A DNA stretch of 64,000 nt, taken from positions 221,900 through 285,899 of the forward strand of contig JAYONY010000002.1 in the NCBI GenBank assembly GCA_038121585.1, written 5' to 3'. How positions within the stretch are numbered: position 1 is the stretch's first letter; each line of letters opens with the position of its first letter. This document shows, piece by piece, positions 1 to 64,000 of the stretch. Both the position numbers and the translations under genes were made by a program. The notes under the pieces are model-generated. The model was not told where the DNA came from. It saw only the letters and a list, made by a program, of their open reading frames with translations, and did no database searches. The stretch is from an archaeon (GTDB lineage Archaea > Nanobdellota > Nanobdellia > Pacearchaeales > GW2011-AR1).

Positions 1-707
1 ATAAAGCTGGATTGACCCAATTCAAACGACAAAACAGAGTAGGTTTAGGATGGGGGAATCATGATCATCATACTTATCGGTCTTCACGAGAACACTTTGC
101 AGATCTCATAGCTATTTTTGAACTGATGGGGTATGAGTGTCGTGAACGATTTTATGCTGGTGAAAAAGCAGGTTGGGGAGCCCAAGTGTTAGAACATCCA
201 GCATGTGATATTGTTATTTTTGCAGATGTGGATATTACAAATAAGGAAAAAGATAAGGATTTTGCTCATATGGGGCTTGCTCCTCAGAAAGAATTAGGTA
301 CTGTGGGATTATGGATTGGCTTGCACGGGGAGAGTATCCTTCAGGCTGGAATGCATCATTTAGAAGCACGGTTTAATTTCAAAGCGTTAACGAAGGACTT
401 AAAGAGAGAAGGGGTGAATATGATGAAACCATTCTCTAATTTTCCATTCTTAAAGCAAGCGTTTACTGAAGGAGAACGGTGGCGAGTGGACAAGAAACGA
501 GTGAAAAAATTGCTTGATGATGAATCAATAACTGCTGAACAATATCATGGGTTTATTGCGCGTGGCGCGATTGGGTCACACATGGAGAATCTTCAGCGAA
601 GACAAGGATACAAGGGCTTCAATCAAAATTCAGTAACTGCTATTATCAAAGCAACAAATCCTTTGAAGCGACTTGTGAGTACGGAGAAGCATCATCGAGG
701 TGCGTAA
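1..707 (+). CDS. 3' portion of a gene entering from upstream of the window; possible DUF1338/HglS-like (VOC-fold) metalloenzyme
   Basis: Frame is open from base 3 to TAA 705-707; the track start at 12 is only a TTG. HHTYRS and ENLQRRQGYKGFNxNS..AI..ATN segments resemble DUF1338-family motifs from memory only. Confidence 0.35.
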   Translation, partial: KAGLTQFKRQNRVGLGWGNHDHHTYRSSREHFADLIAIFELMGYECRERFYAGEKAGWGAQVLEHPACDIVIFADVDITNKEKDKDFAHMGLAPQKELGTVGLWIGLHGESILQAGMHHLEARFNFKALTKDLKREGVNMMKPFSNFPFLKQAFTEGERWRVDKKRVKKLLDDESITAEQYHGFIARGAIGSHMENLQRRQGYKGFNQNSVTAIIKATNPLKRLVSTEKHHRGA

Positions 708-877
708 TTTTTAATAGTCTCCTAGATACATAGCTTTGAATGAAAAGTGCTTCAGTTAACAAAAAAGAGTTTTAGAAAGAGTTTCTTAAGACTGCTAAGC
801 TATTTTCGCTTATAGCTACAATTCCATTATTTTTATTCGGATTTGTCCCTATCATCTATTCAGGTGATTTTAAGCTA

Positions 878-1192
878 TTGCTTTCGCTTACACCTTTGAC
901 AAATGTCTTGTTTGCAGAAGAGAGGATATTTTTGTATACCCTATTAGTTTCTGCTCTTGTAGTGTGCTTGGGTTTTTGCATGTCTTACTTTTCTAAATCG
1001 GTAAGAAAGAAATCTGTTGGGAAAATACTAAGAATATTAGGGTTTATTCATCTCGCAACATTTCCAATATCGCTAGTTTTGTATATTCCATTTGGAGTTT
1101 TAATTATACTAGGTGAGCAGATTTTAAGTAATCAGATTAGTATTGGATCTTGCAGGGGAATTTGCAAGGGTCTCGTGGATATAGTCTTTTGA
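878..1192 (+). CDS. small multi-pass membrane protein, hypothetical (possibly disrupted 5' end, see finding at 740)
   Basis: Hydrophobic 104-aa ORF from TTG. The same frame is open upstream to 776 and is preceded by ATG(740)+11 codons+TAG. Confidence 0.4.
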   Translation: MLSLTPLTNVLFAEERIFLYTLLVSALVVCLGFCMSYFSKSVRKKSVGKILRILGFIHLATFPISLVLYIPFGVLIILGEQILSNQISIGSCRGICKGLVDIVF

Positions 1193-1314
1193 ATTCAATT
1201 TGTAGGTGTCTATTTAAGCTTAGCATATATAATTGATTATATTGGTCGAGCATATTTTGGCAAGGAATAAGAACGTAGGCATAGTATCTTAAATCCTAGT
1301 TTCATGAATCAGTA

Positions 1315-1614
1315 ATGGATCAAGTAAAACAAAAGAATGGCGTGGTGAGAATACTTGTTGCGTCTGTTGGTTTTATTGTAGGATTTATTATCTTAGCATA
1401 TAATGCAGTGTACTTTTTTACGAATGAAGTTATTGTGCTTTTTGGGCTTGAAACTGTTCTTGCAAAAATAGCGTTCTTAGTTGGTGATGTGCTTATTGCT
1501 GCATTATCAGTTGAGGGGATTGCAAGAGGGCATTTTATTATTCTAGGAATTAATCTTATGACAGGGCTTGTTTGTATTTGGCTTGCTATACTCCATCTTA
1601 CAAGGAGTAGGTAA
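1315..1614 (+). CDS. small membrane protein (about 3 TM helices), hypothetical
   Basis: 99-aa ORF with an ATG start and strongly hydrophobic segments. The antisense 1320..1640 ORF has implausible composition. Confidence 0.4.
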   Translation: MDQVKQKNGVVRILVASVGFIVGFIILAYNAVYFFTNEVIVLFGLETVLAKIAFLVGDVLIAALSVEGIARGHFIILGINLMTGLVCIWLAILHLTRSR

Positions 1615-1658
1615 TTAGTAGTTTCTAGCATAGGATACACAAAAAAAGGGTGTTACGT

Positions 1659-2948
1659 TTAATCTCGTGATTCTCTTCGAGGGGTATGGTTGTTGTCTCG
1701 ACGTGGTTTGCGGTCGTGAGAACGGGAGTCGTTTCTTCGGTTTCCTTGTCGTGAACTTCCTCGACGGTCATCACGACGATACTTTCCACCGTTTCGATTG
1801 CCACGGCCATTTCTATCTGGTATGTGAATACGTACACGGTCTATTTTTGGTGTTTCTGCACGCGTAATTTCGAGTCCTTCATTGTGTCGCATGACATTTG
1901 AGAAGTTTTCATAATCGCGACTACATATAATGTTGATTGCTTTGCCTTCTCGGCCTGCTCGAGCTGTTCGCCCGATTCGATGCACGTATTCTTTTGCGTC
2001 TTTAGGAATATCGTAGTTATAGACGTGTGATACGCTCTTAATATCCAGTCCTCGTGCTGCAACATCAGTACAGACAAGAATAGTTGCTTTTTTATCATGG
2101 AATTTAGTCAGTGTTTTACTTCGCTTATCTTGTGAGAACCCACCGTGAATCGCGAGTGCGTCAATATCATTTCGTTTAAGGTTGTCTGCGACAAAGTCAG
2201 TGTTACTTCGCGTGTTACAGAAGACCATAACAAACCCTTCTTTCTCGCTTTTAAGGAGGTGTACTAAGAGTGAGAATTTCAAGTTATCTGGAATATCATA
2301 ATACACTTGGGTAAGTTTTGAGGCATCAACGTGTTCAATAGCTGCTACTTCAACTGGGTTGTTCATGTAGCGTTGTGCAATATGGGTTATGTCTTGTGAA
2401 ATAGTTGCTGAGAACAAGAGTGTTTGGCGCGTGTCTGGACAATTACTGATAATGCTTGTCATATCATCAATGAATCCCATGTCTAGCATGCGGTCTGCTT
2501 CATCAAGTACGAGGGTGTGCACTTCATCAAGTCTGATAGTTCGACGTTCTAAGTGGTCGAGTATTCGTCCTGGTGTTCCAACAACAATGTCAGCTTCTGG
2601 TAATTGCTTAATTTGAGGTTCGATAGATACACCGCCGTAGACTGGGACGATTGAGAGCGGTTTGTGCTTACTAAATCGCTTCAGAGCACTGCAGACTTGT
2701 TCTGCGAGTTCTCGTGTTGGTGTTAAAACCAGTCCTTGCACTCCTTTACCCTGTTCACATTTTTGGAGTAGTCCCGCTCCAAACGCGAGTGTTTTTCCTG
2801 AACCAGTTGCCGAGCCAGCTATGATATCTTTTCCTTCGAGCACGAGCGGTATCGCTTTTGCCTGAATTTCAGATGGAGCTTTGAATTTGAGCTCTTCTAT
2901 TGCTTGAAGAATTGCGGGTGCAATTCCGAGTTCTTGAAATGTTTTCAT
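1659..2948 (-). CDS. DEAD-box ATP-dependent RNA helicase with R/G/D/N-rich C-terminal tail
   Basis: Walker A AGSATGSGKT, PTRELA, DEAD (VLDEADRML), SAT (FSAT), HRIGRTARAG. Low-complexity tail RNGRGNRNGGKYRRDDRRGSSRQGNRR. Confidence 0.9.
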   Translation of the reverse strand: MKTFQELGIAPAILQAIEELKFKAPSEIQAKAIPLVLEGKDIIAGSATGSGKTLAFGAGLLQKCEQGKGVQGLVLTPTRELAEQVCSALKRFSKHKPLSIVPVYGGVSIEPQIKQLPEADIVVGTPGRILDHLERRTIRLDEVHTLVLDEADRMLDMGFIDDMTSIISNCPDTRQTLLFSATISQDITHIAQRYMNNPVEVAAIEHVDASKLTQVYYDIPDNLKFSLLVHLLKSEKEGFVMVFCNTRSNTDFVADNLKRNDIDALAIHGGFSQDKRSKTLTKFHDKKATILVCTDVAARGLDIKSVSHVYNYDIPKDAKEYVHRIGRTARAGREGKAINIICSRDYENFSNVMRHNEGLEITRAETPKIDRVRIHIPDRNGRGNRNGGKYRRDDRRGSSRQGNRRNDSRSHDRKPRRDNNHTPRRESRD

Positions 2949-3059
2949 GTGTGTGGTACACTGAGAAAAAAACGAGTTTTTTCTCCAACGATTATGCTAA
3001 TGTGTTTCAATTATGCTATAATACCTAAAAATTAGTTTGTGGGTATATAAGGGTTTGGG

Positions 3060-3812
3060 TTAGAATCCTAACTTCCCACTTTGCCAGTCGCGGATAAGTG
3101 CAATAATAGTACGATTTTCATCGACTTCCCCGCCTTTGATGAGGAAGTTACGTGCTTTTCCTACTTCAAGTAATACGTCATATTCGTCCATATCTTCTTC
3201 GATTACAACACCATATTTTTCAGTGAGGGCTTCTGGTTTTCCTTCCATAAAAATCTTGATTATTTCCATTGCGACTTTGTCGGGTTTACGGAGTTTTTCA
3301 GGATTTTTTGCTCCTAAAACGCCTAGTTTCAGCTCATTATCTTCAAGCGGTACTACGCCTGGACTATCTGCGATTCGCAAATTCCCTGCGCGCACCCATT
3401 GAATGCCTTTTGTGGTTCCTGCAACGCGAGAAACTGCTGCTTTAGATCGTTTTGCAAGTGCGTTTATAATGGCTGATTTACCCATGTTCGGATACCCGCA
3501 GACTGAGATGAGTGGATCTTCAAGCTTATTACGTTTAGCTTCGATTAAAATGCCTGTTTTGAGTTTGCGCATTCCGAGGTTTTTCGTGCCTGATACAAAA
3601 AATGCGTACGGCATGCGTTTTTGTAATGCTGAAAGTCGCTGTTTAGAGACTAAATCTATCTTGTTTACTACGCGTAAAAATGGCTTATGATGCTTGTGGG
3701 CGAGATACTGCACGTTTTGATTATCTGAGAGTTCTGGCATTCGAGCATCCACTACGAATAGGATTATGTCTGCATCTTTGACAGCTTTTTTTACGATTGG
3801 CCAAAAGCTCAT
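3060..3812 (-). CDS. circularly permuted ribosome-biogenesis GTPase (YlqF/RbgA/MJ1464 family)
   Basis: Permuted motif order: G4 VNKIDL, then G1 GYPNMGKSAIIN, then GTTKG, then G3 DSPGV. Confidence 0.75.
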   Translation of the reverse strand: MSFWPIVKKAVKDADIILFVVDARMPELSDNQNVQYLAHKHHKPFLRVVNKIDLVSKQRLSALQKRMPYAFFVSGTKNLGMRKLKTGILIEAKRNKLEDPLISVCGYPNMGKSAIINALAKRSKAAVSRVAGTTKGIQWVRAGNLRIADSPGVVPLEDNELKLGVLGAKNPEKLRKPDKVAMEIIKIFMEGKPEALTEKYGVVIEEDMDEYDVLLEVGKARNFLIKGGEVDENRTIIALIRDWQSGKLGF

Positions 3813-3889
3813 ACAAAAAATACGTAAATAGGGATTTTAAGGGTATGCCTCTCGCAAAACCTTAAAAACTAAACGAGGGATTTTTGAGT

Positions 3890-4798
3890 ATGGAAATGAA
3901 TGGAACTACGGCTCGAAACGGTAGAATGAAAATTATTCGCTTTCCCGACGAGGAATCATTATTTTTCAATCCTAAACGTGGGCTTATGGTTGTTGCTGAT
4001 GGTGTTACGCGGGACTTACAAAATGGTCGTGCCGCAACGGCTGATCCACTAGGTGCTCTGGGTATATTTTTCAATTATCCTCGTCCCAGTCCTGCGAAGA
4101 ACGCTGCTGATATCGTAACGTATTCTGTTCATGAAGCGTTTAAGGAGAATAATGGTTCGCGAGGGTTATGGGAAGCGATGCGGTATGCGAATCGTGAGCT
4201 TGCACGAACACATGAAATTAGTTCGCGTAATGGGAGGGTTATGATTGGTTACACCCCAACTAATTATCTTGAACGTGACCTTCCAGGGTGTGTTGCTGCC
4301 GTTGCGCATGTTGATGAGGGTGTAGTGCATTGGGCGTACATCACTGATGCTGGTATTGCTAGAATAAATGCTAATGGTGATTTAGTTGATAAGGTTCAGG
4401 GCGACCCTCCTAAATCTCTTGCGGAGTTTGCAGGGCATAATGCCGAGCTTGCTTCAATGGAGCGTGAAGGAACTCTGAGCTGGAAACATAATCGTGCTCG
4501 GCAAATTGTGAGGGGTGAATTTCGTAATCGGCCAGGCAATCAACACTCGTACGGGGTGCTAACGGGCGAGCCTACAGCAGATCATTATATCGAGGCAGGT
4601 TCATGGAAGCGTGATGAGGATGATACTATTCTCGTATTTACTGATGGGGCTGGTGACGTGCTGTTTGGTCGAGATGGTGATGTAACAAGTGCTACTGCAG
4701 AGTATATTCGTTCAGGAAATATGCAAAAAGTATTCGATGAGCTGAGAAAGAAGGTTAGGTCTGAAGGATCACTTATTTATGCTACTGACCGCCAGTAG
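3890..4798 (+). CDS. PP2C/SpoIIE-like phosphatase-fold protein (tentative)
   Basis: VVADGVTRD near the N-terminus and ILVFTDGAGD near the C-terminus resemble PP2C metal-binding Asp motifs. ATG 3890 preferred over TTG 3884. Confidence 0.35.
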   Translation: MEMNGTTARNGRMKIIRFPDEESLFFNPKRGLMVVADGVTRDLQNGRAATADPLGALGIFFNYPRPSPAKNAADIVTYSVHEAFKENNGSRGLWEAMRYANRELARTHEISSRNGRVMIGYTPTNYLERDLPGCVAAVAHVDEGVVHWAYITDAGIARINANGDLVDKVQGDPPKSLAEFAGHNAELASMEREGTLSWKHNRARQIVRGEFRNRPGNQHSYGVLTGEPTADHYIEAGSWKRDEDDTILVFTDGAGDVLFGRDGDVTSATAEYIRSGNMQKVFDELRKKVRSEGSLIYATDRQ

Positions 4799-6845
4799 TC
4801 TGCAACGTCCTAACCGCTTCTAATACGCGTGTATCTGGTGATAACACGTATACGTGGTCATTGCGTGAACGCACTGCCCGATATAATCGTTGTAAGAATT
4901 CTCGCCATGCTTTATCACGATAAAATTCCCAATAGTAATCTGGGTGAGTTTTCTGCAAGATTTGGAAAAACAAGTCTTTCACGTTCGGGTTTGGATATTT
5001 TGTAAATATTACTGATTTGCATGTATCACCTGGAAAGTCAATTCCTCGTGCAGCTTTGGTTGTAAAGAGTACGTCATGAAGTCCTTCTTTAAAGTCCGTT
5101 ACGCGTTTCCCTATTTTATCAGTGAATTGCTTTTGTCTGAGTTCTTCTCGCTCTATAACGCCTTGCATGTTAAACATCATGGTTTCCTCTTGGTTTGGCA
5201 GGTCTGAAAATGCATTAACGTGCACTAAGGCTGGTTTTGTTGACCGGTTCACGACTGTTCTAAGAGCGTTCAAATAGTCATGGCGAGAAAATTGTTTTGA
5301 GGCAAAGTTGGAGTAACGGCAATCAAATTCTTTACCGACTCGATGAATTTCGATTGAACCTTGGTTTAATGTTTCTGCTTCAACAATGGTAAAGTCTTCA
5401 ATGCCAAAAATGTGTTCGAGAACTGCGGGGGAATGCAGGGTCCCGCTCATGAGGACGAGTGCGCGGTTACCATCAACTAGCGTATTAAATTTCTGTGCTA
5501 AGTTAGTTGTTACGAGTTCTGCAAATACGTTTTGATCATCTTTGCGAAATAAGCAGTACGTGTCTCGTAGTGCGTCTTTAAAATTCTCTGCTGCTTCAAC
5601 GAGATTGTTAGCATAATTCATTTCATCAATCGCAATTTCTGATTGGAGTTCTGAATCATCGTTTACAAGTTCTAATATTTCTATAAGTGGTGTTTCATGA
5701 ATTGGAACGATTTGCTCTTCATCAATGCCTAAGGCGCGAACTCGTGTTAATTGTGCGTCTATGAAATTAAGAATTTTACGTATTGATTCTTTTGCTTGTT
5801 CAGAGTCGGGTACGAGCATGCGCAAGGCATTATCTAACCGTGTTAAATTCAGTGCTTTTTGGTTTGATAAACTATCTAGAAATTCATCTGCTTCATCAAT
5901 GATGTCAACTGTAGTTTGGGGTTTTCGGCCCATAGCACTTTCTGCTAAGTATTTCGCTGCGTTGTAAATTATCACGTCAGCATCCATATATGCTAAATAC
6001 TGGTCATAATAAGAACAACCTGGTTTACGATGATAGAAAACAAATTCACGCCCGTACATGCCCATATATTTGCGTTTGGTAGCGTCTTTGAGCACGTTCA
6101 GTTCTATCTCTGCAGGCATTATGGGGCTCCAGTGTGGGTTTGCGGGTGCGACAGAGATTCGCTTCATGTGCTTGAGTGATGGGGGGTTTTTTGAGTTAGT
6201 AAATGGATTTTTCAAATAGTAGTCTTTGAGTTTTTCCATATTGCGATCAGTTAGTTTGATTGTATCGGGCAAATTCGGGTCTGCACAAGAAACGCCTGGT
6301 TCAATGATTGAATCATGATTGTCACGTCCGGTAATCATTGCTATCTTCATTTTTTGACCGTTAAGTTTGCGAACAAATGTATTATGTACGTAGTCATGCT
6401 CATACTGTTTTTGAAGTGTTTTAATCGGCACAACAATTCCTGCTTTACCGTTAAGTGCTCGTGCAATGTTAAGCGCTATCGCTGATTTTCCAGTTCCACA
6501 CACGCCATGAATAAAAATAACTTTTTTACCGTGCTGTATGTGTTCTACTACTTGTTCTACAACGTCTCGTTGCGTTTTACCGTTTGAAAAGGGGAGTGGC
6601 TCAAGAAGCGTGCCATCTTTTTTATGGAGGCTCCAAAATGAGTCTTCATATACATCTAGTGTTTCCTCTTCTTGTTGTAAAAAATCAAGATCTTGAGAGG
6701 TTCTAAGGATTTCTTTTTCTGGTGGTGGGGCATCAGTTGCTCGGCGAATCTGAGTTGGATTTACATGCATCCCTCGCTTTTTAGGCAGTGGTGCTGAGTC
6801 TACACCTGTTAAGGAGCCATCAGCACTAAAAGAAAGTCGTTTCAT
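4782..6845 (-). CDS. XPD/DinG (Rad3)-family DNA helicase-like protein
   Basis: Walker A GVCGTGKSA, DEAD-like IIDEADEF, PGCSYYDQY..DADVIIYNAAKYL, SGTLHSP, ARGIDFPGD..VIFTKYPNPN, LYRAVRSRNDHVYVLSPD. Only two Cys between Walker A and B, so no 4-Cys FeS cluster is evident. Confidence 0.65.
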   Translation of the reverse strand: MKRLSFSADGSLTGVDSAPLPKKRGMHVNPTQIRRATDAPPPEKEILRTSQDLDFLQQEEETLDVYEDSFWSLHKKDGTLLEPLPFSNGKTQRDVVEQVVEHIQHGKKVIFIHGVCGTGKSAIALNIARALNGKAGIVVPIKTLQKQYEHDYVHNTFVRKLNGQKMKIAMITGRDNHDSIIEPGVSCADPNLPDTIKLTDRNMEKLKDYYLKNPFTNSKNPPSLKHMKRISVAPANPHWSPIMPAEIELNVLKDATKRKYMGMYGREFVFYHRKPGCSYYDQYLAYMDADVIIYNAAKYLAESAMGRKPQTTVDIIDEADEFLDSLSNQKALNLTRLDNALRMLVPDSEQAKESIRKILNFIDAQLTRVRALGIDEEQIVPIHETPLIEILELVNDDSELQSEIAIDEMNYANNLVEAAENFKDALRDTYCLFRKDDQNVFAELVTTNLAQKFNTLVDGNRALVLMSGTLHSPAVLEHIFGIEDFTIVEAETLNQGSIEIHRVGKEFDCRYSNFASKQFSRHDYLNALRTVVNRSTKPALVHVNAFSDLPNQEETMMFNMQGVIEREELRQKQFTDKIGKRVTDFKEGLHDVLFTTKAARGIDFPGDTCKSVIFTKYPNPNVKDLFFQILQKTHPDYYWEFYRDKAWREFLQRLYRAVRSRNDHVYVLSPDTRVLEAVRTLQTTGGQ

Positions 6846-6960
6846 GCAAGGTCAAAATGCTACGTCTATAAAAGCTTATGCGCATTTTTATGTAAGATAT
6901 ACGAGCGGTTAGTATAATTGCAAAAAAACAAGTGTATCAGACAGGGTAAGTGTAGGCTAC

Positions 6961-7488
6961 TTATGCACCGAGTTCATGCAGTTTTGTGTGGTGAGCACTA
7001 ACATGTGCTGCGTGCTCTGCTGACTCATTATTCCCTCGTTCATACTGTCTCAGAGAAACGCCAAATGCAAATGCAGCAGTGAGGGCATTTGCAAACGAAG
7101 TCTTTCGAAAGTCAGGATTGCCTTTTAATGAAAATGAATAGTGCGGGTGTTCTCGTAAAAATGTTCGCATTATATCGCGATCTTCTCCGGTTCGTGGTCG
7201 TGGGAATTTAAAATGTGGTTTGAATAGAATCTCATCTTCTGTAGCAACTATTTCTCCGGTTAGTGCACATACAAGTTCTTCATCAACACGGTCTTTATGG
7301 GCACGAAGGTCAGCATGTGTTACTGTACGAATGCCTGAATGTTTAAATTGACGTATTATACGGGAAATTCCTTGTGCTACGCGTTCTTCCATTTCTTTTC
7401 GCTGTCTACGATTGCGCATACCGGTGGTTAGTCCAGTATATTTCATCGGTCCGATACCAAAAACATGTTTGACTTCTTTTTGAGTCAT
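6961..7488 (-). CDS. hypothetical protein
   Basis: 175-aa ORF, ATG preceded by GAGGTG 5 nt upstream; no recognisable motif. Confidence 0.45.
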   Translation of the reverse strand: MTQKEVKHVFGIGPMKYTGLTTGMRNRRQRKEMEERVAQGISRIIRQFKHSGIRTVTHADLRAHKDRVDEELVCALTGEIVATEDEILFKPHFKFPRPRTGEDRDIMRTFLREHPHYSFSLKGNPDFRKTSFANALTAAFAFGVSLRQYERGNNESAEHAAHVSAHHTKLHELGA

Positions 7489-7584
7489 TATTCACCTCGT
7501 TTGTATGAGTTATGTGCTATTTATTAATCTTTGTATAGGAATCCTTAAATATTTCTGACTCTTACCAATAATGAAAAAGAGTTA

Positions 7585-7833
7585 ATGGTAAAAGGGCCTT
7601 TTTACACTGCAGAGTACCATGGGGCAATCATGGGTACTGCTCATTCTGGCATGCCAGCCTTAGGGGACCCTTATGGTGATGAAAAAAAGAAAGAATATGG
7701 GGCTATGCGTAAACGCCAATTAATTGAAGAAACTAATGCTCGATACGGATTCCCTCCTGCAGGTCCTAGTAATCCTGTTCGTGTAGTCTCGCATGGTTTA
7801 GAAAAAATAATTGATTTTTCTGATGTTGCTTAA
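7585..7833 (+). CDS. hypothetical small protein
   Basis: 82-aa ORF with ATG; no motif. Confidence 0.3.
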   Translation: MVKGPFYTAEYHGAIMGTAHSGMPALGDPYGDEKKKEYGAMRKRQLIEETNARYGFPPAGPSNPVRVVSHGLEKIIDFSDVA

Positions 7834-9848
7834 AGGCGTTTTTGCAGGTTCTTAAATTCTCTTCGATCAATCACATTTACTAAGCGCCAACCGTTCTTTT
7901 CAGGTACTGGTGCTGTTTTAGCATAACTCATCATTCGTTTTCGCGCATCATTACTCAGAAGTGTTTCTTCACGCACTGATGTTGCAAGTCGTTTTGCACT
8001 CGGAATAATGCTTCCTCGTGACATAAATGTAAACTTACCATGTTTCTTTTCTGAGATTATTTGTCCGGTGTTAACGCCAATGCCAAAGTCAATTTTTTCT
8101 TTTGCTTTTGCGTTGTACGTTGTTAGCATTGATTCAATCTCACTAGCGATTGTAATAGCGAGGAATGAACTATCTATTTTTTTAGTGAGTAGTGGTGAAA
8201 AAATAGCGATACGGTAATCTCCATCCACATAGATGTTTGCACCTTCTTTTTTCGCTTTTGATAATGCTTGATTGAGAACGGGGGCATTGTTTTCTGAGAG
8301 TTCTGAGCGCACATGTATTACAAGTATCGTTGCTTCTTCAGTCATGCCATCATCAACTTCATTTTTACTTGTTTGTGGTGTCGCGTGTACTGATTGTTCT
8401 TTTTTAGGTGATGTACTTGTTGTTGGTGTTGAACTAATACGGGGAAGGGGGTTTTCTTGTGTTTGTGGGGGTGGGCTTATTGTTGGGCTGTTAGGGTCTC
8501 GTATTACGATTGGCCCTCGTGCTTTTACATGAATTGCTTGGCGTTTAAGTAGGTGGGCGTAGACTATTATGATGAGTAGTAAGAGTATGAGCCCTCCTAG
8601 TACAAGTCCTGCAGTGCTTGTTGCAAGACCGACAAATCCTTCTTGCACATCATCAATACTGATTGCATTACCTGTTAGGGGGACTCGCCCTAATTGTTTT
8701 GGTTCTGTACCATCATCAACGCTGATGTCATATTCTCCATCGGGGGCTTTAAGTCTGAATTTATCAACTTCTCCGACTTGGATGCTCATCTGTACTATCT
8801 CAGTTCCTGACCCAATTGAGACTTCAACTGATTTCTCATACGCAACATTGCCTGTGTTAGTTACTATGAGTGTATCGCCTAATACTGTGAAGTGTGCTGT
8901 TGCGAATTCTTCAACATAAAATAATTTCTTTCTAGTTATCGCTCCTGTTTGAGCTTCTATTTTCCAATACCCCGCTTCAAAATTCTCTCCTATTTCTAGT
9001 ACTTGCTCCTCTCCTGATGATACAACAATTTTTTGGTAGATAGTATTGCTTGGTGTGTAGAGTGTAATGCTAAGGTCTCCTGAAGCAACATCTTGTACTT
9101 GGTTAATGCCGTTTACGGTATAGAGAAGTGATGTTCCTGGCAGTACATTTTGTGAGCCTACTTCTATTTTGATGTCAGTGAGTACTTCTCGTACATCAAT
9201 GACTTCATTAACGGTCCCTTCATTATTAACGCTGCCGCTCATATCTTCTTCAAATACCCGTAGGAGGAGTGTGTGTGATCCTGGTTGTGCGGTTGGAGGA
9301 ACCGTGAGAGGAACTTCAAAGACTCCGTCACTCACTGTTTTGGTTACTGAGAGGTCAAGATCATTAATGCGTGCTTCAACAAATCCTTGTACTGCGTGAC
9401 CGTTGCGTTTTGTAGCAGTTCCACTAATCACAAATGTTTGTCCTGGATCGATTACTTGCACATCAATATCTGCAAAAACGTCAATGCCGTCAGTTATCTC
9501 AAATTCTTGACTTGTCCCTGTTTCTGCTCCGTGGCCTGCTTGTAAGGTGCAGGCTCCGCGTGTTCCATCAAGTACTGTTGAGTCGAGTGTAATTGCTATT
9601 GGAACTGCTTTTTCTTCACCGCCATCAAGATTTATGGCATTACGATATACTTCTACAGCTCCACTGCTGCATGCAAGGTTGACAACTAGAAAGTCGTTAG
9701 CATCATTATTTGGTTGGAGGGTGACGGTAATTGTTAAATCATCTCCTACATTATAGACCGTGTTTGGTTGGGTAAAGAATAATTCAGCAGATGTCACTGG
9801 TACTACCGCTAAAGCTAGAACAATAGCTAGGAGTAACCCTCTTTTCAT
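7830..9848 (-). CDS. single-pass surface receptor-like protein with C-terminal class III cyclase-homology-like domain
   Basis: Signal peptide LLLAIVLALAVVPVTSA, about 400 aa beta-rich ectodomain, TM LVLGGLILLLLIIIVYAHLL, P/T/S linker. The C-terminal part aligns by eye to a cyclase homology domain (VDGDYRIAIFS, FGIGVNTGQII, FTFMSRGSIIPSAKRLA). Confidence 0.5.
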   Translation of the reverse strand: MKRGLLLAIVLALAVVPVTSAELFFTQPNTVYNVGDDLTITVTLQPNNDANDFLVVNLACSSGAVEVYRNAINLDGGEEKAVPIAITLDSTVLDGTRGACTLQAGHGAETGTSQEFEITDGIDVFADIDVQVIDPGQTFVISGTATKRNGHAVQGFVEARINDLDLSVTKTVSDGVFEVPLTVPPTAQPGSHTLLLRVFEEDMSGSVNNEGTVNEVIDVREVLTDIKIEVGSQNVLPGTSLLYTVNGINQVQDVASGDLSITLYTPSNTIYQKIVVSSGEEQVLEIGENFEAGYWKIEAQTGAITRKKLFYVEEFATAHFTVLGDTLIVTNTGNVAYEKSVEVSIGSGTEIVQMSIQVGEVDKFRLKAPDGEYDISVDDGTEPKQLGRVPLTGNAISIDDVQEGFVGLATSTAGLVLGGLILLLLIIIVYAHLLKRQAIHVKARGPIVIRDPNSPTISPPPQTQENPLPRISSTPTTSTSPKKEQSVHATPQTSKNEVDDGMTEEATILVIHVRSELSENNAPVLNQALSKAKKEGANIYVDGDYRIAIFSPLLTKKIDSSFLAITIASEIESMLTTYNAKAKEKIDFGIGVNTGQIISEKKHGKFTFMSRGSIIPSAKRLATSVREETLLSNDARKRMMSYAKTAPVPEKNGWRLVNVIDRREFKNLQKRL

Positions 9849-9868
9849 GCTCTACCCACGTCGAGAAG

Positions 9869-9878
9869 CTATATAAAT
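9869..9878 (-). promoter_or_regulatory. TATA box candidate for the 7830..9848 gene
   Basis: CTATATAAAT centred about 25 nt from the ATG at 9848. Confidence 0.4.
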
Positions 9879-9894
9879 GTTGTCGGGCGGTACT

Positions 9895-9903
9895 ATTATA
9901 AAT
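9895..9903 (+). promoter_or_regulatory. TATA box candidate for trpS
   Basis: ATTATAAAT centred about 25 nt upstream of ATG 9924. Confidence 0.4.
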
Positions 9904-9923
9904 GTGGAATATCTAGTGCTTAT

Positions 9924-11051
9924 ATGGCAAAAAAGAGTTTTTCAGTTACGCCCTTTGACGTGCAGGGCACGGTTGATTATGCTCGTTTAGCGAAAGAGTT
10001 TGGATTGCAATCCATTGATGACAAACTTTTGCAGCGTTTTGAAAAAGCTGCTGGCGATTCACACTTTATGTTGCGGCGAGGCATTTTTTACGCGCATAGA
10101 GATATGAATTGGTTGCTTGATCAATTTGATAAGGGAAACAAGTTCTTCCTCTATACGGGTATTGGTCCGTCAGGTCCGATTCATCTAGGACATACGCTCG
10201 TCTGGCAGTTTACAAAATGGTTGCAGGACACGTTTGGATGTGAATTATGGTTTCAGTTTACTGATGATGAGAAGTTCTTGTTTAAGGATTTGACAACAGA
10301 GCAAGTGAATGAGTACATGGTGGAAAATATGAAAGATATTATCGCGCTAGGGTTTGATCCGAAGAAAACGCATTTTGTGATTGATACAAAGCACGCGGAT
10401 GTGTTGTATCCTGAGGCGATTAAAGTTGCAAAAAAAATTACGTTTTCAATGGTAAAGGCAACATTTGGTATGAACGAAAGCTCTAACATTGGACAGATTT
10501 TTTATACCTCAATGCAAGCTGTACCTGCATTTTTACCGTCCATAGTACATAATAAGAAGATGCCGTGCCTTATCCCGCATGCGGTTGACCAAGACCCGCA
10601 CTTTAGGTTAACACGAGATATTCTCCCAAAACTTGGGTATCCAAAACCTGCTTCGATTCAATGTCCGTTCATGCCTCCGTTGAAAGGTGCTGATGGTAAG
10701 ATGTCATCTTCGGACCCAACATCGTATATTGCACTCACTGATGATGCAAAGGCTGTTAAGAAGAAAATTAACAAGTATGCGTTCTCAGGAGGTAAGGATA
10801 CTGTTGAAGAGCATCGTAAGAAGGGTGGTAATCCTGACATTGATGTTGCGTATCAGTATTTACGTATTATGTTTGAGCCGGATGACAAAAAACTCAAGAT
10901 AATTCACGATGATTACAAGGCAGGAAAGTTACTTTCCGGCGAACTTAAAGCAATCTTAATTGAAAAAGTCAACGAGTTTTTAGTGAGTCATCAAAAAGCG
11001 CGTGCGAAAGTTACGAAGAAAACAATTGAGAAGTTTATTTGGAAGGGTTAG
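9924..11051 (+). CDS. trpS: tryptophanyl-tRNA synthetase (archaeal/eukaryal type)
   Basis: HIGH-type GPSGPIHLGH, KMSKS-type KMSSS, class I fold length 375 aa. Confidence 0.9.
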   Translation: MAKKSFSVTPFDVQGTVDYARLAKEFGLQSIDDKLLQRFEKAAGDSHFMLRRGIFYAHRDMNWLLDQFDKGNKFFLYTGIGPSGPIHLGHTLVWQFTKWLQDTFGCELWFQFTDDEKFLFKDLTTEQVNEYMVENMKDIIALGFDPKKTHFVIDTKHADVLYPEAIKVAKKITFSMVKATFGMNESSNIGQIFYTSMQAVPAFLPSIVHNKKMPCLIPHAVDQDPHFRLTRDILPKLGYPKPASIQCPFMPPLKGADGKMSSSDPTSYIALTDDAKAVKKKINKYAFSGGKDTVEEHRKKGGNPDIDVAYQYLRIMFEPDDKKLKIIHDDYKAGKLLSGELKAILIEKVNEFLVSHQKARAKVTKKTIEKFIWKG

Positions 11052-11871
11052 CGTTCAAATAATCAAGTATTCCATTTGCAATGCCTTCTGCAATACTATC
11101 TTCATGTTCAGTAAGGTATTTTCGATCGCGAGCGTTCGTAATAAATCCTGATTCTACAAGTGCTGCTGGCATAGTCGTGTTTCTAAGAACGTTGAAATTA
11201 CCGCTTCTGAGCCCTTCATAGGATTGTGAGAATCCTAGCACGCTTGCTTCAAGACTGTCCTCGATACCATCTTGCAATTCTCGTCCGAGCGCGTGTCCTT
11301 TCGTTGATCCTGGATGATGGTACACACGCACTCCTTGTGCTTTGTCATTAGTAAATGCATTTACGTGCAAGCTTACAAACAGATCCGCTTTGTTTGTATT
11401 TGCGTATTGTGCTCGTGTTTTGAGTGGTGTGATATCGGTATGATCGTCTCGTGTGTAGAGAACGTTAATATTATTCTCTTTTAGTAATTCGCCTACTTTG
11501 AGTGCTTGATCAAGTACTAAGTCTGATTCTCGCAAAGTTCCATGTACTGCTCCTGGATCGTACAGTCCTTTTGTGGCATTACTCATCCCATGGCCTGGGT
11601 CAAGTACGACTGTTGCTCGTGGTACGGTAGGCACTGAGGGTTTCTTATCTGCTGGGGGTGTAAGTGATTCAGATTGTTGTGAGAGATAGGTTGTGAGGGG
11701 AATGCCTTCTGCTTCAGCTTGGAATACTGCTTCAGAATGCAGTGGTTCTGCCTGAGGCGCTTTTTGTACATGCTGATCGATATACTTACTTCCAAGGCCA
11801 AGTACTGTTACGGTAAGCCCTGCTAGTGCTGTGTCAAGTACTTTTCCTACAAGATTTTTTTCTTTTTTCAT
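11035..11871 (-). CDS. N-acetylmuramoyl-L-alanine amidase (Amidase_3 family), membrane-anchored or secreted
   Basis: VVLDPGHG, DLFVSLHVNA, GNFNVLRNTTMPAALVESGFITN are typical AmiA/B/C-CwlB motifs. N-terminal hydrophobic anchor. Overlaps the trpS 3' end by 17 nt, convergent. Confidence 0.8.
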   Translation of the reverse strand: MKKEKNLVGKVLDTALAGLTVTVLGLGSKYIDQHVQKAPQAEPLHSEAVFQAEAEGIPLTTYLSQQSESLTPPADKKPSVPTVPRATVVLDPGHGMSNATKGLYDPGAVHGTLRESDLVLDQALKVGELLKENNINVLYTRDDHTDITPLKTRAQYANTNKADLFVSLHVNAFTNDKAQGVRVYHHPGSTKGHALGRELQDGIEDSLEASVLGFSQSYEGLRSGNFNVLRNTTMPAALVESGFITNARDRKYLTEHEDSIAEGIANGILDYLNANPSK

Positions 11872-11977
11872 GCGGGTTCGTATCTCAAAATTCCTTTTTA
11901 AAACTTTCTATATGTAACCACTACCTTGTAGATACAAATTAACAATGCGTATAATCTGTGCATAGTGCCCGCGAAAT

Positions 11978-11987
11978 CCTTATATAG
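11978..11987 (+). promoter_or_regulatory. TATA box candidate for thrS
   Basis: CCTTATATAG centred 25 nt upstream of ATG 12008. Confidence 0.4.
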
Positions 11988-12007
11988 CACTCTCTCGTAA
12001 GCCGCGT

Positions 12008-13729
12008 ATGAGAATTATTACATTACACTGTGATTATATTCGCTATCAAGCGCTTAAGAAAGCGGTTAAAGACGCTGAAGAGCTTGACAACAAGGACATT
12101 CATGAAGTGAAAGAATGTTTGGTAGTGCTGACTGCGGGTGAGAAGGGTGACACTGACAAAGAAGTTGCAGAAAGCTTGAAAGCGATTGAGAAAACCGCGG
12201 CTGACGTCAAAACAAAACATATCGTGTTGTACCCATATGCGCATTTGTCCTCTAATCTCTGTAGTCCGTCAATGGCATTGACCTTAATGGAGAAAATGGA
12301 GAAGCATTTGAAACAAGAGAAATACAAGGTTGCTCGTGCACCGTTTGGCTACTACAAAATGTTTGAGTTGAAAGTCAAAGGACATCCGTTATCTGAATTA
12401 TCAAAAGTGTTTGGGAAGCAGCCAGATGCTGTTGCTCCACAAGCAAAAAAAGCACAGCACGCACCGCAAAAAATTATTCTTGATCGAAGAAAGTTAAAAC
12501 CGAATGACCATCGTATTTTAGGTGAAGATCTTAACTTATTCCATTTTTCTGACGAGGTCGGTTCAGGACTACCATTATGGTTGCCTAACGGGGAGCACAT
12601 TAAGCATAAGTTGCTTAATTTCATGCGTAAAGTCGAGGAGAAGTACGGGTACAAGTATGTTTCAACACCGCATATTACGAAAGGGCACTTGTATGAAAAA
12701 TCAGGGCATTTACCGTATTATGCTGACAGCATGTATTCCCCAATCGTGATTGAAGGGGTTGATTATTATCTTAAACCTATGAATTGCCCGCACCATCACA
12801 TGATTTACAATAAGCTCGTAACAAGTTACCGTGATTTGCCATTGCGGTTAGCTGAAGCGGGTATGACCTATCGTAATGAGTTATCGGGTGTAACGTATGG
12901 GTTGATTCGTGTGAAAGGGTTTGTTCAAAACGATTCACATCTCTATGTAACACCTGACCAGCTTAAAGACGAGTTTGAGAAAGTAATGGATATGTTTGAT
13001 GAAGTCTATAAGATAGTAGGTATCAAAGATTACTGGTTTAGATTGTCATTACCTGATTTTAAGAGTAATCCTGACAAGTACACTGGCGATGCTGCTGAAT
13101 GGGAGCATGCATCAAAAGAGATTGAAGCAGCAATGAAAGCATCAGGTAAGAAGATTATTAAGGAAAAAGGTGAAGCAGCATTTTACGGTCCTAAAATTGA
13201 TGTGCAAATTAAGAACTCACTCGGTAAGGAAGAGACGATTGCAACGGCACAAGTTGATATTGTAGTTCCTAAGCGTATGGGCTTAACCTACGTTGATGAG
13301 AAAGGTGAAAAACAACATCCTATTATCATTCACCGAGCGGTACTTGGGAGTTATGAACGGTTTATCGCGTACTTACTAGAGCAAACTGAAGGGAAGTTGC
13401 CGTTATGGCTTGCCCCTGTTCAGGTGCGAGTTATTTCGTTTACTGAGCGAACCGTTAAAGAAACGGAGAGAGTAGGGCAGGAATTGCGTGAAGCAGGACT
13501 ACGTGTTGATACTGATGTTAAGGAAGTACCTATCGAAGGTAAGATTCGTGATGCTGAAATGATGAAAATCAACTATATAGTCGTTATTGGTGATAAAGAA
13601 GTAGAAAAGAATACTCTAGCAGTCCGTCCAAGGGGTCAAAAGCCTAAATTTGGGGTTACACAAGATGATTTTGTGAATGAGTTAGCAGAAGAGCTTGCAA
13701 GACCGTTCAAACACTATAAGCGTCATTGA
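12008..13729 (+). CDS. thrS: threonyl-tRNA synthetase, archaeal type with N-terminal editing domain
   Basis: Archaeal editing-domain-like N-terminus, class II core (MNCPHHH, TYRNELSG, GFVQNDSH, FYGPKID), C-terminal anticodon-binding domain. Confidence 0.9.
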   Translation: MRIITLHCDYIRYQALKKAVKDAEELDNKDIHEVKECLVVLTAGEKGDTDKEVAESLKAIEKTAADVKTKHIVLYPYAHLSSNLCSPSMALTLMEKMEKHLKQEKYKVARAPFGYYKMFELKVKGHPLSELSKVFGKQPDAVAPQAKKAQHAPQKIILDRRKLKPNDHRILGEDLNLFHFSDEVGSGLPLWLPNGEHIKHKLLNFMRKVEEKYGYKYVSTPHITKGHLYEKSGHLPYYADSMYSPIVIEGVDYYLKPMNCPHHHMIYNKLVTSYRDLPLRLAEAGMTYRNELSGVTYGLIRVKGFVQNDSHLYVTPDQLKDEFEKVMDMFDEVYKIVGIKDYWFRLSLPDFKSNPDKYTGDAAEWEHASKEIEAAMKASGKKIIKEKGEAAFYGPKIDVQIKNSLGKEETIATAQVDIVVPKRMGLTYVDEKGEKQHPIIIHRAVLGSYERFIAYLLEQTEGKLPLWLAPVQVRVISFTERTVKETERVGQELREAGLRVDTDVKEVPIEGKIRDAEMMKINYIVVIGDKEVEKNTLAVRPRGQKPKFGVTQDDFVNELAEELARPFKHYKRH

Positions 13730-13780
13730 CTAAAAACTTATAAAGGACATGCTCGTCAGGCTAGTATCGAGGTAAAAGAG

Positions 13781-14458
13781 ATGAAATTACAACCGTTTGT
13801 TGAACAATTAGAAGCTACGAAAGAATTTAAGGATTTTAAGAATAATCATCCGAACGCATTCTTAGTAGCAGGATTTTTCGTTCTTGATTTTGAAACGAAT
13901 CAGCATCTACATCAAATTGATTATTTTGTTCCAGGACAGAAAAAAGTAGCTGCATTTACACTTGGTGAGCAAATCATGGTACAAATGCTTGATACGATTA
14001 ATGAGAAAACACCTGAAAAGCTTGATTCTCACTCTAACATTGATCTTGATGCTTTAGAAGGTATTCTCGAAGATGAGATGAAGAATCGTTCAATGACTGA
14101 GAGTATTAAGAAGATTATTGCAGTTATTCAAAAGATTGAAGGTAAGAAATTATGGATTATTAATTCAGTACTTTCAGGCATGGAAATCCTCAAAGCTCAC
14201 ATTGAAGATTCCTCAAAGACTGTTTTGAAGATGGAGAGTTCTTCAGTCATGGATTATATTAAGAAAATCCCTGGTGCTGCAAGCATGGGTGGTGCTCCTT
14301 CAGCTGGTGGCGAAGCAGAAGCTGCAGCTGCAGAACCAACTCCTGAGGATATTGAAGCTAAGATTCATGAGCTTGACCGTCTGAAAAAAGAGCTTGAAAA
14401 AGAAAAGAAGCGTATTGAAGACGAAGATAAAGCTGAAAAAAAGCCTGCTAAAAAGTAA
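13781..14458 (+). CDS. hypothetical protein with A/G/E-rich linker and K/E-rich coiled C-terminus
   Basis: 225-aa ORF, ATG preceded by GAGGTAAAAGAG; no known motif. Confidence 0.5.
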   Translation: MKLQPFVEQLEATKEFKDFKNNHPNAFLVAGFFVLDFETNQHLHQIDYFVPGQKKVAAFTLGEQIMVQMLDTINEKTPEKLDSHSNIDLDALEGILEDEMKNRSMTESIKKIIAVIQKIEGKKLWIINSVLSGMEILKAHIEDSSKTVLKMESSSVMDYIKKIPGAASMGGAPSAGGEAEAAAAEPTPEDIEAKIHELDRLKKELEKEKKRIEDEDKAEKKPAKK

Positions 14459-14469
14459 TGTAGTAGGTT

Positions 14470-15135
14470 CTAACGCTTTTTCTTGGTAGTTGTTTTCTTA
14501 CGTGATGATTTTGCCCTCGAACGTTTTGTCGGTAGGGTACCCTGAGCAGGGTGTTTTGTACGTTTCTTAAGTACATTCTTAGTTTTAGTAGTAGGGTGCG
14601 TTTTCTCCCACATTTCACGGGTGTATCCGCGAGTTTCAGTATCCTGGGCGGTTAATCCAAGTGCTTTGCGCAACTCTACAATGCGTTTGCGAGCTTGTTT
14701 GATATGTTCTTTCTGCGTTAGTATTTCTATCTCTAAAAACCAGCTGTCAAGCTCGTGTAAGTAGTTGAGCTCAAGCCCTACTCCATCAGGCGTTACAAAA
14801 CGCTCAGTAGTTTTTGTTTTAGTAATATATTCTTCAAAACCGAAGTGTTTGATGAGGTCAATAAAATTTTCTTTATCAGAAACCGTGAATTCAGTTTCTT
14901 TCTTTGCATATACTGCGTTAACATCGCTATCAGTCACTTTAAAATTAACTTCGTAGTGTTCTGCATTATCGCGCACTCGCAACTTCTTGTGCGGAGGCAT
15001 TTTTTGCGGTGGTAAATAATAATAAATATCTTTTTTCTCTTTGATTTTCTCGCGTTCGCCAAGTTGCGCTAATTTCTCCCGCATTGTATCTGGTTCATCA
15101 ACGCGAAACTTCGCTTCTACTTCATACCAACTCAT
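14470..15135 (-). CDS. CYTH-domain protein (CyaB/ThTPase-like triphosphate tunnel enzyme) with basic tail
   Basis: ExExK signature EVEAKF at residues 5-10, LRVR, LEIEIL strand pattern. 40-aa K/R/T-rich C-terminal tail. Confidence 0.8.
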   Translation of the reverse strand: MSWYEVEAKFRVDEPDTMREKLAQLGEREKIKEKKDIYYYLPPQKMPPHKKLRVRDNAEHYEVNFKVTDSDVNAVYAKKETEFTVSDKENFIDLIKHFGFEEYITKTKTTERFVTPDGVGLELNYLHELDSWFLEIEILTQKEHIKQARKRIVELRKALGLTAQDTETRGYTREMWEKTHPTTKTKNVLKKRTKHPAQGTLPTKRSRAKSSRKKTTTKKKR

Positions 15136-15193
15136 TGAAAGTTTCTCCTAATAAAAAAAGTGTTAAAAAAATAAAAAACAAATTTTTGGTCGT

Positions 15194-15631
15194 TCAATTA
15201 CAGGTAACTGGTTGACCAATCGCCGGACAAAAGTCGCCATTCGGTAGCTCTGGAGCTATTTGAATTGCTTCACCCGAGTTAAACGCATCTACACCTGCAG
15301 CAACAACTGTAGAATTAGCTTCTACGAGTGCATTGACTGGAGGAGCGTCAAATGTGTTCCCTTCATCACCGATGATTCGGAACCCAAGTGCGGCATCTGG
15401 ACCTCCGCTGTTACGGATTACGCTTACGCTAACAGCGCTTGTAGTTCCATCGATAGTACAACTTTGGACTTCCATTGCAATTGGTAAGCAATTAGCGCCA
15501 GATTCAAATTCCCCGCTTGCGTTGTCAATAGCGCTTCGGACAACCGCCCAAACGATAGCAACAGCCGCAATAACGAGTAAGATGATCAGCACGTTCGCGA
15601 CAACTGGACTCAACCCCTTTTTCTTCATCAT
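15194..15631 (-). CDS. archaeal type IV pilin-like protein (class III signal peptide)
   Basis: MMKKKGLSPVVANVLIILLVIAAVAIVW is a prepilin-type KGLSP motif followed by a hydrophobic helix. Paralogue of the next gene. Confidence 0.7.
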   Translation of the reverse strand: MMKKKGLSPVVANVLIILLVIAAVAIVWAVVRSAIDNASGEFESGANCLPIAMEVQSCTIDGTTSAVSVSVIRNSGGPDAALGFRIIGDEGNTFDAPPVNALVEANSTVVAAGVDAFNSGEAIQIAPELPNGDFCPAIGQPVTCN

Positions 15632-15651
15632 GGCTGTTAAAGAGTTCTTTT

Positions 15652-15661
15652 CTTTATAAAG
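15652..15661 (-). promoter_or_regulatory. TATA box candidate for pilin gene 1
   Basis: Palindromic CTTTATAAAG centred about 25 nt from ATG 15631. Confidence 0.4.
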
Positions 15662-15682
15662 TTTTCTAGAAGAGTTACATAC

Positions 15683-16120
15683 TTAAGGGAGTGAACAAAT
15701 CACTGATGCTCCATCTCGAGGACAATAATCTCCGTTAGGTAATCGTGCCTCAATCCAGATTTCATCATTAGCAAAAAATTGTGCATTATTAGCAATGGGT
15801 ATTGCCTCTGCTTCGAGTAAGTCTTCTCCAGCCCCGCTCTCAATTACATTTCCGTTTGACTCACTCACTATACGGAAGCCTAAGGGGGTATTTGGACCTC
15901 CAGCATTCCTAAAAACAGTAATTTCTCCATTAAAAGGATTACCTTCAACACATCGCAACGCGTCCATTCTAACACTAAAGCACGTTGCTCCTGAATCAAA
16001 CTCTTCCCCTGTTGTTTCAATTGCTCCGCGAATAATACCCCAAATAAGTCCTATTGCACCGACGACCATGAGTATTAGAAGTACGCTCGTAACTATTGGA
16101 CTCAACCCTCTTTTCTTCAT
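15683..16120 (-). CDS. archaeal type IV pilin-like protein (class III signal peptide)
   Basis: MKKRGLSPIVTSVLLILMVVGAIGLIWG. ATG 16120 preferred over the TTG at 16126. Shares RN(S/A)GGP, LGFRI and LPNGD(F/Y)CP with the neighbour. Confidence 0.7.
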   Translation of the reverse strand: MKKRGLSPIVTSVLLILMVVGAIGLIWGIIRGAIETTGEEFDSGATCFSVRMDALRCVEGNPFNGEITVFRNAGGPNTPLGFRIVSESNGNVIESGAGEDLLEAEAIPIANNAQFFANDEIWIEARLPNGDYCPRDGASVICSLP

Positions 16121-16140
16121 TATCAATAAAGCAGTATGTA

Positions 16141-16150
16141 CTATAAAAAG
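16141..16150 (-). promoter_or_regulatory. TATA box candidate for pilin gene 2
   Basis: CTATAAAAAG (minus-strand CTTTTTATAG) centred about 25 nt from ATG 16120. Confidence 0.4.
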
Positions 16151-16159
16151 TTTTCAGAA

Positions 16160-17821
16160 TTATTTGTGGGCGTACCAAAACTCGTAGTAGTCATCTTTGA
16201 CTTGGTCGAAGCGTGCGAATCCGAATCGTTCGAATTGTACGAGTTGTCCTTCCTTGAGGTCTTTAACTCCAATGTCGGTTATTCCTTCAACCCACTTGCC
16301 GTCGGGCATGAGCACACGAATATCTGCTGGGTTTCCTGTCCAACTTAGTTTTGGCACTTTTTTATTATCGGTTGAAGTAAATTCAGCATGCTCTTTTTTG
16401 AGTTCTACATTGCACAGGTGGAGTAGGCGTACTTCTTTACCAACATGTTTTGCATAGTCTGCTTGTTCGATGTACACGTGTTCTGTTTTTACAACGCGTG
16501 TTTCTTGTTTGTCAGGGTGGAGTTTGAGTTCTACGTTTGGTACGCTTCCTCCTTGAATATCAAGTTCTTGCGGGGTTTGTATGAGTGTGAATCTGATTGC
16601 GTGTTCATCAATTATTTTTCGATTTAAAGCATAGAGTGCATCGATTGGTACTGTAATGTCTTGTTTGTTCAGTCCTATTTCCTCAACGAATTGGCGTATT
16701 GCTTGTGGGGTTATTCCTCGTCGTGCGAGGCTTTGCACGCTCCAGGTTCGTGGGTCGTACCATCCTTGTTCGTACTCGCCTGAAGTTACTTCTTGTTGCG
16801 CTTTTGATTTTGATAATAATTTCTTTCCGTTCTCAACTATGTTCATTCGTCCAGTGTGGATTATTACAGGGTGGTCCCATCCCCAGAGGTCCCAGATGTA
16901 CTGTTCCATTTCTGTTTCCATCATGAGGTCTGACCCCCGCAAAATGTGCGTCATGCCTAGTAAATGATCATCGACTGCCCAGGTCATTTCAAGTGTTGGC
17001 CAAACGCGATAGGTAGTACCGACGCGAGGATGCTCGCGGTCAGCTATTCTAAACAATACTCTATCACGAAACGCTGGATTCTTGTGCTGCATATCAGTCT
17101 TTATTCTCAGTGTTGCGCTTCCTTCTTCTGCATCAAACATTGCTTTCCATCGCTTCTGTTGTTCATCAACGGGATAGTGACGGCATGCGCATTCACTCGC
17201 GTTCTTCCGATTCTCAGCGAGTTTTTCTTGTGTACAATGACAGACATACGCATTCCCACCTTCAATGAGTTTCTCAGCATACTCGTAGTAGGTTTTGATA
17301 CGGTCTGATTTGTAAATGACTTTGGTATCATACTGTGCTTGTAAGTATTCGAGTGCATCTTCAATTAAGGCATATCCTTGCTCAGTAATTGGTTTTTGCA
17401 CACTTCCAATGGTATCGTCCATAACAAGAATGGTTTTTCCATTATACTTTTGCGCGTATAGGTCATTTAACAAAAATGTTTTTGCATTACCTAAATGCAA
17501 TGCTCCTGAAGGAAACGGTGCGAGTCGAAACACTGGTTGTTTTACGTTTTCCATTCCTGGAAGTTCAGGTAATACTTTTTCCTGTTCTACTCGTTCTTTC
17601 ACATACTGCTTTGCATCTGCAAATGCGTGTGTTCGTTCCTCCTCACTCATAGCGTTTACTTCAGCAACCACTTTCGTAATTGTAGGCATGACTGATTTGA
17701 TATCTTTTTTGTCTAGCCCGTGCTGAAAGAGTTTTGGTAAGACATTTTTCTCGTTTGCTTTACCATATTCTAGTGCGTTTTGCAAGGCGTACGCTCGTAT
17801 TTCATTTGTCAAATCTTTCAT
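16160..17821 (-). CDS. gltX: glutamyl-tRNA synthetase (archaeal type)
   Basis: HIGH-type PSGALHLGN, KMSKS-type LLSKSK, archaeal GluRS length 553 aa. Confidence 0.9.
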   Translation of the reverse strand: MKDLTNEIRAYALQNALEYGKANEKNVLPKLFQHGLDKKDIKSVMPTITKVVAEVNAMSEEERTHAFADAKQYVKERVEQEKVLPELPGMENVKQPVFRLAPFPSGALHLGNAKTFLLNDLYAQKYNGKTILVMDDTIGSVQKPITEQGYALIEDALEYLQAQYDTKVIYKSDRIKTYYEYAEKLIEGGNAYVCHCTQEKLAENRKNASECACRHYPVDEQQKRWKAMFDAEEGSATLRIKTDMQHKNPAFRDRVLFRIADREHPRVGTTYRVWPTLEMTWAVDDHLLGMTHILRGSDLMMETEMEQYIWDLWGWDHPVIIHTGRMNIVENGKKLLSKSKAQQEVTSGEYEQGWYDPRTWSVQSLARRGITPQAIRQFVEEIGLNKQDITVPIDALYALNRKIIDEHAIRFTLIQTPQELDIQGGSVPNVELKLHPDKQETRVVKTEHVYIEQADYAKHVGKEVRLLHLCNVELKKEHAEFTSTDNKKVPKLSWTGNPADIRVLMPDGKWVEGITDIGVKDLKEGQLVQFERFGFARFDQVKDDYYEFWYAHK

Positions 17822-17871
17822 GCTCCCTCGTCGTTCAATAGGTATTTAAAGCTACTTTTTGGGGGTTTTAT

Positions 17872-18570
17872 ATGGCATTAGTTGATATTGTCAACGAGGA
17901 CGGCAGCCTAACTGGAGAGTTCATGGACCGGGAAAGAATTCACTCGGTTAAAGACAAAAAATCTGGTCGTGGCTATTTGCATAGGGTAGCTGTTGGGCTC
18001 GTATTTAATCCGAAAGGTGACCGTTTACTCTATGTTGAGGGTGGTAAGGGTAAGGAATACCGCCAAAATATTTTCTGGCCGTTTGTTGGAGAGCATATTG
18101 AGCGTGGTGAAGACGGATTTAGTGCTATGCAACGAGGGTTTAAGGAAGAGTTAGGTATTGAGGTTCCTTCTGAAGATTATATTGTTCCAGGAATTACTGG
18201 CGCGGTAGATCTTTCGGGATTGCCCGGTTTTCGTAACGTTGAAAATGTAGTCTATTCAATTGCTGTTATACGTCATGATCCTAAAAAGCACGGGCTCATT
18301 ACTCCTGGCCATGAGATTGGGAGGGTTGAATTTCGTCCTGCTACTTTTTTAGAAATGAGTCGGGAACTCAAAAAGTATCCGTATGAATTCGGACGGGACT
18401 TGATGCGTGCTAAGTATGATGGTGAAAAAGCGTTTAGAGGCACGAAGCGTATGAATGTACCGCTTGCGCTAAAGCGTTCTCTCACAACCGGGTTACATAA
18501 TCTTCGGACACGAGGCATTCCTCGAGGGCAAGAACCAATTCCTAGGAAGAAACGTGCTGCAACACTTTAG
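17872..18570 (+). CDS. Nudix hydrolase family protein
   Basis: Nudix box GEHIERGEDGFSAMQRGFKEELGI. Confidence 0.8.
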   Translation: MALVDIVNEDGSLTGEFMDRERIHSVKDKKSGRGYLHRVAVGLVFNPKGDRLLYVEGGKGKEYRQNIFWPFVGEHIERGEDGFSAMQRGFKEELGIEVPSEDYIVPGITGAVDLSGLPGFRNVENVVYSIAVIRHDPKKHGLITPGHEIGRVEFRPATFLEMSRELKKYPYEFGRDLMRAKYDGEKAFRGTKRMNVPLALKRSLTTGLHNLRTRGIPRGQEPIPRKKRAATL

Positions 18571-18980
18571 TACGCGTCAAAACGCCGTAATTTATCTTCT
18601 AAATCAGCAATACGTTTTTCGAGTTGTTGCATTTTAAAATCGTGATCATCAACTTTTAGTTTGACTTCATTAATTGCTGCATGAGGTGTTGCCCCCCGTG
18701 CTGCCCGGAGTGTTGAAGTAATATTCCCTGGGCTTGGAGTGCTTGGTTGTTGTTGGGGTGTTTGTGAAGCACTTGCCATGCTTCCTAAGAAATCCATGTT
18801 TGGAGAAACGCTTGTTGTGTTTTGAGTGGGAGTAGGGCTTGGCGGGGGGCTTGTCTGTGATAAATCAACCATGCCGTGCGCGTTAACAGGTACTGTTTCT
18901 CGAGGGGCTGGTCTTTGTGGAATGTTCATATGTGTTAAATCAACAACGTCATCACCACGCCTCTTTTTTAACCATTTCAT
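18567..18980 (-). CDS. hypothetical protein, P/S/T/Q-rich centre and C-terminal coiled coil
   Basis: 137-aa ORF with ATG; no motif. Confidence 0.4.
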   Translation of the reverse strand: MKWLKKRRGDDVVDLTHMNIPQRPAPRETVPVNAHGMVDLSQTSPPPSPTPTQNTTSVSPNMDFLGSMASASQTPQQQPSTPSPGNITSTLRAARGATPHAAINEVKLKVDDHDFKMQQLEKRIADLEDKLRRFDAY

Positions 18981-19020
18981 ACTACTGTAACGGGTAGCAA
19001 ATACTTAAATGTTATAGTTC

Positions 19021-19332
19021 TCAAGAATAATCAAGTCGTGTTACTGTTCGAGCAAATAGGTACTTTCCTTGCTCCATTTCTGTTCGTGAAGGACCTCCTA
19101 TTACAACCTCGTTTTGAGGGCTGAGATATACGCGTTCATCATCTTCTATTTCATGCCTCCCTGAAATGGGTGTCATTGCATCGAGTGATTCAAGGCGTTC
19201 CCATTGCTCGTACGTTATGGGGCGCTCGCTCGTTTCAGAATATTTTAGACCGTTTATCTCTGTTATAAAACCAATTCCTCGCCAAATAGCTTTTGGCTCT
19301 GGCGGTGCAATGATGTGGGTAAGTTCACGCAT
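19021..19332 (-). CDS. hypothetical protein
   Basis: 103-aa ORF; ATG lies about 25 nt from a palindromic TATA box. Confidence 0.4.
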   Translation of the reverse strand: MRELTHIIAPPEPKAIWRGIGFITEINGLKYSETSERPITYEQWERLESLDAMTPISGRHEIEDDERVYLSPQNEVVIGGPSRTEMEQGKYLFARTVTRLDYS

Positions 19333-19353
19333 GGAAAAATTAATCTGCTAACC

Positions 19354-19363
19354 TTTATATAAA
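19354..19363. promoter_or_regulatory. palindromic TATA box in a 59-nt divergent intergenic region
   Basis: TTTATATAAA is its own reverse complement. It lies 22 nt from the minus-strand ATG 19332 and 29 nt from the plus-strand ATG 19392. Confidence 0.4.
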
Positions 19364-19391
19364 TACTAGTACTCTTTCACACAGGTGAAGT

Positions 19392-20963
19392 ATGACTAAT
19401 ATTCATGCAGTGGTAGCTGCGGTAAGTCCTGACGTATACTGTCACAAATCCGTTCGCGCCAAAGTAAAATCAATTGTAAAGAAAGAGGGGTATGTAGCTG
19501 CTGCTAAGGAGGCAAAGGTTATCGAACCTGATGACATGACGTTTGATGCAGCAGCAGCGTATCGCGATCCTCTTAATACGTGGGGGAAAAAGTATCCTAT
19601 TGAGCGTCATACGTTAGTGTATGATTCATTTTCAGAACAGTTAGAACCTGTGTATTTCTGGTTACTTGACTTCTTGCAAAAGTCTTCTGATAAGGTTACT
19701 AAAGTGGTTGACACGTTTGTTTCATCTCCGGGTTCGGGTCATTACGGTGAGTTCGGTCAAAAGCGAACGCGTATGCAGGAGGAAGGAATGAAGATTTTAG
19801 GCACTGTTGGTCAAATGGTGAAATCGGTGCTGAATATTGTCTACGACTTAAAGGATTTCGAAATTCGATTAGCGCTCTATGATAATCTTAAGAGTGATAA
19901 ACCTGCTACAAAAGAATCAGCTATTTTATCGCTCAAGCAAATTTGGATGGACACGGTTGATTTTGCTAAACGTGGTACGACGTCGCTTAAGCAACTCGCC
20001 GCACAATATGATTATGTAACTGTGATTGATGCGTTCATGAAAGCTAAAACACTTGAGGAAGTAAAAGAGCTTGACTTAAATGATCGTGTGAAGCATATTG
20101 TGATGCAACGAGTTGATGAGTTTTACATGTGGTTACGTGAGTCTGAGCGAGAACTTCGTAAGCGATACAGTATTGAAAAGCAATATTTGAAGAATCAAGT
20201 TGATACGATCAACATGTATTCGCGCTGGGTGTATCCATACTTGCGTGCGGCAACACAGCTTGAAATGAGTGATAATAATGCACGTGATTTGCAATCTGAT
20301 CCGTCACTCGTGAATATTTTTAGCACGACACTGCAAGAACTAACGCTTGTTGCGAGTGGGAAGTACGACCCAAAAGATGATCTTAGCGAGGGATTATTAC
20401 CAAAGATTTACAAGCGTCCTGATGCGCGAACGTACCATCCCTTAGTTATTGTTGAATTAAAGTATCGTACAATGCCTCAACGAATTAATCAAAGAGGTGA
20501 TTATTCGTATGGAGGTAAGGTTGAGATGAAATTTACCAGTTATGCGCTTAATGATGAAGAGCTCAAAATGTTTCATGAAACAATTAAGGACACACAGTTT
20601 GGGGAGGTTATGAAATTAATTGAGGGTGCTACGACTGAAACGCTCAAACACATCAAAGAAGATATTGATCATTTCCTTGATAAAAAAGAAGAAAAAAAAG
20701 AAGATGCGGCTGAAGAGAAAGAAAAGCCTGATGATCTTAATCCATTCACTGCTTTGTTCGGTTCACTTTTTGGTAAGAAAAAAGATAAGAAAAAGCCTGA
20801 TGAAAAAAAAGATTTAACAAAAGGTATTGAAAGTGATGATAAGTTCGAGGAAGTGTTTCGCTCACAAGCTATTTTGATGGCTCGTGAAAAGTGTTATAGG
20901 TTGTATGACGTGTATAAAAAAGCGCATGGTATGGCTTCTCACGCAGATCCTTTTGAAACATAA
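19392..20963 (+). CDS. large conserved-looking hypothetical protein, mostly helical, K/E/D-rich near the C-terminus; first gene of a 4-gene operon
   Basis: 523-aa ORF, ATG preceded by AGGTGA; no P-loop or other motif recognised. Confidence 0.55.
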   Translation: MTNIHAVVAAVSPDVYCHKSVRAKVKSIVKKEGYVAAAKEAKVIEPDDMTFDAAAAYRDPLNTWGKKYPIERHTLVYDSFSEQLEPVYFWLLDFLQKSSDKVTKVVDTFVSSPGSGHYGEFGQKRTRMQEEGMKILGTVGQMVKSVLNIVYDLKDFEIRLALYDNLKSDKPATKESAILSLKQIWMDTVDFAKRGTTSLKQLAAQYDYVTVIDAFMKAKTLEEVKELDLNDRVKHIVMQRVDEFYMWLRESERELRKRYSIEKQYLKNQVDTINMYSRWVYPYLRAATQLEMSDNNARDLQSDPSLVNIFSTTLQELTLVASGKYDPKDDLSEGLLPKIYKRPDARTYHPLVIVELKYRTMPQRINQRGDYSYGGKVEMKFTSYALNDEELKMFHETIKDTQFGEVMKLIEGATTETLKHIKEDIDHFLDKKEEKKEDAAEEKEKPDDLNPFTALFGSLFGKKKDKKKPDEKKDLTKGIESDDKFEEVFRSQAILMAREKCYRLYDVYKKAHGMASHADPFET

Positions 20964-20971
20964 TAACGCTA

Positions 20972-21448
20972 ATGGGGACTCCAAAAATTATTGAGGAAGA
21001 AGATGAAGCTCCTTCTGAGCTTGAGAGGGAAGTTGCAGATGATGAAGTACATGAATTTCTAGAAACTGTTTCGGGTACTGCCAGAAATGAATTTGATACT
21101 ACTCTCCCAATACAGGGGCAACAGCAGCTTACTATGCAAGAACAATCTGTTCAAAGAGAACGAAGGGCGAATCAAGAAGAATTCAGTAGCGAGTACGTGC
21201 CTGTCAGGGAAGCATATACTGCGAATGCGTATGACACGCGACTTGAAGGTGAGCGAAACGTAGGTGAGGGATTGCGTGTTTCATCGTTGCAGCCAACACA
21301 TACTGTTGTGCAACATCACGGTGTTGCGCATAACACTGCGCTTGCGCGAGAATCTATAGAAAAAGTAGTGCAACGAGAAATAAGAAATGAACCTGAGCGT
21401 CGCAATACGCGTGAAGAAATTGAAGAACGACGAAGGTACGAAGTCTAA
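20972..21448 (+). CDS. acidic, probably disordered hypothetical protein
   Basis: 158-aa E/R/Q-rich ORF starting 8 nt after the previous stop. Confidence 0.45.
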   Translation: MGTPKIIEEEDEAPSELEREVADDEVHEFLETVSGTARNEFDTTLPIQGQQQLTMQEQSVQRERRANQEEFSSEYVPVREAYTANAYDTRLEGERNVGEGLRVSSLQPTHTVVQHHGVAHNTALARESIEKVVQREIRNEPERRNTREEIEERRRYEV

Positions 21449-21486
21449 ACGCAACACTTTAAATAAAATGCTTGGGGTACTACACT

Positions 21487-23361
21487 ATGAGCGGCTATCA
21501 TCAATTTTACGAAGGGGCAGATTACGGTTTTGACCCTGCAGGTCCGTCTGGGCCAATGTATAATAATTTTTCAGGGTACAGTAATGTTAACATTCGGGAT
21601 ATTGGATTTACGCACGACCCAAGAACCTCTAATTTACTCAAATCAACGTCTGAAAAGTTAAACACTGGTGCGAGTACGATTGAAGTGCAAGGGATTAGCA
21701 TGGATCAGCTTGACTATGTTCCTGATCAGCAATGGGATGAGCTTAATCGGTTACGTAAATTAACAGGTGTTGATTTCACCTTCCACGGTCCGCTTGTTGA
21801 AGCAACAGGGGTTACTAAACAAGGATGGGATGAAACGCAACGCCAGCATGCTGAAGAAGAAATGTATAGTGCGATTGAACGAGCGCAACGAATGGACCCT
21901 AAGGGGAACATGGTGGTCACATTTCACTCAAGTAATGGATTGCCTGACCCTGAAGTGGTGCAAAAAATGCCTGATGGGAAAGAAGTTGTAACCTCGATGA
22001 TGGTTGTTGATTCTAGAACGGGGCAGTTCGCAAATATCGGCCCTCCCACTAAGGACTTCTTTAAGCACGGTAAAGATGCACTTCCAGATGTTATTAAGGA
22101 TAAACTTAAGGAACAGAATAGTGAGGCTTGGAATCGTCAATTGCAAGGTGCGACAATGCATGCAAATAATGGGTACACTACTATCCAGCGAGCGCTTAAT
22201 GAGGATGAAAATACTGAGTATGAGAATAGATTAAGAAAGGGTGCGCGTCAAGGAAGAATTAATTTCTTTAAACAATCAGTTAAGGATCCCGAAGCTGCGA
22301 ATGCATTTTTACAATCATGTAGTCCTGAAGAGCAGCGATATCTTATGCGGGGGCGTGATGAATTGACACAAGGAAGTGTATACTTGCGTGATGCTTATAA
22401 TGATTTGCAACGATTATACAACCAGGCGTATGAGGCTGCTCAGGATCAGGGTGATAAAAAAACAATTAAGATCTTGGATAAGTATCAGGAGCGTGCTGCT
22501 AAAGAAATTCAGACTGTAGCGAATGACCCTTCAAGAATCACTGAGTTCGGGCGTCTTGTTATGGACGGGATTAATACATTAAGCACTATTGAGGAAGCTC
22601 CTCAAACGCAAATGCCTTTAAGAGATTGGGCTATTGATAAGGCGTCTGATACGTTTGCGAATGTTGCCTATCGAGGATATGAGAAGTTCGAGGGTAGCGC
22701 TCCTATTATAAGCATTGAGAATCCTCCTGCAGGTAGTGGGTTACACAAGGGAGCGGATTTGCGTGATTTGGTTGATAAAAGCAGGGATAAATTCATCAAG
22801 CGAGCAATGAGTGAGAAGAATATGTCATACAAAAAAGCTAAGGAACAAGCTGATAAATTGCTCGGAGTTACCTGGGATGTTGGGCACATTAATATGATTC
22901 GTAAGTTTGGGTATGATGAAAAAGATACGGTTAAGGAAACTGAAAAAGTTGCGGATATGGTAAAACACGTGCATTTGTCTGATAATTTTGGGTTATCGCA
23001 CACGGAACTTCCGATGGGGATGGGTAATGTTCCAACTAAAGACCATATGGAGTTAATTGATAAGTTTAATACGCAAAAGCGAAAAATTAAGAAAATTGTA
23101 GAAACGGGTGGTTGGTATCAGCATTTCCAAGTTACGCCGTTTCGTGAAACAATGGAAGCCTTTGGCTCTCCGCTCTATGCTATGCACATGGCACCACAAT
23201 GGCAGGCTGCTGCAGGAGCCAATCCGTATTTTGCTGGTCGAGGACTTAATCCGGATATTCATCATTCTCTCTATGGGGCGGGCTTTACAACCCTTCCAAT
23301 AGAACTTGGTGGTCAGGTACAGGGTGGTGTTAATCGTATGAGTGGTACTTCCTTATCGTAG
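21487..23361 (+). CDS. xylose-isomerase/endonuclease IV-like TIM-barrel protein with about 250-aa internal insertion
   Basis: VDFTFHGP, VVTFHSSNG, ISIENPP, VTWDVGHI and HVHLSDNFG..HTELPMGMG parallel the motif series of the Nfo-like gene at 58958..59737. ATG 21487 preferred over TTG 21472. Confidence 0.55.
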   Translation: MSGYHQFYEGADYGFDPAGPSGPMYNNFSGYSNVNIRDIGFTHDPRTSNLLKSTSEKLNTGASTIEVQGISMDQLDYVPDQQWDELNRLRKLTGVDFTFHGPLVEATGVTKQGWDETQRQHAEEEMYSAIERAQRMDPKGNMVVTFHSSNGLPDPEVVQKMPDGKEVVTSMMVVDSRTGQFANIGPPTKDFFKHGKDALPDVIKDKLKEQNSEAWNRQLQGATMHANNGYTTIQRALNEDENTEYENRLRKGARQGRINFFKQSVKDPEAANAFLQSCSPEEQRYLMRGRDELTQGSVYLRDAYNDLQRLYNQAYEAAQDQGDKKTIKILDKYQERAAKEIQTVANDPSRITEFGRLVMDGINTLSTIEEAPQTQMPLRDWAIDKASDTFANVAYRGYEKFEGSAPIISIENPPAGSGLHKGADLRDLVDKSRDKFIKRAMSEKNMSYKKAKEQADKLLGVTWDVGHINMIRKFGYDEKDTVKETEKVADMVKHVHLSDNFGLSHTELPMGMGNVPTKDHMELIDKFNTQKRKIKKIVETGGWYQHFQVTPFRETMEAFGSPLYAMHMAPQWQAAAGANPYFAGRGLNPDIHHSLYGAGFTTLPIELGGQVQGGVNRMSGTSLS

Positions 23362-23412
23362 CAAGTATTTTAAATCGCTCACACGTACTTTGATAATACG
23401 TACGAGGTGTAC

Positions 23413-24564
23413 ATGGATATAAAAAAAGTGGTCAATAAACGCCCGGGGCATACTGTTGAGGAAGTGACTGTTATTAAACGCAAAAAAACAACGCATGGCA
23501 AACAAAAGAAAAGTTCTTCAGGCGGAGCTTCTCATGATGCATTAATTGCAGCTATTGATTCTGTAGCTGGGGGCATGGCTCCTAAAAGCCCTCCTAAAAG
23601 AAATGCTGCTGCTAAAAAAAAGTCTAAGAAAAAATCATCAAAGAAGTCATCTTCTAAAAAATCTTCTAATCGGGTTAAACCAAAGGATGTTGTCAAAAAA
23701 GTTGAGCAAGTGAGAAAGTCACTTAAGACTACACAAACTCGTCGTGCGAATAAGAAGTCGGGCTTAACAACTCCTACTGATATCGCAATGGATTTTGCTG
23801 CTGAGGTGCATAAGCGGTTTGAGAATATTGTGAAAGCAAGTATCTTATTTGGTTCTCAGGCAAAGGATACTGCCAATACTGATTCAGATATTGATATTAT
23901 CTTAATTGTTGATGACGCAGCTATTGAATGGGACATGGAGCTTGTTGCATGGTATCGTGAAGAGCTTGCTAAGCTTATTGCGTTAAGCACGTACCGTAAG
24001 GACTTGCATGTGAACACTGTGAAATTATCAACGTGGTGGGATGATTTAATGCATGGTGATCCTGTAGTTATTAATATTCTCAGGTATGGTCGTGCCCTTA
24101 TTGATATTGGGGGGTTTTTCAATCCTCTCAAGGCATTGTTGCTTAAGGGTAAAATTCATGCTACGCCCGAAGCTGTATATGCAGCACTGCAACGTGCCCC
24201 GTATCACCTAGCAAGGAGTGAGCACGCACAACGAATGGCGATTGAGGGTGTGTACTGGACAATGGTGGACTCAGCCCAGGCTGCACTTATTACTCTTGGT
24301 AAGCTCCCTCCTTCTCCAGAACATATTCCTGCTATGATGAGGGACTTATTTGTTCCTCAAAATATGATTTCTAAGGAAATGGTTGAGTGGTTCACTCTTG
24401 CATTCCAATTACATAAGGCTGTTGATAGGGGACACGCTGTTTCACTTAAGGGTCAAGAAATTGACATGTGGCAAGATCGTGCTGGACAGTTCATGCAACG
24501 AATGACAGAAATTATCGATCAATTATTGCAACAGTCTCAAGGCTCGTCAGAAAGCGATGCGTAA
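23413..24564 (+). CDS. Pol-beta-type nucleotidyltransferase-domain protein with K/S-rich N-terminus and helical C-terminal domain
   Basis: ILFGSQAKDTANTDSDIDIILIVDD is a GS..D.D NTase motif. Paralogous to 30363..32159 (shared TPEAV, PP.P, G.EID blocks). Confidence 0.7.
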   Translation: MDIKKVVNKRPGHTVEEVTVIKRKKTTHGKQKKSSSGGASHDALIAAIDSVAGGMAPKSPPKRNAAAKKKSKKKSSKKSSSKKSSNRVKPKDVVKKVEQVRKSLKTTQTRRANKKSGLTTPTDIAMDFAAEVHKRFENIVKASILFGSQAKDTANTDSDIDIILIVDDAAIEWDMELVAWYREELAKLIALSTYRKDLHVNTVKLSTWWDDLMHGDPVVINILRYGRALIDIGGFFNPLKALLLKGKIHATPEAVYAALQRAPYHLARSEHAQRMAIEGVYWTMVDSAQAALITLGKLPPSPEHIPAMMRDLFVPQNMISKEMVEWFTLAFQLHKAVDRGHAVSLKGQEIDMWQDRAGQFMQRMTEIIDQLLQQSQGSSESDA

Positions 24565-24576
24565 GGTTAGCTGTGG

Positions 24577-25473
24577 TTAAGCTGAACCGTACTTTCGAGC
24601 TCCGAATCCACGTCCGGTGAGTGCCTCGTAGAACAGGCTCTGAGCACTTGTTTCAAGTTCTGGATCTCCGCTCGTTACGAGGTTCTTAATCACATTGCTT
24701 GATGCTTGTGCAATCTTAGGTCTAAAGTCGTCACCGAATCGGTTTCGCATGATGCCTTGCTCTTCTTCATATGCTGCGGCTGCTCCTGCTCGGAGGTATC
24801 TCTGTGCTGGAGTATCATGAAGGTTTGGTGCGATTGACATAAGTGCTTCAGCTTCTTCTTCTGTTCGGCCTTCACTAATTGCTTTATCATAGGCTGCTGC
24901 CATTTTAGCGCTTTGTTCAATTTCGCCCATAAATTCTCGTGAAGCATTACTAAAGTTATTATCTTCAACCATTTGCTGAAGGATACTGTATTTGATAGCT
25001 CCTGTAAGAATATTTCGGGATGAATCGTCTGCGAATTCGAGCATTCGTTGGTTAGAGCCAATTGCGTATGCTACTTTTGAAAATGCTGGGTTAATCACGT
25101 CTCGTGTTTCTGTAATGTCTTCACCTGTTTCTTCATCTTGTCCTGTTACAACGGTTTCTTGAATGGTGTATGCTGAATCTTCAACCATTGCGTTAGTAAG
25201 TTCTCGTCGTGTTTCTCTGTCTTGTAGAACTCGTCCTACTTCGTACGCTTGTTTTCTTTTTCGAGGGTCAGCAATGTTTGCGATATCTTCAGGGTTTGAA
25301 ATATATATTTGGTCTTCTAGAACTTCGTGACCTACGAGTTTGTTTGCGGACTCAGTTCGGTAGATGTTTTCAGCGTCTGATCGAACTGGCGTATAACTAC
25401 TTTTTCGTCCTTTTTCGGTCTGAAGGATTCCTTCAAGATCCTGTGCTTTTTGTAGTGCGATTTCGTATGTCAT
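24577..25473 (-). CDS. hypothetical protein
   Basis: 298-aa ORF with ATG; no motif. Confidence 0.45.
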   Translation of the reverse strand: MTYEIALQKAQDLEGILQTEKGRKSSYTPVRSDAENIYRTESANKLVGHEVLEDQIYISNPEDIANIADPRKRKQAYEVGRVLQDRETRRELTNAMVEDSAYTIQETVVTGQDEETGEDITETRDVINPAFSKVAYAIGSNQRMLEFADDSSRNILTGAIKYSILQQMVEDNNFSNASREFMGEIEQSAKMAAAYDKAISEGRTEEEAEALMSIAPNLHDTPAQRYLRAGAAAAYEEEQGIMRNRFGDDFRPKIAQASSNVIKNLVTSGDPELETSAQSLFYEALTGRGFGARKYGSA

Positions 25474-25541
25474 CTTATTTTTTGTAAACGTATTGAGTAT
25501 TTAAATGTTTCTATTATGTCATTACTTCAAAAAGGTAACAC

Positions 25542-28500
25542 CTAAAATATGTCTAGAACAGTATCTTTCTTCTCTTCCTTAGGTTGCTCTTGAGATTGCT
25601 CTTCGCCTGACTGTTGTGCATCCTGACCAAACATTTGTTTCTTAACGGCTTCTCGAACTTCAGAATCTTTAATCTCTTGTTCTATCTCATCTTCAAACAC
25701 TGCTTCTTCTTGCTCTTCAAATGTGGGCTGATGCTCATCAAGTTCAAGTTCTTGCCCTTGCGAGGATGGTGCTACAAACTCATCAGAGTCAACTGGTATT
25801 GCATCATTCAGTGAAGGAATATCTTCTGCAGGGGAGTGTTCAACCCCTGGGTTATACTCGTCTTCGTGATACGTTGATTGCGAAGAAGGAATCGGTTGTT
25901 GCTCTGATTCTTGTGAGTCTGCCTCACGTGTTACTTGCGTATTCTGGCTATCTTCATAGTCCCATTCAGCAAGTAATGCTTCAGTTTCGTCTTCTTGCCC
26001 AGCGGTTTTTTCTTGCTTTTCACGCATTTGTTGTTCTAGTTCATCACGCATTGATTGGTGATGTGCTGGTTGTTGTGAATGTTGCTTATCTACAAGTTGT
26101 GTAGCTTGATGCATTTGCGGAGGTGCTGATTGCTCGGGTTCTGGAGGTGAATTGTTTACTTGTTGTTCTGCCTGAGGGGAGTCTTTTACGGATTGATTTT
26201 CTACTGGTGGGTGTTCTTGGGATTGCTGTGGTTCCACCACTGGCGATTGTGGTGCTGGTTGCGCAACCACTGGTTCTTTAGGTGGTGCTCCAGTGGCCTG
26301 TTGTTCTATTTGCGCAACAACTTCAGAAACGTTCTTAGCAGCATCAGCATTAACTGAAATACTATCGATTCCTTCTTGCACTAAGAATGCTGCCATCTTT
26401 GGCTTGCTACCTGCCTGGCCACAAATTGATGTTTTCACGCCATACTTTTTACATCGTCGAATAACATACCGTATAGAGTTAAGAACTGCAGGATTCATTT
26501 CATCATAGAGGTGTTGTACGTGTTCATTATTTCTATCAAGTGCGAGGGTATATTGTGTTAAATCGTTTGTTCCAAAACTTACAAAGTCAATGCCAACTTC
26601 ACATAAATCATTGATGATTTGCACTGCAGCAGGTGTTTCAATCATAATCCCAAACTGGACGTTTTTAGGCATATGCATGTTTGCAAAAATAGCTTTCGCA
26701 TCTTGTACCTCATCAACAGAAATAACTTGTGGGAGCATAACACCAATTGTTTTATTCGGAAATTCATCAGAAAGTTCTTTAATCGCGGTAAATTCTGCTT
26801 CTAAAATATCTTGATTTTGCAAGCTGAAGCGTATTCCATGATTACCAAGCATGGGGTTGGCCTCTTTGTCTTCAGGAGCTCCTGCTAACGTTGCGTACTC
26901 GTCTGAGCGAACATCACTTGTTCTAAACCACACGCTTTCAAACGGTGTAGCAATAGTTTTCATACCTTCAAAAAGTGCTGCTACATACTCTTTGATTTTT
27001 TGTTCGGTAACAAACCATGCTGGGTGTTTTCCAATGCTAGCTATTATTCCTTCAAGCCGTACGAGCCCTACTGCTTTTGATTGGGATAGTGCTGCTCGCT
27101 GTGCATATTCGGGCAGGTCTACAATAACTTTGATAGTGGTGTTTGTTGGGACTATTGGTTCTATTGTTACTTGTTTAGCTTCACCCTTGCCTGCTAAGAC
27201 TCTACCAGTAAATCCGTCAACCGTAACTTCTTGTCCGTCTTTAAGTGTCTGTGTTGCATTATCCGTGCCTACAACTGCAGGAATCCCCATTTCTCGTGAG
27301 ACAATTGCAGCGTGTGAAGTTACCCCTCCTTCATCAGTCACTATTGCAGCTGCTTTTTGCATTGATACAACCATATCTGGATTAGTCATGGTGGTTACAA
27401 GTACGTCTCCTTGTTCTACTTTAGAAAGTTCTGAGATATCGTGAATGATACGCACTCTTCCTGGTGCAACGCCTGGAGATGCAGGGAGTCCTTTTAGAAG
27501 TACTTCGCCTGTTACCTCTCCCTCGCTAACCTTTACTTCAGTGGTGATGGGGCGTGATTGGGTAATGTAAATTGTCCCTTCAGTAATCGCGAATTCAATG
27601 TCTTGTGGTTTTTTGTAGTGTGCTTCAAGTCGTTTAGCCAGCTGCGCTAAGACTTTAACTTCGTGGCCTGAAAGCACTTCTTGACGCCCTCGTTCCTCAG
27701 TTAATTTCACGAATTCATTTTTACCGGAGGAGTTACGGGTGTATGCTGCTCGCTTAAATGCTATTTTTCTATCAACTATTTCAAGGTCTGGTGTGACTGC
27801 ATAATGGTCTGGCACGATTTGTCCTGAGACAATCCCAACGCCAAGCCCCCATACTGATTCAATGATAATATTTGGATCGTTTTTCAAGGGGTTTCGAGAG
27901 AACATAACGCCTGATTTGTCTGCAGCGACCATTGTTTGTACGACAACTGCAAGGTATGCTTTATCATGGGCAAATCCTTTCTTTGTTCGATAATAAATTG
28001 CTCGTGGAGTAAAGAGTGAAGAAAATGCTTTTTTAACAGCTATAATGAGGTGGTCTCCTCCTTTAATATTCAGATATGAATCTTGTTGCCCTGCGAAACT
28101 CGCATCTACGAGGTCTTCTGTAGTAGCGCTTGATCGAACGGCAACAAAAGGGGGTTCGTGGGAAACTCGCAGAATATCAAGTGCATCTTCGCTAGCATGC
28201 TTATTAGTTGAGAGCTCTTGCTTATCAACGTCTAAAATGTCATATGCTTCAGTTATTGCATCAGCAAGATCTTGTGGCATCGGTGAATGTTCAATTGCAT
28301 GGCGTATTTTTTCAGATGCTGCGGTGAGTTCGTTAGTGTTTTCAATATCAATGCCTTGCAGTAAGTGTTTAATCGTGTCTGCTATACGTGCAAATTCGAT
28401 AAAATGCTGGTAAGCTTTTGCGGTAACGACAAATCCTGGGGGTACTGGAAACTTAGCATTATACATTTCTGCAAGGCTCGCTCCTTTACCACCGGCTATT

Positions 28501-28565
28501 GCTACATCATCATTTGATAATTCTGAGAACCACTTAATGAGTGAATCACGCTCTTTTCCTTCCAT
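25542..28565 (-). CDS. ppsA: phosphoenolpyruvate synthase with about 250-aa acidic Q/E/P-rich C-terminal extension
   Basis: ATP-grasp N-domain (GGKGASLAEM), phospho-His swivel domain (TSHAAIVSREMGIPAVVG), PEP-utilising TIM domain (FVSFGTNDLTQY). Same frame continues without a stop through the low-complexity tail. Confidence 0.9.
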   Translation of the reverse strand: MEGKERDSLIKWFSELSNDDVAIAGGKGASLAEMYNAKFPVPPGFVVTAKAYQHFIEFARIADTIKHLLQGIDIENTNELTAASEKIRHAIEHSPMPQDLADAITEAYDILDVDKQELSTNKHASEDALDILRVSHEPPFVAVRSSATTEDLVDASFAGQQDSYLNIKGGDHLIIAVKKAFSSLFTPRAIYYRTKKGFAHDKAYLAVVVQTMVAADKSGVMFSRNPLKNDPNIIIESVWGLGVGIVSGQIVPDHYAVTPDLEIVDRKIAFKRAAYTRNSSGKNEFVKLTEERGRQEVLSGHEVKVLAQLAKRLEAHYKKPQDIEFAITEGTIYITQSRPITTEVKVSEGEVTGEVLLKGLPASPGVAPGRVRIIHDISELSKVEQGDVLVTTMTNPDMVVSMQKAAAIVTDEGGVTSHAAIVSREMGIPAVVGTDNATQTLKDGQEVTVDGFTGRVLAGKGEAKQVTIEPIVPTNTTIKVIVDLPEYAQRAALSQSKAVGLVRLEGIIASIGKHPAWFVTEQKIKEYVAALFEGMKTIATPFESVWFRTSDVRSDEYATLAGAPEDKEANPMLGNHGIRFSLQNQDILEAEFTAIKELSDEFPNKTIGVMLPQVISVDEVQDAKAIFANMHMPKNVQFGIMIETPAAVQIINDLCEVGIDFVSFGTNDLTQYTLALDRNNEHVQHLYDEMNPAVLNSIRYVIRRCKKYGVKTSICGQAGSKPKMAAFLVQEGIDSISVNADAAKNVSEVVAQIEQQATGAPPKEPVVAQPAPQSPVVEPQQSQEHPPVENQSVKDSPQAEQQVNNSPPEPEQSAPPQMHQATQLVDKQHSQQPAHHQSMRDELEQQMREKQEKTAGQEDETEALLAEWDYEDSQNTQVTREADSQESEQQPIPSSQSTYHEDEYNPGVEHSPAEDIPSLNDAIPVDSDEFVAPSSQGQELELDEHQPTFEEQEEAVFEDEIEQEIKDSEVREAVKKQMFGQDAQQSGEEQSQEQPKEEKKDTVLDIF

Positions 28566-28617
28566 GAAAGTGATTGTTTTTGAAAGTTAATAAATCTAAT
28601 GCGCTTAGAGTATACGC

Positions 28618-29085
28618 TTATGCTGCTTCGTAACTTGCTGAAGCATCATAGTTGTCTCGTAATGCTTTAAGTTCAGTAACATAGGTTCCTTTACTTCGTA
28701 ATCTTCGGTCAAACGTGGTTATTTTATGGCCTTCTTCATCTCGAATAGTGTATTTAGAGCCTTTCTCTTCAACTTCATAGCCTAATTTTTTTGCATGTGA
28801 AACGAGTTCTCGTGCAGTGCCTACTTTATGATCTCGTATTTCGCGGTTAATTTTGGTTAGTTCACCTGCTTTTCGCTCAAGATCACCTTTATCACTTTGT
28901 CTGCTCATAACGTTTATTACAAGCCCTCCTAGGATGCATGCAATGCCCCAGACTGAACTTTCTCCCGCAGGCATTGAATCAATTACTACCATGCCAGTAA
29001 TGCCTGAAAACGTGTTAACCATAAAGAGCGTTCCTGCAACAATGAGCCCTACTCCTAAGCTTCTGCCAACAACTCTAAAGCTCAT
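28618..29085 (-). CDS. two-TM membrane protein with C-terminal HicA-like (dsRBD-like) domain, tentative
   Basis: N-terminus RSLGV..GITG plus TM helices. The C-terminus ARELVSHAKKLGYEVEEKGSKYTIRDEEGHKITTF resembles HicA/YcfA but has GSKY where HicA has GSHH. Confidence 0.4.
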   Translation of the reverse strand: MSFRVVGRSLGVGLIVAGTLFMVNTFSGITGMVVIDSMPAGESSVWGIACILGGLVINVMSRQSDKGDLERKAGELTKINREIRDHKVGTARELVSHAKKLGYEVEEKGSKYTIRDEEGHKITTFDRRLRSKGTYVTELKALRDNYDASASYEAA

Positions 29086-29276
29086 TATGCATACCTCATA
29101 CTTGCAAACACAAGTAATGTCCCGACAAGAACAAACACAACACCGCCTGCTGAGGTCATACTCCCTGCTAGTCCTTCAGAAATAGTAAATCCCGTAATGC
29201 CTTGTACCGTACTAAGTAGCATAATTGCTCCTAAAAGTAATGAAAGTACTCCAAGTGATCGCCATACATTGCCCAT
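29085..29276 (-). CDS. small two-TM membrane protein, paralogue of the N-terminus of the 28618..29085 product
   Basis: MGNVWRSLGVLSLLLGAIMLLSTVQGITG matches VVGRSLGVGLIVAGTLFMVNTFSGITG. Its stop overlaps the downstream ATG (TAATG). ATG 29276 preferred over GTG 29315. Confidence 0.4.
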   Translation of the reverse strand: MGNVWRSLGVLSLLLGAIMLLSTVQGITGFTISEGLAGSMTSAGGVVFVLVGTLLVFASMRYA

Positions 29277-29326
29277 GATGGCCGTACGCACACTAGATTT
29301 AAATAATTTCCTCACCTAACAATTAC

Positions 29327-29470
29327 ATGCCTGCAAAAGTAAATGCAACAAATGATAGTACCTTAACACATGTATATGGTCATTATGTGTTTGAAATGGA
29401 ACTCCATCCAGATGATGATCCTGAAGGGTTAAAAGAAGATATTCGTGCTATGCACTTTGAACAAAATTAG
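29327..29470 (+). CDS. candidate 47-aa acidic small protein (not in ORF track)
   Basis: ATG 27 nt downstream of the centre of TATA-like GATTTAAATAAT (29295-29306); open to TAG 29468-29470. No homology evidence. Confidence 0.25.
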   Translation: MPAKVNATNDSTLTHVYGHYVFEMELHPDDDPEGLKEDIRAMHFEQN

Positions 29471-30006
29471 TTCTTTTTCTCAAGTAATATTTTACTTTTA
29501 ACAGGCATTTTTGGTTTAACCATTGTGAGGGCTCGTCGTGCTACTCGTACTGCCTGTTCGTTCTCACACGCTACAAGAAAGATTTCTTTACCTGGTTGTA
29601 CTTGTGCTGCTCGTCCTTCAATTATACCGAATGAGTGCTTCATACCGGATGACAGACGGTCAGCTCCAGCACCTGCTGCAGTTTTGTTGTTTCGCAGAAT
29701 ATGGTGTGGGTAGACTTTGATTTCAAAATAATATTGTTTTGGGACATTTTTTTCAAGTGTTTTGTTAATGATTAATCGTCCTGCTTCAAGGGCGTTGTCT
29801 CGAATATTTGCATTTTCTTGTGCTACAAAATGGAGGTAATACTTGAATTTTCCTTCATTATATGCTTGAACGTTACCTAAGTTATATTTCACAATCTTGT
29901 TGTGTGGTGCTACTTTGATGTATGCTTTACTCTTTTTCTTTGATTTTCGCGTATAGGGGCGATTCATTCGCTTAGAATATGATGATGCTTTTCGAAGACC
30001 TGCCAT
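29467..30006 (-). CDS. rpl10e: 50S ribosomal protein L10e (uL16)
   Basis: MAGLRKASSYSKR..PYTRKSKKK..YIKVAPHNKIVKYNLGN. ATG at 30006 sits 1 nt after the L35Ae stop; the track extension to 30075 is rejected. Confidence 0.9.
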   Translation of the reverse strand: MAGLRKASSYSKRMNRPYTRKSKKKSKAYIKVAPHNKIVKYNLGNVQAYNEGKFKYYLHFVAQENANIRDNALEAGRLIINKTLEKNVPKQYYFEIKVYPHHILRNNKTAAGAGADRLSSGMKHSFGIIEGRAAQVQPGKEIFLVACENEQAVRVARRALTMVKPKMPVKSKILLEKKN

Positions 30007-30007
30007 G

Positions 30008-30316
30008 TTACTTCTTTGCCTCCTTCTTAGCAGGGCTAGCCTTCTTCTCAGGCGCTGCTGGAGCATCAACAACAATATTTGTAGTTACTGCCTGTCCAGG
30101 AAGTCCTTTTTCAAATATTGCGCGTACAAGGCCTTTATTACCGTGTGCTGAACTGATTGTACCGTGAATCTCTTTTCCTGCTGGTGAGGTCCAAGTTACC
30201 TTTTTTTGCACCATTTTCATTGCCTCGTCTCGACTAGTTAAACCAATGTCTAAGAGGTAATGGCGCTCATGAATTCTGTGCCGTCCCCGTCTAAATTGTA
30301 CTACAATACCTTCCAT
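30008..30316 (-). CDS. rpl35ae: 50S ribosomal protein L35Ae (eL33) with short A/P/K-rich tail
   Basis: MEGIVVQFRRGRHRIHERHYLL..GKEIHGTISSAHGNKGLVRAIF is typical of L35Ae. Confidence 0.85.
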   Translation of the reverse strand: MEGIVVQFRRGRHRIHERHYLLDIGLTSRDEAMKMVQKKVTWTSPAGKEIHGTISSAHGNKGLVRAIFEKGLPGQAVTTNIVVDAPAAPEKKASPAKKEAKK

Positions 30317-30362
30317 AGTCTGAATGGGTGTTACTAAGGCTTTTTAAACGTTTAGGATAACT

Positions 30363-32159
30363 CTAGGTCGTTATAGTAAAGTCCCCAAGTTCTTTACTTA
30401 GTGTTTTAAGAACGCGAGATGGTACTTCAACGTTTGTACGGTCTTTTGTTTGCCTGATTGCAGTATCAAATGCGGTAGCATCGCTTGCTACAAGGCCTTT
30501 TTCTGTAATTGCTTGTATTGTTGCACCTGATACGAGGAATGCTCCAAGATCGGTCATAACGAGTTCTGATCGTTTGTCTTTACCGTGTGCTACTGGAAAT
30601 ACTCCTTTTTCAACTGCGATAAGTTCTTTTCGTTGTGAATATTCTACAAGTGCTCGTACCAGTTCTTCTCCATCTCGTCGTATGCTATCGACATGTGCTT
30701 GTGTCATTTTTCCGCCTTTTGCTTTTTGCTTTAAGGTGCTCACTTCTTTGAGTACATTCACGTAGCGTCGTTGTAGTTTACCTGTTTTTACAAGTTCCTT
30801 TTCGAATTGTTTTGCGAGTTCTTCCTTGCTTTTCGTTCCTAAAATCTTCTTGAGTATGTCATAGAGTTCATCATGTACTTGTGAGGCACTTTGTTCAATC
30901 ATTCGTTGTTCGAGTTTTTTTCGGAGCTCTTTCATTTTTTTATCATATTCTTGTGCTTCTTTGAAGAATTGATCAATTTCTTTCCCAGGGATTTTTTTCA
31001 ACTTTCCGTGTTCATAGTCTTTGAAATATTTCACTGCTTTCTCAAGTGTTTTAAGTTCTTTTTGACCCATGAGCTTTTCTTTATCGACAAAGAGTGCTTT
31101 GACTTCTTGTACAATTGTTTTCGGGGCTGGTGGTGCGTGACCTGCTAGCATCATAAGTGCTTGTATAGGGGTGACAACTCCGTAGTAAATGTCAACCATC
31201 GAATCTAGGAGTTTACGATTTACTAGCATTTCGGTTTGGTCGCCGAACTTCATGAATTTATCAACTGCTTCTGGTGTTGGTTTTATCTTACCCATTTGCA
31301 AAAGTAGTTTCCATGGAAGGAATGTTCCGCGGTCAGCGAGTGGTACTCCGTCTCGGATAAAGGTAAACATTACAGGGTTTGCATCTTTTACATTATCCCA
31401 AAAGTCAGTTAAGAGGTATACTTGCACGTTTAACGGATTGGTTACTCCTGCGAGTGCTGTTGCTTCTTTAATATAATCATAAATCATTCCTCGAAGTCGT
31501 TCCAGTAGTTGAAGTCGTGGCATGCGTTTAACATCGGTATCATCAATGACTACAAATGTGTCGACGTCAGAGGTGTCGTCTGCAGTTCCACGTACAACGC
31601 TCCCTCCGACCACATAGCTTGCGACATATTTATCGAATTTTCGCATAACAAGCGTTTTGTGAATTACTGATACGCGTACCGCTCCTAAGAAGCCGGTATC
31701 ATGAATGGGAAAACTATGGCCTATTGCATCTACGAATTCTGGCTTTGAGTCCATCCCATAATTCCAAACGTCAACGGGTGTTTTGATGTGCACCCAAGCA
31801 TTCTGTTTATGGGCTTGCACAAGTTTTACTACTTCTGGTTTTATTTTTTTAGGAATATTCTTGTATTCATCTTCCGGTACAAGCATGAGGATGTGCATTG
31901 GTTTTTTATCTTTCTCTTCTTGAGTCATACTTGCTTCTTCTTCAAATAGTTCAACTGACTGTGCAGGGAGTACTGAAAGACTAATAGTAAATTTGAATTT
32001 TTTAGTGATCTCTTTTGCGAATGCATCAAGGTCTTTTTTGATTTTCTCTGCTTCAATCGTTGCAGTATTTTGGGCTATGCTGTCTCCTCGAGGGTGCTCA
32101 GAATCATAAGTGCTTGGTGCATTTATTTGATCGCCGAGGTTAGGTTTGGTATCTTTCAT
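30363..32159 (-). CDS. nucleotidyltransferase-domain protein (paralogue of 23413..24564) with extra N- and C-terminal regions
   Basis: VVGGSVVRGTADDTSDVDTFVVIDD NTase motif; shared downstream blocks GKIKPTPEAV, HAPPAPKTI, GKEIDQ. Confidence 0.65.
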   Translation of the reverse strand: MKDTKPNLGDQINAPSTYDSEHPRGDSIAQNTATIEAEKIKKDLDAFAKEITKKFKFTISLSVLPAQSVELFEEEASMTQEEKDKKPMHILMLVPEDEYKNIPKKIKPEVVKLVQAHKQNAWVHIKTPVDVWNYGMDSKPEFVDAIGHSFPIHDTGFLGAVRVSVIHKTLVMRKFDKYVASYVVGGSVVRGTADDTSDVDTFVVIDDTDVKRMPRLQLLERLRGMIYDYIKEATALAGVTNPLNVQVYLLTDFWDNVKDANPVMFTFIRDGVPLADRGTFLPWKLLLQMGKIKPTPEAVDKFMKFGDQTEMLVNRKLLDSMVDIYYGVVTPIQALMMLAGHAPPAPKTIVQEVKALFVDKEKLMGQKELKTLEKAVKYFKDYEHGKLKKIPGKEIDQFFKEAQEYDKKMKELRKKLEQRMIEQSASQVHDELYDILKKILGTKSKEELAKQFEKELVKTGKLQRRYVNVLKEVSTLKQKAKGGKMTQAHVDSIRRDGEELVRALVEYSQRKELIAVEKGVFPVAHGKDKRSELVMTDLGAFLVSGATIQAITEKGLVASDATAFDTAIRQTKDRTNVEVPSRVLKTLSKELGDFTITT

Positions 32160-32284
32160 TGTATTGCATATATGGTGAGTGTTATATAAACGTTGTCCGC
32201 ATGAGACTATATAAGTGTTTGGTTAGTAACTACTTAATAATAATAAAACAAATAGTTATATAGCGTTTGACGATTACTAACACT

Positions 32285-32824
32285 ATGCAGCGACTACTAA
32301 AAAAAACGTACGTCCCACAATTTGTATATGGGGGTATCGATGGTGCTATAACAACATTAGCTGTAATGGCTGGTGCGGTCGGTGCATCACTGAGTTCTGG
32401 AGTTATCATAATTTTAGGATTTGCAAATTTAATTGCTGACGGGTTTTCAATGGGCATCTCTGCATATTTATCTGTTAAATCGGAGCCTGATGTGCATAAG
32501 GGGCATAAGGATGAAAAACACTATCGTTCACGAGCTGACGGTGCGCGAGCACATGGATGGGTTACGTTTATATCCTTTCTAATAATTGGGTTTATTCCGT
32601 TAGCACCGTTTGTTCTAACGTTGTTTGTTCCAGGGCTTATCGAGCATAGATTTACGTTTGCAGTAATCGCAACTGCTGTTGCGCTCGGACTCGTCGGGTG
32701 GGTAAAGGGAACCATTGTACAAAACAAACCCTGGCGTTCAGCTTTTGAAACATTACTCATTGGGGGAATTGCAGCAGTACTTGCATTCCTCGTCGGATAT
32801 TTTTTGAGAGATATTGCAGGATAA
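32285..32824 (+). CDS. VIT1/CCC1-family iron/manganese transporter
   Basis: YGGIDGAITTLAVMAGAVGA..GFANLIADGFSMGISAYLS and C-terminal TM helices. ATG 32285 lies about 25 nt after TATA-like AGTTATATAG. Confidence 0.8.
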   Translation: MQRLLKKTYVPQFVYGGIDGAITTLAVMAGAVGASLSSGVIIILGFANLIADGFSMGISAYLSVKSEPDVHKGHKDEKHYRSRADGARAHGWVTFISFLIIGFIPLAPFVLTLFVPGLIEHRFTFAVIATAVALGLVGWVKGTIVQNKPWRSAFETLLIGGIAAVLAFLVGYFLRDIAG

Positions 32825-32825
32825 A

Positions 32826-33905
32826 TCAATGTTCATCATCACCTTCTTTAGCACGTCGTCGAATACCTAATTTTTCATAAAATCCTCGTTGCATGTAGGC
32901 ATCAACAACGTTAGTTAATGTTTGTCGATCTTCATCCCCTCGAACAAGGCTTCCAAAGATTCCGAGGGGGAGTTGAAAGCCTCCTTTGTCGTAACGTCCG
33001 CCATAATCTCCTTCTTTAACTTCTGGAAATGTTTCTTTAATAAAATCTGAGGGGCGAATTCCGTCATTAGTTGTTCGTAGAGAAGCATCAATTGAGTTAC
33101 CAACAATTCCGTACACGAGCACTGTATCAATGCCTGCTCGTCGGAGTAAAAAGTCTGCTGCTTGCGGAATTGCATCACGGTCTGAACGACGCACAACTCC
33201 TACTCCTGAGAGTAAATAATTATCTTCTATTGTTTTATTCGAATATGCATCCTGAATAATATCCATTGAGCGAGGGGAGAGTGCTTGCACGCTTATTTTA
33301 CGCAGGAGATTATGGTCTGCAAAGTTTGAAAGGTAAGCTATCGCACCATAATCGCTGTGTTTTGCATTTATGAGGTTGTCTGTATCGCTACGAATACCGT
33401 GGGCAAGAGCTGTTGCTAAATTCGCATCTTCTTCAGAGTCCTCAGAGAGTAATCCTAGTTCTTCAAGGTACTTTGCGTACGTTGTTGCAGTAGCACCTAC
33501 TGTTTTATCAATATCTTCAAACTGGGAAGGGATACTTGTATCAATTATATCGTGATGGTCAACGCGAGATACAAGCGGTAGGTCTTTGAGTGCTTCACGA
33601 AATGCTTCATCGGGCAATTGTGAGTCAACAACACAGTACCCTGCAAAATCTTCAAATGCAAGCGTACTATCTGGGTATTTTATTGTTTCAATACCCAATA
33701 GTTTTGATAACGCCCTATTTTCCTGATGACTAATATCTCGAGCGTAGGCGATAGTTGAAGCAACTCCTTGCTTTGCAGCAATGACTTTTTGAGCCATTGC
33801 TGATGAGATACAGTCAGGATCTGGATGTCCCTGTAATGCTATTAGAAGTTTTTTCCCCTCATACTGTTGCAGCGTTTCAAGCAGCTCGCTTGACTTTGAA
33901 GCCAT
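32826..33905 (-). CDS. DHH-family phosphoesterase (NrnA-like)
   Basis: HPDPDCISSA (DxD), RVDHHD (DHH), GIRSDT; C-terminal DHHA1-like region. Confidence 0.75.
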   Translation of the reverse strand: MASKSSELLETLQQYEGKKLLIALQGHPDPDCISSAMAQKVIAAKQGVASTIAYARDISHQENRALSKLLGIETIKYPDSTLAFEDFAGYCVVDSQLPDEAFREALKDLPLVSRVDHHDIIDTSIPSQFEDIDKTVGATATTYAKYLEELGLLSEDSEEDANLATALAHGIRSDTDNLINAKHSDYGAIAYLSNFADHNLLRKISVQALSPRSMDIIQDAYSNKTIEDNYLLSGVGVVRRSDRDAIPQAADFLLRRAGIDTVLVYGIVGNSIDASLRTTNDGIRPSDFIKETFPEVKEGDYGGRYDKGGFQLPLGIFGSLVRGDEDRQTLTNVVDAYMQRGFYEKLGIRRRAKEGDDEH

Positions 33906-34007
33906 TGTGCATGACGCCGAACGAGTGTTTTAAAGATTGTTATATTTCATTTTCAGGAGGGGCAAGTTCTAAAAAGACTGGGTAATGTAGTAGTGTAAGG
34001 TGATACT

Positions 34008-34553
34008 ATGCCTCAGGCAATCTTACATATTCTTGTACCATTAACACTAGCAGCGCTGTTCAAGGATATCTATGAACGAAACCATGGGAGGGGGACCTTT
34101 CCACTTCATTATGTCCTTATTGCTGGTATCGCAGGCATTATCCCTGACCTTGACGTTGCAGTTTTTTTTATAGTGCATCTTTTATTCGGACTCGATTTTG
34201 ACGCGATTCACCGTACTGGTGCACACACGTTGTTTGTTCCATTAGCTTTTTGTGGTCTTGCAATAATCTTTCGAAAATCACATGTGAAGTTTTTACGAAC
34301 ACATCATTTGAAAGTACCGATTGTTTTCTACTTGTTAGCTTTTGGAAGTCTCATTCATATGATCTTAGATAGTATTTTTGGAGGTACGATAATGCCGCTC
34401 TATCCTCTCTCTCATTTTGCGATAGGGTTTAATCTTGTTGGGCGACTACCTGAACAAATAGGGAGGGTCTTTGTACCATCGCTAGAGGCTGGACTCTTTG
34501 TTTTATGGCTTATTTGGCTTGAAGTTAAGCACAAGGTAAGTGATTTCATATGA
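34008..34553 (+). CDS. membrane-bound metal-dependent hydrolase (DUF457/YdjM-like)
   Basis: Multi-TM protein with IPDLD and HRTGAHT His/Asp motifs. Confidence 0.6.
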   Translation: MPQAILHILVPLTLAALFKDIYERNHGRGTFPLHYVLIAGIAGIIPDLDVAVFFIVHLLFGLDFDAIHRTGAHTLFVPLAFCGLAIIFRKSHVKFLRTHHLKVPIVFYLLAFGSLIHMILDSIFGGTIMPLYPLSHFAIGFNLVGRLPEQIGRVFVPSLEAGLFVLWLIWLEVKHKVSDFI

Positions 34554-34693
34554 AAGAACAAGGAATAAATTTGCAACAAGAAGGAGATAATTATTTGGTA
34601 TGTGAGGCTTGCGGGTTTCAATTAATTGAAAGAACATGTAAATTGCGATGTGAACGGTGTGGCTATTTCAGGAGCTGTTCTGACTTATTTTGA
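34550..34693 (+). CDS. 47-aa zinc-ribbon-like small protein (not in ORF track)
   Basis: ATG overlaps the upstream TGA (ATGA). MKEQGINLQQEGDNYLVCEACGFQLIERTCKLRCERCGYFRSCSDLF has the pattern CxxC-x8-CxxxCxxC. Confidence 0.4.
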   Translation: MKEQGINLQQEGDNYLVCEACGFQLIERTCKLRCERCGYFRSCSDLF

Positions 34694-35059
34694 GATGGGG
34701 GTATTTGTTTCAACGGCATCAATAAGTCGTACTGCCCGCGTAGAATCAGTATCGCCTTCTGGTCGGTACGTTATTGGTATATAGGTTCCTTCAAGGGAAT
34801 CGTACTCACTTTGTGTCATATGCGGTGATAGAAAGACGTAGAGTCTTTCATCATTTGTAACATTCATTGTTCCGTTGTCGGAATGTGTACGGACACCAAT
34901 TCCTGCTTCATATCGTCCTGGTCTAACACCATCGCGGGTTGAGAGGACTACATTCTGATAAACAAGGGGATGCCCGCTCTTGAGTAGATGTTTATCATTT
35001 TTTGTTAAAGCAATTTCAAGTACACTATGGTCTTCTCGTCTATCTTGTCCGATATGCAT
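34685..35059 (-). CDS. hypothetical protein
   Basis: ATG at 35059 (MHIGQDRRED..) preferred over the TTG at 35140; no motif. Confidence 0.4.
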   Translation of the reverse strand: MHIGQDRREDHSVLEIALTKNDKHLLKSGHPLVYQNVVLSTRDGVRPGRYEAGIGVRTHSDNGTMNVTNDERLYVFLSPHMTQSEYDSLEGTYIPITYRPEGDTDSTRAVRLIDAVETNTPISK

Positions 35060-35178
35060 ACAAAAGTATTTTTTTTGTTTGTTCTTAACCTTTACTACAC
35101 TGAAGAATATAGGGTATTTATCACTTGCAAGTAGGTACAAATAACAATATTTATATAGTCTTTAAACATATAATATGT

Positions 35179-35748
35179 ATGAACATACAAAAAGAAAACG
35201 TACGCGGATGGCTTGAACAAATGGTAGCAAAGCATCCTGATAAAATAACTGCACGACTCAGAGAAGGGGACACACTGAGCAAAGGACGTACGCGAGCGTA
35301 TGAAATTGATGATGGGGGTCTCGATACAAAACTCGGTGATTTTCCAAAGGGCGTAGTGCCGTACGGACCTATTCGAAGGAAAATGAGCGGTTCATCCGCG
35401 GATACGCGAAGTCTTTTTGGTACTCGTTCAAAAATACCTCTTTCTGATGCCTTTAATGCTGGAAAAGGGCAATGTCTCGAAAAAGCAGCGCTCGTGCAAC
35501 TCGCAGCACAACGAGGGGGAGATGCATATCTTATTAACGATGGTGTTCTTGAGGTAATGGGAGGCTCTGGAGGGGGGCATCACGCGTATAATATTGTGTT
35601 TGACAAGGGTGAACCGTTCCTTATTGATGCACAAAATCCTCTTTCAGAAAATCATCCGTATATTGCACCTGTTGAAGGGATAAACAAACTCGGACGATTT
35701 ATTGTGCCAGAAAATTGGCAGCAAGGAAGATTCTATAGTATTACCTAA
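35179..35748 (+). CDS. transglutaminase-like cysteine peptidase-fold protein (tentative)
   Basis: GKGQCLEKAALVQLAAQRGG (Cys), GGHHAYNIVF (His) and FLIDAQNP (Asp) occur in transglutaminase-core order. ATG 35179 lies about 28 nt after ATTTATATAG. Confidence 0.5.
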   Translation: MNIQKENVRGWLEQMVAKHPDKITARLREGDTLSKGRTRAYEIDDGGLDTKLGDFPKGVVPYGPIRRKMSGSSADTRSLFGTRSKIPLSDAFNAGKGQCLEKAALVQLAAQRGGDAYLINDGVLEVMGGSGGGHHAYNIVFDKGEPFLIDAQNPLSENHPYIAPVEGINKLGRFIVPENWQQGRFYSIT

Positions 35749-35776
35749 ATGAAATTAAATGTTCAACATAAAAAAT

Positions 35777-36073
35777 TTATTCACTTTGAAGTCTAAATTT
35801 ACTAGCGTCAAAGTACGCTTCAGGCATTCCTCCAAGAATAGAGCGAGGATTATGTATTTCTTCAAGGCGAATGCCATTGCGACGTTTTCCTTTGAATAGG
35901 TTACCATATGAACCGTACTCTCTTACGGTGTATACTTCCCCTCGTTCAGGGACTTCAATCCCTACATTGTGCTTTCGTACATATGACATTTTTTCAACGT
36001 CAAAATTGCCTGTTGGGGTGACTCTGTCGCCAGCTTGGAATTCTCCAACACGTCTAAGGTGCTTTTTGCGCAT
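35777..36073 (-). CDS. hypothetical small basic protein
   Basis: 98-aa ORF with ATG; no motif. Confidence 0.35.
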   Translation of the reverse strand: MRKKHLRRVGEFQAGDRVTPTGNFDVEKMSYVRKHNVGIEVPERGEVYTVREYGSYGNLFKGKRRNGIRLEEIHNPRSILGGMPEAYFDASKFRLQSE

Positions 36074-36124
36074 GAGGTTTGCTAAAATTGCAGATTAATA
36101 AATATGCCTGTCAGAAATGAGGGG

Positions 36125-36496
36125 CTAGTTTTCAATGGTGTAAATCCAGTTTTCAGTATTCTTAAAAAAATTAGATGCAATAAACGCTAAGATTTTGATG
36201 ATTATAGATTTTACAAACGGGTGTAATTGTAGGCAGATATCAATATCTATTCCTTGCTCTCCTATATGGATAATTTTTACATTGCATTCTTCTATATTGA
36301 ATTTAGAGCCTAATGTGCCAATAACTTCTTCTAACTTCCCATACATAGTATAATAATCAGGATGATCTGTATGGATGACTATTATTTTTGCAATGGCATC
36401 ATATTCTATACAGGTATAAGAGATCTTTTTATCTGAATACTTTGGGCCCCACCTAATTATTTTCGCGTTTGTAGAAAATGCTGATTCTATATTCAT
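36125..36496 (-). CDS. hypothetical protein in a visibly AT-rich segment
   Basis: 123-aa ORF with ATG. Composition is clearly more AT-rich by eye than the flanks. Confidence 0.35.
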   Translation of the reverse strand: MNIESAFSTNAKIIRWGPKYSDKKISYTCIEYDAIAKIIVIHTDHPDYYTMYGKLEEVIGTLGSKFNIEECNVKIIHIGEQGIDIDICLQLHPFVKSIIIKILAFIASNFFKNTENWIYTIEN

Positions 36497-36541
36497 GTAG
36501 AAAAAGATCGAAATGTTGATTTAAATGTATCTTCGATTCGA

Positions 36542-36556
36542 AGTGGCCCCGGGCAG
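36542..36556 (-). repeat. duplicated copy of the tRNA-Val 3' end (att-like scar)
   Basis: AGTGGCCCCGGGCAG is identical to 36613-36627. Weaker similarity extends over about 24 nt (AGTTgtcaaCTGCC versus AGTTcgattCTGCC). Confidence 0.7.
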
Positions 36557-36612
36557 TTGACAACTTTTTGCTGAATAAAAGTTGGATGCTCGCGGGGATG
36601 CGAACGTTAGTG

Positions 36613-36627
36613 AGTGGCCCCGGGCAG
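36613..36627 (-). repeat. second copy of the 15-nt direct repeat (inside and 2 nt beyond the tRNA-Val 3' end)
   Basis: Exact 15-nt match to 36542-36556. Confidence 0.7.
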
Positions 36628-36686
36628 AATCGAACTGCCGACTACTCGGTGTAAACGAGTCGGTTTAACCACTAGCCTACGGGGCC
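36615..36686 (-). tRNA. tRNA-Val(UAC), no intron, CCA not encoded
   Basis: Minus strand GGCCCCG-TA-GGCT..AACC-G-ACTCG-TTTACAC-CGAGT-AGTC-GGCAG-TTCGATT-CTGCC-CGGGGCC-A. Acceptor, anticodon and T stems pair perfectly; the D stem has one C.A mismatch. Confidence 0.9.
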
Positions 36687-36757
36687 TCTCTGATTGCTCG
36701 ATGAGCAAGTCAAAATGGATGGTTCTTGCAAGAGTTAACAGTTTTTAAGCGTATTGG

Positions 36758-37642
36758 CTAAATAGGGGTGCCCAGAAGTCGAAGGCCAGTTACCAGTTCT
36801 GCAGGGGCTGTTGAGCGATTCATTGAATAGATATGGAGTCCTGGCGCCTCTACAAATTCCAATAAGTCATCGCATTGATTGATACTATATTCTATTCCTG
36901 CTTTTCGACCATCAACGGGGTTCCCTTCATATTTTTCTATTAGTCGAGCTAGGCTTGTGGGTAGGGTAACTTGGCATGCCTTGCATGTTTTTGTAATTGT
37001 TTCAAGATTTGTGAGGGGGAGTATGCCTGGAATAATTCGTTGCTCGGCCCCATGTGATCCTAGATAGTCGCGCATTTCAGTATATGCGTCATTGTCAAAA
37101 AAGAGTTGAGTGATTGCAAAGTCAGCTCCAGCATCAAATTTCTGACGTAATCTATCCCAGTCCTCTTGTTTTGCGGTTGCTTCTGGATGGCCATCGGGGT
37201 ATGCTGCACAGCCAATTGTAAATCGACCATCTTTTTTTATTGCTTCGATAAGTTCATTTGCATAGGTATACGTGCTTGTTGCATCAAAAGTTGCTCTAGA
37301 TTTTTTTGGAATATCTCCTCGTAGTGCCATCACTGCATCAATTCCTTCATCATGCATTGCCGTAAGGTGGTGGGAAAGCGTTGATGCATCAAGTGCATGG
37401 CATGTAAGATGTGCCATGCTCGGAATTGATGTAGTATCTGAGAATGTCGCACATGTCTGTATAGCGTCTGTGCGATATGCTCCTTGTTTTCTATCTGTGA
37501 CTGATATGAAGTCCGGGCCAAATGGGGCGAGAGCTTTCATAGTATCTTCAAGTATATGTTTCGTTTTTTCTCGTATTGGGGGGAAGAATTCAAATGAAAG
37601 TGTCTGATCTTTCTCGCTGAATATGCGTTCAAGTGATTTCAC
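36758..37642 (-). CDS. metF: methylenetetrahydrofolate reductase
   Basis: LSFEFFPP near the N-terminus, FISVTD, and a TIM-barrel MTHFR pattern over 294 aa; GTG start. Confidence 0.8.
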   Translation of the reverse strand: MKSLERIFSEKDQTLSFEFFPPIREKTKHILEDTMKALAPFGPDFISVTDRKQGAYRTDAIQTCATFSDTTSIPSMAHLTCHALDASTLSHHLTAMHDEGIDAVMALRGDIPKKSRATFDATSTYTYANELIEAIKKDGRFTIGCAAYPDGHPEATAKQEDWDRLRQKFDAGADFAITQLFFDNDAYTEMRDYLGSHGAEQRIIPGILPLTNLETITKTCKACQVTLPTSLARLIEKYEGNPVDGRKAGIEYSINQCDDLLEFVEAPGLHIYSMNRSTAPAELVTGLRLLGTPI

Positions 37643-37691
37643 AATCGGCCAAAATTAACGCTTTTTTTTATACATATGGGTGGTACAATAG

Positions 37692-37701
37692 TTTTATATA
37701 A
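37692..37701 (+). promoter_or_regulatory. TATA box candidate for tRNA-Gly
   Basis: TTTTATATAA centred about 27 nt upstream of tRNA position 1. Confidence 0.45.
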
Positions 37702-37723
37702 CAAAAAAGTAAGGGATTGCTAC

Positions 37724-37882
37724 GCGGTATTAGTTTAGTGGTAGAACAGGACGTTGCCATTTCGCCTTCCGCAGCGAATCTCCGAGTTTCGAGGAGGTTT
37801 GAGCCAGAGAAGGTCGAAATTGGTTCACAAACCAATACGAAGCAAACACGTTCAGACAGGGGTTCGATTCCCCTATACCGCA
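37724..37882 (+). tRNA. tRNA-Gly(GCC) interrupted by an 88-nt intron at the canonical 37/38 position
   Basis: Exon 1 GCGGTAT..GGACG-TTGCCA; exon 2 A-CGTTC-AGAC-AGGGG-TTCGATT-CCCCT-ATACCGC-A. The junctions form a perfect helix-bulge-helix-bulge-helix. Confidence 0.9.
37760..37847 (+). other. archaeal tRNA intron (BHB-bounded)
   Basis: Central 4-bp helix TTGC/GCAA, 3-nt bulges CA^T and AC^A, outer helix TTCG/CGAA. Internal hairpins CTCCGA..TCGAGGAG and ATTGGTT-CACAA-ACCAAT. Confidence 0.85.
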
Positions 37883-38003
37883 TTCCTGCAGATTCGTAAG
37901 GTGAATCTGTTGTGGTTAGGGTGCTATAAATATTGATTTTTCCAACCCTATGCCGTATATTTTTCGTCGATACGTCTAAAAAGGGTTTTTTTGATAGATT
38001 TGT

Positions 38004-38687
38004 ATGGTTTCACAGAGGCAATATGGCGGGATAAGGCGCGCTGCAGAGGTAGGTAGGATTATTCGAGATTCGTATGCTGAAGTTGAAGATATGTTTCGTG
38101 AGGGAATGTCAATTCGCGAAATTGCTGAACAATTAGATGTTCAAGAAAAGTATGGTGTAAGTCAAAGCACTGCTAATAACTCGATTCGTAATGCCTTGCG
38201 TGGTCATGATGGTAGGCTTGTAAAGGCATATGTCGGACTCATTGATGATTTAGATGAATATAGGCAAATTAGCGATGAACATCGTAAATCGTTTGGAGAG
38301 AGAAATTTTTCTGAAGGGCTTGGTATTCATGCATTGTCTCATGATGCAAAAGTTGCTAATGGGAAGCGCGGGGGAACTGTTTCGTTAGAGAGAAAGGTCG
38401 GGGTTCATGCTATGAGTCCTGAGGAAGTTGTGTTGAATGTCCGTCAAAACCAACTAGCTCGAGGTAATACATTATGGAATGATGATGAGCGTTCTCGAGC
38501 GTACGAGCTTTCTTTACAAGAAGCATACCTCTATGGGGTTGGTTCGCGGCATGCTGGTAAACCGATGCTTTCAGTAATTGCTGAAGTGCTCAATCATGAG
38601 TTTCACAAAGGGCGTCCTATTAGAAAGAAGAGCACTGTAAATCAGATTCTTGTTAAGGAACGAAAAAATAGAGATAATTCTAACTAA
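38004..38687 (+). CDS. HTH-containing hypothetical protein with internal G(I/V)HA(L/M)S repeats
   Basis: MSIREIAEQLDV..STANNSIRNAL looks like a helix-turn-helix. Repeated GLGIHALSHDAK / KVGVHAMSPEEV. Confidence 0.4.
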   Translation: MVSQRQYGGIRRAAEVGRIIRDSYAEVEDMFREGMSIREIAEQLDVQEKYGVSQSTANNSIRNALRGHDGRLVKAYVGLIDDLDEYRQISDEHRKSFGERNFSEGLGIHALSHDAKVANGKRGGTVSLERKVGVHAMSPEEVVLNVRQNQLARGNTLWNDDERSRAYELSLQEAYLYGVGSRHAGKPMLSVIAEVLNHEFHKGRPIRKKSTVNQILVKERKNRDNSN

Positions 38688-38753
38688 TATAGTTATTACT
38701 TAATAATAGTTACAAATAGTAAAGTTTAAATATGCACAAGTACTTTTGCAGGT

Positions 38754-39011
38754 ATGGTATTTGAACAAATGTATCAACGAGCACAACCGCTATTGTACGG
38801 TATCGTCAGTAAAATACGGAAAAGCCCACCTCAAATTACAGAAGAAATTCGTGATGCAGTAACATCAGAATTTGAAAGGGGAGAGACAAGATATCTTCCA
38901 AAAACCTATCGGGATAAAGAAACACGGGAGTTGCATCAAAGACACCTCCGTGATATTAGAGTCCTTAAGGCATTAGATGACTTAATCAAATCTAAAAAGG
39001 TACAGGATTAA
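38754..39011 (+). CDS. hypothetical small protein
   Basis: 85-aa ORF, ATG about 25 nt after AAAGTTTAAATATG. Confidence 0.35.
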   Translation: MVFEQMYQRAQPLLYGIVSKIRKSPPQITEEIRDAVTSEFERGETRYLPKTYRDKETRELHQRHLRDIRVLKALDDLIKSKKVQD

Positions 39012-39028
39012 TTCACTTTCACCACTTT

Positions 39029-39571
39029 CTATTTTTCTAAATGATCAAGGATTATCTGTACTCGCTCTTCTAGAGGCATTGCAGGAACGCGTATGGGATC
39101 ATACCCGAACTCTCGGTAAATAGTCTCATGTAATGCTTCAAGTTCTATTGCATCCTCTAAATTTTCTCTTCTAACTTCACTTGGTTCCAAGCGTCCTACA
39201 TTTTCAAAAAGAAAAACGCCATCATAGCGATCAAGACTTTGAATGATGCTGTCAATTGTAGGCGGTGTGTGCATGTTTGCTCTACGTAAAAACGCTAAAC
39301 AATCAATGGGGCTTCTATCAAGCACTACAGAACCAACTTTTCCAAGACTATGCATGTAAAAATCAGTTTCCCACTTATAATGGAGGCGAGCTACCTCTGT
39401 TTGAAAAGATGCTAAATCAGACCAGGGTTCTGCATGTCCTTTAGCTTGTTCAAGCCTAATATAACTCTCTGCAGACTCAAAAACGGTTGGTATCCCATGA
39501 TCGATGTTAAGTGCGAGAAGAGCTGATGTTTTGCCACTTGAAGTCCCTCCAGTAATAACATATCGCTTCAT
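39029..39571 (-). CDS. P-loop ATPase/kinase (AAA_28, NadR-like)
   Basis: Walker A ITGGTSSGKTS at the N-terminus, Walker B-like VVLDRSP, 180 aa. Confidence 0.6.
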   Translation of the reverse strand: MKRYVITGGTSSGKTSALLALNIDHGIPTVFESAESYIRLEQAKGHAEPWSDLASFQTEVARLHYKWETDFYMHSLGKVGSVVLDRSPIDCLAFLRRANMHTPPTIDSIIQSLDRYDGVFLFENVGRLEPSEVRRENLEDAIELEALHETIYREFGYDPIRVPAMPLEERVQIILDHLEK

Positions 39572-39660
39572 CAGATAAGTATATTGCTTGCAAAGATTTA
39601 AACTTGTAGGTGGCAGGGTTCACGTAAATACTTAAATATAACATTCTATTTTTATATCCA

Positions 39661-40104
39661 ATGAATAAGGGCGTATTTTATCTTGGCGTACTTATTATGG
39701 TTGTGTTGTTTGGAGTTGTTGTAATGACATTTTCTTCTGAAGAACTAAAACAAACTATTGTTATTAATGAGGTTGTACGGGCTGGAGTACCCATTGCCAA
39801 TGAGAGGGATGTACCTAATGATTTTGAAGAATTAACTGCTTCAGGTATCCATGGTGTCACGATAACTGATGATTCTTTTGAACCAATGAATCTTATAATC
39901 AATGTGGGGGATACTGTTATTTGGACTAATAGGGGTAATGGTGAACAGCAAGTCAGGAATATAGGAAATCCTGGATTATTTAGTTCAGAAACAATTAGTC
40001 CAGGTGAAACTTGGTCATTCACATTTGAGCAAGAACATGTTGGGTCTGTATCATATTCATCCCCTTTTCATGAGGGTTTCATTGGCGAAATAATTATTCA
40101 ATAA
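39661..40104 (+). CDS. membrane-anchored cupredoxin-fold protein lacking canonical copper ligands
   Basis: N-terminal TM. VTITDDSFEP..INVGDTVIWTN..PGETWSFTF..YSSPFHEGFIGEIII follows the plastocyanin/cupredoxin strand pattern, with Ser at the Cys position and Phe at the Met position. Confidence 0.5.
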   Translation: MNKGVFYLGVLIMVVLFGVVVMTFSSEELKQTIVINEVVRAGVPIANERDVPNDFEELTASGIHGVTITDDSFEPMNLIINVGDTVIWTNRGNGEQQVRNIGNPGLFSSETISPGETWSFTFEQEHVGSVSYSSPFHEGFIGEIIIQ

Positions 40105-41748
40105 TTATTGTCGTGATAAAATAAATTCTTTGAGTGCTTTTACAATTTCTTCTTTCTTATACGGTAAGAATGAGAGTGAGCCAGCGTTTTTGTGCCCACC
40201 ACCTTCAACAAAACTATCAGGGATTGTTTCATTTAGGTAGTGGAGGAGTTCATGAACTGAAAAGTTAGCTTCGTCAGTTGCGCGCAGGGTAATTGCAGTA
40301 TTCATAATCCCTGCAGTTACGAGATTTGTAATTCCTTTTTCTTTCTGAAGGTCATCATGAACGAGGCCAACTGCACGTCCTGGTTTTGGAAAGAACCCAA
40401 ATCCGGGGAAAGTAGCTTCTATTTCGATTGTCTGAAGTGTTGTTTTACCAAGTGTTTCTTGTTGAGCATTTGATTTTCCTATTGCAAGTCCTTTCGCGTC
40501 TAGTTTGCGAATGAATGGTGCCATGAGTCCAACAAGTTCCTTCTGTTTTTCTCGTGGTTGGCCAAATAAGACTTCAATATATTCACGAACTTCCATAAAT
40601 CGTACTTTTGCAGAGACATAATCAATGACCAGTGAGATATCGCTTAAGAGTTCTTTACTGTATCCTTCTTTCTCTGCAATCTTCATGTAGTCTTCCATTA
40701 CGGAGGGGTTTCCAAGTTCGATACGGTCAGCAAAACCGGCCATCGCTGGAATTTGAGAGATATTTTCTACGTCAGGGTTGATGAATCGAGCAAGTTCAGT
40801 ACAAAGCATTCCTGCCGAATAGTGTGACCCGTCTTCATTAACAAGGAATGGATTGATGTGGGTGAGTACTTCATCAGAAATAACATCTTCGTCAAAGCCG
40901 TGATGATCAACAACAATAACATCTGCACCATGTACTTTTGCTTGCTTAATTGCCATAAGGTCTTCAGGGCTTGATCCATTATCTGCGATTACAATAAGAG
41001 GCATCTTATTAGAGAACTTAGCTACATTTCTCAGTGAGTTTGCAGTATCACGAATAGAATCATCTATTTCGTAGAATGGTGCTGCACAAGGAGCTCGTTG
41101 GAAGTATTCCCATGCTGCTTTTACTGAATTATGTTGTGCAGTAATTAATGGCAAAATTGCTCGTTCAAGCGTAAACCCTGAGGAATACCCATCGGCATCA
41201 TTGTGGTGACGAACAATTATTGGTCTATCTTGAATGACTGCTAATCGAATATGTGTTGCTGCATCAATAAATCGTTCTCTAAGTTTGTCAAGGATTGGGC
41301 TTTTGACTAAAAAGTCGGGCGGAGTAATTTTGGCTCGTTCTCGTTGTGTATGTTCCACATCTTTATGGAATTGTACTTGTTCTTCAATAGTTAGTTTGGA
41401 TATGCGCTTGATTTCCCCTTCTAGTTCTCCCTGAAATTCACCAATATCAACGACTGCTTTGACAGCGTGTTCTTCTTCAATTTCAGGATATGCTCGTTCT
41501 CCAGGTCCAATAAAGCCTTTAAGAGCGAGTGAGCCGGTACCGTCAGTGATTGCAAACACTGTTGGGCCTCCTGTTTGCGTGATTTTCGTAACAATACCTT
41601 GTACTTCAACGAGTCCTTTGTCAGCATGAGAGATGTCCGCTAGTGCTTTTCGGTGCGCTTTAGCTAATGGTTTTCCTCGTCCACGTGGCGGTGGCGGTCC
41701 ATGTTTTTTGTGTCCACCTTTTTTTTGAGGTTTACTCTTTCGTTTCAT
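40105..41748 (-). CDS. RecJ/Cdc45-like DHH nuclease (archaeal GAN/RecJ type) with N-terminal OB-fold and basic leader
   Basis: VRHHNDADGYSSG, IADNGSS, VVDHHG (DHH), GGGHKNAGS (DHHA1). OB-like VQGIVTKITQTGGPTVFAITDGTGSL. Confidence 0.8.
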   Translation of the reverse strand: MKRKSKPQKKGGHKKHGPPPPRGRGKPLAKAHRKALADISHADKGLVEVQGIVTKITQTGGPTVFAITDGTGSLALKGFIGPGERAYPEIEEEHAVKAVVDIGEFQGELEGEIKRISKLTIEEQVQFHKDVEHTQRERAKITPPDFLVKSPILDKLRERFIDAATHIRLAVIQDRPIIVRHHNDADGYSSGFTLERAILPLITAQHNSVKAAWEYFQRAPCAAPFYEIDDSIRDTANSLRNVAKFSNKMPLIVIADNGSSPEDLMAIKQAKVHGADVIVVDHHGFDEDVISDEVLTHINPFLVNEDGSHYSAGMLCTELARFINPDVENISQIPAMAGFADRIELGNPSVMEDYMKIAEKEGYSKELLSDISLVIDYVSAKVRFMEVREYIEVLFGQPREKQKELVGLMAPFIRKLDAKGLAIGKSNAQQETLGKTTLQTIEIEATFPGFGFFPKPGRAVGLVHDDLQKEKGITNLVTAGIMNTAITLRATDEANFSVHELLHYLNETIPDSFVEGGGHKNAGSLSFLPYKKEEIVKALKEFILSRQ

Positions 41749-41852
41749 ACTTGCTTGATAGTTTGACCTCTTAAAAAGCTATGCTTTTGATTTCGTGTCG
41801 TAACTCTTCAGGGAGAAACATTATTATATGCTTTGAGATCATTAATAATCGT

Positions 41853-42956
41853 ATGAACTATAAAAAATGGCTTTTGCCAACACTCGCAGCAGGGGGTATT
41901 ATAGGGGGAACGCTCTATTCTACTCGAGATGATGATGATGATGAAACGCATCACGAGTCAAAGGTGCCTCAGACGACCTTAGAAGAGCGTGTTGTCCCTG
42001 ATTATTCACATCGTAGAACTACGCAAGAGCCGACACGGGAGAACCAGGAAAGTAGGTCGATTCCTGATATTCAATCAGCCCTTACTATCGGAACTACCAA
42101 GTATGATCTGCGCAGTGCGGATGATGTTACTCGGTTAGCGAAACTAATCGCAAGTAGGGACTTGTCAGAACAGGGACTTGCCCTTAATGATGCTGAAATA
42201 GCAACATTACTTTCATCTGATGATTCATACGGTTCACTTACTGCTCGGCTTGGAATGTATCTTGAAGATTCTTCGTTTCACCCGCTTAAAACAGCACGAG
42301 TAGTTCGATTACTTGAGGGGACAAAGCCTCTTAGTGCTGCACTCAAAAAAGACCCTACATTAAAGCATGCATATGAAGAATTACAAACCCAACTTGATGG
42401 GTTTCGTCCTGAGCAACTTGTGTTTGGGGAAGGGGGCTATGTCGATTATGGACAGGAAATTGCAAAGTCAAAAACAGAACTCGCAACCTATTCAACCATA
42501 GATGACTTAGCAACACTCTATACTGGCATTGCTGAGGGAGGGATTCAACAAGGAAAAGAAGTTCGTGGGACGCTAAACCAAAAAGAGCTTGCAGCATACA
42601 CTACAAAAATGAATGATGTGCTTGATTCGCTTACAAGTCTCCCAAACACAAATCCACTTAAGGCGAATCGATTAGCTGAGATTAGCCGTATTGCAATCAA
42701 AGAAAGTCCGTTTGGGGGGAAAAAATTGCTCGCTGATAGAGAGAAACTACAGCGATATGCTGAAAGTGCAGTAATTTCGCACCTTAATAATGCTGCTGAA
42801 GTAGTTGAGCTCGGCAAGGAAGACCTACCTGTTTCAGGATTGTATCGTTCAGAGATTAAAGACGCTTTACAAGGTTACTTACATCTTGCAGAGAATAGTC
42901 GTTTGAGATATGTCCGTGTTGATCAGGTTAAAAATATGTTAGAACAATTAAAATAA
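41853..42956 (+). CDS. membrane-anchored hypothetical protein
   Basis: ATG 41853 (MNYKKWLLPTLAAGGIIGG) preferred over the track start at 41781. Single N-terminal TM followed by a helical domain. Confidence 0.45.
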   Translation: MNYKKWLLPTLAAGGIIGGTLYSTRDDDDDETHHESKVPQTTLEERVVPDYSHRRTTQEPTRENQESRSIPDIQSALTIGTTKYDLRSADDVTRLAKLIASRDLSEQGLALNDAEIATLLSSDDSYGSLTARLGMYLEDSSFHPLKTARVVRLLEGTKPLSAALKKDPTLKHAYEELQTQLDGFRPEQLVFGEGGYVDYGQEIAKSKTELATYSTIDDLATLYTGIAEGGIQQGKEVRGTLNQKELAAYTTKMNDVLDSLTSLPNTNPLKANRLAEISRIAIKESPFGGKKLLADREKLQRYAESAVISHLNNAAEVVELGKEDLPVSGLYRSEIKDALQGYLHLAENSRLRYVRVDQVKNMLEQLK

Positions 42957-42958
42957 TC

Positions 42959-43933
42959 TTATTGTCCTGCATCAGTGCCGACTTCTACAATACCGTTAAC
43001 TGTCGCACCAGGCTCCATGCCAATAGTATCTGAGTTTGGAATGCTAATTCTACCTGTGTTTGTATCTTGTACTAGGTTGATTGTGTTTACAACTCCATTT
43101 CCTGAATCTACAACCGTAAAGGTGGGTGGGGTTGTTGTACAATCAACAGCAGTAACGGTTACTGAGTGTGGATTACCATCATCCCCTGCAGGTTGCAGAA
43201 CTGTCATAATCACAGTGCGACCGTCAGCAATTGCTTCTGCTGTCTGAGCACACCAATCCGTTTCTCCAACATATGCGGTGCCTGCTTCATTATCGGGGTT
43301 GTCTCGAGACCATTTGTAAATAGTAACATATGTTTCATCATCAGGGATTGTAAGGCCACCTGTTGCAGGTTGTGCACTTCTAAGAGCATCAAGTGCTTTA
43401 TTCTTACAGTCCATAAGTGATGCAAACTCTTTTGAAAACTCACCTCTGCGAGTCCCATGAGGGTTTACGCCATCTGTGAGATCGATATCATTGTCTGGAT
43501 TGGTATCACTATTTTTTTCTTGAATACATTTGTTAATTTCAGCAGCTAATTTTTTACTTACTTTAGCTTTTTCTGCAGGATCCGGAGCTCCCGTCGCAGG
43601 ATTTACAAATGCCCCGGGGTTTAAATCATAAATCATTTCTAGATTTCCATTAATAAGGGATATTGGAACACAATCTCCTGGTTTTCCCTTCATAAAGCCA
43701 CTGTTTCTTGGTCTAGCATCAACTCCAGGGGTGCCTCCAAGGCCACAAAAGAAAGCATTGTCGGGAGTATCTGCAAATGATAAAAATCTAAATGATTGTT
43801 CAACAATTCCAGTAAGGGATTTTGGATTGCTGATTTCCTCCTGAGAAGTCGTTTGCTTTGAGAAAGACGTGAATCCAAAAAGCAGTGCAAGAGCAAGCAG
43901 TACCACAGTAAAGCAGGTGAGGGGTTTTACCAT
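42959..43933 (-). CDS. secreted Cys-containing protein, possible papain-like (C39-like) peptidase fold
   Basis: Signal/TM CFTVVLLALALLFGF. GKPGDCVPISLINGNLEMIY and NPHSVTVTAVD resemble Cys and His blocks of papain-like peptidases (weak). Confidence 0.4.
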   Translation of the reverse strand: MVKPLTCFTVVLLALALLFGFTSFSKQTTSQEEISNPKSLTGIVEQSFRFLSFADTPDNAFFCGLGGTPGVDARPRNSGFMKGKPGDCVPISLINGNLEMIYDLNPGAFVNPATGAPDPAEKAKVSKKLAAEINKCIQEKNSDTNPDNDIDLTDGVNPHGTRRGEFSKEFASLMDCKNKALDALRSAQPATGGLTIPDDETYVTIYKWSRDNPDNEAGTAYVGETDWCAQTAEAIADGRTVIMTVLQPAGDDGNPHSVTVTAVDCTTTPPTFTVVDSGNGVVNTINLVQDTNTGRISIPNSDTIGMEPGATVNGIVEVGTDAGQ

Positions 43934-43998
43934 AGAATACTAGTTGCGTAATACAATATTTATAGTTTACCGTGATAAAGTGGTACTATTATAGTCTG

Positions 43999-45525
43999 TT
44001 ATGTTCCAGTCGCAGCTCGTGAGCGTAGTAATCTATTATACTTCAATGCAAACCGGTGTGCTTCATCACGAACGTTCTGAATTAGTTTTTGACCGGGTCT
44101 ACGAATGCTAAATTTCATTGGTCGTTTTCGTCCTGGCATGTAAATTTCTTCGAGTTTTTTAGCGAGTGAGATTACATTTGCTTTGAGGCCAAGTTCTCGT
44201 AGTATTGATTGTGCTGCGCCGAGTTGCCCAATGCCTCCGTCAATAACGATTAAATCTGGCAAGGGGAGTTCGTCCATGACGACTTTGATGTACCGGCGTC
44301 GAACGACTTCGCGCATTGCTTCAAAGTCGTCTCCGTCGTGCACTGTTTTAATTTTGAATCGGCGGTAATTGTCTTTGTAGGGTTTTCCATCTCGAAATTG
44401 CACCATTGAAGCTGTTGTATGGGTGCCTCCGAGGTGTGATATGTCAAAACATTCTATGACTCTTGGTAATCGGTCGAGCTTGAGCATATCTTGCAGGTCA
44501 AGCAGTTTTTCGCGTTCGCCAAAGTGGGTACGCACAACATTTGCAAATGCCAAGTCTAATAATGCTTTCTTACTTCCTCGCTTAGCGAGAGTAACAGTTA
44601 CTGGTTTACCACTGTTTTGGGTTAATGCTTCAGCAATTGCAGGATTGACTTTTTCAGGGACGATAAGTTCTTTTGGTGGGGGCGTTAGGGCGTAGTATTG
44701 TATAATAAATTCTTCAATACATCCTTCAAAATAATCGAATTCAAATTGTTGTTTATTCTCGAGTATTCCTTTGTAAATATTAAAGAGAAGTAAGTAGACT
44801 TTCCCTTCAGATACTGCATAGTGCAGTACATCTGCTTCAAAACTTCTTCTGAGTTCAACATTTTGTTTTTCTTTAAGTATCTGAAGCGCTTCTATTTTTG
44901 TTCTAAGGCCTAACGCATACTCATAATTTGTTTTATCTGATGCATCGCGCATTTCTTTCTCTAGTTTTGTGATGAGAGTGTCAACGTTTCCTTTGAGTAT
45001 ATTGCGAGCAATTTTGAGTTTTGCCTTATATTCTTCTGGATTTTTACGCAATATTTTTTCTCGTAGCGGCGAAGCTTTCCGATCTAAGATGCCAAATCTT
45101 CGCGTGAGGAGCTTGTACACTTCCTGACGCATGCGCCCACGAGTAAACGGCCCGAAGTATTCGCCTTGCGCATCACGCATTCGAGCAACTTCCAGATACG
45201 GAAACTCGTCTTTGGTTAACCGTAAGTATGCGTACCTGCGAGAATCTTTGAGATCAATATTAAATCGAGGATAGTGGAGTTTTATTAGATTATTTTCAAG
45301 GAGTAATGCTTCAACTTCTGTTTTAGTAACAATAAAGTCTATTGAGTGAATGTGTTTGATAAGGAGTAACGTCTTAGGGTCATGTTCCTTTTTTTGAAAG
45401 TACGAACTAACACGTTTACGAATGTTCTTTCCTTTACCCACATAGAGAATCCTTTGGTCTTTGTCTTTGAACAAATAACAACCAGGGTCTGTTGGGAGAT
45501 CGGTTAGTTTTTGTGGTGTGATCAT
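43999..45525 (-). CDS. uvrC: excinuclease ABC subunit C, short form lacking the C-terminal (HhH)2 domain
   Basis: GIY-YIG GCYLFKDKDQRILYVGKGKNIRKRVSSY, UVR-like LEKEMRDASDKTNYEYALGLRTKIEAL, RNase H-like IECFDISHLGG. Ends right after DEAHRFALKYNR. Confidence 0.85.
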   Translation of the reverse strand: MITPQKLTDLPTDPGCYLFKDKDQRILYVGKGKNIRKRVSSYFQKKEHDPKTLLLIKHIHSIDFIVTKTEVEALLLENNLIKLHYPRFNIDLKDSRRYAYLRLTKDEFPYLEVARMRDAQGEYFGPFTRGRMRQEVYKLLTRRFGILDRKASPLREKILRKNPEEYKAKLKIARNILKGNVDTLITKLEKEMRDASDKTNYEYALGLRTKIEALQILKEKQNVELRRSFEADVLHYAVSEGKVYLLLFNIYKGILENKQQFEFDYFEGCIEEFIIQYYALTPPPKELIVPEKVNPAIAEALTQNSGKPVTVTLAKRGSKKALLDLAFANVVRTHFGEREKLLDLQDMLKLDRLPRVIECFDISHLGGTHTTASMVQFRDGKPYKDNYRRFKIKTVHDGDDFEAMREVVRRRYIKVVMDELPLPDLIVIDGGIGQLGAAQSILRELGLKANVISLAKKLEEIYMPGRKRPMKFSIRRPGQKLIQNVRDEAHRFALKYNRLLRSRAATGT

Positions 45526-45603
45526 GATAGCTTTAAAATTTCTGAATTAAAAAGGGTTTGTTTGCATATAAATCCTTAAAAGAACTCTCTATTTTGAATA
45601 AGC

Positions 45604-46239
45604 ATGCGGCTTGAAATTGATGCGACTGGGTTTTATGATCGATTAGACGGTATTTTTGCGGGGGAACGGATTATTCATCCCCCAAACCAAATGGGGTATA
45701 CCGAACAATCATATGGTGAGGAGGTTATAGGGCCTGCTCCTGCTCCTGCTCGATTGGGGATTTATGGTGAAGAAGTGCTTTTGCCAGAACCATTCAGTAG
45801 ATTGCAAGCAACCTTTTCACGAGATGGTGATCGCTATACTGCAAGATGTTCATTTTATGGAGTCCGTTTTAAACCCTCTAAAGAAGGAAGAGATGCATTG
45901 TATGCAATGTATGAGGATATTTCAGATTCTTTTGCAAAGCAATTGGGAAGTAGCTGGGTTCCTGCAGGAAATCATGGTGAGGGGCTTATTGTTAATGAAG
46001 GCATTCCAATTGCGGCATTAATGCATAATGGGGATGAAGAAATGGGGGATTGTGCTGAAATAACCATTGGGGATATGGGCACACAGCCAAGAAAATATGG
46101 TGTAATGGATGAATTTTATCAAATGACTGGATTTTTAGAAAAGCTCTCTGAGCAGTATGCTAATGCATCGATTGATTGGGCTGTAGAAAAAGGGCGATTG
46201 GAAAATAACCCTGATTTACGATTACTGATTCGGCCGTAA
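45604..46239 (+). CDS. hypothetical protein between uvrC and uvrA
   Basis: 211-aa ORF with ATG; no motif. Confidence 0.45.
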   Translation: MRLEIDATGFYDRLDGIFAGERIIHPPNQMGYTEQSYGEEVIGPAPAPARLGIYGEEVLLPEPFSRLQATFSRDGDRYTARCSFYGVRFKPSKEGRDALYAMYEDISDSFAKQLGSSWVPAGNHGEGLIVNEGIPIAALMHNGDEEMGDCAEITIGDMGTQPRKYGVMDEFYQMTGFLEKLSEQYANASIDWAVEKGRLENNPDLRLLIRP

Positions 46240-49029
46240 TTACACTATTTTCTTCAAAAACTGACCAGTATGTGAAGCTTTGACTTTGACGATGTCCTCA
46301 GGTGTTCCTTGTGCTACGATTGTCCCTCCTTCGTCCCCTCCTTCAGGGCCGAGGTCTATAATCCAATCTGCTGATTTAACAACGTCTAAATTATGTTCAA
46401 TAACGACCATGGTATTCCCTTTTGAAACGAGGCCGTGGAGTACGTCGAGGAGCATATTGATATCATGGAAGTGCAGTCCTGTTGTTGGCTCGTCTAAGAG
46501 ATACAGTGTTTTACCGGTCCCTCGCTTTGCCAGTTCTCGTGTTAACTTAATTCGTTGTGCTTCCCCACCTGATAAGGTGGTTGCACTTTGTCCTAATTTA
46601 ATATAGTCAAGTCCAACATCATGAAGTGTTTTTATTTTGCGATGGATTGATGGTACTGCTTCAAAATGCGTAAGTGCTTCTTCAACACTCATGTCAAGCA
46701 CTTCAGCAATGTTTTTCCCTTTGTAGCGTACTTCGAGTGTTTCTCGATTATAGCGTTTTCCTTTACATTCCTCACATTCAACGTAGACGTCTGGCAAGAA
46801 ATTCATTTCGATTTTAATTGTTCCGTCTCCTTGACATTTCTCACACCGCCCGCCTTTCACATTAAATGAGAATCGTCCTTGGTTAAAACCGCGCATTTGC
46901 GCGTCTTTGGTTGTTGCAAAGAGTGTTCTAATATCATCGAAAACTTTAATGTACGTTGCTGGATTGCTTCGTGGTGTTCGGCCAATCGGACTTTGGTCAA
47001 TTACGATTATCTTGTCGATATCTCCATTAATCTTCAAGCTTTTGTGTTTTCCAGGTTTATCGGTTGAACCGTTAAACTGTTTCGCCATTGATTTATGCAG
47101 GATATCATGAATTAAGGTTGATTTTCCACTCCCTGAAACGCCGGTCACACAGGTTAAGACGCCTGTTGGGATTGAGACATCAATATTTTTGAGATTATGC
47201 TCGGTGCATCCAGTTAGTTCGATGCTCCCATTTTTATCACGTCGTTTAGTTGGCACCTTGATTTTCTTGGTACCTGCTAAGTATTGTCCAGTGAGCGAGT
47301 TTTTATTTTTCTTTATTTGCTCAGGTGTTCCTTCAGCGATAATTTTTCCACCGTGGATGCCTGCGCCAGGCCCAATATCTACGACATGGTCTGCTCGCTC
47401 AATGGTTTCTTCATCATGTTCTACAACAACTAATGTGTTTCCTAAGTCTCGGAGTCGGTGAAGTGTATCGATGAGTTTTGCATTATCTCGTTGGTGCAGG
47501 CCAATGGATGGTTCGTCAAGAATGTATAGAATTCCCATCAGGTTTGCTCCAATTTGTGTTGCTAAACGAATTCGTTGTGCTTCTCCACCTGATAACGTTC
47601 CCATTCGTCGTGATAAGTTCAGATAGCCTAAACCGACATTATTCAAAAACGTTAGTCGTGTAATAATTTCTTTTAAGATGAGTCGTGCGATTTGCGTCTC
47701 TTTTTTGGTCAGGGTGAGTTGTTCAAAAAACGCTAAACAATCTCTAACTGACATATCAGTTACGTCAATAATTGATTTATCATTAATTCTAACAGCAAGT
47801 ACTTTTTCTTTGAGGCGGCGTCCTGCACACGCTTTACACTCATGTGTTTGCATGTATTTTTCAAAGTTTTTTCTCCGCCAGTCTGAGTCTGTTTGTTTAT
47901 AGAGTCTGTCTGATTGAGGGATGAGCCCTTCCCATCCATCTTTAAGGTTCATGCTCGCTCCGTTAGACCATCGTCCTTTGAGTGGCTTATCAGTGCCGTA
48001 TAATAACACATCAAGCTGTGTTTTTGTTAGGTCTTCTATGGGGGTAAATAAGTCGAATTTGTATTTGCGCGCGACGACTTGCATTTGTTGCGCGCGCCAG
48101 GTGAGGTCGAGTTTTCCATAGATGGCAATTGCTCCGTCCATGATGCTTTTGCGTTTGTCTGGAATAATGAGGTCAGGGTCGAATTCTGTGCGGATGCCAA
48201 GCCCGTTACATTCTTCGCACGCGCCGAATGGACTGTTAAACGAGAACATGCGCGGTTGGAGTTCTTCAAATGCTATCCCACACTCTGGACATGCTAAGTT
48301 GGCGGAGTATGTTTTGACAGTGCCCTTGCTGTCTTGTACCATAACAAGTCCCTCTCCCTTGCCGAGTGCTGCTTCGGTTGCTTCAGTTACACGTGATAAG
48401 TCTTCTGGTTTAACTCTATCAATCACAACGTAGATATCGTGTTTAACGTACCGATCTAAATTAACTTTCTCATCTGTCCGTTGTATTTTCCCATCAACGT
48501 ATACCCGAGTATACCCTTCTTTATTGAGATCTACAATGAGTTGTTCATATGTTCCTTTTTTCTGGCGAATGATAGGGGCCATAATTACTATATCTTCATC
48601 ATGATCTTCAGCAATGTGTTGTGCAATGCGTTCTGGCGATTGTGCTTCAATCTTGATATTGTGGTCTGGACAGTGCGGTGTTCCAACACGGGCAAAGAGG
48701 AGTCTCAGATAGTCATATACTTCAGTCGTTGTTCCTACCGTGGAACGAGGATTTTTTGAAGTTGTTTTTTGCTCGATAGAAATCGCTGGTGACAAGCCAT
48801 CGATTGACTCAACATCTGGCTTATTCATAAGACCTAAGAACTGCCGTGCGTACGCGGATAAGGATTCTACGTACCGTCTCTGACCCTCAGCGTACAAGGT
48901 ATCAAATGCAAGTGTTGATTTTCCAGATCCTGACAGGCCAGTTATGACTATAAATTTGTCCCGTGGTAATGTCACTGTAATATTCTGTAAATTATGCTCT
49001 TTCGCTCCGCGAATAACAATGTCTTTCAT
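46240..49029 (-). CDS. uvrA: excinuclease ABC subunit A
   Basis: Two ABC modules (GLSGSGKSTLAFDT, GVSGSGKSTLIHD, two LSGGEAQRI signatures) and zinc-finger CxxC pairs. ATG 49029 (MKDIVIRGAKEHNL) preferred over the track start at 49095. Confidence 0.95.
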   Translation of the reverse strand: MKDIVIRGAKEHNLQNITVTLPRDKFIVITGLSGSGKSTLAFDTLYAEGQRRYVESLSAYARQFLGLMNKPDVESIDGLSPAISIEQKTTSKNPRSTVGTTTEVYDYLRLLFARVGTPHCPDHNIKIEAQSPERIAQHIAEDHDEDIVIMAPIIRQKKGTYEQLIVDLNKEGYTRVYVDGKIQRTDEKVNLDRYVKHDIYVVIDRVKPEDLSRVTEATEAALGKGEGLVMVQDSKGTVKTYSANLACPECGIAFEELQPRMFSFNSPFGACEECNGLGIRTEFDPDLIIPDKRKSIMDGAIAIYGKLDLTWRAQQMQVVARKYKFDLFTPIEDLTKTQLDVLLYGTDKPLKGRWSNGASMNLKDGWEGLIPQSDRLYKQTDSDWRRKNFEKYMQTHECKACAGRRLKEKVLAVRINDKSIIDVTDMSVRDCLAFFEQLTLTKKETQIARLILKEIITRLTFLNNVGLGYLNLSRRMGTLSGGEAQRIRLATQIGANLMGILYILDEPSIGLHQRDNAKLIDTLHRLRDLGNTLVVVEHDEETIERADHVVDIGPGAGIHGGKIIAEGTPEQIKKNKNSLTGQYLAGTKKIKVPTKRRDKNGSIELTGCTEHNLKNIDVSIPTGVLTCVTGVSGSGKSTLIHDILHKSMAKQFNGSTDKPGKHKSLKINGDIDKIIVIDQSPIGRTPRSNPATYIKVFDDIRTLFATTKDAQMRGFNQGRFSFNVKGGRCEKCQGDGTIKIEMNFLPDVYVECEECKGKRYNRETLEVRYKGKNIAEVLDMSVEEALTHFEAVPSIHRKIKTLHDVGLDYIKLGQSATTLSGGEAQRIKLTRELAKRGTGKTLYLLDEPTTGLHFHDINMLLDVLHGLVSKGNTMVVIEHNLDVVKSADWIIDLGPEGGDEGGTIVAQGTPEDIVKVKASHTGQFLKKIV

Positions 49030-49150
49030 ACTAATACTGCCTAAAAAAGGGTTTATCAAGCTTTGGTTAACGCCGTTTTTATCGAAGAATCTCAATGTGT
49101 GAAGGATGAAATTTCAAAGCCTTTTTAATAGCTAAAAGGTTATTCTAATC

Positions 49151-50608
49151 ATGGAAAAGAAAGTGAAGCATCCTCATTTCAGATTAGCGATTACTGCGGT
49201 TTTTGTTATCTGGCTTGCTGTTTCGGCTCATAATAGTCTCAAGCCAATGCCTCTAGGGACGAGTGTTGAAGGAGAGATACATTCCCTCCCTCCTGAAAAT
49301 ATTGCATTTCTCTATGATCTTACGTATACGGATACTGATGGTGAACGAGTGTACGAACAAGAAATTTTTGATGAAATCTACTCTATTGTTGACTCGGCAG
49401 AACGATTTATTGTGCTTGACATGTTTTTATTCAATCAAGACTATCCTGGTAAAGATGAGCTATTACCCTTAAGTGCTACGCTTAAGAATAAATTAATTGA
49501 GCGAAAATCATTGCATCCTGAAATGGAAATTCTGTTTGTAACAGACCCTATCAATAATTTTTACGGAAGTTATGAAAGCGAACTTATTACTGAACTCAAA
49601 GATGCAGGTGTTACTGTTGTAGTAACTGATTTGACTAAATTACGGGATTCGAATATGCTCTATTCAAGTATGTGGCGAACATATTTACAGTGGTTTGGAA
49701 CACGAGGTGAGGGGTGGCTTGCACATCCGTTAGGGAATACGGATCATGACGTTACACTAAGATCCTATCTTTCACTCTTGAATACTAAGGCAAATCATCG
49801 AAAACTAATTGTCGCTGATGAGGGTGAGTCAATAGTCTCTTTTGTCACGTCGGCTAATCCTCATGATGCAAGTGGCTACCATTCTAATGTAGCGATTAAA
49901 ATTGAGGGTGGTGTCTGGGAAGACATTTTAGAATCAGAGTATGGTATAGCTGCATTTTCAGGTACTGCTCTTGAGCAACCAGATACGTCTTTCGTGACTG
50001 AGGGAGCGACCGGTGAGGCAACAGTACAATTCTTGAGTGAAGGGGCTATAAAGCGAGGATTATTGACTGAACTTGAAACAACTACAGCAGGTGATGCGAT
50101 TGATATTGCAATGTTCTACCTTTCAGACAAAGATGTTGTACAGGCATTGCTAGATGCGAGCAGTCGCGGTGTAGCTATAAGGCTAATTTTAGACCCAAAC
50201 AAAGATGCCTTCTCACGAGAAAAAAATGGTATTCCTAACCGGCAAGTTGCGTATGAACTAGTCAAGGCAACGAATGGAGAAATATCATTACGGTGGTTTA
50301 ACACAAATGGTGAGCAATTCCATACCAAAATGATTGTTGTGCATAAAGCTAATGGGCGAATGATTATTTTCTTAGGTTCAGCAAATATTACTCGAAGAAA
50401 TATTGATGACTTAAATCTTGAAGGTAATGTTAAAGTTACAGTTGGTAGTGATGCTGCGCTCGCACAAGAAATTAGAGCATATTACGAGCGTATATGGTCT
50501 AATGATGGAGGAATATTTACACTAGGATTTACTGCGTATGAAGATGGGAGTATTCTCAAACAAGTAGTCTATCATATTCAAGAATCAACGGGGTTGAGCA
50601 CGTTCTAA
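49151..50608 (+). CDS. membrane-anchored phospholipase D / cardiolipin synthase-like protein (two HKD-type motifs)
   Basis: N-terminal TM. HRKLIVAD..TSANPHD and HTKMIVVH..GSANITRRN (second motif has His in place of Asp). Confidence 0.75.
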   Translation: MEKKVKHPHFRLAITAVFVIWLAVSAHNSLKPMPLGTSVEGEIHSLPPENIAFLYDLTYTDTDGERVYEQEIFDEIYSIVDSAERFIVLDMFLFNQDYPGKDELLPLSATLKNKLIERKSLHPEMEILFVTDPINNFYGSYESELITELKDAGVTVVVTDLTKLRDSNMLYSSMWRTYLQWFGTRGEGWLAHPLGNTDHDVTLRSYLSLLNTKANHRKLIVADEGESIVSFVTSANPHDASGYHSNVAIKIEGGVWEDILESEYGIAAFSGTALEQPDTSFVTEGATGEATVQFLSEGAIKRGLLTELETTTAGDAIDIAMFYLSDKDVVQALLDASSRGVAIRLILDPNKDAFSREKNGIPNRQVAYELVKATNGEISLRWFNTNGEQFHTKMIVVHKANGRMIIFLGSANITRRNIDDLNLEGNVKVTVGSDAALAQEIRAYYERIWSNDGGIFTLGFTAYEDGSILKQVVYHIQESTGLSTF

Positions 50609-51027
50609 TGTGGCGTAAGCGAACACAGCTCTGGGCAGCTGCAGATTTGATAGTTGAGCATGAAGGGGGTATTGTACTCGTGAAGCGAGGGCATGAACCC
50701 TGGAAAGGCATGTGGGCGATGCCTGGTGGCGGACTTGATATTGGTGAGGAAACAATAGAGCATACTGCAATTCGAGAACTTAAGGAAGAAACAGGTCTTA
50801 CAGCAACAAAGAAGAATCTAACATTATTCAATGTCTATTCAGACCCGCGACGTGACCCGAGAGGCCATGTTATCTCGCACGTATTTATCATTCGAGGTGC
50901 GAAAGGCAAGCTCAAGAACGGAAGTGACGCTGCAGATATCAAAGTAGTCAAAGGCATACCTAAAACATTAGCAAGTGACCACGCTAAAATTCTGCGAGAC
51001 TACCAAAGGCACAAGGACAAGCTTTAA
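50608..51027 (+). CDS. Nudix hydrolase
   Basis: Nudix box GGGLDIGEETIEHTAIRELKEETGL. ATG overlaps the PLD stop (TAATG). Confidence 0.85.
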   Translation: MWRKRTQLWAAADLIVEHEGGIVLVKRGHEPWKGMWAMPGGGLDIGEETIEHTAIRELKEETGLTATKKNLTLFNVYSDPRRDPRGHVISHVFIIRGAKGKLKNGSDAADIKVVKGIPKTLASDHAKILRDYQRHKDKL

Positions 51028-51059
51028 AAGCACGTTTCAACCCAGTAACTATACATCAT

Positions 51060-51135
51060 AGCGGGATGGAGCAGTCTGGAGTGCTCGCGAGGCCCATAAC
51101 CTCGAGGTCGTGTGGTTCAAATCCCACTCCCGCTA
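51060..51135 (+). tRNA. tRNA-Met(CAU), probably initiator (A1:U72); non-canonical C33 and a bulged T stem
   Basis: AGCGGGA-TG-GAGC-AGTCTGGAGT-GCTC-G-CGAGG-CCCATAA-CCTCG-AGGTC-GTG(T)GG-TTCAAAT-CCCAC-TCCCGCT-A. Confidence 0.75.
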
Positions 51136-51280
51136 CTCTCTTAATCTAACTTAGTTTTCAAATGGTCAAATTCATACGAATTTGAGCCGCCCAAATTATA
51201 GATTTTGAGCGCCCGCCCCTGCTACTACTGTTCCTAAGAACTATACAAATGTACTTTAAGAAAAAGCAGTTCTTTCTTGC

Positions 51281-51502
51281 ATGGGTAAGTATAAACTTTA
51301 TCATTCAGCTCAGTTTGATAAGAAATTGCAAAAGTTTGATAGTGCGTTTCAAAAACGAGTGGATAAAATTGAAAATCAGCTTGTTGAGAATCCGTATCTT
51401 TGAGATCCTTTAAATGTGAAGTGGTTTCGCGAGAAGCGTATTGATGCTGGGAATTTAGCGTGTGCTATTGAAAAAGAGTATGGTGAGATAAGTCCGTTCT
51501 AG
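51281..51502 (+). pseudogene. degraded RelE/ParE-family toxin gene with in-frame TGA
   Basis: MGKYKLYHSAQFDKKLQKFDSAFQKRVDKIENQLVENPYL, then TGA (51401-51403), then DPLNVKWFREKRI.. The N-terminal half matches the usual RelE/ParE pattern. The C-terminal half is short and divergent. No antitoxin ORF upstream. Confidence 0.4.
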
Positions 51503-51508
51503 CCCCCG

Positions 51509-52261
51509 CTAATCCTTCCTTTCCTCGCGCGGTCGGTAGCGTGCGACAAGTGTTTGAATATAGTTTCGTTCCGCGTCTTGGAGCGTGCGTTGGATTTCAT
51601 CACCTTGGTAATCGATGGGGTGTGTGGTGTCTTTGGGAAGGATAAGTAAATCATACCCAAATCCTGTTTGAAGGTCTTCTTGTGCGCTGGTTACTGCTTC
51701 TCGCGCGATTTGTATGAGTGTTCCGGTATCAAGTGCGTCGCGATCGATTGGTGTACCGTTCAGTGCTTTTTCGCGATAGACGCGTTCAATGTATTTTTCT
51801 GCTTTTTCCCCGCCTGTTCCGGCAGTAAAATAATCAAATGAGTGGTTCTCATCTACGCTGAGTAAATTGCCAAACGAATCAACTTCCCAAACCCCAAATT
51901 CTGGTTTGCGCGTACAAAAGAGCATTTCATACGTTGACTCATCAGTTCTGTCACGGAGTGCTATGCGTCGATTCAAATCATAAAATTCAGGGAAGACTTT
52001 TGTTGCTACCGCATTACTAATCATTGCTTGAGCTTGTTCTTTAGACGAACCGTACCGTGCATGTCCTTTGAGCATCCCGATGAAGCGATTGAGTTCTTTT
52101 GATTCGCCCCCTCCAGTAAATGCGAGCGCCCAGTGCTTACCATATTTTATTTTTTGAACTGGTTGTTTTGAGACGGGATTGTCGCCATCATATTCTGTTT
52201 CTTGATTGTCTGATGCAAGGACTATGTGGTCGAGTGATGAAAATCCAATGGTTGTTGACAT
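51509..52261 (-). CDS. divergent proteasome-beta/HslV-like Ntn-hydrolase-fold protein (tentative)
   Basis: MSTTIGFSSLDHIVLASDNQ (Thr-Thr near the N-terminus followed by a hydrophobic-ASD strand), AFTGGGES, YFTAGTGGEKAEKYIE (compare GSG..a..ale of beta subunits). Confidence 0.45.
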   Translation of the reverse strand: MSTTIGFSSLDHIVLASDNQETEYDGDNPVSKQPVQKIKYGKHWALAFTGGGESKELNRFIGMLKGHARYGSSKEQAQAMISNAVATKVFPEFYDLNRRIALRDRTDESTYEMLFCTRKPEFGVWEVDSFGNLLSVDENHSFDYFTAGTGGEKAEKYIERVYREKALNGTPIDRDALDTGTLIQIAREAVTSAQEDLQTGFGYDLLILPKDTTHPIDYQGDEIQRTLQDAERNYIQTLVARYRPREERKD

Positions 52262-52343
52262 ACGTGCATATCGATTCGCTTGTTTATAATTATCTCGCGT
52301 CTAGAATAGTATGATTTTTATACACTCCTTATTTTTGTCATCT

Positions 52344-53021
52344 ATGATTATTGGTATTGACGATGCAGGACGAGGGCCGCTGATTGGCCCGATGTATTTA
52401 GCAGGTGTGCTTTTAACACCTGAGCAAGAAGCGATTCTCAAACAAGAAGGCATTACTGATTCGAAAGCCTTAGCACATTCGTCTCGGCTCAGAATGGCTG
52501 CAATTATCAAGAAGAATTGTACAAAGTATCATGTTGTTGAATCAACGCCTGCTCAAATTGATAAGGCAGTTGATGGTGGGGTAAATTTGAACACCCTTGA
52601 AGCACAAAAAACGGCGGATATAATAAATGAACTCAATGACAAAGATACCCAAATCAAAGTCGTAGTTGATTGTCCTTCAGTTAATACGATGGCCTGGCGT
52701 GGTACGCTCTTAGAATACGTACATCCCCGAGCGAATCTTCAGGTGATTTGTGAGCACAAGGCGGATGCAAATCATATTTCTGCTGCTGCTGGGTCGATTT
52801 TAGCAAAAGTTGCGCGTGAGGAGGCTGTTATGAGCCTTAAACAGCAATACGGAGACTTCGGTTCGGGCTATCCAGCAGACCCTAAAACCAAGTCATTTCT
52901 AGAAAATAAGGGTAAGGAACTTGCGGATACGGGCATTTTTCGTAAATCTTGGTCTACCTGGAAAAAGATGTATCCTGCTGGGAGCACGAGTAAAGACCAA
53001 CGCTCACTATCTGACTTCTAG
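52344..53021 (+). CDS. rnhB: ribonuclease HII
   Basis: MIIGIDDAGRGPLIGPM (DEDD Asp/Glu motif), DSK, GSGYPADP. ATG 52344 preferred over the track start at 52311. Confidence 0.9.
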   Translation: MIIGIDDAGRGPLIGPMYLAGVLLTPEQEAILKQEGITDSKALAHSSRLRMAAIIKKNCTKYHVVESTPAQIDKAVDGGVNLNTLEAQKTADIINELNDKDTQIKVVVDCPSVNTMAWRGTLLEYVHPRANLQVICEHKADANHISAAAGSILAKVAREEAVMSLKQQYGDFGSGYPADPKTKSFLENKGKELADTGIFRKSWSTWKKMYPAGSTSKDQRSLSDF

Positions 53022-53032
53022 AGCGACGTGTA

Positions 53033-53042
53033 CTTTAAATAT
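53033..53042 (+). promoter_or_regulatory. TATA box candidate for the SMC gene
   Basis: CTTTAAATAT centred about 25 nt upstream of ATG 53063. Confidence 0.4.
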
Positions 53043-53062
53043 CTGGTTTTCGAGGGTACGCT

Positions 53063-55987
53063 ATGACGTATATCAAGAAATTGGTGATGCACGGGTTCAA
53101 ATCATTCGCGAATAGGACTGAAATAGCGTTCGATCCTGAGATGAATGTTGTTGTTGGACCGAATGGTTCGGGAAAGTCTAATGTCTCGGATGCACTCTGT
53201 TTTGCGTTAGGGAGATTATCGATTAAGTCGATGCGTGCAGCAAAAGCTAAGAATTTAATCTTTATGGGTACAAAAACAAAGAAGCCAGCTTCTGAAGCGA
53301 AGGTTGATGTTGTATTTGATAATGAGAAGGGAACGTTTCCAATTCAAAAAGATGAAGTGGTACTCACAAGAATAGTTCGTCGGTCAGGTCAAAGTATTTA
53401 CAAGATTAATGGGGAAACAAAAACCCGTGGTGACGTGATTGAGACGCTTGCCCAAGCAGGGATTGACCCACATGGATTTAACCTGGTACTCCAAGGTCAA
53501 ATTCAAGCGATTGTAAAAATGCATCCTGAAGAGCGACGAAAAATCTTGGAGGAAGTTGCGGGTATTGCAATTTATGAATCACGAAAGGAAAAGTCGATGA
53601 AGGAACTTGAAAAAACTGAGGCACGGCTTAAAGAAGTAGGTGCAGTACTCAGAGAACGAACTGGTTTTTTGAGGAACTTAGAGCAAGAACGTTCACAAGC
53701 GTTGAAATTCAAGGATCTTGAAAAAACAATTGAGCGTGCTAGGGCTTCGATTGTACAAAAAAAACTTTCCAATAAAGAGAAAGAACTTGCTTCGATTCAA
53801 AAGTCTATTGGGGAAAAGACAAAGCAGAAAGACGAGATGCTTCAAAAAGCTGAATCCGTTGAGGAAGGCATTACTAAAATTCAGGGTGAGATTGAGAAGA
53901 TTAACGAGCATATCAAGCGTTCTACCGGTACTGAACAAGAAACGTTGCGTAATGCAGTGGCTAATTTACGTGCTGAACTTGAGGGCATGCGTGTTCGTAG
54001 AGAGAACTTCTCAAATCGAAAAGATGAAATTGCTAGGAGAATCGAGCAAATGCAAGCGAGTATTCCAGAGCATGAACAAGAAATTGCGGAACTTAGAAAA
54101 GAGTCACCACTTGTAGCAAAAAAACAAGCTGAACTTGCTAAGAAAAAAGAGCTCTTAGCACAACTTGAAGATGAGCGCAAAAAGGTGTATGCACTCAAGT
54201 CTGAACTCAAAGGGCTTAAAGATAGGTTAAAGGATAAGGAAGCGAGTGTTGTCAGAGTTGGTACGGAGTCTGATACGTTACTCAAACAGATTGAAGAGGT
54301 GACGCAAGGGTTTATTCATAAGGACATTGTTGCGTGTGAGGCAGCGCTTGAAACGATGCGTTCTGATGCAACAACGCATAAAGAACAAATTGAACATCAT
54401 GCAAATGAGGTGGTGAAAACCATTGAATCAATCTCAGCTGCCCAGTCAAAAATTGCCGCTGCAGAGGAAATCAAAGGTAATATTGCAGATATTGATGTCT
54501 GCCCACTCTGTCAGAATACGATGACGGAAGAACACTTCAAGCATGTAACCAATGATTCTGAGAAGAAAATTAAAGAAGCAACAGAGATTATTACTCAGGC
54601 AGAACAAACTCGTGCTGCTAGTTCAAAAGTTCGTGAGGACTTACGAACAAAACTTGCAGAGTTAGAAGTTGCGATTGCTCGTGCTGAGCGTGAACGAACA
54701 CACCATACGCTAGTTAAGGATAAGCAATTACTGCTTAAGGAACGTGTAGAACAAGAGAAAGTGCTTAAGGAAGAGATTATAGAACTTGAGAAGCGTCGTG
54801 ATTCTCTAGAAAAGAAAACGATGGACACGAGCAGTCTTGAAGAACGATATGCCGCGACACTACGCGAAATTGAAGAAATATCCTCTCGTACTGAGAAAGA
54901 CTTGGATACTACGCTACTCTACAAAGAGCGAGAGCTTGAAAATATTCGCGGTATTGTAAAGCGAAGCTTAAGCGATAAAAAAGAAGTTGAGGAGGAAATC
55001 GCTGAATTAACAACTGCGATTGATGCTAAGAAAAAAGTTCTTGCTCAGAAAGAAAAAGAAGATGAGGAAATGAATGCTCGATTCAAGAAGCTATTTGAGC
55101 AGAGAGATGCATTGCAAAAGCAAGTGCAAGAAGAGAGTTATAATTTATCATCACAACAAAGTCAGTGGCGCCAAATCGAAGACCAGATTAATTACCTAAA
55201 AGTCGGTAATGCGAAGATTGACGCTGAAAAAGAAGCGTTAGAAATGGAACTTGCTGAATGTGGAGAGTTCGAACTCTTGCCTGGCAGTATTGAAGCACTC
55301 CAAGAACGACTTTCTAAAGCGAAAGCAACTATTCAAACGATTGGCTCAATTAACATGCGAGCATTAGAAGTCTACGACGAAGTTAAGGCAGAATATGATA
55401 AGGTACAAGAAAAAGTAGATACTCTCGATAAGGAGAAACTTGAAATTCTCAAGATTATTGATGAAATCGATGCGAAGAAGAAGCGTACATTCATGAAGAC
55501 GTACAGGGGTATTAACGAATTGTTTGTTCGTAACTTTTCACAGCTTTCTCGTAAAGGGACTGCAGCGCTTGAGATTGAGAATAAACAGGATATCTTTTCT
55601 GGTGGGGTGAATATTGCTATTAAGATGGGTAAGGGGAAGTACTTTGATGTTACCTCGCTTTCTGGCGGAGAGCAGACGCTCATTGCGTTATCATTATTAT
55701 TCGCAATTCAAGAACACAAGCCATATCACTTCTACTTTTTTGATGAAATTGATGCCGCTTTGGACAAGCGTAATTCTGAACGTCTCTCAGCACTCCTTAA
55801 GAAGTATAAACAAGACGGACAGTATCTTGTGGTAACACACAATGACGCAATTATATTGGATTCAAACGTGCTTTACGGGGTTACAATGCACGAAGGAGTC
55901 TCTAAGATATTAAGTATTGAAGTCGGTGATGCAGCTGAGAAAAAGCAAGTAGAACAACCTCAAGAAGCGAGTTCTAGAGCGGAGTAG
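53063..55987 (+). CDS. smc: SMC-family chromosome ATPase with SMC-type heads and a central Rad50/SbcC-like CxxC zinc-hook motif instead of a hinge
   Basis: GFKSF, GPNGSGKSNVSDA, NLVLQGQI, EEVAGIAIYESRKE, LSGGEQTLIALSLLFAIQ, FDEIDAALD. Length 974 aa. CPLCQNTMTEEH at aa 480-491, the midpoint, flanked by heptad-rich sequence on both sides. Confidence 0.85.
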   Translation: MTYIKKLVMHGFKSFANRTEIAFDPEMNVVVGPNGSGKSNVSDALCFALGRLSIKSMRAAKAKNLIFMGTKTKKPASEAKVDVVFDNEKGTFPIQKDEVVLTRIVRRSGQSIYKINGETKTRGDVIETLAQAGIDPHGFNLVLQGQIQAIVKMHPEERRKILEEVAGIAIYESRKEKSMKELEKTEARLKEVGAVLRERTGFLRNLEQERSQALKFKDLEKTIERARASIVQKKLSNKEKELASIQKSIGEKTKQKDEMLQKAESVEEGITKIQGEIEKINEHIKRSTGTEQETLRNAVANLRAELEGMRVRRENFSNRKDEIARRIEQMQASIPEHEQEIAELRKESPLVAKKQAELAKKKELLAQLEDERKKVYALKSELKGLKDRLKDKEASVVRVGTESDTLLKQIEEVTQGFIHKDIVACEAALETMRSDATTHKEQIEHHANEVVKTIESISAAQSKIAAAEEIKGNIADIDVCPLCQNTMTEEHFKHVTNDSEKKIKEATEIITQAEQTRAASSKVREDLRTKLAELEVAIARAERERTHHTLVKDKQLLLKERVEQEKVLKEEIIELEKRRDSLEKKTMDTSSLEERYAATLREIEEISSRTEKDLDTTLLYKERELENIRGIVKRSLSDKKEVEEEIAELTTAIDAKKKVLAQKEKEDEEMNARFKKLFEQRDALQKQVQEESYNLSSQQSQWRQIEDQINYLKVGNAKIDAEKEALEMELAECGEFELLPGSIEALQERLSKAKATIQTIGSINMRALEVYDEVKAEYDKVQEKVDTLDKEKLEILKIIDEIDAKKKRTFMKTYRGINELFVRNFSQLSRKGTAALEIENKQDIFSGGVNIAIKMGKGKYFDVTSLSGGEQTLIALSLLFAIQEHKPYHFYFFDEIDAALDKRNSERLSALLKKYKQDGQYLVVTHNDAIILDSNVLYGVTMHEGVSKILSIEVGDAAEKKQVEQPQEASSRAE

Positions 55988-56034
55988 CAGGCAATTATAA
56001 TTAATGTTATAAACAAAATTTGCTTGTATCAGAA

Positions 56035-56847
56035 ATGAAAAAGAAACCTACTATTGCGTTTATTGCTGGAAGTGGTCTTGCACAAGGTCTTGAAGGAATG
56101 CTTGATTCTGTGGAGAAGCAAGAGGATATTCTTAATGAGTTTGGAAAAGTTTTATCGTATTATACTGGTGAGAATGACGACACAAAAGTAATTATTCTCC
56201 CTCGACATGGGGATTCTAAAGGGACGCCTGCCCGTTCACCTGCAGAACTTGTTGCTCAAAATGGGTATGAGGCGAATATTTGGCAATTACACAAACTTGG
56301 TGCTGATGCAATTATTGGATTTACTGCTGTTGGTTCGCTCGATACTGATTTGCCGTTAGCGAGTGAAGGGCATTTTGGCGTTCCAGTATCATATATTCGT
56401 GGCCTTGCATCTTCACAGCATAGTTTTGGCAAACGGGCAAAGAATGTGCATACTCCAATGAGTGATCCGTTCGACGTTGACCTTAACAATCGAGTTATGA
56501 GGGCAATGGATACAGCTGGCGTAGAATATGATGAGGTAGTCTATATCTACAATGGTGGGGATGCGTTTGAAACACCGCATGAAATAGCAGTGCTTGATAG
56601 AATAACGAAAGGCGGGTTTGGACCGCATAATCAGCAAAAACGAGTGGTTGGTATGACGACAGTTCCAGAAGTGATGCTCGCAAATCAACTGAACATTCCT
56701 TTTTCAGCAGTGTGTTCTAATGTAAATTACGCTGAAGGATTATCTAATGAGACACCAGTAAGTCATGGTCAAACGCTTGACGTGATGGGCAAGGCAGAAC
56801 CGTATATTCTCAATATTGCAGAAGAAATAGTTCGTTCTTACAAATAA
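56035..56847 (+). CDS. mtnP: S-methyl-5'-thioadenosine phosphorylase / purine nucleoside phosphorylase family
   Basis: IAFIAGSGL, LPRHG, VVGMTTVPEV; 270 aa. ATG 56035 preferred over TTG 56020. Confidence 0.7.
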   Translation: MKKKPTIAFIAGSGLAQGLEGMLDSVEKQEDILNEFGKVLSYYTGENDDTKVIILPRHGDSKGTPARSPAELVAQNGYEANIWQLHKLGADAIIGFTAVGSLDTDLPLASEGHFGVPVSYIRGLASSQHSFGKRAKNVHTPMSDPFDVDLNNRVMRAMDTAGVEYDEVVYIYNGGDAFETPHEIAVLDRITKGGFGPHNQQKRVVGMTTVPEVMLANQLNIPFSAVCSNVNYAEGLSNETPVSHGQTLDVMGKAEPYILNIAEEIVRSYK

Positions 56848-56893
56848 AAATTCCTCTTCTTCCCCTTCTTCCCGTGTGGAAAAAAGGATCGAT

Positions 56894-56914
56894 TAAAAAA
56901 TAAAAAAAATAAAA
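56894..56914 (-). terminator. oligo-T tract downstream of the 56928..58172 gene
   Basis: The minus strand reads TTTTATTTTTTTTATTTTTT shortly after the stop codon, an archaeal-type terminator signal. Confidence 0.4.
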
Positions 56915-56927
56915 TTGGCTTGGCTAC

Positions 56928-58172
56928 TTAGTAGTAGCTTTCGCCAAACTCTTCGTTCTTTTCAGGCTTGCGTGTTAGCAATACGATTAGCACAACTAAG
57001 AGCACTACAAAGATAATTGCAAGTACTACGGTAAGTAATACTGCAGAGTCTCCAGCCACTGAGGAGCGACCTTCAACGTTAGCCATGTAGTTTTGCGTCT
57101 TAACGAGCTCACCGTCAGAGTGTACGTTAACAGCAAAGTCGTAGTTTCCGTTCTCAGGAGCGGATGCTACAAATTGTACTGTTCGACTACTTCCTGCTGG
57201 TACTGCGATTACGGACTCATCAAAGTTGATGGTAAGGCCGTCTGCTGATTCTAGAATAAGGTCGTAGACCTTAATCTGGTTTCCAGCGTTTACCACAGTC
57301 AGGGTGTAGGCTTGTTCTTCTCCAGCAGCAAATGTTTTGCTAGTGGTTGAAGTAACTACCGCACTCTCTTCGCTTGCGCCCAGAACAACTACCTTTCGGG
57401 TTACAACTGTTGTTGAGTCGTCAGTAAACGCTTCAACCTCAAGTGTGTAAACACCTGCTGGTACGTCTTTTGGAACTCGTAGGAATATACGGCCAGCTTC
57501 GCTGTCGTACTCATTGTCCGCTTCGTCGCCTACAGGGTCTTGCTCTGCAATATCGCCGAGGAACAACATCTTACTAATTCCAGCTTCTGGTATACTTGCC
57601 CGGATAAAGGTGTCAAGTGCTTCTTGTCGGCCTCGGTTCTTAACAACTACGTCTACTGCAAGATTGTCTCCTGCTTGCACACGGTCGTCAGCTTCAACAG
57701 CTAAGATTTCAAGCTCGTAGCTTGATCGCTGAATTCTCATTGCAGCGTCATAACTGTCAAGTTCTCCATCGTTATTGTTCTCAAGAGTAATCTCAAGAAC
57801 AAAGTTGTCATCAAGGTCTTCGTCAAGGTCGTAAGGAAGTTGTACGTTGAATAATCGACTGTACGTGCTTCCACCGAGTACTTCGAATCGCTCGCTAACT
57901 GCGGAGAAACCAGGCTCACCACGGATACGTGCTACAAGGCGAACGTCTTCATTAACGTCTCCTGCTGCACCCGTGCCTGTGAATGTTACCCAAACAGGGA
58001 TAACTTCACCAGCTGAAACACCAAGTGTAGAACCCAGGTTAGCTCCATTTTCAAGAAAATCTACGCCGTTAACGGAGATATCTTCAAATGCAGCCTGTGC
58101 ACTTACACTAGGGACAAGTGCTGCAATGGCAAACATTGCAACGAACAAGCCAAAGATGGTATGTTTTTTCAT
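56928..58172 (-). CDS. cell-surface (S-layer-like/CARDB-like) protein with signal peptide and C-terminal TM anchor
   Basis: MKKHTIFGLFVAMFAIAALVPSVSAQA signal, acidic beta-rich repeats (VVVKNRGRQ), C-terminal LLTVVLAIIFVVLLVVLIVLLTRK. Confidence 0.6.
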   Translation of the reverse strand: MKKHTIFGLFVAMFAIAALVPSVSAQAAFEDISVNGVDFLENGANLGSTLGVSAGEVIPVWVTFTGTGAAGDVNEDVRLVARIRGEPGFSAVSERFEVLGGSTYSRLFNVQLPYDLDEDLDDNFVLEITLENNNDGELDSYDAAMRIQRSSYELEILAVEADDRVQAGDNLAVDVVVKNRGRQEALDTFIRASIPEAGISKMLFLGDIAEQDPVGDEADNEYDSEAGRIFLRVPKDVPAGVYTLEVEAFTDDSTTVVTRKVVVLGASEESAVVTSTTSKTFAAGEEQAYTLTVVNAGNQIKVYDLILESADGLTINFDESVIAVPAGSSRTVQFVASAPENGNYDFAVNVHSDGELVKTQNYMANVEGRSSVAGDSAVLLTVVLAIIFVVLLVVLIVLLTRKPEKNEEFGESYY

Positions 58173-58309
58173 GGTGTACCTAAATAAATTTAGTTACTAT
58201 TGGCACTAACTTTTCGTTTTTAAACTTTATGGTAATGACAAATTAGAAGAAACTATTAAGTAATAACAAAATTTATAAGGTATAGAGCGCTGCACCAGAG
58301 TATACCCCA

Positions 58310-58531
58310 ATGGCAACGACGACAATCAAGCTCAACCGTAAAACCAAAGAACGCCTTGATAAACTCAAGGTGACTGATTCTATTAGCTATGATGGAGTAA
58401 TTCAAGAAGTCTTGGGTATATTAAACCTTTTAAAGAATGCTCCCTATGATGCACAAGAGCGACTTACTGCTATTGAAGTATTACGTAAGAAAGCTGTGGT
58501 AAAGAAGGGGGTTGAAAAAGACAATGTATAA
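58310..58531 (+). CDS. ribbon-helix-helix (CopG/antitoxin-like) protein
   Basis: TTIKLNRKTKERLDKLK strand-helix followed by SYDGVIQEVLGIL helix; 73 aa. Confidence 0.55.
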   Translation: MATTTIKLNRKTKERLDKLKVTDSISYDGVIQEVLGILNLLKNAPYDAQERLTAIEVLRKKAVVKKGVEKDNV

Positions 58532-58961
58532 CCACTATTTGTATGCATACGCACCAAAAGAGGGTACTATGTTGAACCCTTCAGATTCTATTTTTTATCG
58601 GAATGGGCATAAACCGAGTGATAAAATTCCTATGCTTGGTAGGGAGGATGAAGCTTTACAATTAATTGCAATTCATCCAGAGCGACTTAAGGAAGAAGGC
58701 ATTATTGAAGGAGGACAGTTTGTTGAGATTCCCCTTGATAAAGGGTTCGTAAATGCACATGAAACTAAAATGGCAGTGAGGCATGGTGACACTATTTCGT
58801 CTTTTGGAATTCCTGCAATTACTACCTACGAAAGAATTCCTCCAGAAGCTCGAAAAAATGGTTCTAAAAAAGGTCGTGGCCTTGAGGCATTAGCAGACAT
58901 ACCTATTATTTTACATAATGGAACACTTGACGTTAGCTCCTATAAGAAATTTGAATGTTAA
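58524..58961 (+). CDS. hypothetical 145-aa protein translationally coupled to the RHH gene
   Basis: ATG 58524 overlaps the RHH stop by 8 nt (ATGTATAA); no known toxin motif recognised. Confidence 0.5.
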   Translation: MYNHYLYAYAPKEGTMLNPSDSIFYRNGHKPSDKIPMLGREDEALQLIAIHPERLKEEGIIEGGQFVEIPLDKGFVNAHETKMAVRHGDTISSFGIPAITTYERIPPEARKNGSKKGRGLEALADIPIILHNGTLDVSSYKKFEC

Positions 58962-59737
58962 TTTTTCATTTTCTCATACAACGACAATCCTTCAATAGCG
59001 TCGTCAAGTTGTGTTGGTGATTCATTTATAATAACGCATTCTTTATCTTTTGGTAGGTTGTTGAGTAATGTTTCCCATTCTTCTTTCAAGGTTGTCTTAT
59101 GATGTTTTTCGCCGAGGTCGCCATAGACAATGCCTGAGAAGTGAATGTGCCAGTAGTTGCCCGGAAACAACTTTGCAATTTTATCATAATCAACTGTTTT
59201 ATCTCGTGCTAAAATATGCGCGAAGTCAATGCAAAATGAACAGCCCGTATCTTTGACCAGTTGACTTATTTCTTCAATACTTCCAAACACATTGACTTTT
59301 CCCATTGTTTCTGGAGCAAGTAATATCTTCCACCCTTTCTCTTTACGAATGTCCATGAGCTCTCGTATACCATCGCGTATTGCGGTATACGCTGCGCTAC
59401 GTTCACCTTTTCCATAATAGCCTGGGTGAAACACAACTGATTTTGCACCCATAAGCTCGCCAATTTCACAACACGCAAGAATGCGTTGTTTAGTCGCTTC
59501 TCGTTTTTCCTTATCTACTGCATTCAAGTTAACATAATAAGGAGCATGAATACTCAAAGTAATCCCAAGTTCCTTTGCTTTTTTTCCAATGCGAATAGCG
59601 TCTTCCTCTTTCTTCATATAGATAGAATGCGTAAATGCAAGCTCACACGCACGAAGGCCTGCAGCATGCAATTGTTCTAAAAAGCTTTCAGCAGTTTTTA
59701 TAGGTCCAAGTCCTGAAGGTCCAAATATAACACCCAT
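58958..59737 (-). CDS. endonuclease IV (Nfo)-like xylose-isomerase-fold TIM barrel
   Basis: SIHAPYYVNLN, VVFHPGYY, LLAPETMGK, CIDFAHILA, HIHFSGIVYGDLGEKHH. Confidence 0.65.
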   Translation of the reverse strand: MGVIFGPSGLGPIKTAESFLEQLHAAGLRACELAFTHSIYMKKEEDAIRIGKKAKELGITLSIHAPYYVNLNAVDKEKREATKQRILACCEIGELMGAKSVVFHPGYYGKGERSAAYTAIRDGIRELMDIRKEKGWKILLAPETMGKVNVFGSIEEISQLVKDTGCSFCIDFAHILARDKTVDYDKIAKLFPGNYWHIHFSGIVYGDLGEKHHKTTLKEEWETLLNNLPKDKECVIINESPTQLDDAIEGLSLYEKMKN

Positions 59738-59738
59738 A

Positions 59739-60461
59739 TTACTTTTCAGGTAGCGGAGTATAAGAAGGTTGTCGTGGAGGGGGCATTATAAGCACATCAC
59801 GATACACATTTCTAAGTGCTTCAGGTGCATAGACATCTTCAAGGAGCAAGAGTTCACTCGCATGGCAGGTAGCTTCTTCAAGGTCACCAACACCGAAAAT
59901 ATCTTGTCCCAAACTTATTCTACTCACCCTATCTGCGATGTATTGGGGAAATGTATACTGTTCATACGGGGAGGGTAATTGCTCAGTTATAAAGTAGGTT
60001 TCTTTGCATGCTGCAGTATATGCTGTATTAAATGCATCAACGTCTAGTATGTTTCGTTCAATGGCGTGATGCATATATTCATGAATGAGCATCTGACGAA
60101 GTTCTAGTGCACCCCATCGGTATGATTGTGAGAGGACTATTTTATCTCCTGTCCCACTACCTGTAAAAAGCCCTGCTATTCTGCTCCATCCATTTGCTCC
60201 GATAGTATATGCTGGGGAAAAAGAGATTCCTGAAACTACTGGGATGTCTTCGAGTGCTTCGAGTGCTTGTGGCGTTAGGTGGTCCTGTCTTATTTCAGCG
60301 ATGGTATTGTTGCGCATATCTTGTTTGCTAATAGGATCATGTTCAAAGAATACATCAATGTGAAGTTGTGAGACATGTTCTACTGGTTGAGGGGTTGTAC
60401 AACCTGTGAGATGTGCTGTTAGAATTGTGGGAAGTACTGCACTTCGCAGAATCTTTTTCAT
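59739..60461 (-). CDS. putative lipoprotein-type secreted zinc metallopeptidase (HExxH)
   Basis: Signal with lipobox-like LTGC, MLIHEYMHHAIE HExxH motif; starts 1 nt after the upstream gene. Confidence 0.5.
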   Translation of the reverse strand: MKKILRSAVLPTILTAHLTGCTTPQPVEHVSQLHIDVFFEHDPISKQDMRNNTIAEIRQDHLTPQALEALEDIPVVSGISFSPAYTIGANGWSRIAGLFTGSGTGDKIVLSQSYRWGALELRQMLIHEYMHHAIERNILDVDAFNTAYTAACKETYFITEQLPSPYEQYTFPQYIADRVSRISLGQDIFGVGDLEEATCHASELLLLEDVYAPEALRNVYRDVLIMPPPRQPSYTPLPEK

Positions 60462-60493
60462 ACTAGGGCGTATAGTTCAAATTTTTTAAGGAT

Positions 60494-60967
60494 TTAGATA
60501 CCAGTTATATCCTCTTGTATCTCTCCTAGATTAGCTATAATATACTCGTGGAGTTGTGCGATGATTCGTTCTTGAAGACCTTCTTTAAGCCGTCCATGGC
60601 ATAAGTCAAGGTTTTTTTCAGGGTATTCGATTATCTCTAAAGGATAGTTGCAAATCATCGATTGACCGACTAAGCTTTCAATAGCGAGAGAACCTCGCTT
60701 AGCGTTTAGCAGTGTAACTTCAATTTCACATTGGTTTTTTCGCTCACCTAAGATTTCATAACCCCACGTTGCTTCAGGTTCTTCATTTATAAAGCGTATT
60801 TTATCACATGAAAACATGCTTGTTTCAAAACAGGTTTCTGTAACGCAAGCTTCTACTTTTGTAACATTGTAGAGGATTATAACAAGTAATGCTACTACGA
60901 TAATACTAACAATACGGATTATTAGTTTTCGCTCTTCAGTTTTATGATGTTCCACTTCTTTATGCAT
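60494..60967 (-). CDS. N-terminally anchored Cys-rich extracytoplasmic hypothetical protein
   Basis: TM IVSIIVVALLVIILY followed by a 6-Cys domain. Confidence 0.45.
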   Translation of the reverse strand: MHKEVEHHKTEERKLIIRIVSIIVVALLVIILYNVTKVEACVTETCFETSMFSCDKIRFINEEPEATWGYEILGERKNQCEIEVTLLNAKRGSLAIESLVGQSMICNYPLEIIEYPEKNLDLCHGRLKEGLQERIIAQLHEYIIANLGEIQEDITGI

Positions 60968-61008
60968 GTGCTAAAAACGCGGTTGTGCTATATAAGGTTT
61001 TTTCGAAC

Positions 61009-61347
61009 TTACAAACTGACAAGTTCAACATTTCCTTCTGCGTAAGAAAAGTTTGTTGCCCCAATATACTTAACTTGTTTTTCTTCACAGGTTAAAACAA
61101 GTGACTTGGTAGCTGCTCCATCAACAATAACTGCAAAAACAGGCGTACGTGATCGTTTAATAGCGTATGGTGCATCACGAGCACTTACATCACGAATACG
61201 TGTAAGTCCTGCTGTAAGAAGTCGTGCTTTTCGAGTGCCTACAATATCAGAAAATGCATCTTTAAGGCCTTGTTTAACGTCTCCTTCATAAGGAGTTATT
61301 GGTGATTCTTCAGTACGAGTTAGCGGTTTTTTTTTACGTTTCGCTTT
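61009..61347 (-). CDS. dnaG: DnaG C-terminal domain segment, encoded in the -1 frame relative to the upstream part and lacking its own start codon
   Basis: Open frame KAKRKKKPLTRTEESPITPYEGDVKQGLKDAFSDIVGTRKARLL..PVFAVIVDGAATKSLVLTCEEKQVKYIGATNF resembles the archaeal DnaG C-terminal region. There is no ATG/GTG, and the only TTG is the last sense codon. Confidence 0.6.
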   Translation of the reverse strand, partial: KAKRKKKPLTRTEESPITPYEGDVKQGLKDAFSDIVGTRKARLLTAGLTRIRDVSARDAPYAIKRSRTPVFAVIVDGAATKSLVLTCEEKQVKYIGATNFSYAEGNVELVSL

Positions 61348-62153
61348 TTACCGTAGTCGCTTGCAGGTATTTTTTTACGTAGACTCATAAGAATTTCTTT
61401 ACCTGTCAGTTCTTCTACTTCCTTACCGTCAGGCGCGAATGCAACGTATGTAATATCTGCATTGTCCATTACGTTACGTGCAATAAGGTCGCCTCCGCGG
61501 TCACCATCTATAAAGAGTGTAAGTTCTTTTTCCTTTCCAAGAGCTGCGATTTCTTTAGGTAACTTAGCGCCGTCCATACCAATAACATTATTCACACGGT
61601 TTTTTAGGAGATTTACAACGTCTGCTCGTCCTTCAACAACGATTACTTCTGGGCCACTAATATCTCCTGCAGGGAGCTTTTCCTCTCCATACTCTTGAAT
61701 CTTAGCAGCTCGAGTTTCTTCTTTGAGGGCTTTAGCAATACCGCCATCTCCCTCAATATCAAGTTTTGCAAGGAGTTTCTTAGCACGGTCAACAATATAA
61801 TCTCGTTTACTTCCTCGAACATCTTCAATCTTGTTAATTGTAAGCTTTGCTTCTGTCGGACCGATTCGATCTATTGTTTCAAGCATTGCAGCAATAAGTG
61901 TTGTTTCTGACTTATCAAGAGCTGAGGGTACTTGTACTTCTCCAACCGTTCGTCCATCTACGTTGTTGAGTTCTACTTCAATACGCCCGATTTTACCTTC
62001 TTTTTGAAGTTCTCGCATTTCAAGGTCTGCTCCTAAAAGACCCTCTGTTTGACCGAAAATTGCGCCGATAACATCTGGCTTTTCAAGTGGACCTTCGGAT
62101 TCGAAGTTTGCATAAATCATGTATTTTATTGATACTGGACTAACTTTTGCCAT
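61320..62153 (-). CDS. dnaG: archaeal DnaG (Toprim) primase/exosome-associated protein, N-terminal and Toprim parts
   Basis: KYMIYANFESEGPLEKPDVIGAIFGQTEGLLG..RELQKEGKIGRIEV, Toprim VIVVEGRADV..FIDGDRGGDLI. ATG 62153 preferred over the track start at 62231. The frame ends 3 codons after an A9 run. Confidence 0.85.
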   Translation of the reverse strand: MAKVSPVSIKYMIYANFESEGPLEKPDVIGAIFGQTEGLLGADLEMRELQKEGKIGRIEVELNNVDGRTVGEVQVPSALDKSETTLIAAMLETIDRIGPTEAKLTINKIEDVRGSKRDYIVDRAKKLLAKLDIEGDGGIAKALKEETRAAKIQEYGEEKLPAGDISGPEVIVVEGRADVVNLLKNRVNNVIGMDGAKLPKEIAALGKEKELTLFIDGDRGGDLIARNVMDNADITYVAFAPDGKEVEELTGKEILMSLRKKIPASDYGKKRNVKKNR

Positions 62154-62484
62154 TTGTTTGTATACTAGAATAAAAGATTGCATCACAATCAGCCCTAAGG
62201 GCCAAATCCTCTTGTGAGGTTGCTTGATCATTACTAAAACTGAGTTTTAGTGAGTGAATGTGAAGGTGATAATTGTAATCTACTATCCCTAGTTTGATAG
62301 TTGATGAAAAAATGTATTTAAATGTTGTGGTTCAGGAAAGGTAGTATCTGTTACAATAACGTAGTACAAATCAGCTAGAAATTCTCAAGTAGTTCGCTTT
62401 ATTGACTTTTCAGTGGCACTGTTATAACAAAGTTTATATAGAAAACCTCTCCAGATAGATTTAACACAAAAAAAGAGGTGTTAG

Positions 62485-62586
62485 GTGGATATACAAACAC
62501 AGGTCCCGGAGGACGTGATGCCACAAGAGCAAGCCTTTGAGGCAATTGACCCGGAAGAGCTCTTTGAAATCACGGGTATTGACTAA
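62485..62586 (+). CDS. candidate 22-33-aa acidic peptide gene
   Basis: TATA-like TTTATATA (62433-62440), GAGGTG (62475-62480), GTG 62485 or ATG 62518, TAA 62584-62586, then a T-rich tract. Confidence 0.3.
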   Translation: MDIQTQVPEDVMPQEQAFEAIDPEELFEITGID

Positions 62587-62611
62587 GGTCACTACAATCA
62601 CTCACTCCCTG

Positions 62612-62632
62612 TTTCTTTTTTGTTTTTTTTAT
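62612..62632 (+). terminator. oligo-T terminator candidate
   Basis: TTTCTTTTTTGTTTTTTTTAT lies 26 nt after the small ORF stop. Confidence 0.4.
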
Positions 62633-62694
62633 TATAAACAAAAAATTGGTTATAATGCAACAAGATTTATAAAATCCATAAGTCATATTCAATC

Positions 62695-63312
62695 ATGAAA
62701 TTTTTGAAAGAGAGGCTCAAGTCTTTACGCAAGAAAAAAGAAGTGCATCACCATGCATTTGGTGCACAACCAGCATCGCCAGGTAAGAAACGTGTTGTCG
62801 CTATTACAGCGGTAGGTATTGTTATTGTTCTTGCAATGGTGCTTATTGTACAACCGGCTTTTACAGGATATACTGTCTATCAAGAAATTAAGGATTCTGG
62901 AACGCCTGTTGAATCATACAGCACTGAGCTTGTGCGTTTACAATCTGATTTGACTGCAACTAAAGAAAGTCTTGCTACGTGTCAAGTGACTGAGAATGCA
63001 CTTAAGTCCGATGTTGAGGTATATCAGCAAGAAGCAACGACTGCTAAAAATGAGTTGCAAACACAAACATCAACACTTAGTGCACAACTTGATAAATTTA
63101 AATCTCAAAATCAACAATTACTAAATGATTTAGAGGATAAAGATGAACGTATTGATGAATTAGAGGATAATCAAAACACACTAATCCATACTTCTGCTGA
63201 GCAATTCTGTTGTGTAAACCAGATTTTTGATTCAGAAATAGACTCGTATGATGTTGATGATAAAATCGTCTGCCAACAAGATGGCGATGGGGAATTTAAT
63301 TTGAATTGCTAA
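62695..63312 (+). CDS. N-terminally anchored coiled-coil protein with Cys-rich C-terminus
   Basis: TM VVAITAVGIVIVLAMVLIV, heptad-rich Q/E/L/T region, C-terminal CCVNQ..VCQQDGDGEFNLNC. TATA-like GATTTATAAAAT about 25 nt upstream. Confidence 0.5.
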   Translation: MKFLKERLKSLRKKKEVHHHAFGAQPASPGKKRVVAITAVGIVIVLAMVLIVQPAFTGYTVYQEIKDSGTPVESYSTELVRLQSDLTATKESLATCQVTENALKSDVEVYQQEATTAKNELQTQTSTLSAQLDKFKSQNQQLLNDLEDKDERIDELEDNQNTLIHTSAEQFCCVNQIFDSEIDSYDVDDKIVCQQDGDGEFNLNC

Positions 63313-63381
63313 GTACTAAATCTACAACTCGCAACTAATAACACATAACTTTGTAATAATAAAAACGTAGAAATCACGAGC

Positions 63382-63960
63382 TTATTGCTCCATGCGTTTT
63401 TTAAGACTATAATATTCTTTCACTTTACCAAGTTTATCATAAAGTGCAAGCAGTTCTTTTTGTACTTGCATACGTTCTCCCATATCAAGTTCTAATTGAA
63501 GAGCCTTTTCATATGCTACAGCAGCGTTTGAGCGCCTATCAGCATTAACATATCCTCGAGCTTGTGAAATTACAAAATTCTTATAATTTGAGCGAATATC
63601 ATCTTTTTCTCGAGAGTTGCCAAGCGCTAATGCTTGTCCAAAAAGCCTGTCTGATTCTGCATAATCGCCCCCTCTCACAAAAAGTTCAATAGCCTTCATA
63701 TAATCACGAATCTTATCCTTATAAGTAGTATTTATCTCAGCTGCTGATTTGAATAGTCGAGCTGCTTCTAAATACATTTTTCGCCCTTCATAAATGCCTC
63801 CGAGCCTTATAAGACAGAACTTACGAGTATCAAAATCTAAATTTGATTTTAAAGCTCGTTGTAAATAGCTCATTTTTACAAAATCGCCCATTGAATTAAG
63901 CTTTGCCTCAATTTCAATACGATTTTTCTCAGCTATTGGACGTTCTACAGAGTGCACCAT
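63382..63960 (-). CDS. TPR-like repeat protein
   Basis: Repeated 34-aa-like A/Y/L helical pairs (GIYEGRKMYLEAARLFKSAAE, GDYAESDRLFGQALAL, AAVAYEKALQL). Confidence 0.5.
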   Translation of the reverse strand: MVHSVERPIAEKNRIEIEAKLNSMGDFVKMSYLQRALKSNLDFDTRKFCLIRLGGIYEGRKMYLEAARLFKSAAEINTTYKDKIRDYMKAIELFVRGGDYAESDRLFGQALALGNSREKDDIRSNYKNFVISQARGYVNADRRSNAAVAYEKALQLELDMGERMQVQKELLALYDKLGKVKEYYSLKKRMEQ

Positions 63961-64000
63961 TTCTTTTTCTCCTAGAGCAACTAGACACGAAATGAGTTAA

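Follow-up and report, generated by a model that had tools for sequence, protein, structure and literature searches.

The 64-kb window (the whole stretch of DNA that was analyzed) carries a hook-variant smc gene on the forward strand at nt 53063-55987, which opens with an ATG start codon and encodes a hinge-less protein of 974 aa with a zinc hook at its apex (Pfam SMC_N, 4.4e-54 over aa 3-947). The ABC ATPase head is split between the two ends of the protein. The N-terminal half (nt 53063-53563, forward strand, aa 1-167; placed by motif positions and PDB sequence matches) includes a GFKSF motif (aa 11-15), the Walker A motif GPNGSGKSN (nt 53156-53182, aa 32-40), and the Q-loop LQGQI (nt 53489-53503, aa 143-147), with a further head motif, EEVAGIAIYESRKE, at aa 163-176. 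The C-terminal half (nt 55373-55924, forward strand, aa 771-954; motif positions) supplies the signature LSGGEQTL (nt 55658-55681, aa 866-873), the Walker B/D-loop FDEIDAALD (nt 55739-55765, aa 893-901), and the H-loop VVTHND (nt 55829-55846). The protein displays the full SMC-type set of Walker A, Q-loop, signature motif, Walker B/D-loop (DE-x-DA-x-LD), and H-loop, and all of the canonical head motifs quoted in an earlier reading made without database searches (the sequence-only reading) were located in the translated ORF at these positions.

The ATPase head is clearly SMC-type and not Rad50-type. Against the NCBIfam SMC models, the protein scored 538.7 bits (SMC_prok_A) and 517.2 bits (SMC_prok_B), each match falling in two stretches that skip the hinge. 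Both scores lie below the curated equivalog cut-offs (729.4 bits for TIGR02169 and 567.35 bits for TIGR02168) because the hinge is absent. The ASRP model reached 115 bits in four stretches (cut-off 300), and the Rad50 models no more than 96 bits (cut-offs 700-1087). The best PDB sequence matches for the head were the Pyrococcus Smc structures 5xei (1.8e-101) and 4i99 (2.5e-82); Pyrococcus and Bacillus Smc heads as a whole ranged from 1e-101 to 1e-68, with Rad50 at 7e-11 or weaker. Foldseek, run with the full-length AlphaFold2 model, also ranked SMC structures first (4i99, TM 0.89). The D-loop is the SMC-type DEIDAALD, compared to DEPT in true Rad50s that share the hook motif (L029 and L126). 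The HMM scores, the PDB sequence search, Foldseek, and the head tree described below all group the heads with SMC, as the sequence-only reading had proposed on motifs alone.

Between the two head halves lies a long antiparallel arm, inferred from AlphaFold2 prediction only, with no dedicated coiled-coil predictor. The ascending strand (nt 53564-54484, forward strand, aa 168-474) has predicted breaks at aa 202-218, 345-355, and 415-421, while the descending strand (nt 54527-55333, forward strand, aa 489-757) is interrupted at aa 587-588 and 609-615, facing the breaks of its ascending counterpart; the chain is predicted to fold back at aa 475-488. The model has ~307 helical residues before the hook and ~312 after it, in line with the expectation of ~310 aa of heptad-rich sequence on each side. 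Of 143 family members, 117 have the same distance of 448 aa from Walker A to Cys480, and 113 have the same 386 aa from the Cys to LSGGE. These hook distances, identical in ~80% of members, are the basis on which we infer that the geometry of the arm is constrained. Aligned to a hinge-bearing Woesearchaeota SMC, the protein is colinear at 33-40% identity except in the hinge region, where 106 aa take the place of a 262-aa stretch that contains the hinge, so that the length deficit matches the hinge, as previously suspected.

Every SMC protein is defined by three parts, of which the hinge is one; the roles suggested for it are to bind DNA, to act as a gate for DNA entry, and to work with the heads during loop extrusion. 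No Pfam match to SMC_hinge (PF06470) was found in the 974-aa protein even at E<=10, and a custom hinge HMM built from 140 hinge-bearing relatives matched 140 hinge-bearing relatives and none of 159 hook proteins, bearing out the absence inferred earlier from the lack of a hinge-like segment. In the AlphaFold2 model, a globular middle domain is likewise absent; helices at aa 422-474 and 489-586 flank only a short loop. This 14-residue apex loop (nt 54485-54526, forward strand, aa 475-488; translation and AlphaFold2) contains a CPLC zinc-hook motif at aa 480-483 (nt 54500-54511). The hook segment CPLCQNTMTEEH, which the sequence-only reading had placed at the midpoint of the protein, occupies aa 480-491 (nt 54500-54535, forward strand) exactly as it claimed, and the extended hook motif CPLCQNTMTEEHFKHV runs over nt 54500-54547 on the same strand. 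Modeled on its own, the apex forms a helix-loop-helix with a pLDDT of 96.9.

Several comparisons relate this apex to Rad50 hooks. Pfam Rad50_zn_hook (PF04423), anticipated near aa 470-500, matched aa 468-506 of the whole protein, albeit below the gathering threshold (16 bits, E=0.011); the isolated apex scored 22.2 bits (E=1.2e-4). The same model matched 41 of 46 family apex fragments, with the single-sequence score remaining below the gathering threshold. When a family apex profile was compared with the PDB, the four best matches were all solved Rad50 hooks (1l8d, 1.2e-9; 6zff, 1.3e-9; 5gox, 5.7e-5; 9q9h, 6e-4), and generic coiled coils began at 6.5e-3, leaving Rad50 hooks as the only significant matches. 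The likeness to the Pyrococcus Rad50 hook, which the sequence-only reading had noted, is borne out by the 1L8D match, where CPVCGRELTDEH aligns to the family apex consensus CPlCkskiTeeH. A genuine Rad50 (L029), whose D-loop reads DEPT, has the same CPLC..IT.EH motif. By structure alone, Foldseek ranked a Rad50 hook first for the apex model, but this match was weak and not significant (E=5e-3, TM 0.39-0.58) because helical hairpins are generic. The protein has five cysteines in 974 aa, and by our own arithmetic the chance of a CxxC within +/-5 residues of the apex is ~2.5e-4.

The apex motif is highly conserved. CPxC is present at the apex in 159/159 family proteins, including relatives down to 37% identity, and the two cysteines, whose conservation in orthologues had been put forward as a check, were kept as CxxC in 120/120 orthologues of one set and in every full-length (~950 aa) relative to 37% identity. 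Across an alignment of 106 family members, C480, P481, C483, H491, and V495 never vary; among 46 apexes that are otherwise 12-40% identical, invariance is confined to C, P, and C. H494 is conserved at 90% or more in the subfamily of the 974-aa protein (C-x2-C-x7-H-x2-H), but this second His is not kept across the wider family. Using a degenerate DNA pattern to scan species-representative genomes, we identified at least 120 matching species-representative contigs, ~116 of which carry SMC-type ORFs of ~955 aa; the genomes with these ~116 hook smc genes are labeled Nanoarchaeota, Pacearchaeota, or Woesearchaeota. Three contigs of 409 kb, 140 kb, and 6.3 kb, each from an independent assembly, encode the identical 974-aa protein. 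Together with the ~116 further genomes, and in place of the read mapping previously suggested, these assemblies rule out misassembly.

A neighbor-joining tree of the head only (444 columns, with deep nodes unresolved) grouped 29 hook proteins and four apex-less derivatives in a single clade (bootstrap 99/100). This clade lies among hinge-bearing archaeal SMCs, and all 53 hinge SMCs fall outside it. Immediately upstream of smc in the window is the RNase HII gene (rnhB; nt 52311-53021, forward strand; Pfam RNase_HII), which is found on the same strand as smc at position -1 in 37 related loci and at position -2 in 13. An RNase HII gene also lies two genes upstream of a hinge-bearing Woesearchaeota smc, and the rnhB-smc gene order is common to the hook loci and this hinge-bearing locus. 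Judging from the head tree and this synteny, the hook proteins are orthologues of the canonical archaeal SMC. We did note that some close relatives of ~800 aa in the same clade have neither hook nor hinge.

Clustering of the neighbors across ~130 loci returned rnhB, a surface protein, an AP endonuclease, DUF7557, and a Toprim protein as recurrent, none of them a candidate partner subunit; uvrA and uvrC lie 4-9 kb upstream of the hook smc. A Pfam scan of all plausible ORFs in the 64-kb window, and the Pfam lists of the neighbors in related loci, contained no ScpA, ScpB, Mre11, or Rad50. No kleisin (ScpA) or ScpB was detected in the ~130 related loci, although archaeal ScpA is hard to detect with the methods used. 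Using ScpA and ScpB from a genuine Baldrarchaeia smc-scpA-scpB operon as phmmer queries, we obtained no match in the related loci retrieved; a database search with the same ScpA returned only five close relatives, and Pfam and NCBIfam fail on even a clear archaeal ScpA. A regular expression for an ScpA-like N-terminal motif gave no match, the pattern itself being uninformative. In hinge-bearing DPANN loci, smc and scpA are unlinked too. No Mre11 or Metallophos partner, which in Rad50/SbcC systems is usually encoded next door, lies beside the hook smc or elsewhere in the 64-kb window, the rest of the genome being outside this search, and on no contig examined did a hook SMC and a hinge SMC occur together.

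None of the refuting conditions named in the sequence-only reading, each checked directly or through an equivalent, was fulfilled. Our direct observations are that the heads are SMC-type, that the hinge is missing, that a conserved hook sits at the apex and resembles Rad50 hooks in sequence, that the hook proteins form one clade, and that their gene order is common with hinge-bearing SMCs. Beyond these, we consider it probable that the 974-aa protein is the chromosomal, condensin-like Smc of a DPANN archaeon (labeled Nanoarchaeota/Pacearchaeota), in which a zinc-dimerized Rad50-type hook has replaced the hinge. Zinc binding, intermolecular dimerization, partnership with a kleisin, and the cellular role are all inferred. 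In the proposed scheme, the globular hinge dimerization domain would have been swapped for a Rad50-type zinc hook in an ancestor of the lineage, probably by recombination with a rad50 gene. Each protomer would double back into an antiparallel coiled-coil arm ~45 nm long that bears the ATPase head on one end and the CPxC loop on the opposite tip. As in Rad50, one Zn2+ coordinated by four cysteines, two per chain, would join two protomers tip to tip. The SMC-type heads, presumably bridged by a kleisin, could then engage and release in an ATP-dependent manner to entrap and translocate DNA, as ordinary Smc complexes do. We lean, though only slightly, towards the broader statement that more than 100 species-level DPANN genomes (with Pacearchaeota, Woesearchaeota, and Nanoarchaeota labels) have as their sole SMC a hinge-less protein held together by a Rad50-derived zinc hook, and that a sub-lineage has lost the apex altogether.

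The least plausible of the other explanations is that smc was joined to a rad50 fragment through chimeric assembly or a frameshift artefact. While the metagenome source would allow for it, it is refuted by the three independent assemblies, all of which have the identical protein, and by the same architecture in more than 150 homologues and ~116 species-level genomes, such that we give it practically no credence. It is also very improbable that a Rad50/SbcC orthologue or an ASRP (ClsN/Sph) has been misread as an SMC. Both of these families normally carry zinc hooks, and the hook at the apex, the weak NCBIfam matches (ASRP at 115 bits, Rad50 at 96 bits or less), and a length nearer to Rad50 (~880 aa) than to SMC could be read in this way. 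However, those scores are far under the family cut-offs (300 and 700-1087) and under the SMC scores (539 and 517 bits), the D-loop is DEIDAALD and not DEPT, Mre11 is absent from the 64-kb window, and the PDB sequence and fold searches favor SMC by ~90 orders of magnitude; the head comparisons refute this identity.

Two further explanations, both of which we regard as unlikely, accept the SMC head and question either the role of the protein or that of its apex. The hook protein may be a specialized paralogue for repair or tethering, analogous to Rad50, RecN, or Smc5/6, with a canonical hinge SMC elsewhere in the genome. Whole genomes were outside our inspection, no kleisin was found near the hook smc, UvrA and UvrC are encoded 4-9 kb upstream, and Rad50-type hooks are otherwise linked to DNA-end tethering, all of which leave room for such a role. 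Yet the gene holds the same rnhB-smc position as that of the hinge-bearing Woesearchaeota SMC, the protein is colinear with that SMC at 33-40% identity apart from the hinge, its clade sits among canonical archaeal SMCs, and the two SMC types shared no contig examined, in what are small genomes with contigs of ~0.4-0.9 Mb. Alternatively, CPxC (with H491 and H494 in the subfamily) could be an intramolecular zinc knuckle, a redox motif, or a hairpin cap, with the protein dimerizing via arm-arm or head contacts or remaining a monomer. The C-x2-C-x7-H-x2-H arrangement, in which H491 never varies and H494 is kept in at least 90% of the subfamily, could provide four ligands from one chain, and the ~800-aa relatives of the same clade, lacking hook and hinge, imply that an apex dimerizer may be dispensable. 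Nevertheless, only C, P, and C are invariant in the wider family, where the second His is not retained, and the apex is significantly similar to Rad50 hooks; in the Rad50 hook (1L8D), zinc is held by four Cys from two chains, and the His at +11 is found in P. furiosus Rad50 too.

The reading of the protein as a chromosomal Smc with a hook in place of the hinge can be set against several known systems. It resembles the prokaryotic Smc of Smc-ScpAB (TIGR02169/TIGR02168; Pyrococcus PDB 5XEI and 4I99) in head sequence, motifs, and fold, and in its long antiparallel arm of similar length (~305-310 residues per strand), while the Woesearchaeota Smc is additionally colinear with it in heads and arms and occupies the same position beside rnhB. 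It differs from the Smc of Smc-ScpAB in having a 14-residue CPxC loop where the latter has a hinge (PF06470, ~165-190 aa), and in that no kleisin partner was found in the window or related loci. With the Rad50/SbcC hook (PF04423; 1L8D, 6ZFF, and 5GOX), it shares a CPxC atop an antiparallel coiled coil and the pattern C-P-x-C-x4-T-x2-H (apex profile E=1e-9), whereas Rad50/SbcC heads have DEPT in place of DEIDAALD, archaeal Rad50 arms are shorter, and no Mre11 lies near the hook smc. ASRPs (ClsN/coalescin, Sph1/Sph2; Yoshinaga et al. 2022, PMC9389158) are also archaeal SMC-superfamily proteins with a zinc hook for a hinge, but form a separate family of ~600 aa, whose model (NF045487) gives the 974-aa protein only 115 bits against a cut-off of 300. 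The "hinge-less" SMC variants of marine Actinobacteria (PMC12153180, 2025) similarly combine SMC heads and arms without a hinge; however, these are bacterial and explicitly lack CXXC, and are closer to the apex-less ~800-aa relatives than to the hook family.

An engineered parallel also exists. B. subtilis Smc in which the zinc hook of P. furiosus Rad50 had been exchanged for the hinge supported normal growth (Bürmann et al. 2017, PMC5344682), which makes a functional hook SMC plausible, and this Smc(Zh) chimera has the architecture of the hook family, a Rad50-type hook on the arms and heads of an Smc. Correct arm length is still a requirement for the chimera (PMC5344682), and the natural hook family has a nearly invariant one; the chimera is artificial, whereas the hook family is natural, ancient, and widespread in archaea, its function being inferred. 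The suspicion that a hinge-to-hook swap had not been described holds for natural proteins, for which we found no description in the searchable literature, only engineered hinge/hook chimeras having been published (PMC5344682, PMC6969161).

In current reviews, this very feature distinguishes SMC, with its hinge and kleisin, from Rad50, with its zinc hook and Mre11 (PMC10586767). A hook swap across a large DPANN group suggests that the hinge is not needed for SMC function. A natural, ancient, and strongly conserved hook SMC lineage is evolutionary evidence that the type of dimerization domain is interchangeable, and the near-invariant arm length suggests that arm geometry is what matters, a conclusion previously drawn from an artificial chimera (PMC5344682). 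If the hook protein is indeed the sole SMC of these archaea, nature has repeated the laboratory hinge-swap experiment, hinge-DNA contacts and hinge opening would be unnecessary for SMC loading and translocation, and the rule that an SMC has a hinge and a kleisin and a Rad50 has a hook and Mre11 would not be absolute. The hook family also illustrates clearly how two branches of the SMC superfamily can exchange a domain, and offers compact natural proteins for the biochemistry of hinge-independent loop extrusion. Annotation pipelines call the hook proteins just "chromosome segregation SMC family protein", which masks the hinge/hook difference.

The hook SMC, named for the CPxC zinc-hook motif at the apex of its arm, is a 974-aa protein read from an ATG start on the forward strand (nt. 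53063–55987 of the window). The sequence-only reading had described SMC-type heads, and every motif it quoted was located in this ORF, including GFKSF (aa 11–15), the Walker A motif GPNGSGKSN (aa 32–40), the Q-loop LQGQI (aa 143–147), EEVAGIAIYESRKE (aa 163–176), the signature LSGGEQTL (aa 866–873), and the Walker B/D-loop FDEIDAALD (aa 893–901); the H-loop, VVTHND, lies at aa 923–928. Pfam SMC_N covers aa 3–947 (4.4e-54). Among NCBIfam models, SMC_prok_A (538.7 bits) and SMC_prok_B (517.2 bits) far outscored those for Rad50 (≤96 bits) and for the archaea-specific SMC-related proteins (ASRP; 115 bits). Each SMC match was split into two stretches, the first aligning query 3–469 with profile 1–477, and the scores fell below the equivalog cut-offs of 729 and 567 bits, as expected if the ~170 profile positions of the hinge are missing. 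A PDB sequence search, in which a comparison with ASRPs was not applicable, returned the Pyrococcus Smc heads 5xei (1.8e-101) and 4i99 (2.5e-82) and B. subtilis Smc (5xg3, 2.8e-73), with eukaryotic SMC1-4 ranking next and the best Rad50 at only 7e-11. Foldseek, run on an AlphaFold2 model of the whole protein (106 aligned sequences, mean pLDDT 76.9), likewise ranked SMC structures first (6yvu_B at 1.4e-33, 5xei, 5xns with TM 0.84, and 4i99 with TM 0.89), a Rad50 structure appearing only at rank 10. The heads are therefore those of an SMC, as had been proposed, and not of Rad50 or an ASRP; the protein fails the hinge criterion of the strict Smc equivalog as well as the head criteria of Rad50 and ASRP.

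The hinge, said in the same reading to be missing, was not detected by Pfam SMC_hinge (PF06470) even at E ≤ 10, and the AlphaFold2 model contains no globular domain in the middle of the protein. Helices 216–344, 356–414, and 422–474 lead into a loop (475–488) carrying CPLC, after which come helices 489–586, 589–608, and 615–732. The apex (nt. 54482–54550) translates to IADIDVCPLCQNTMTEEHFKHVT, with C480 beginning exactly where it had been placed, at nt. 54500, and the whole protein has only five cysteines. Pfam Rad50_zn_hook, expected around aa 470–500, did match aa 468–506, though below threshold (16 bits, E = 0.011). Modelled in isolation with 46 diverse homologues, the apex (aa 425–545) forms a helix-loop-helix hairpin (pLDDT 96.9, pTM 0.81). 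The nearest named hinge-bearing relative is a Woesearchaeota SMC of 1142 aa (P0152; Pfam hinge 508–618), against which BLASTP aligned query 1–393 with 1–401 (40% identity) and query 500–954 with 664–1142 (33%). Between these blocks, the hook SMC has 106 residues where its relative has 262, hinge included, so the length deficit noted from the sequence is indeed the hinge. In all its details the earlier observation is confirmed. Another cysteine, Cys425, opens the final helix leading to the hook, just past a predicted coiled-coil break; its conservation, at ≥90% in the close family, does not extend to distant members.

The hook SMC is real, conserved, and widespread. A chimeric assembly is excluded by the identical 974-aa protein on three independently assembled contigs, namely the NCBI contig (409 kb) and two Logan assemblies, of 140 kb and 6.3 kb, that come from separate runs. 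Each of the 120 best database matches (55–66% identity, 946–1080 aa, plus two intein-bearing proteins of 1491 aa) carries a single CxxC, placed as in the query, which bears out the conservation asked of orthologues, and Pfam detects a hinge in none. When 106 of these were aligned, C480, P481, C483, H491, and V495 proved invariant, and D478, L482, T488, and H494 are kept at ≥90%. Searching cluster representatives brought in members with as little as 37% identity; CPxC stands at the midpoint of all full-length relatives of ~950–1020 aa, while all relatives of 1100–1200 aa have a hinge and lack CPxC. A degenerate DNA pattern, [D/E]-x-C-P-[L/F]-C-x3-[I/M]-T-x2-H, searched against one genome per prokaryotic species, matched at least 120 contigs (~17 expected by chance, by our estimate). 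Among the matches listed, ~116 sit at residue ~480 of ~955-aa ORFs with the SMC Walker A, LSGGE, and DE[IV]DAALD motifs, and the record titles nearly always name Nanoarchaeota, Pacearchaeota, Woesearchaeota, or Nanoarchaeia. Walker A and the first Cys are 448 aa apart in 117 of 143 members, and 386 aa separate that Cys from LSGGE in 113 of 143, indicating that arm length is tightly constrained.

Several members of the family carry inteins (proteins P0020, P0046, P0121, and P0128; loci L024, L061, L072, L092, and L109, with ORFs of 1479–1516 aa). The insertion, ~530 aa long and containing Pfam intein and LAGLIDADG domains, falls straight after the Walker A GSGKS (in L061, ...GANGSGKS|LSYD...). 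A typical 956-aa hook SMC also occurs in a CPR bacterial MAG labelled Candidatus Dojkabacteria bacterium (L085, JAFCCB010000021.1), probably a binning error, and two contigs of one Woesearchaeota-labelled MAG (L013 and L035) share an identical hook sequence, suggesting strain duplication or bin redundancy.

The likeness of the apex to Rad50 hooks was assessed with a profile of 46 apex fragments, just 12–40% identical to the query, in which C, P, and C are the sole invariant columns. Against all PDB sequences, the top two matches were the P. furiosus Rad50 hook (1l8d, 1.2e-9; 6zff, 1.3e-9), followed by the human RAD50 hook (5gox, 5.7e-5) and full-length RAD50 (9q9h, 6e-4); only after these four do unrelated coiled coils start, at 6.5e-3. 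In the Rad50 match, the family consensus DiCPlCkskiTeeHvkhV aligned to CPVCGRELTDEHREEL. Pfam Rad50_zn_hook matched 41 of the 46 fragments (best 2.6e-7), and Foldseek on the apex model also placed 1l8d first, at an E-value of only 5e-3, which we count as weak support. A genuine Rad50 from a Nitrososphaeria genome (L029), with a DEPT D-loop, has the CPLC..IT.EH motif in common with the hook SMC. From these sequence matches we infer that the apex is homologous to Rad50 hooks; the hook was most likely taken from a rad50 gene, the donor of which is not identified.

In a neighbour-joining tree of head halves (87 sequences, 444 columns, 100 bootstraps), all 29 hook proteins and four apex-less relatives of ~800 aa form one clade (support 99), with all 53 hinge-bearing SMCs outside it. 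The Woesearchaeota SMC is among the sequences nearest this clade, and deeper nodes are unresolved. Directly upstream of the hook smc in the window lies an RNase HII gene (nt. 52311–53021, forward strand). A 37%-identical hook locus shows the same arrangement, strand included, and in a 61%-identical one RNase HII lies two genes upstream; across related loci it occurs at −1 in 37 cases and −2 in 13. The hinge-bearing Woesearchaeota smc also has RNase HII two genes upstream. The head tree and this shared gene order point to in-place replacement of the hinge within the lineage's ordinary smc gene, rather than to a separate paralogue, probably on a single occasion.

The apex-less relatives (P0140, P0141, P0144, and P0146; 779–804 aa), which fall inside or adjoin the hook clade, lack both hinge and CxxC, their middle being plain coiled coil; P0144 is missing the distal third of the arm together with the hook (the equivalent of query aa ~384–611). 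PIU75690.1 (Candidatus Pacearchaeota) is one cluster member of this group. Three other SMC relatives (P0197, P0238, and P0247) similarly have neither hinge nor CxxC and a plain coiled-coil middle.

The analysis thus establishes SMC heads, long arms, the absence of a hinge, a conserved Rad50-like CPxC apex loop, and a fixed arm length, and the interpretation offered in the sequence-only reading is supported. In the Rad50 hook (1L8D), two chains each contribute two Cys to bind one Zn2+. By the same chemistry, zinc would join two hook SMC protomers tip to tip, giving a dimer of the same V or rod shape that a hinge gives. From SMC biology, ATP-driven head engagement would follow, with a kleisin closing the ring, and the role may be chromosome organisation or segregation. 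The CPxC and His residues might alternatively bind zinc within one chain, and the C-x2-C-x7-H-x2-H arrangement in the window's subfamily could in principle supply such a site; this seems unlikely, however, as the second His is not kept across the wider hook family. A zinc-joined SMC is made plausible by two published swaps: B. subtilis Smc with its hinge exchanged for the P. furiosus Rad50 hook supported normal growth with unchanged arm-length dependence (PMC5344682), and yeast Rad50 was functional with the MukB hinge replacing its hook (PMC6969161).

Genes for ScpA, ScpB, Mre11, or Rad50 were found neither in the 64-kb window nor in the neighbourhood of the gene at any related locus. This is weak evidence, given that hinge-bearing DPANN smc loci likewise have no linked scpA and that Pfam and NCBIfam miss a clear ScpA. 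In a Baldrarchaeia smc-scpA-scpB operon (L131), the 222-aa ORF between smc and scpB (nt. 9530–10198, forward strand) has no Pfam or NCBIfam match, yet finds Pyrococcus ScpA in the PDB (4i99_C) at 1.7e-6. The family libraries have a blind spot for archaeal kleisins, and a missing ScpA annotation in DPANN means little; homology searches from the Baldrarchaeia ScpA did not reach a DPANN ScpA.

A review from the Gruber laboratory takes hinge versus zinc hook as the dividing line between SMC and Rad50 (PMC10586767), and against this textbook dichotomy the hook SMC is surprising. Zinc hooks have also been described in ASRPs (ClsN/Sph; PMC9389158) and many LmuB proteins, both of them separate families with non-SMC heads. 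The 'hinge-less' SMCs reported from marine Actinobacteria in 2025 expressly lack a CXXC motif (PMC12153180). In a survey of archaeal SMCs, DPANN homologues were assigned to 'canonical aSMC' with no remark on the hinge (PMC8665677). In the full-text literature searched, which leaves out subscription-only papers, we came across no naturally occurring SMC with a hook; SMC and zinc hook combined with DPANN returned no full-text paper, and combined with hinge, phylogeny, and metagenome, the ASRP paper alone. The protein is best filed as an orthologue of SMC that bears a Rad50-type zinc hook. The chimera experiments had already led one to expect that a protein of this kind could function, and the engineered swap now has a natural, testable counterpart.

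Other genes in the window include bacterial-type uvrA (nt. 46240–49095) and uvrC (nt. 43999–45525; GIY-YIG/UvrC domains), both on the reverse strand 4–9 kb upstream of smc, which are nucleotide excision repair genes in a DPANN archaeon. The remaining observations also concern the reverse strand. An N-acetylmuramoyl-L-alanine amidase (nt. 11035–11871; Amidase_3, 2.4e-43), a peptidoglycan hydrolase in an archaeal genome, has an N-terminal membrane or secretion-like segment and may act on bacterial cell walls. Two adjoining paralogous ORFs of ~145 aa (nt. 15194–15631 and 15683–16126), without a Pfam match, start with MKK(K/R)GLSP followed by a hydrophobic helix, resembling an archaeal type IV pilin-like signal, and end in a conserved Cys-containing domain. 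Finally, a PEP synthase/pyruvate phosphate dikinase-like protein (nt. 25542–28565; PPDK_N, 2e-98) bears a Q-, E-, P-, and S-rich C-terminal extension of ~250 aa.
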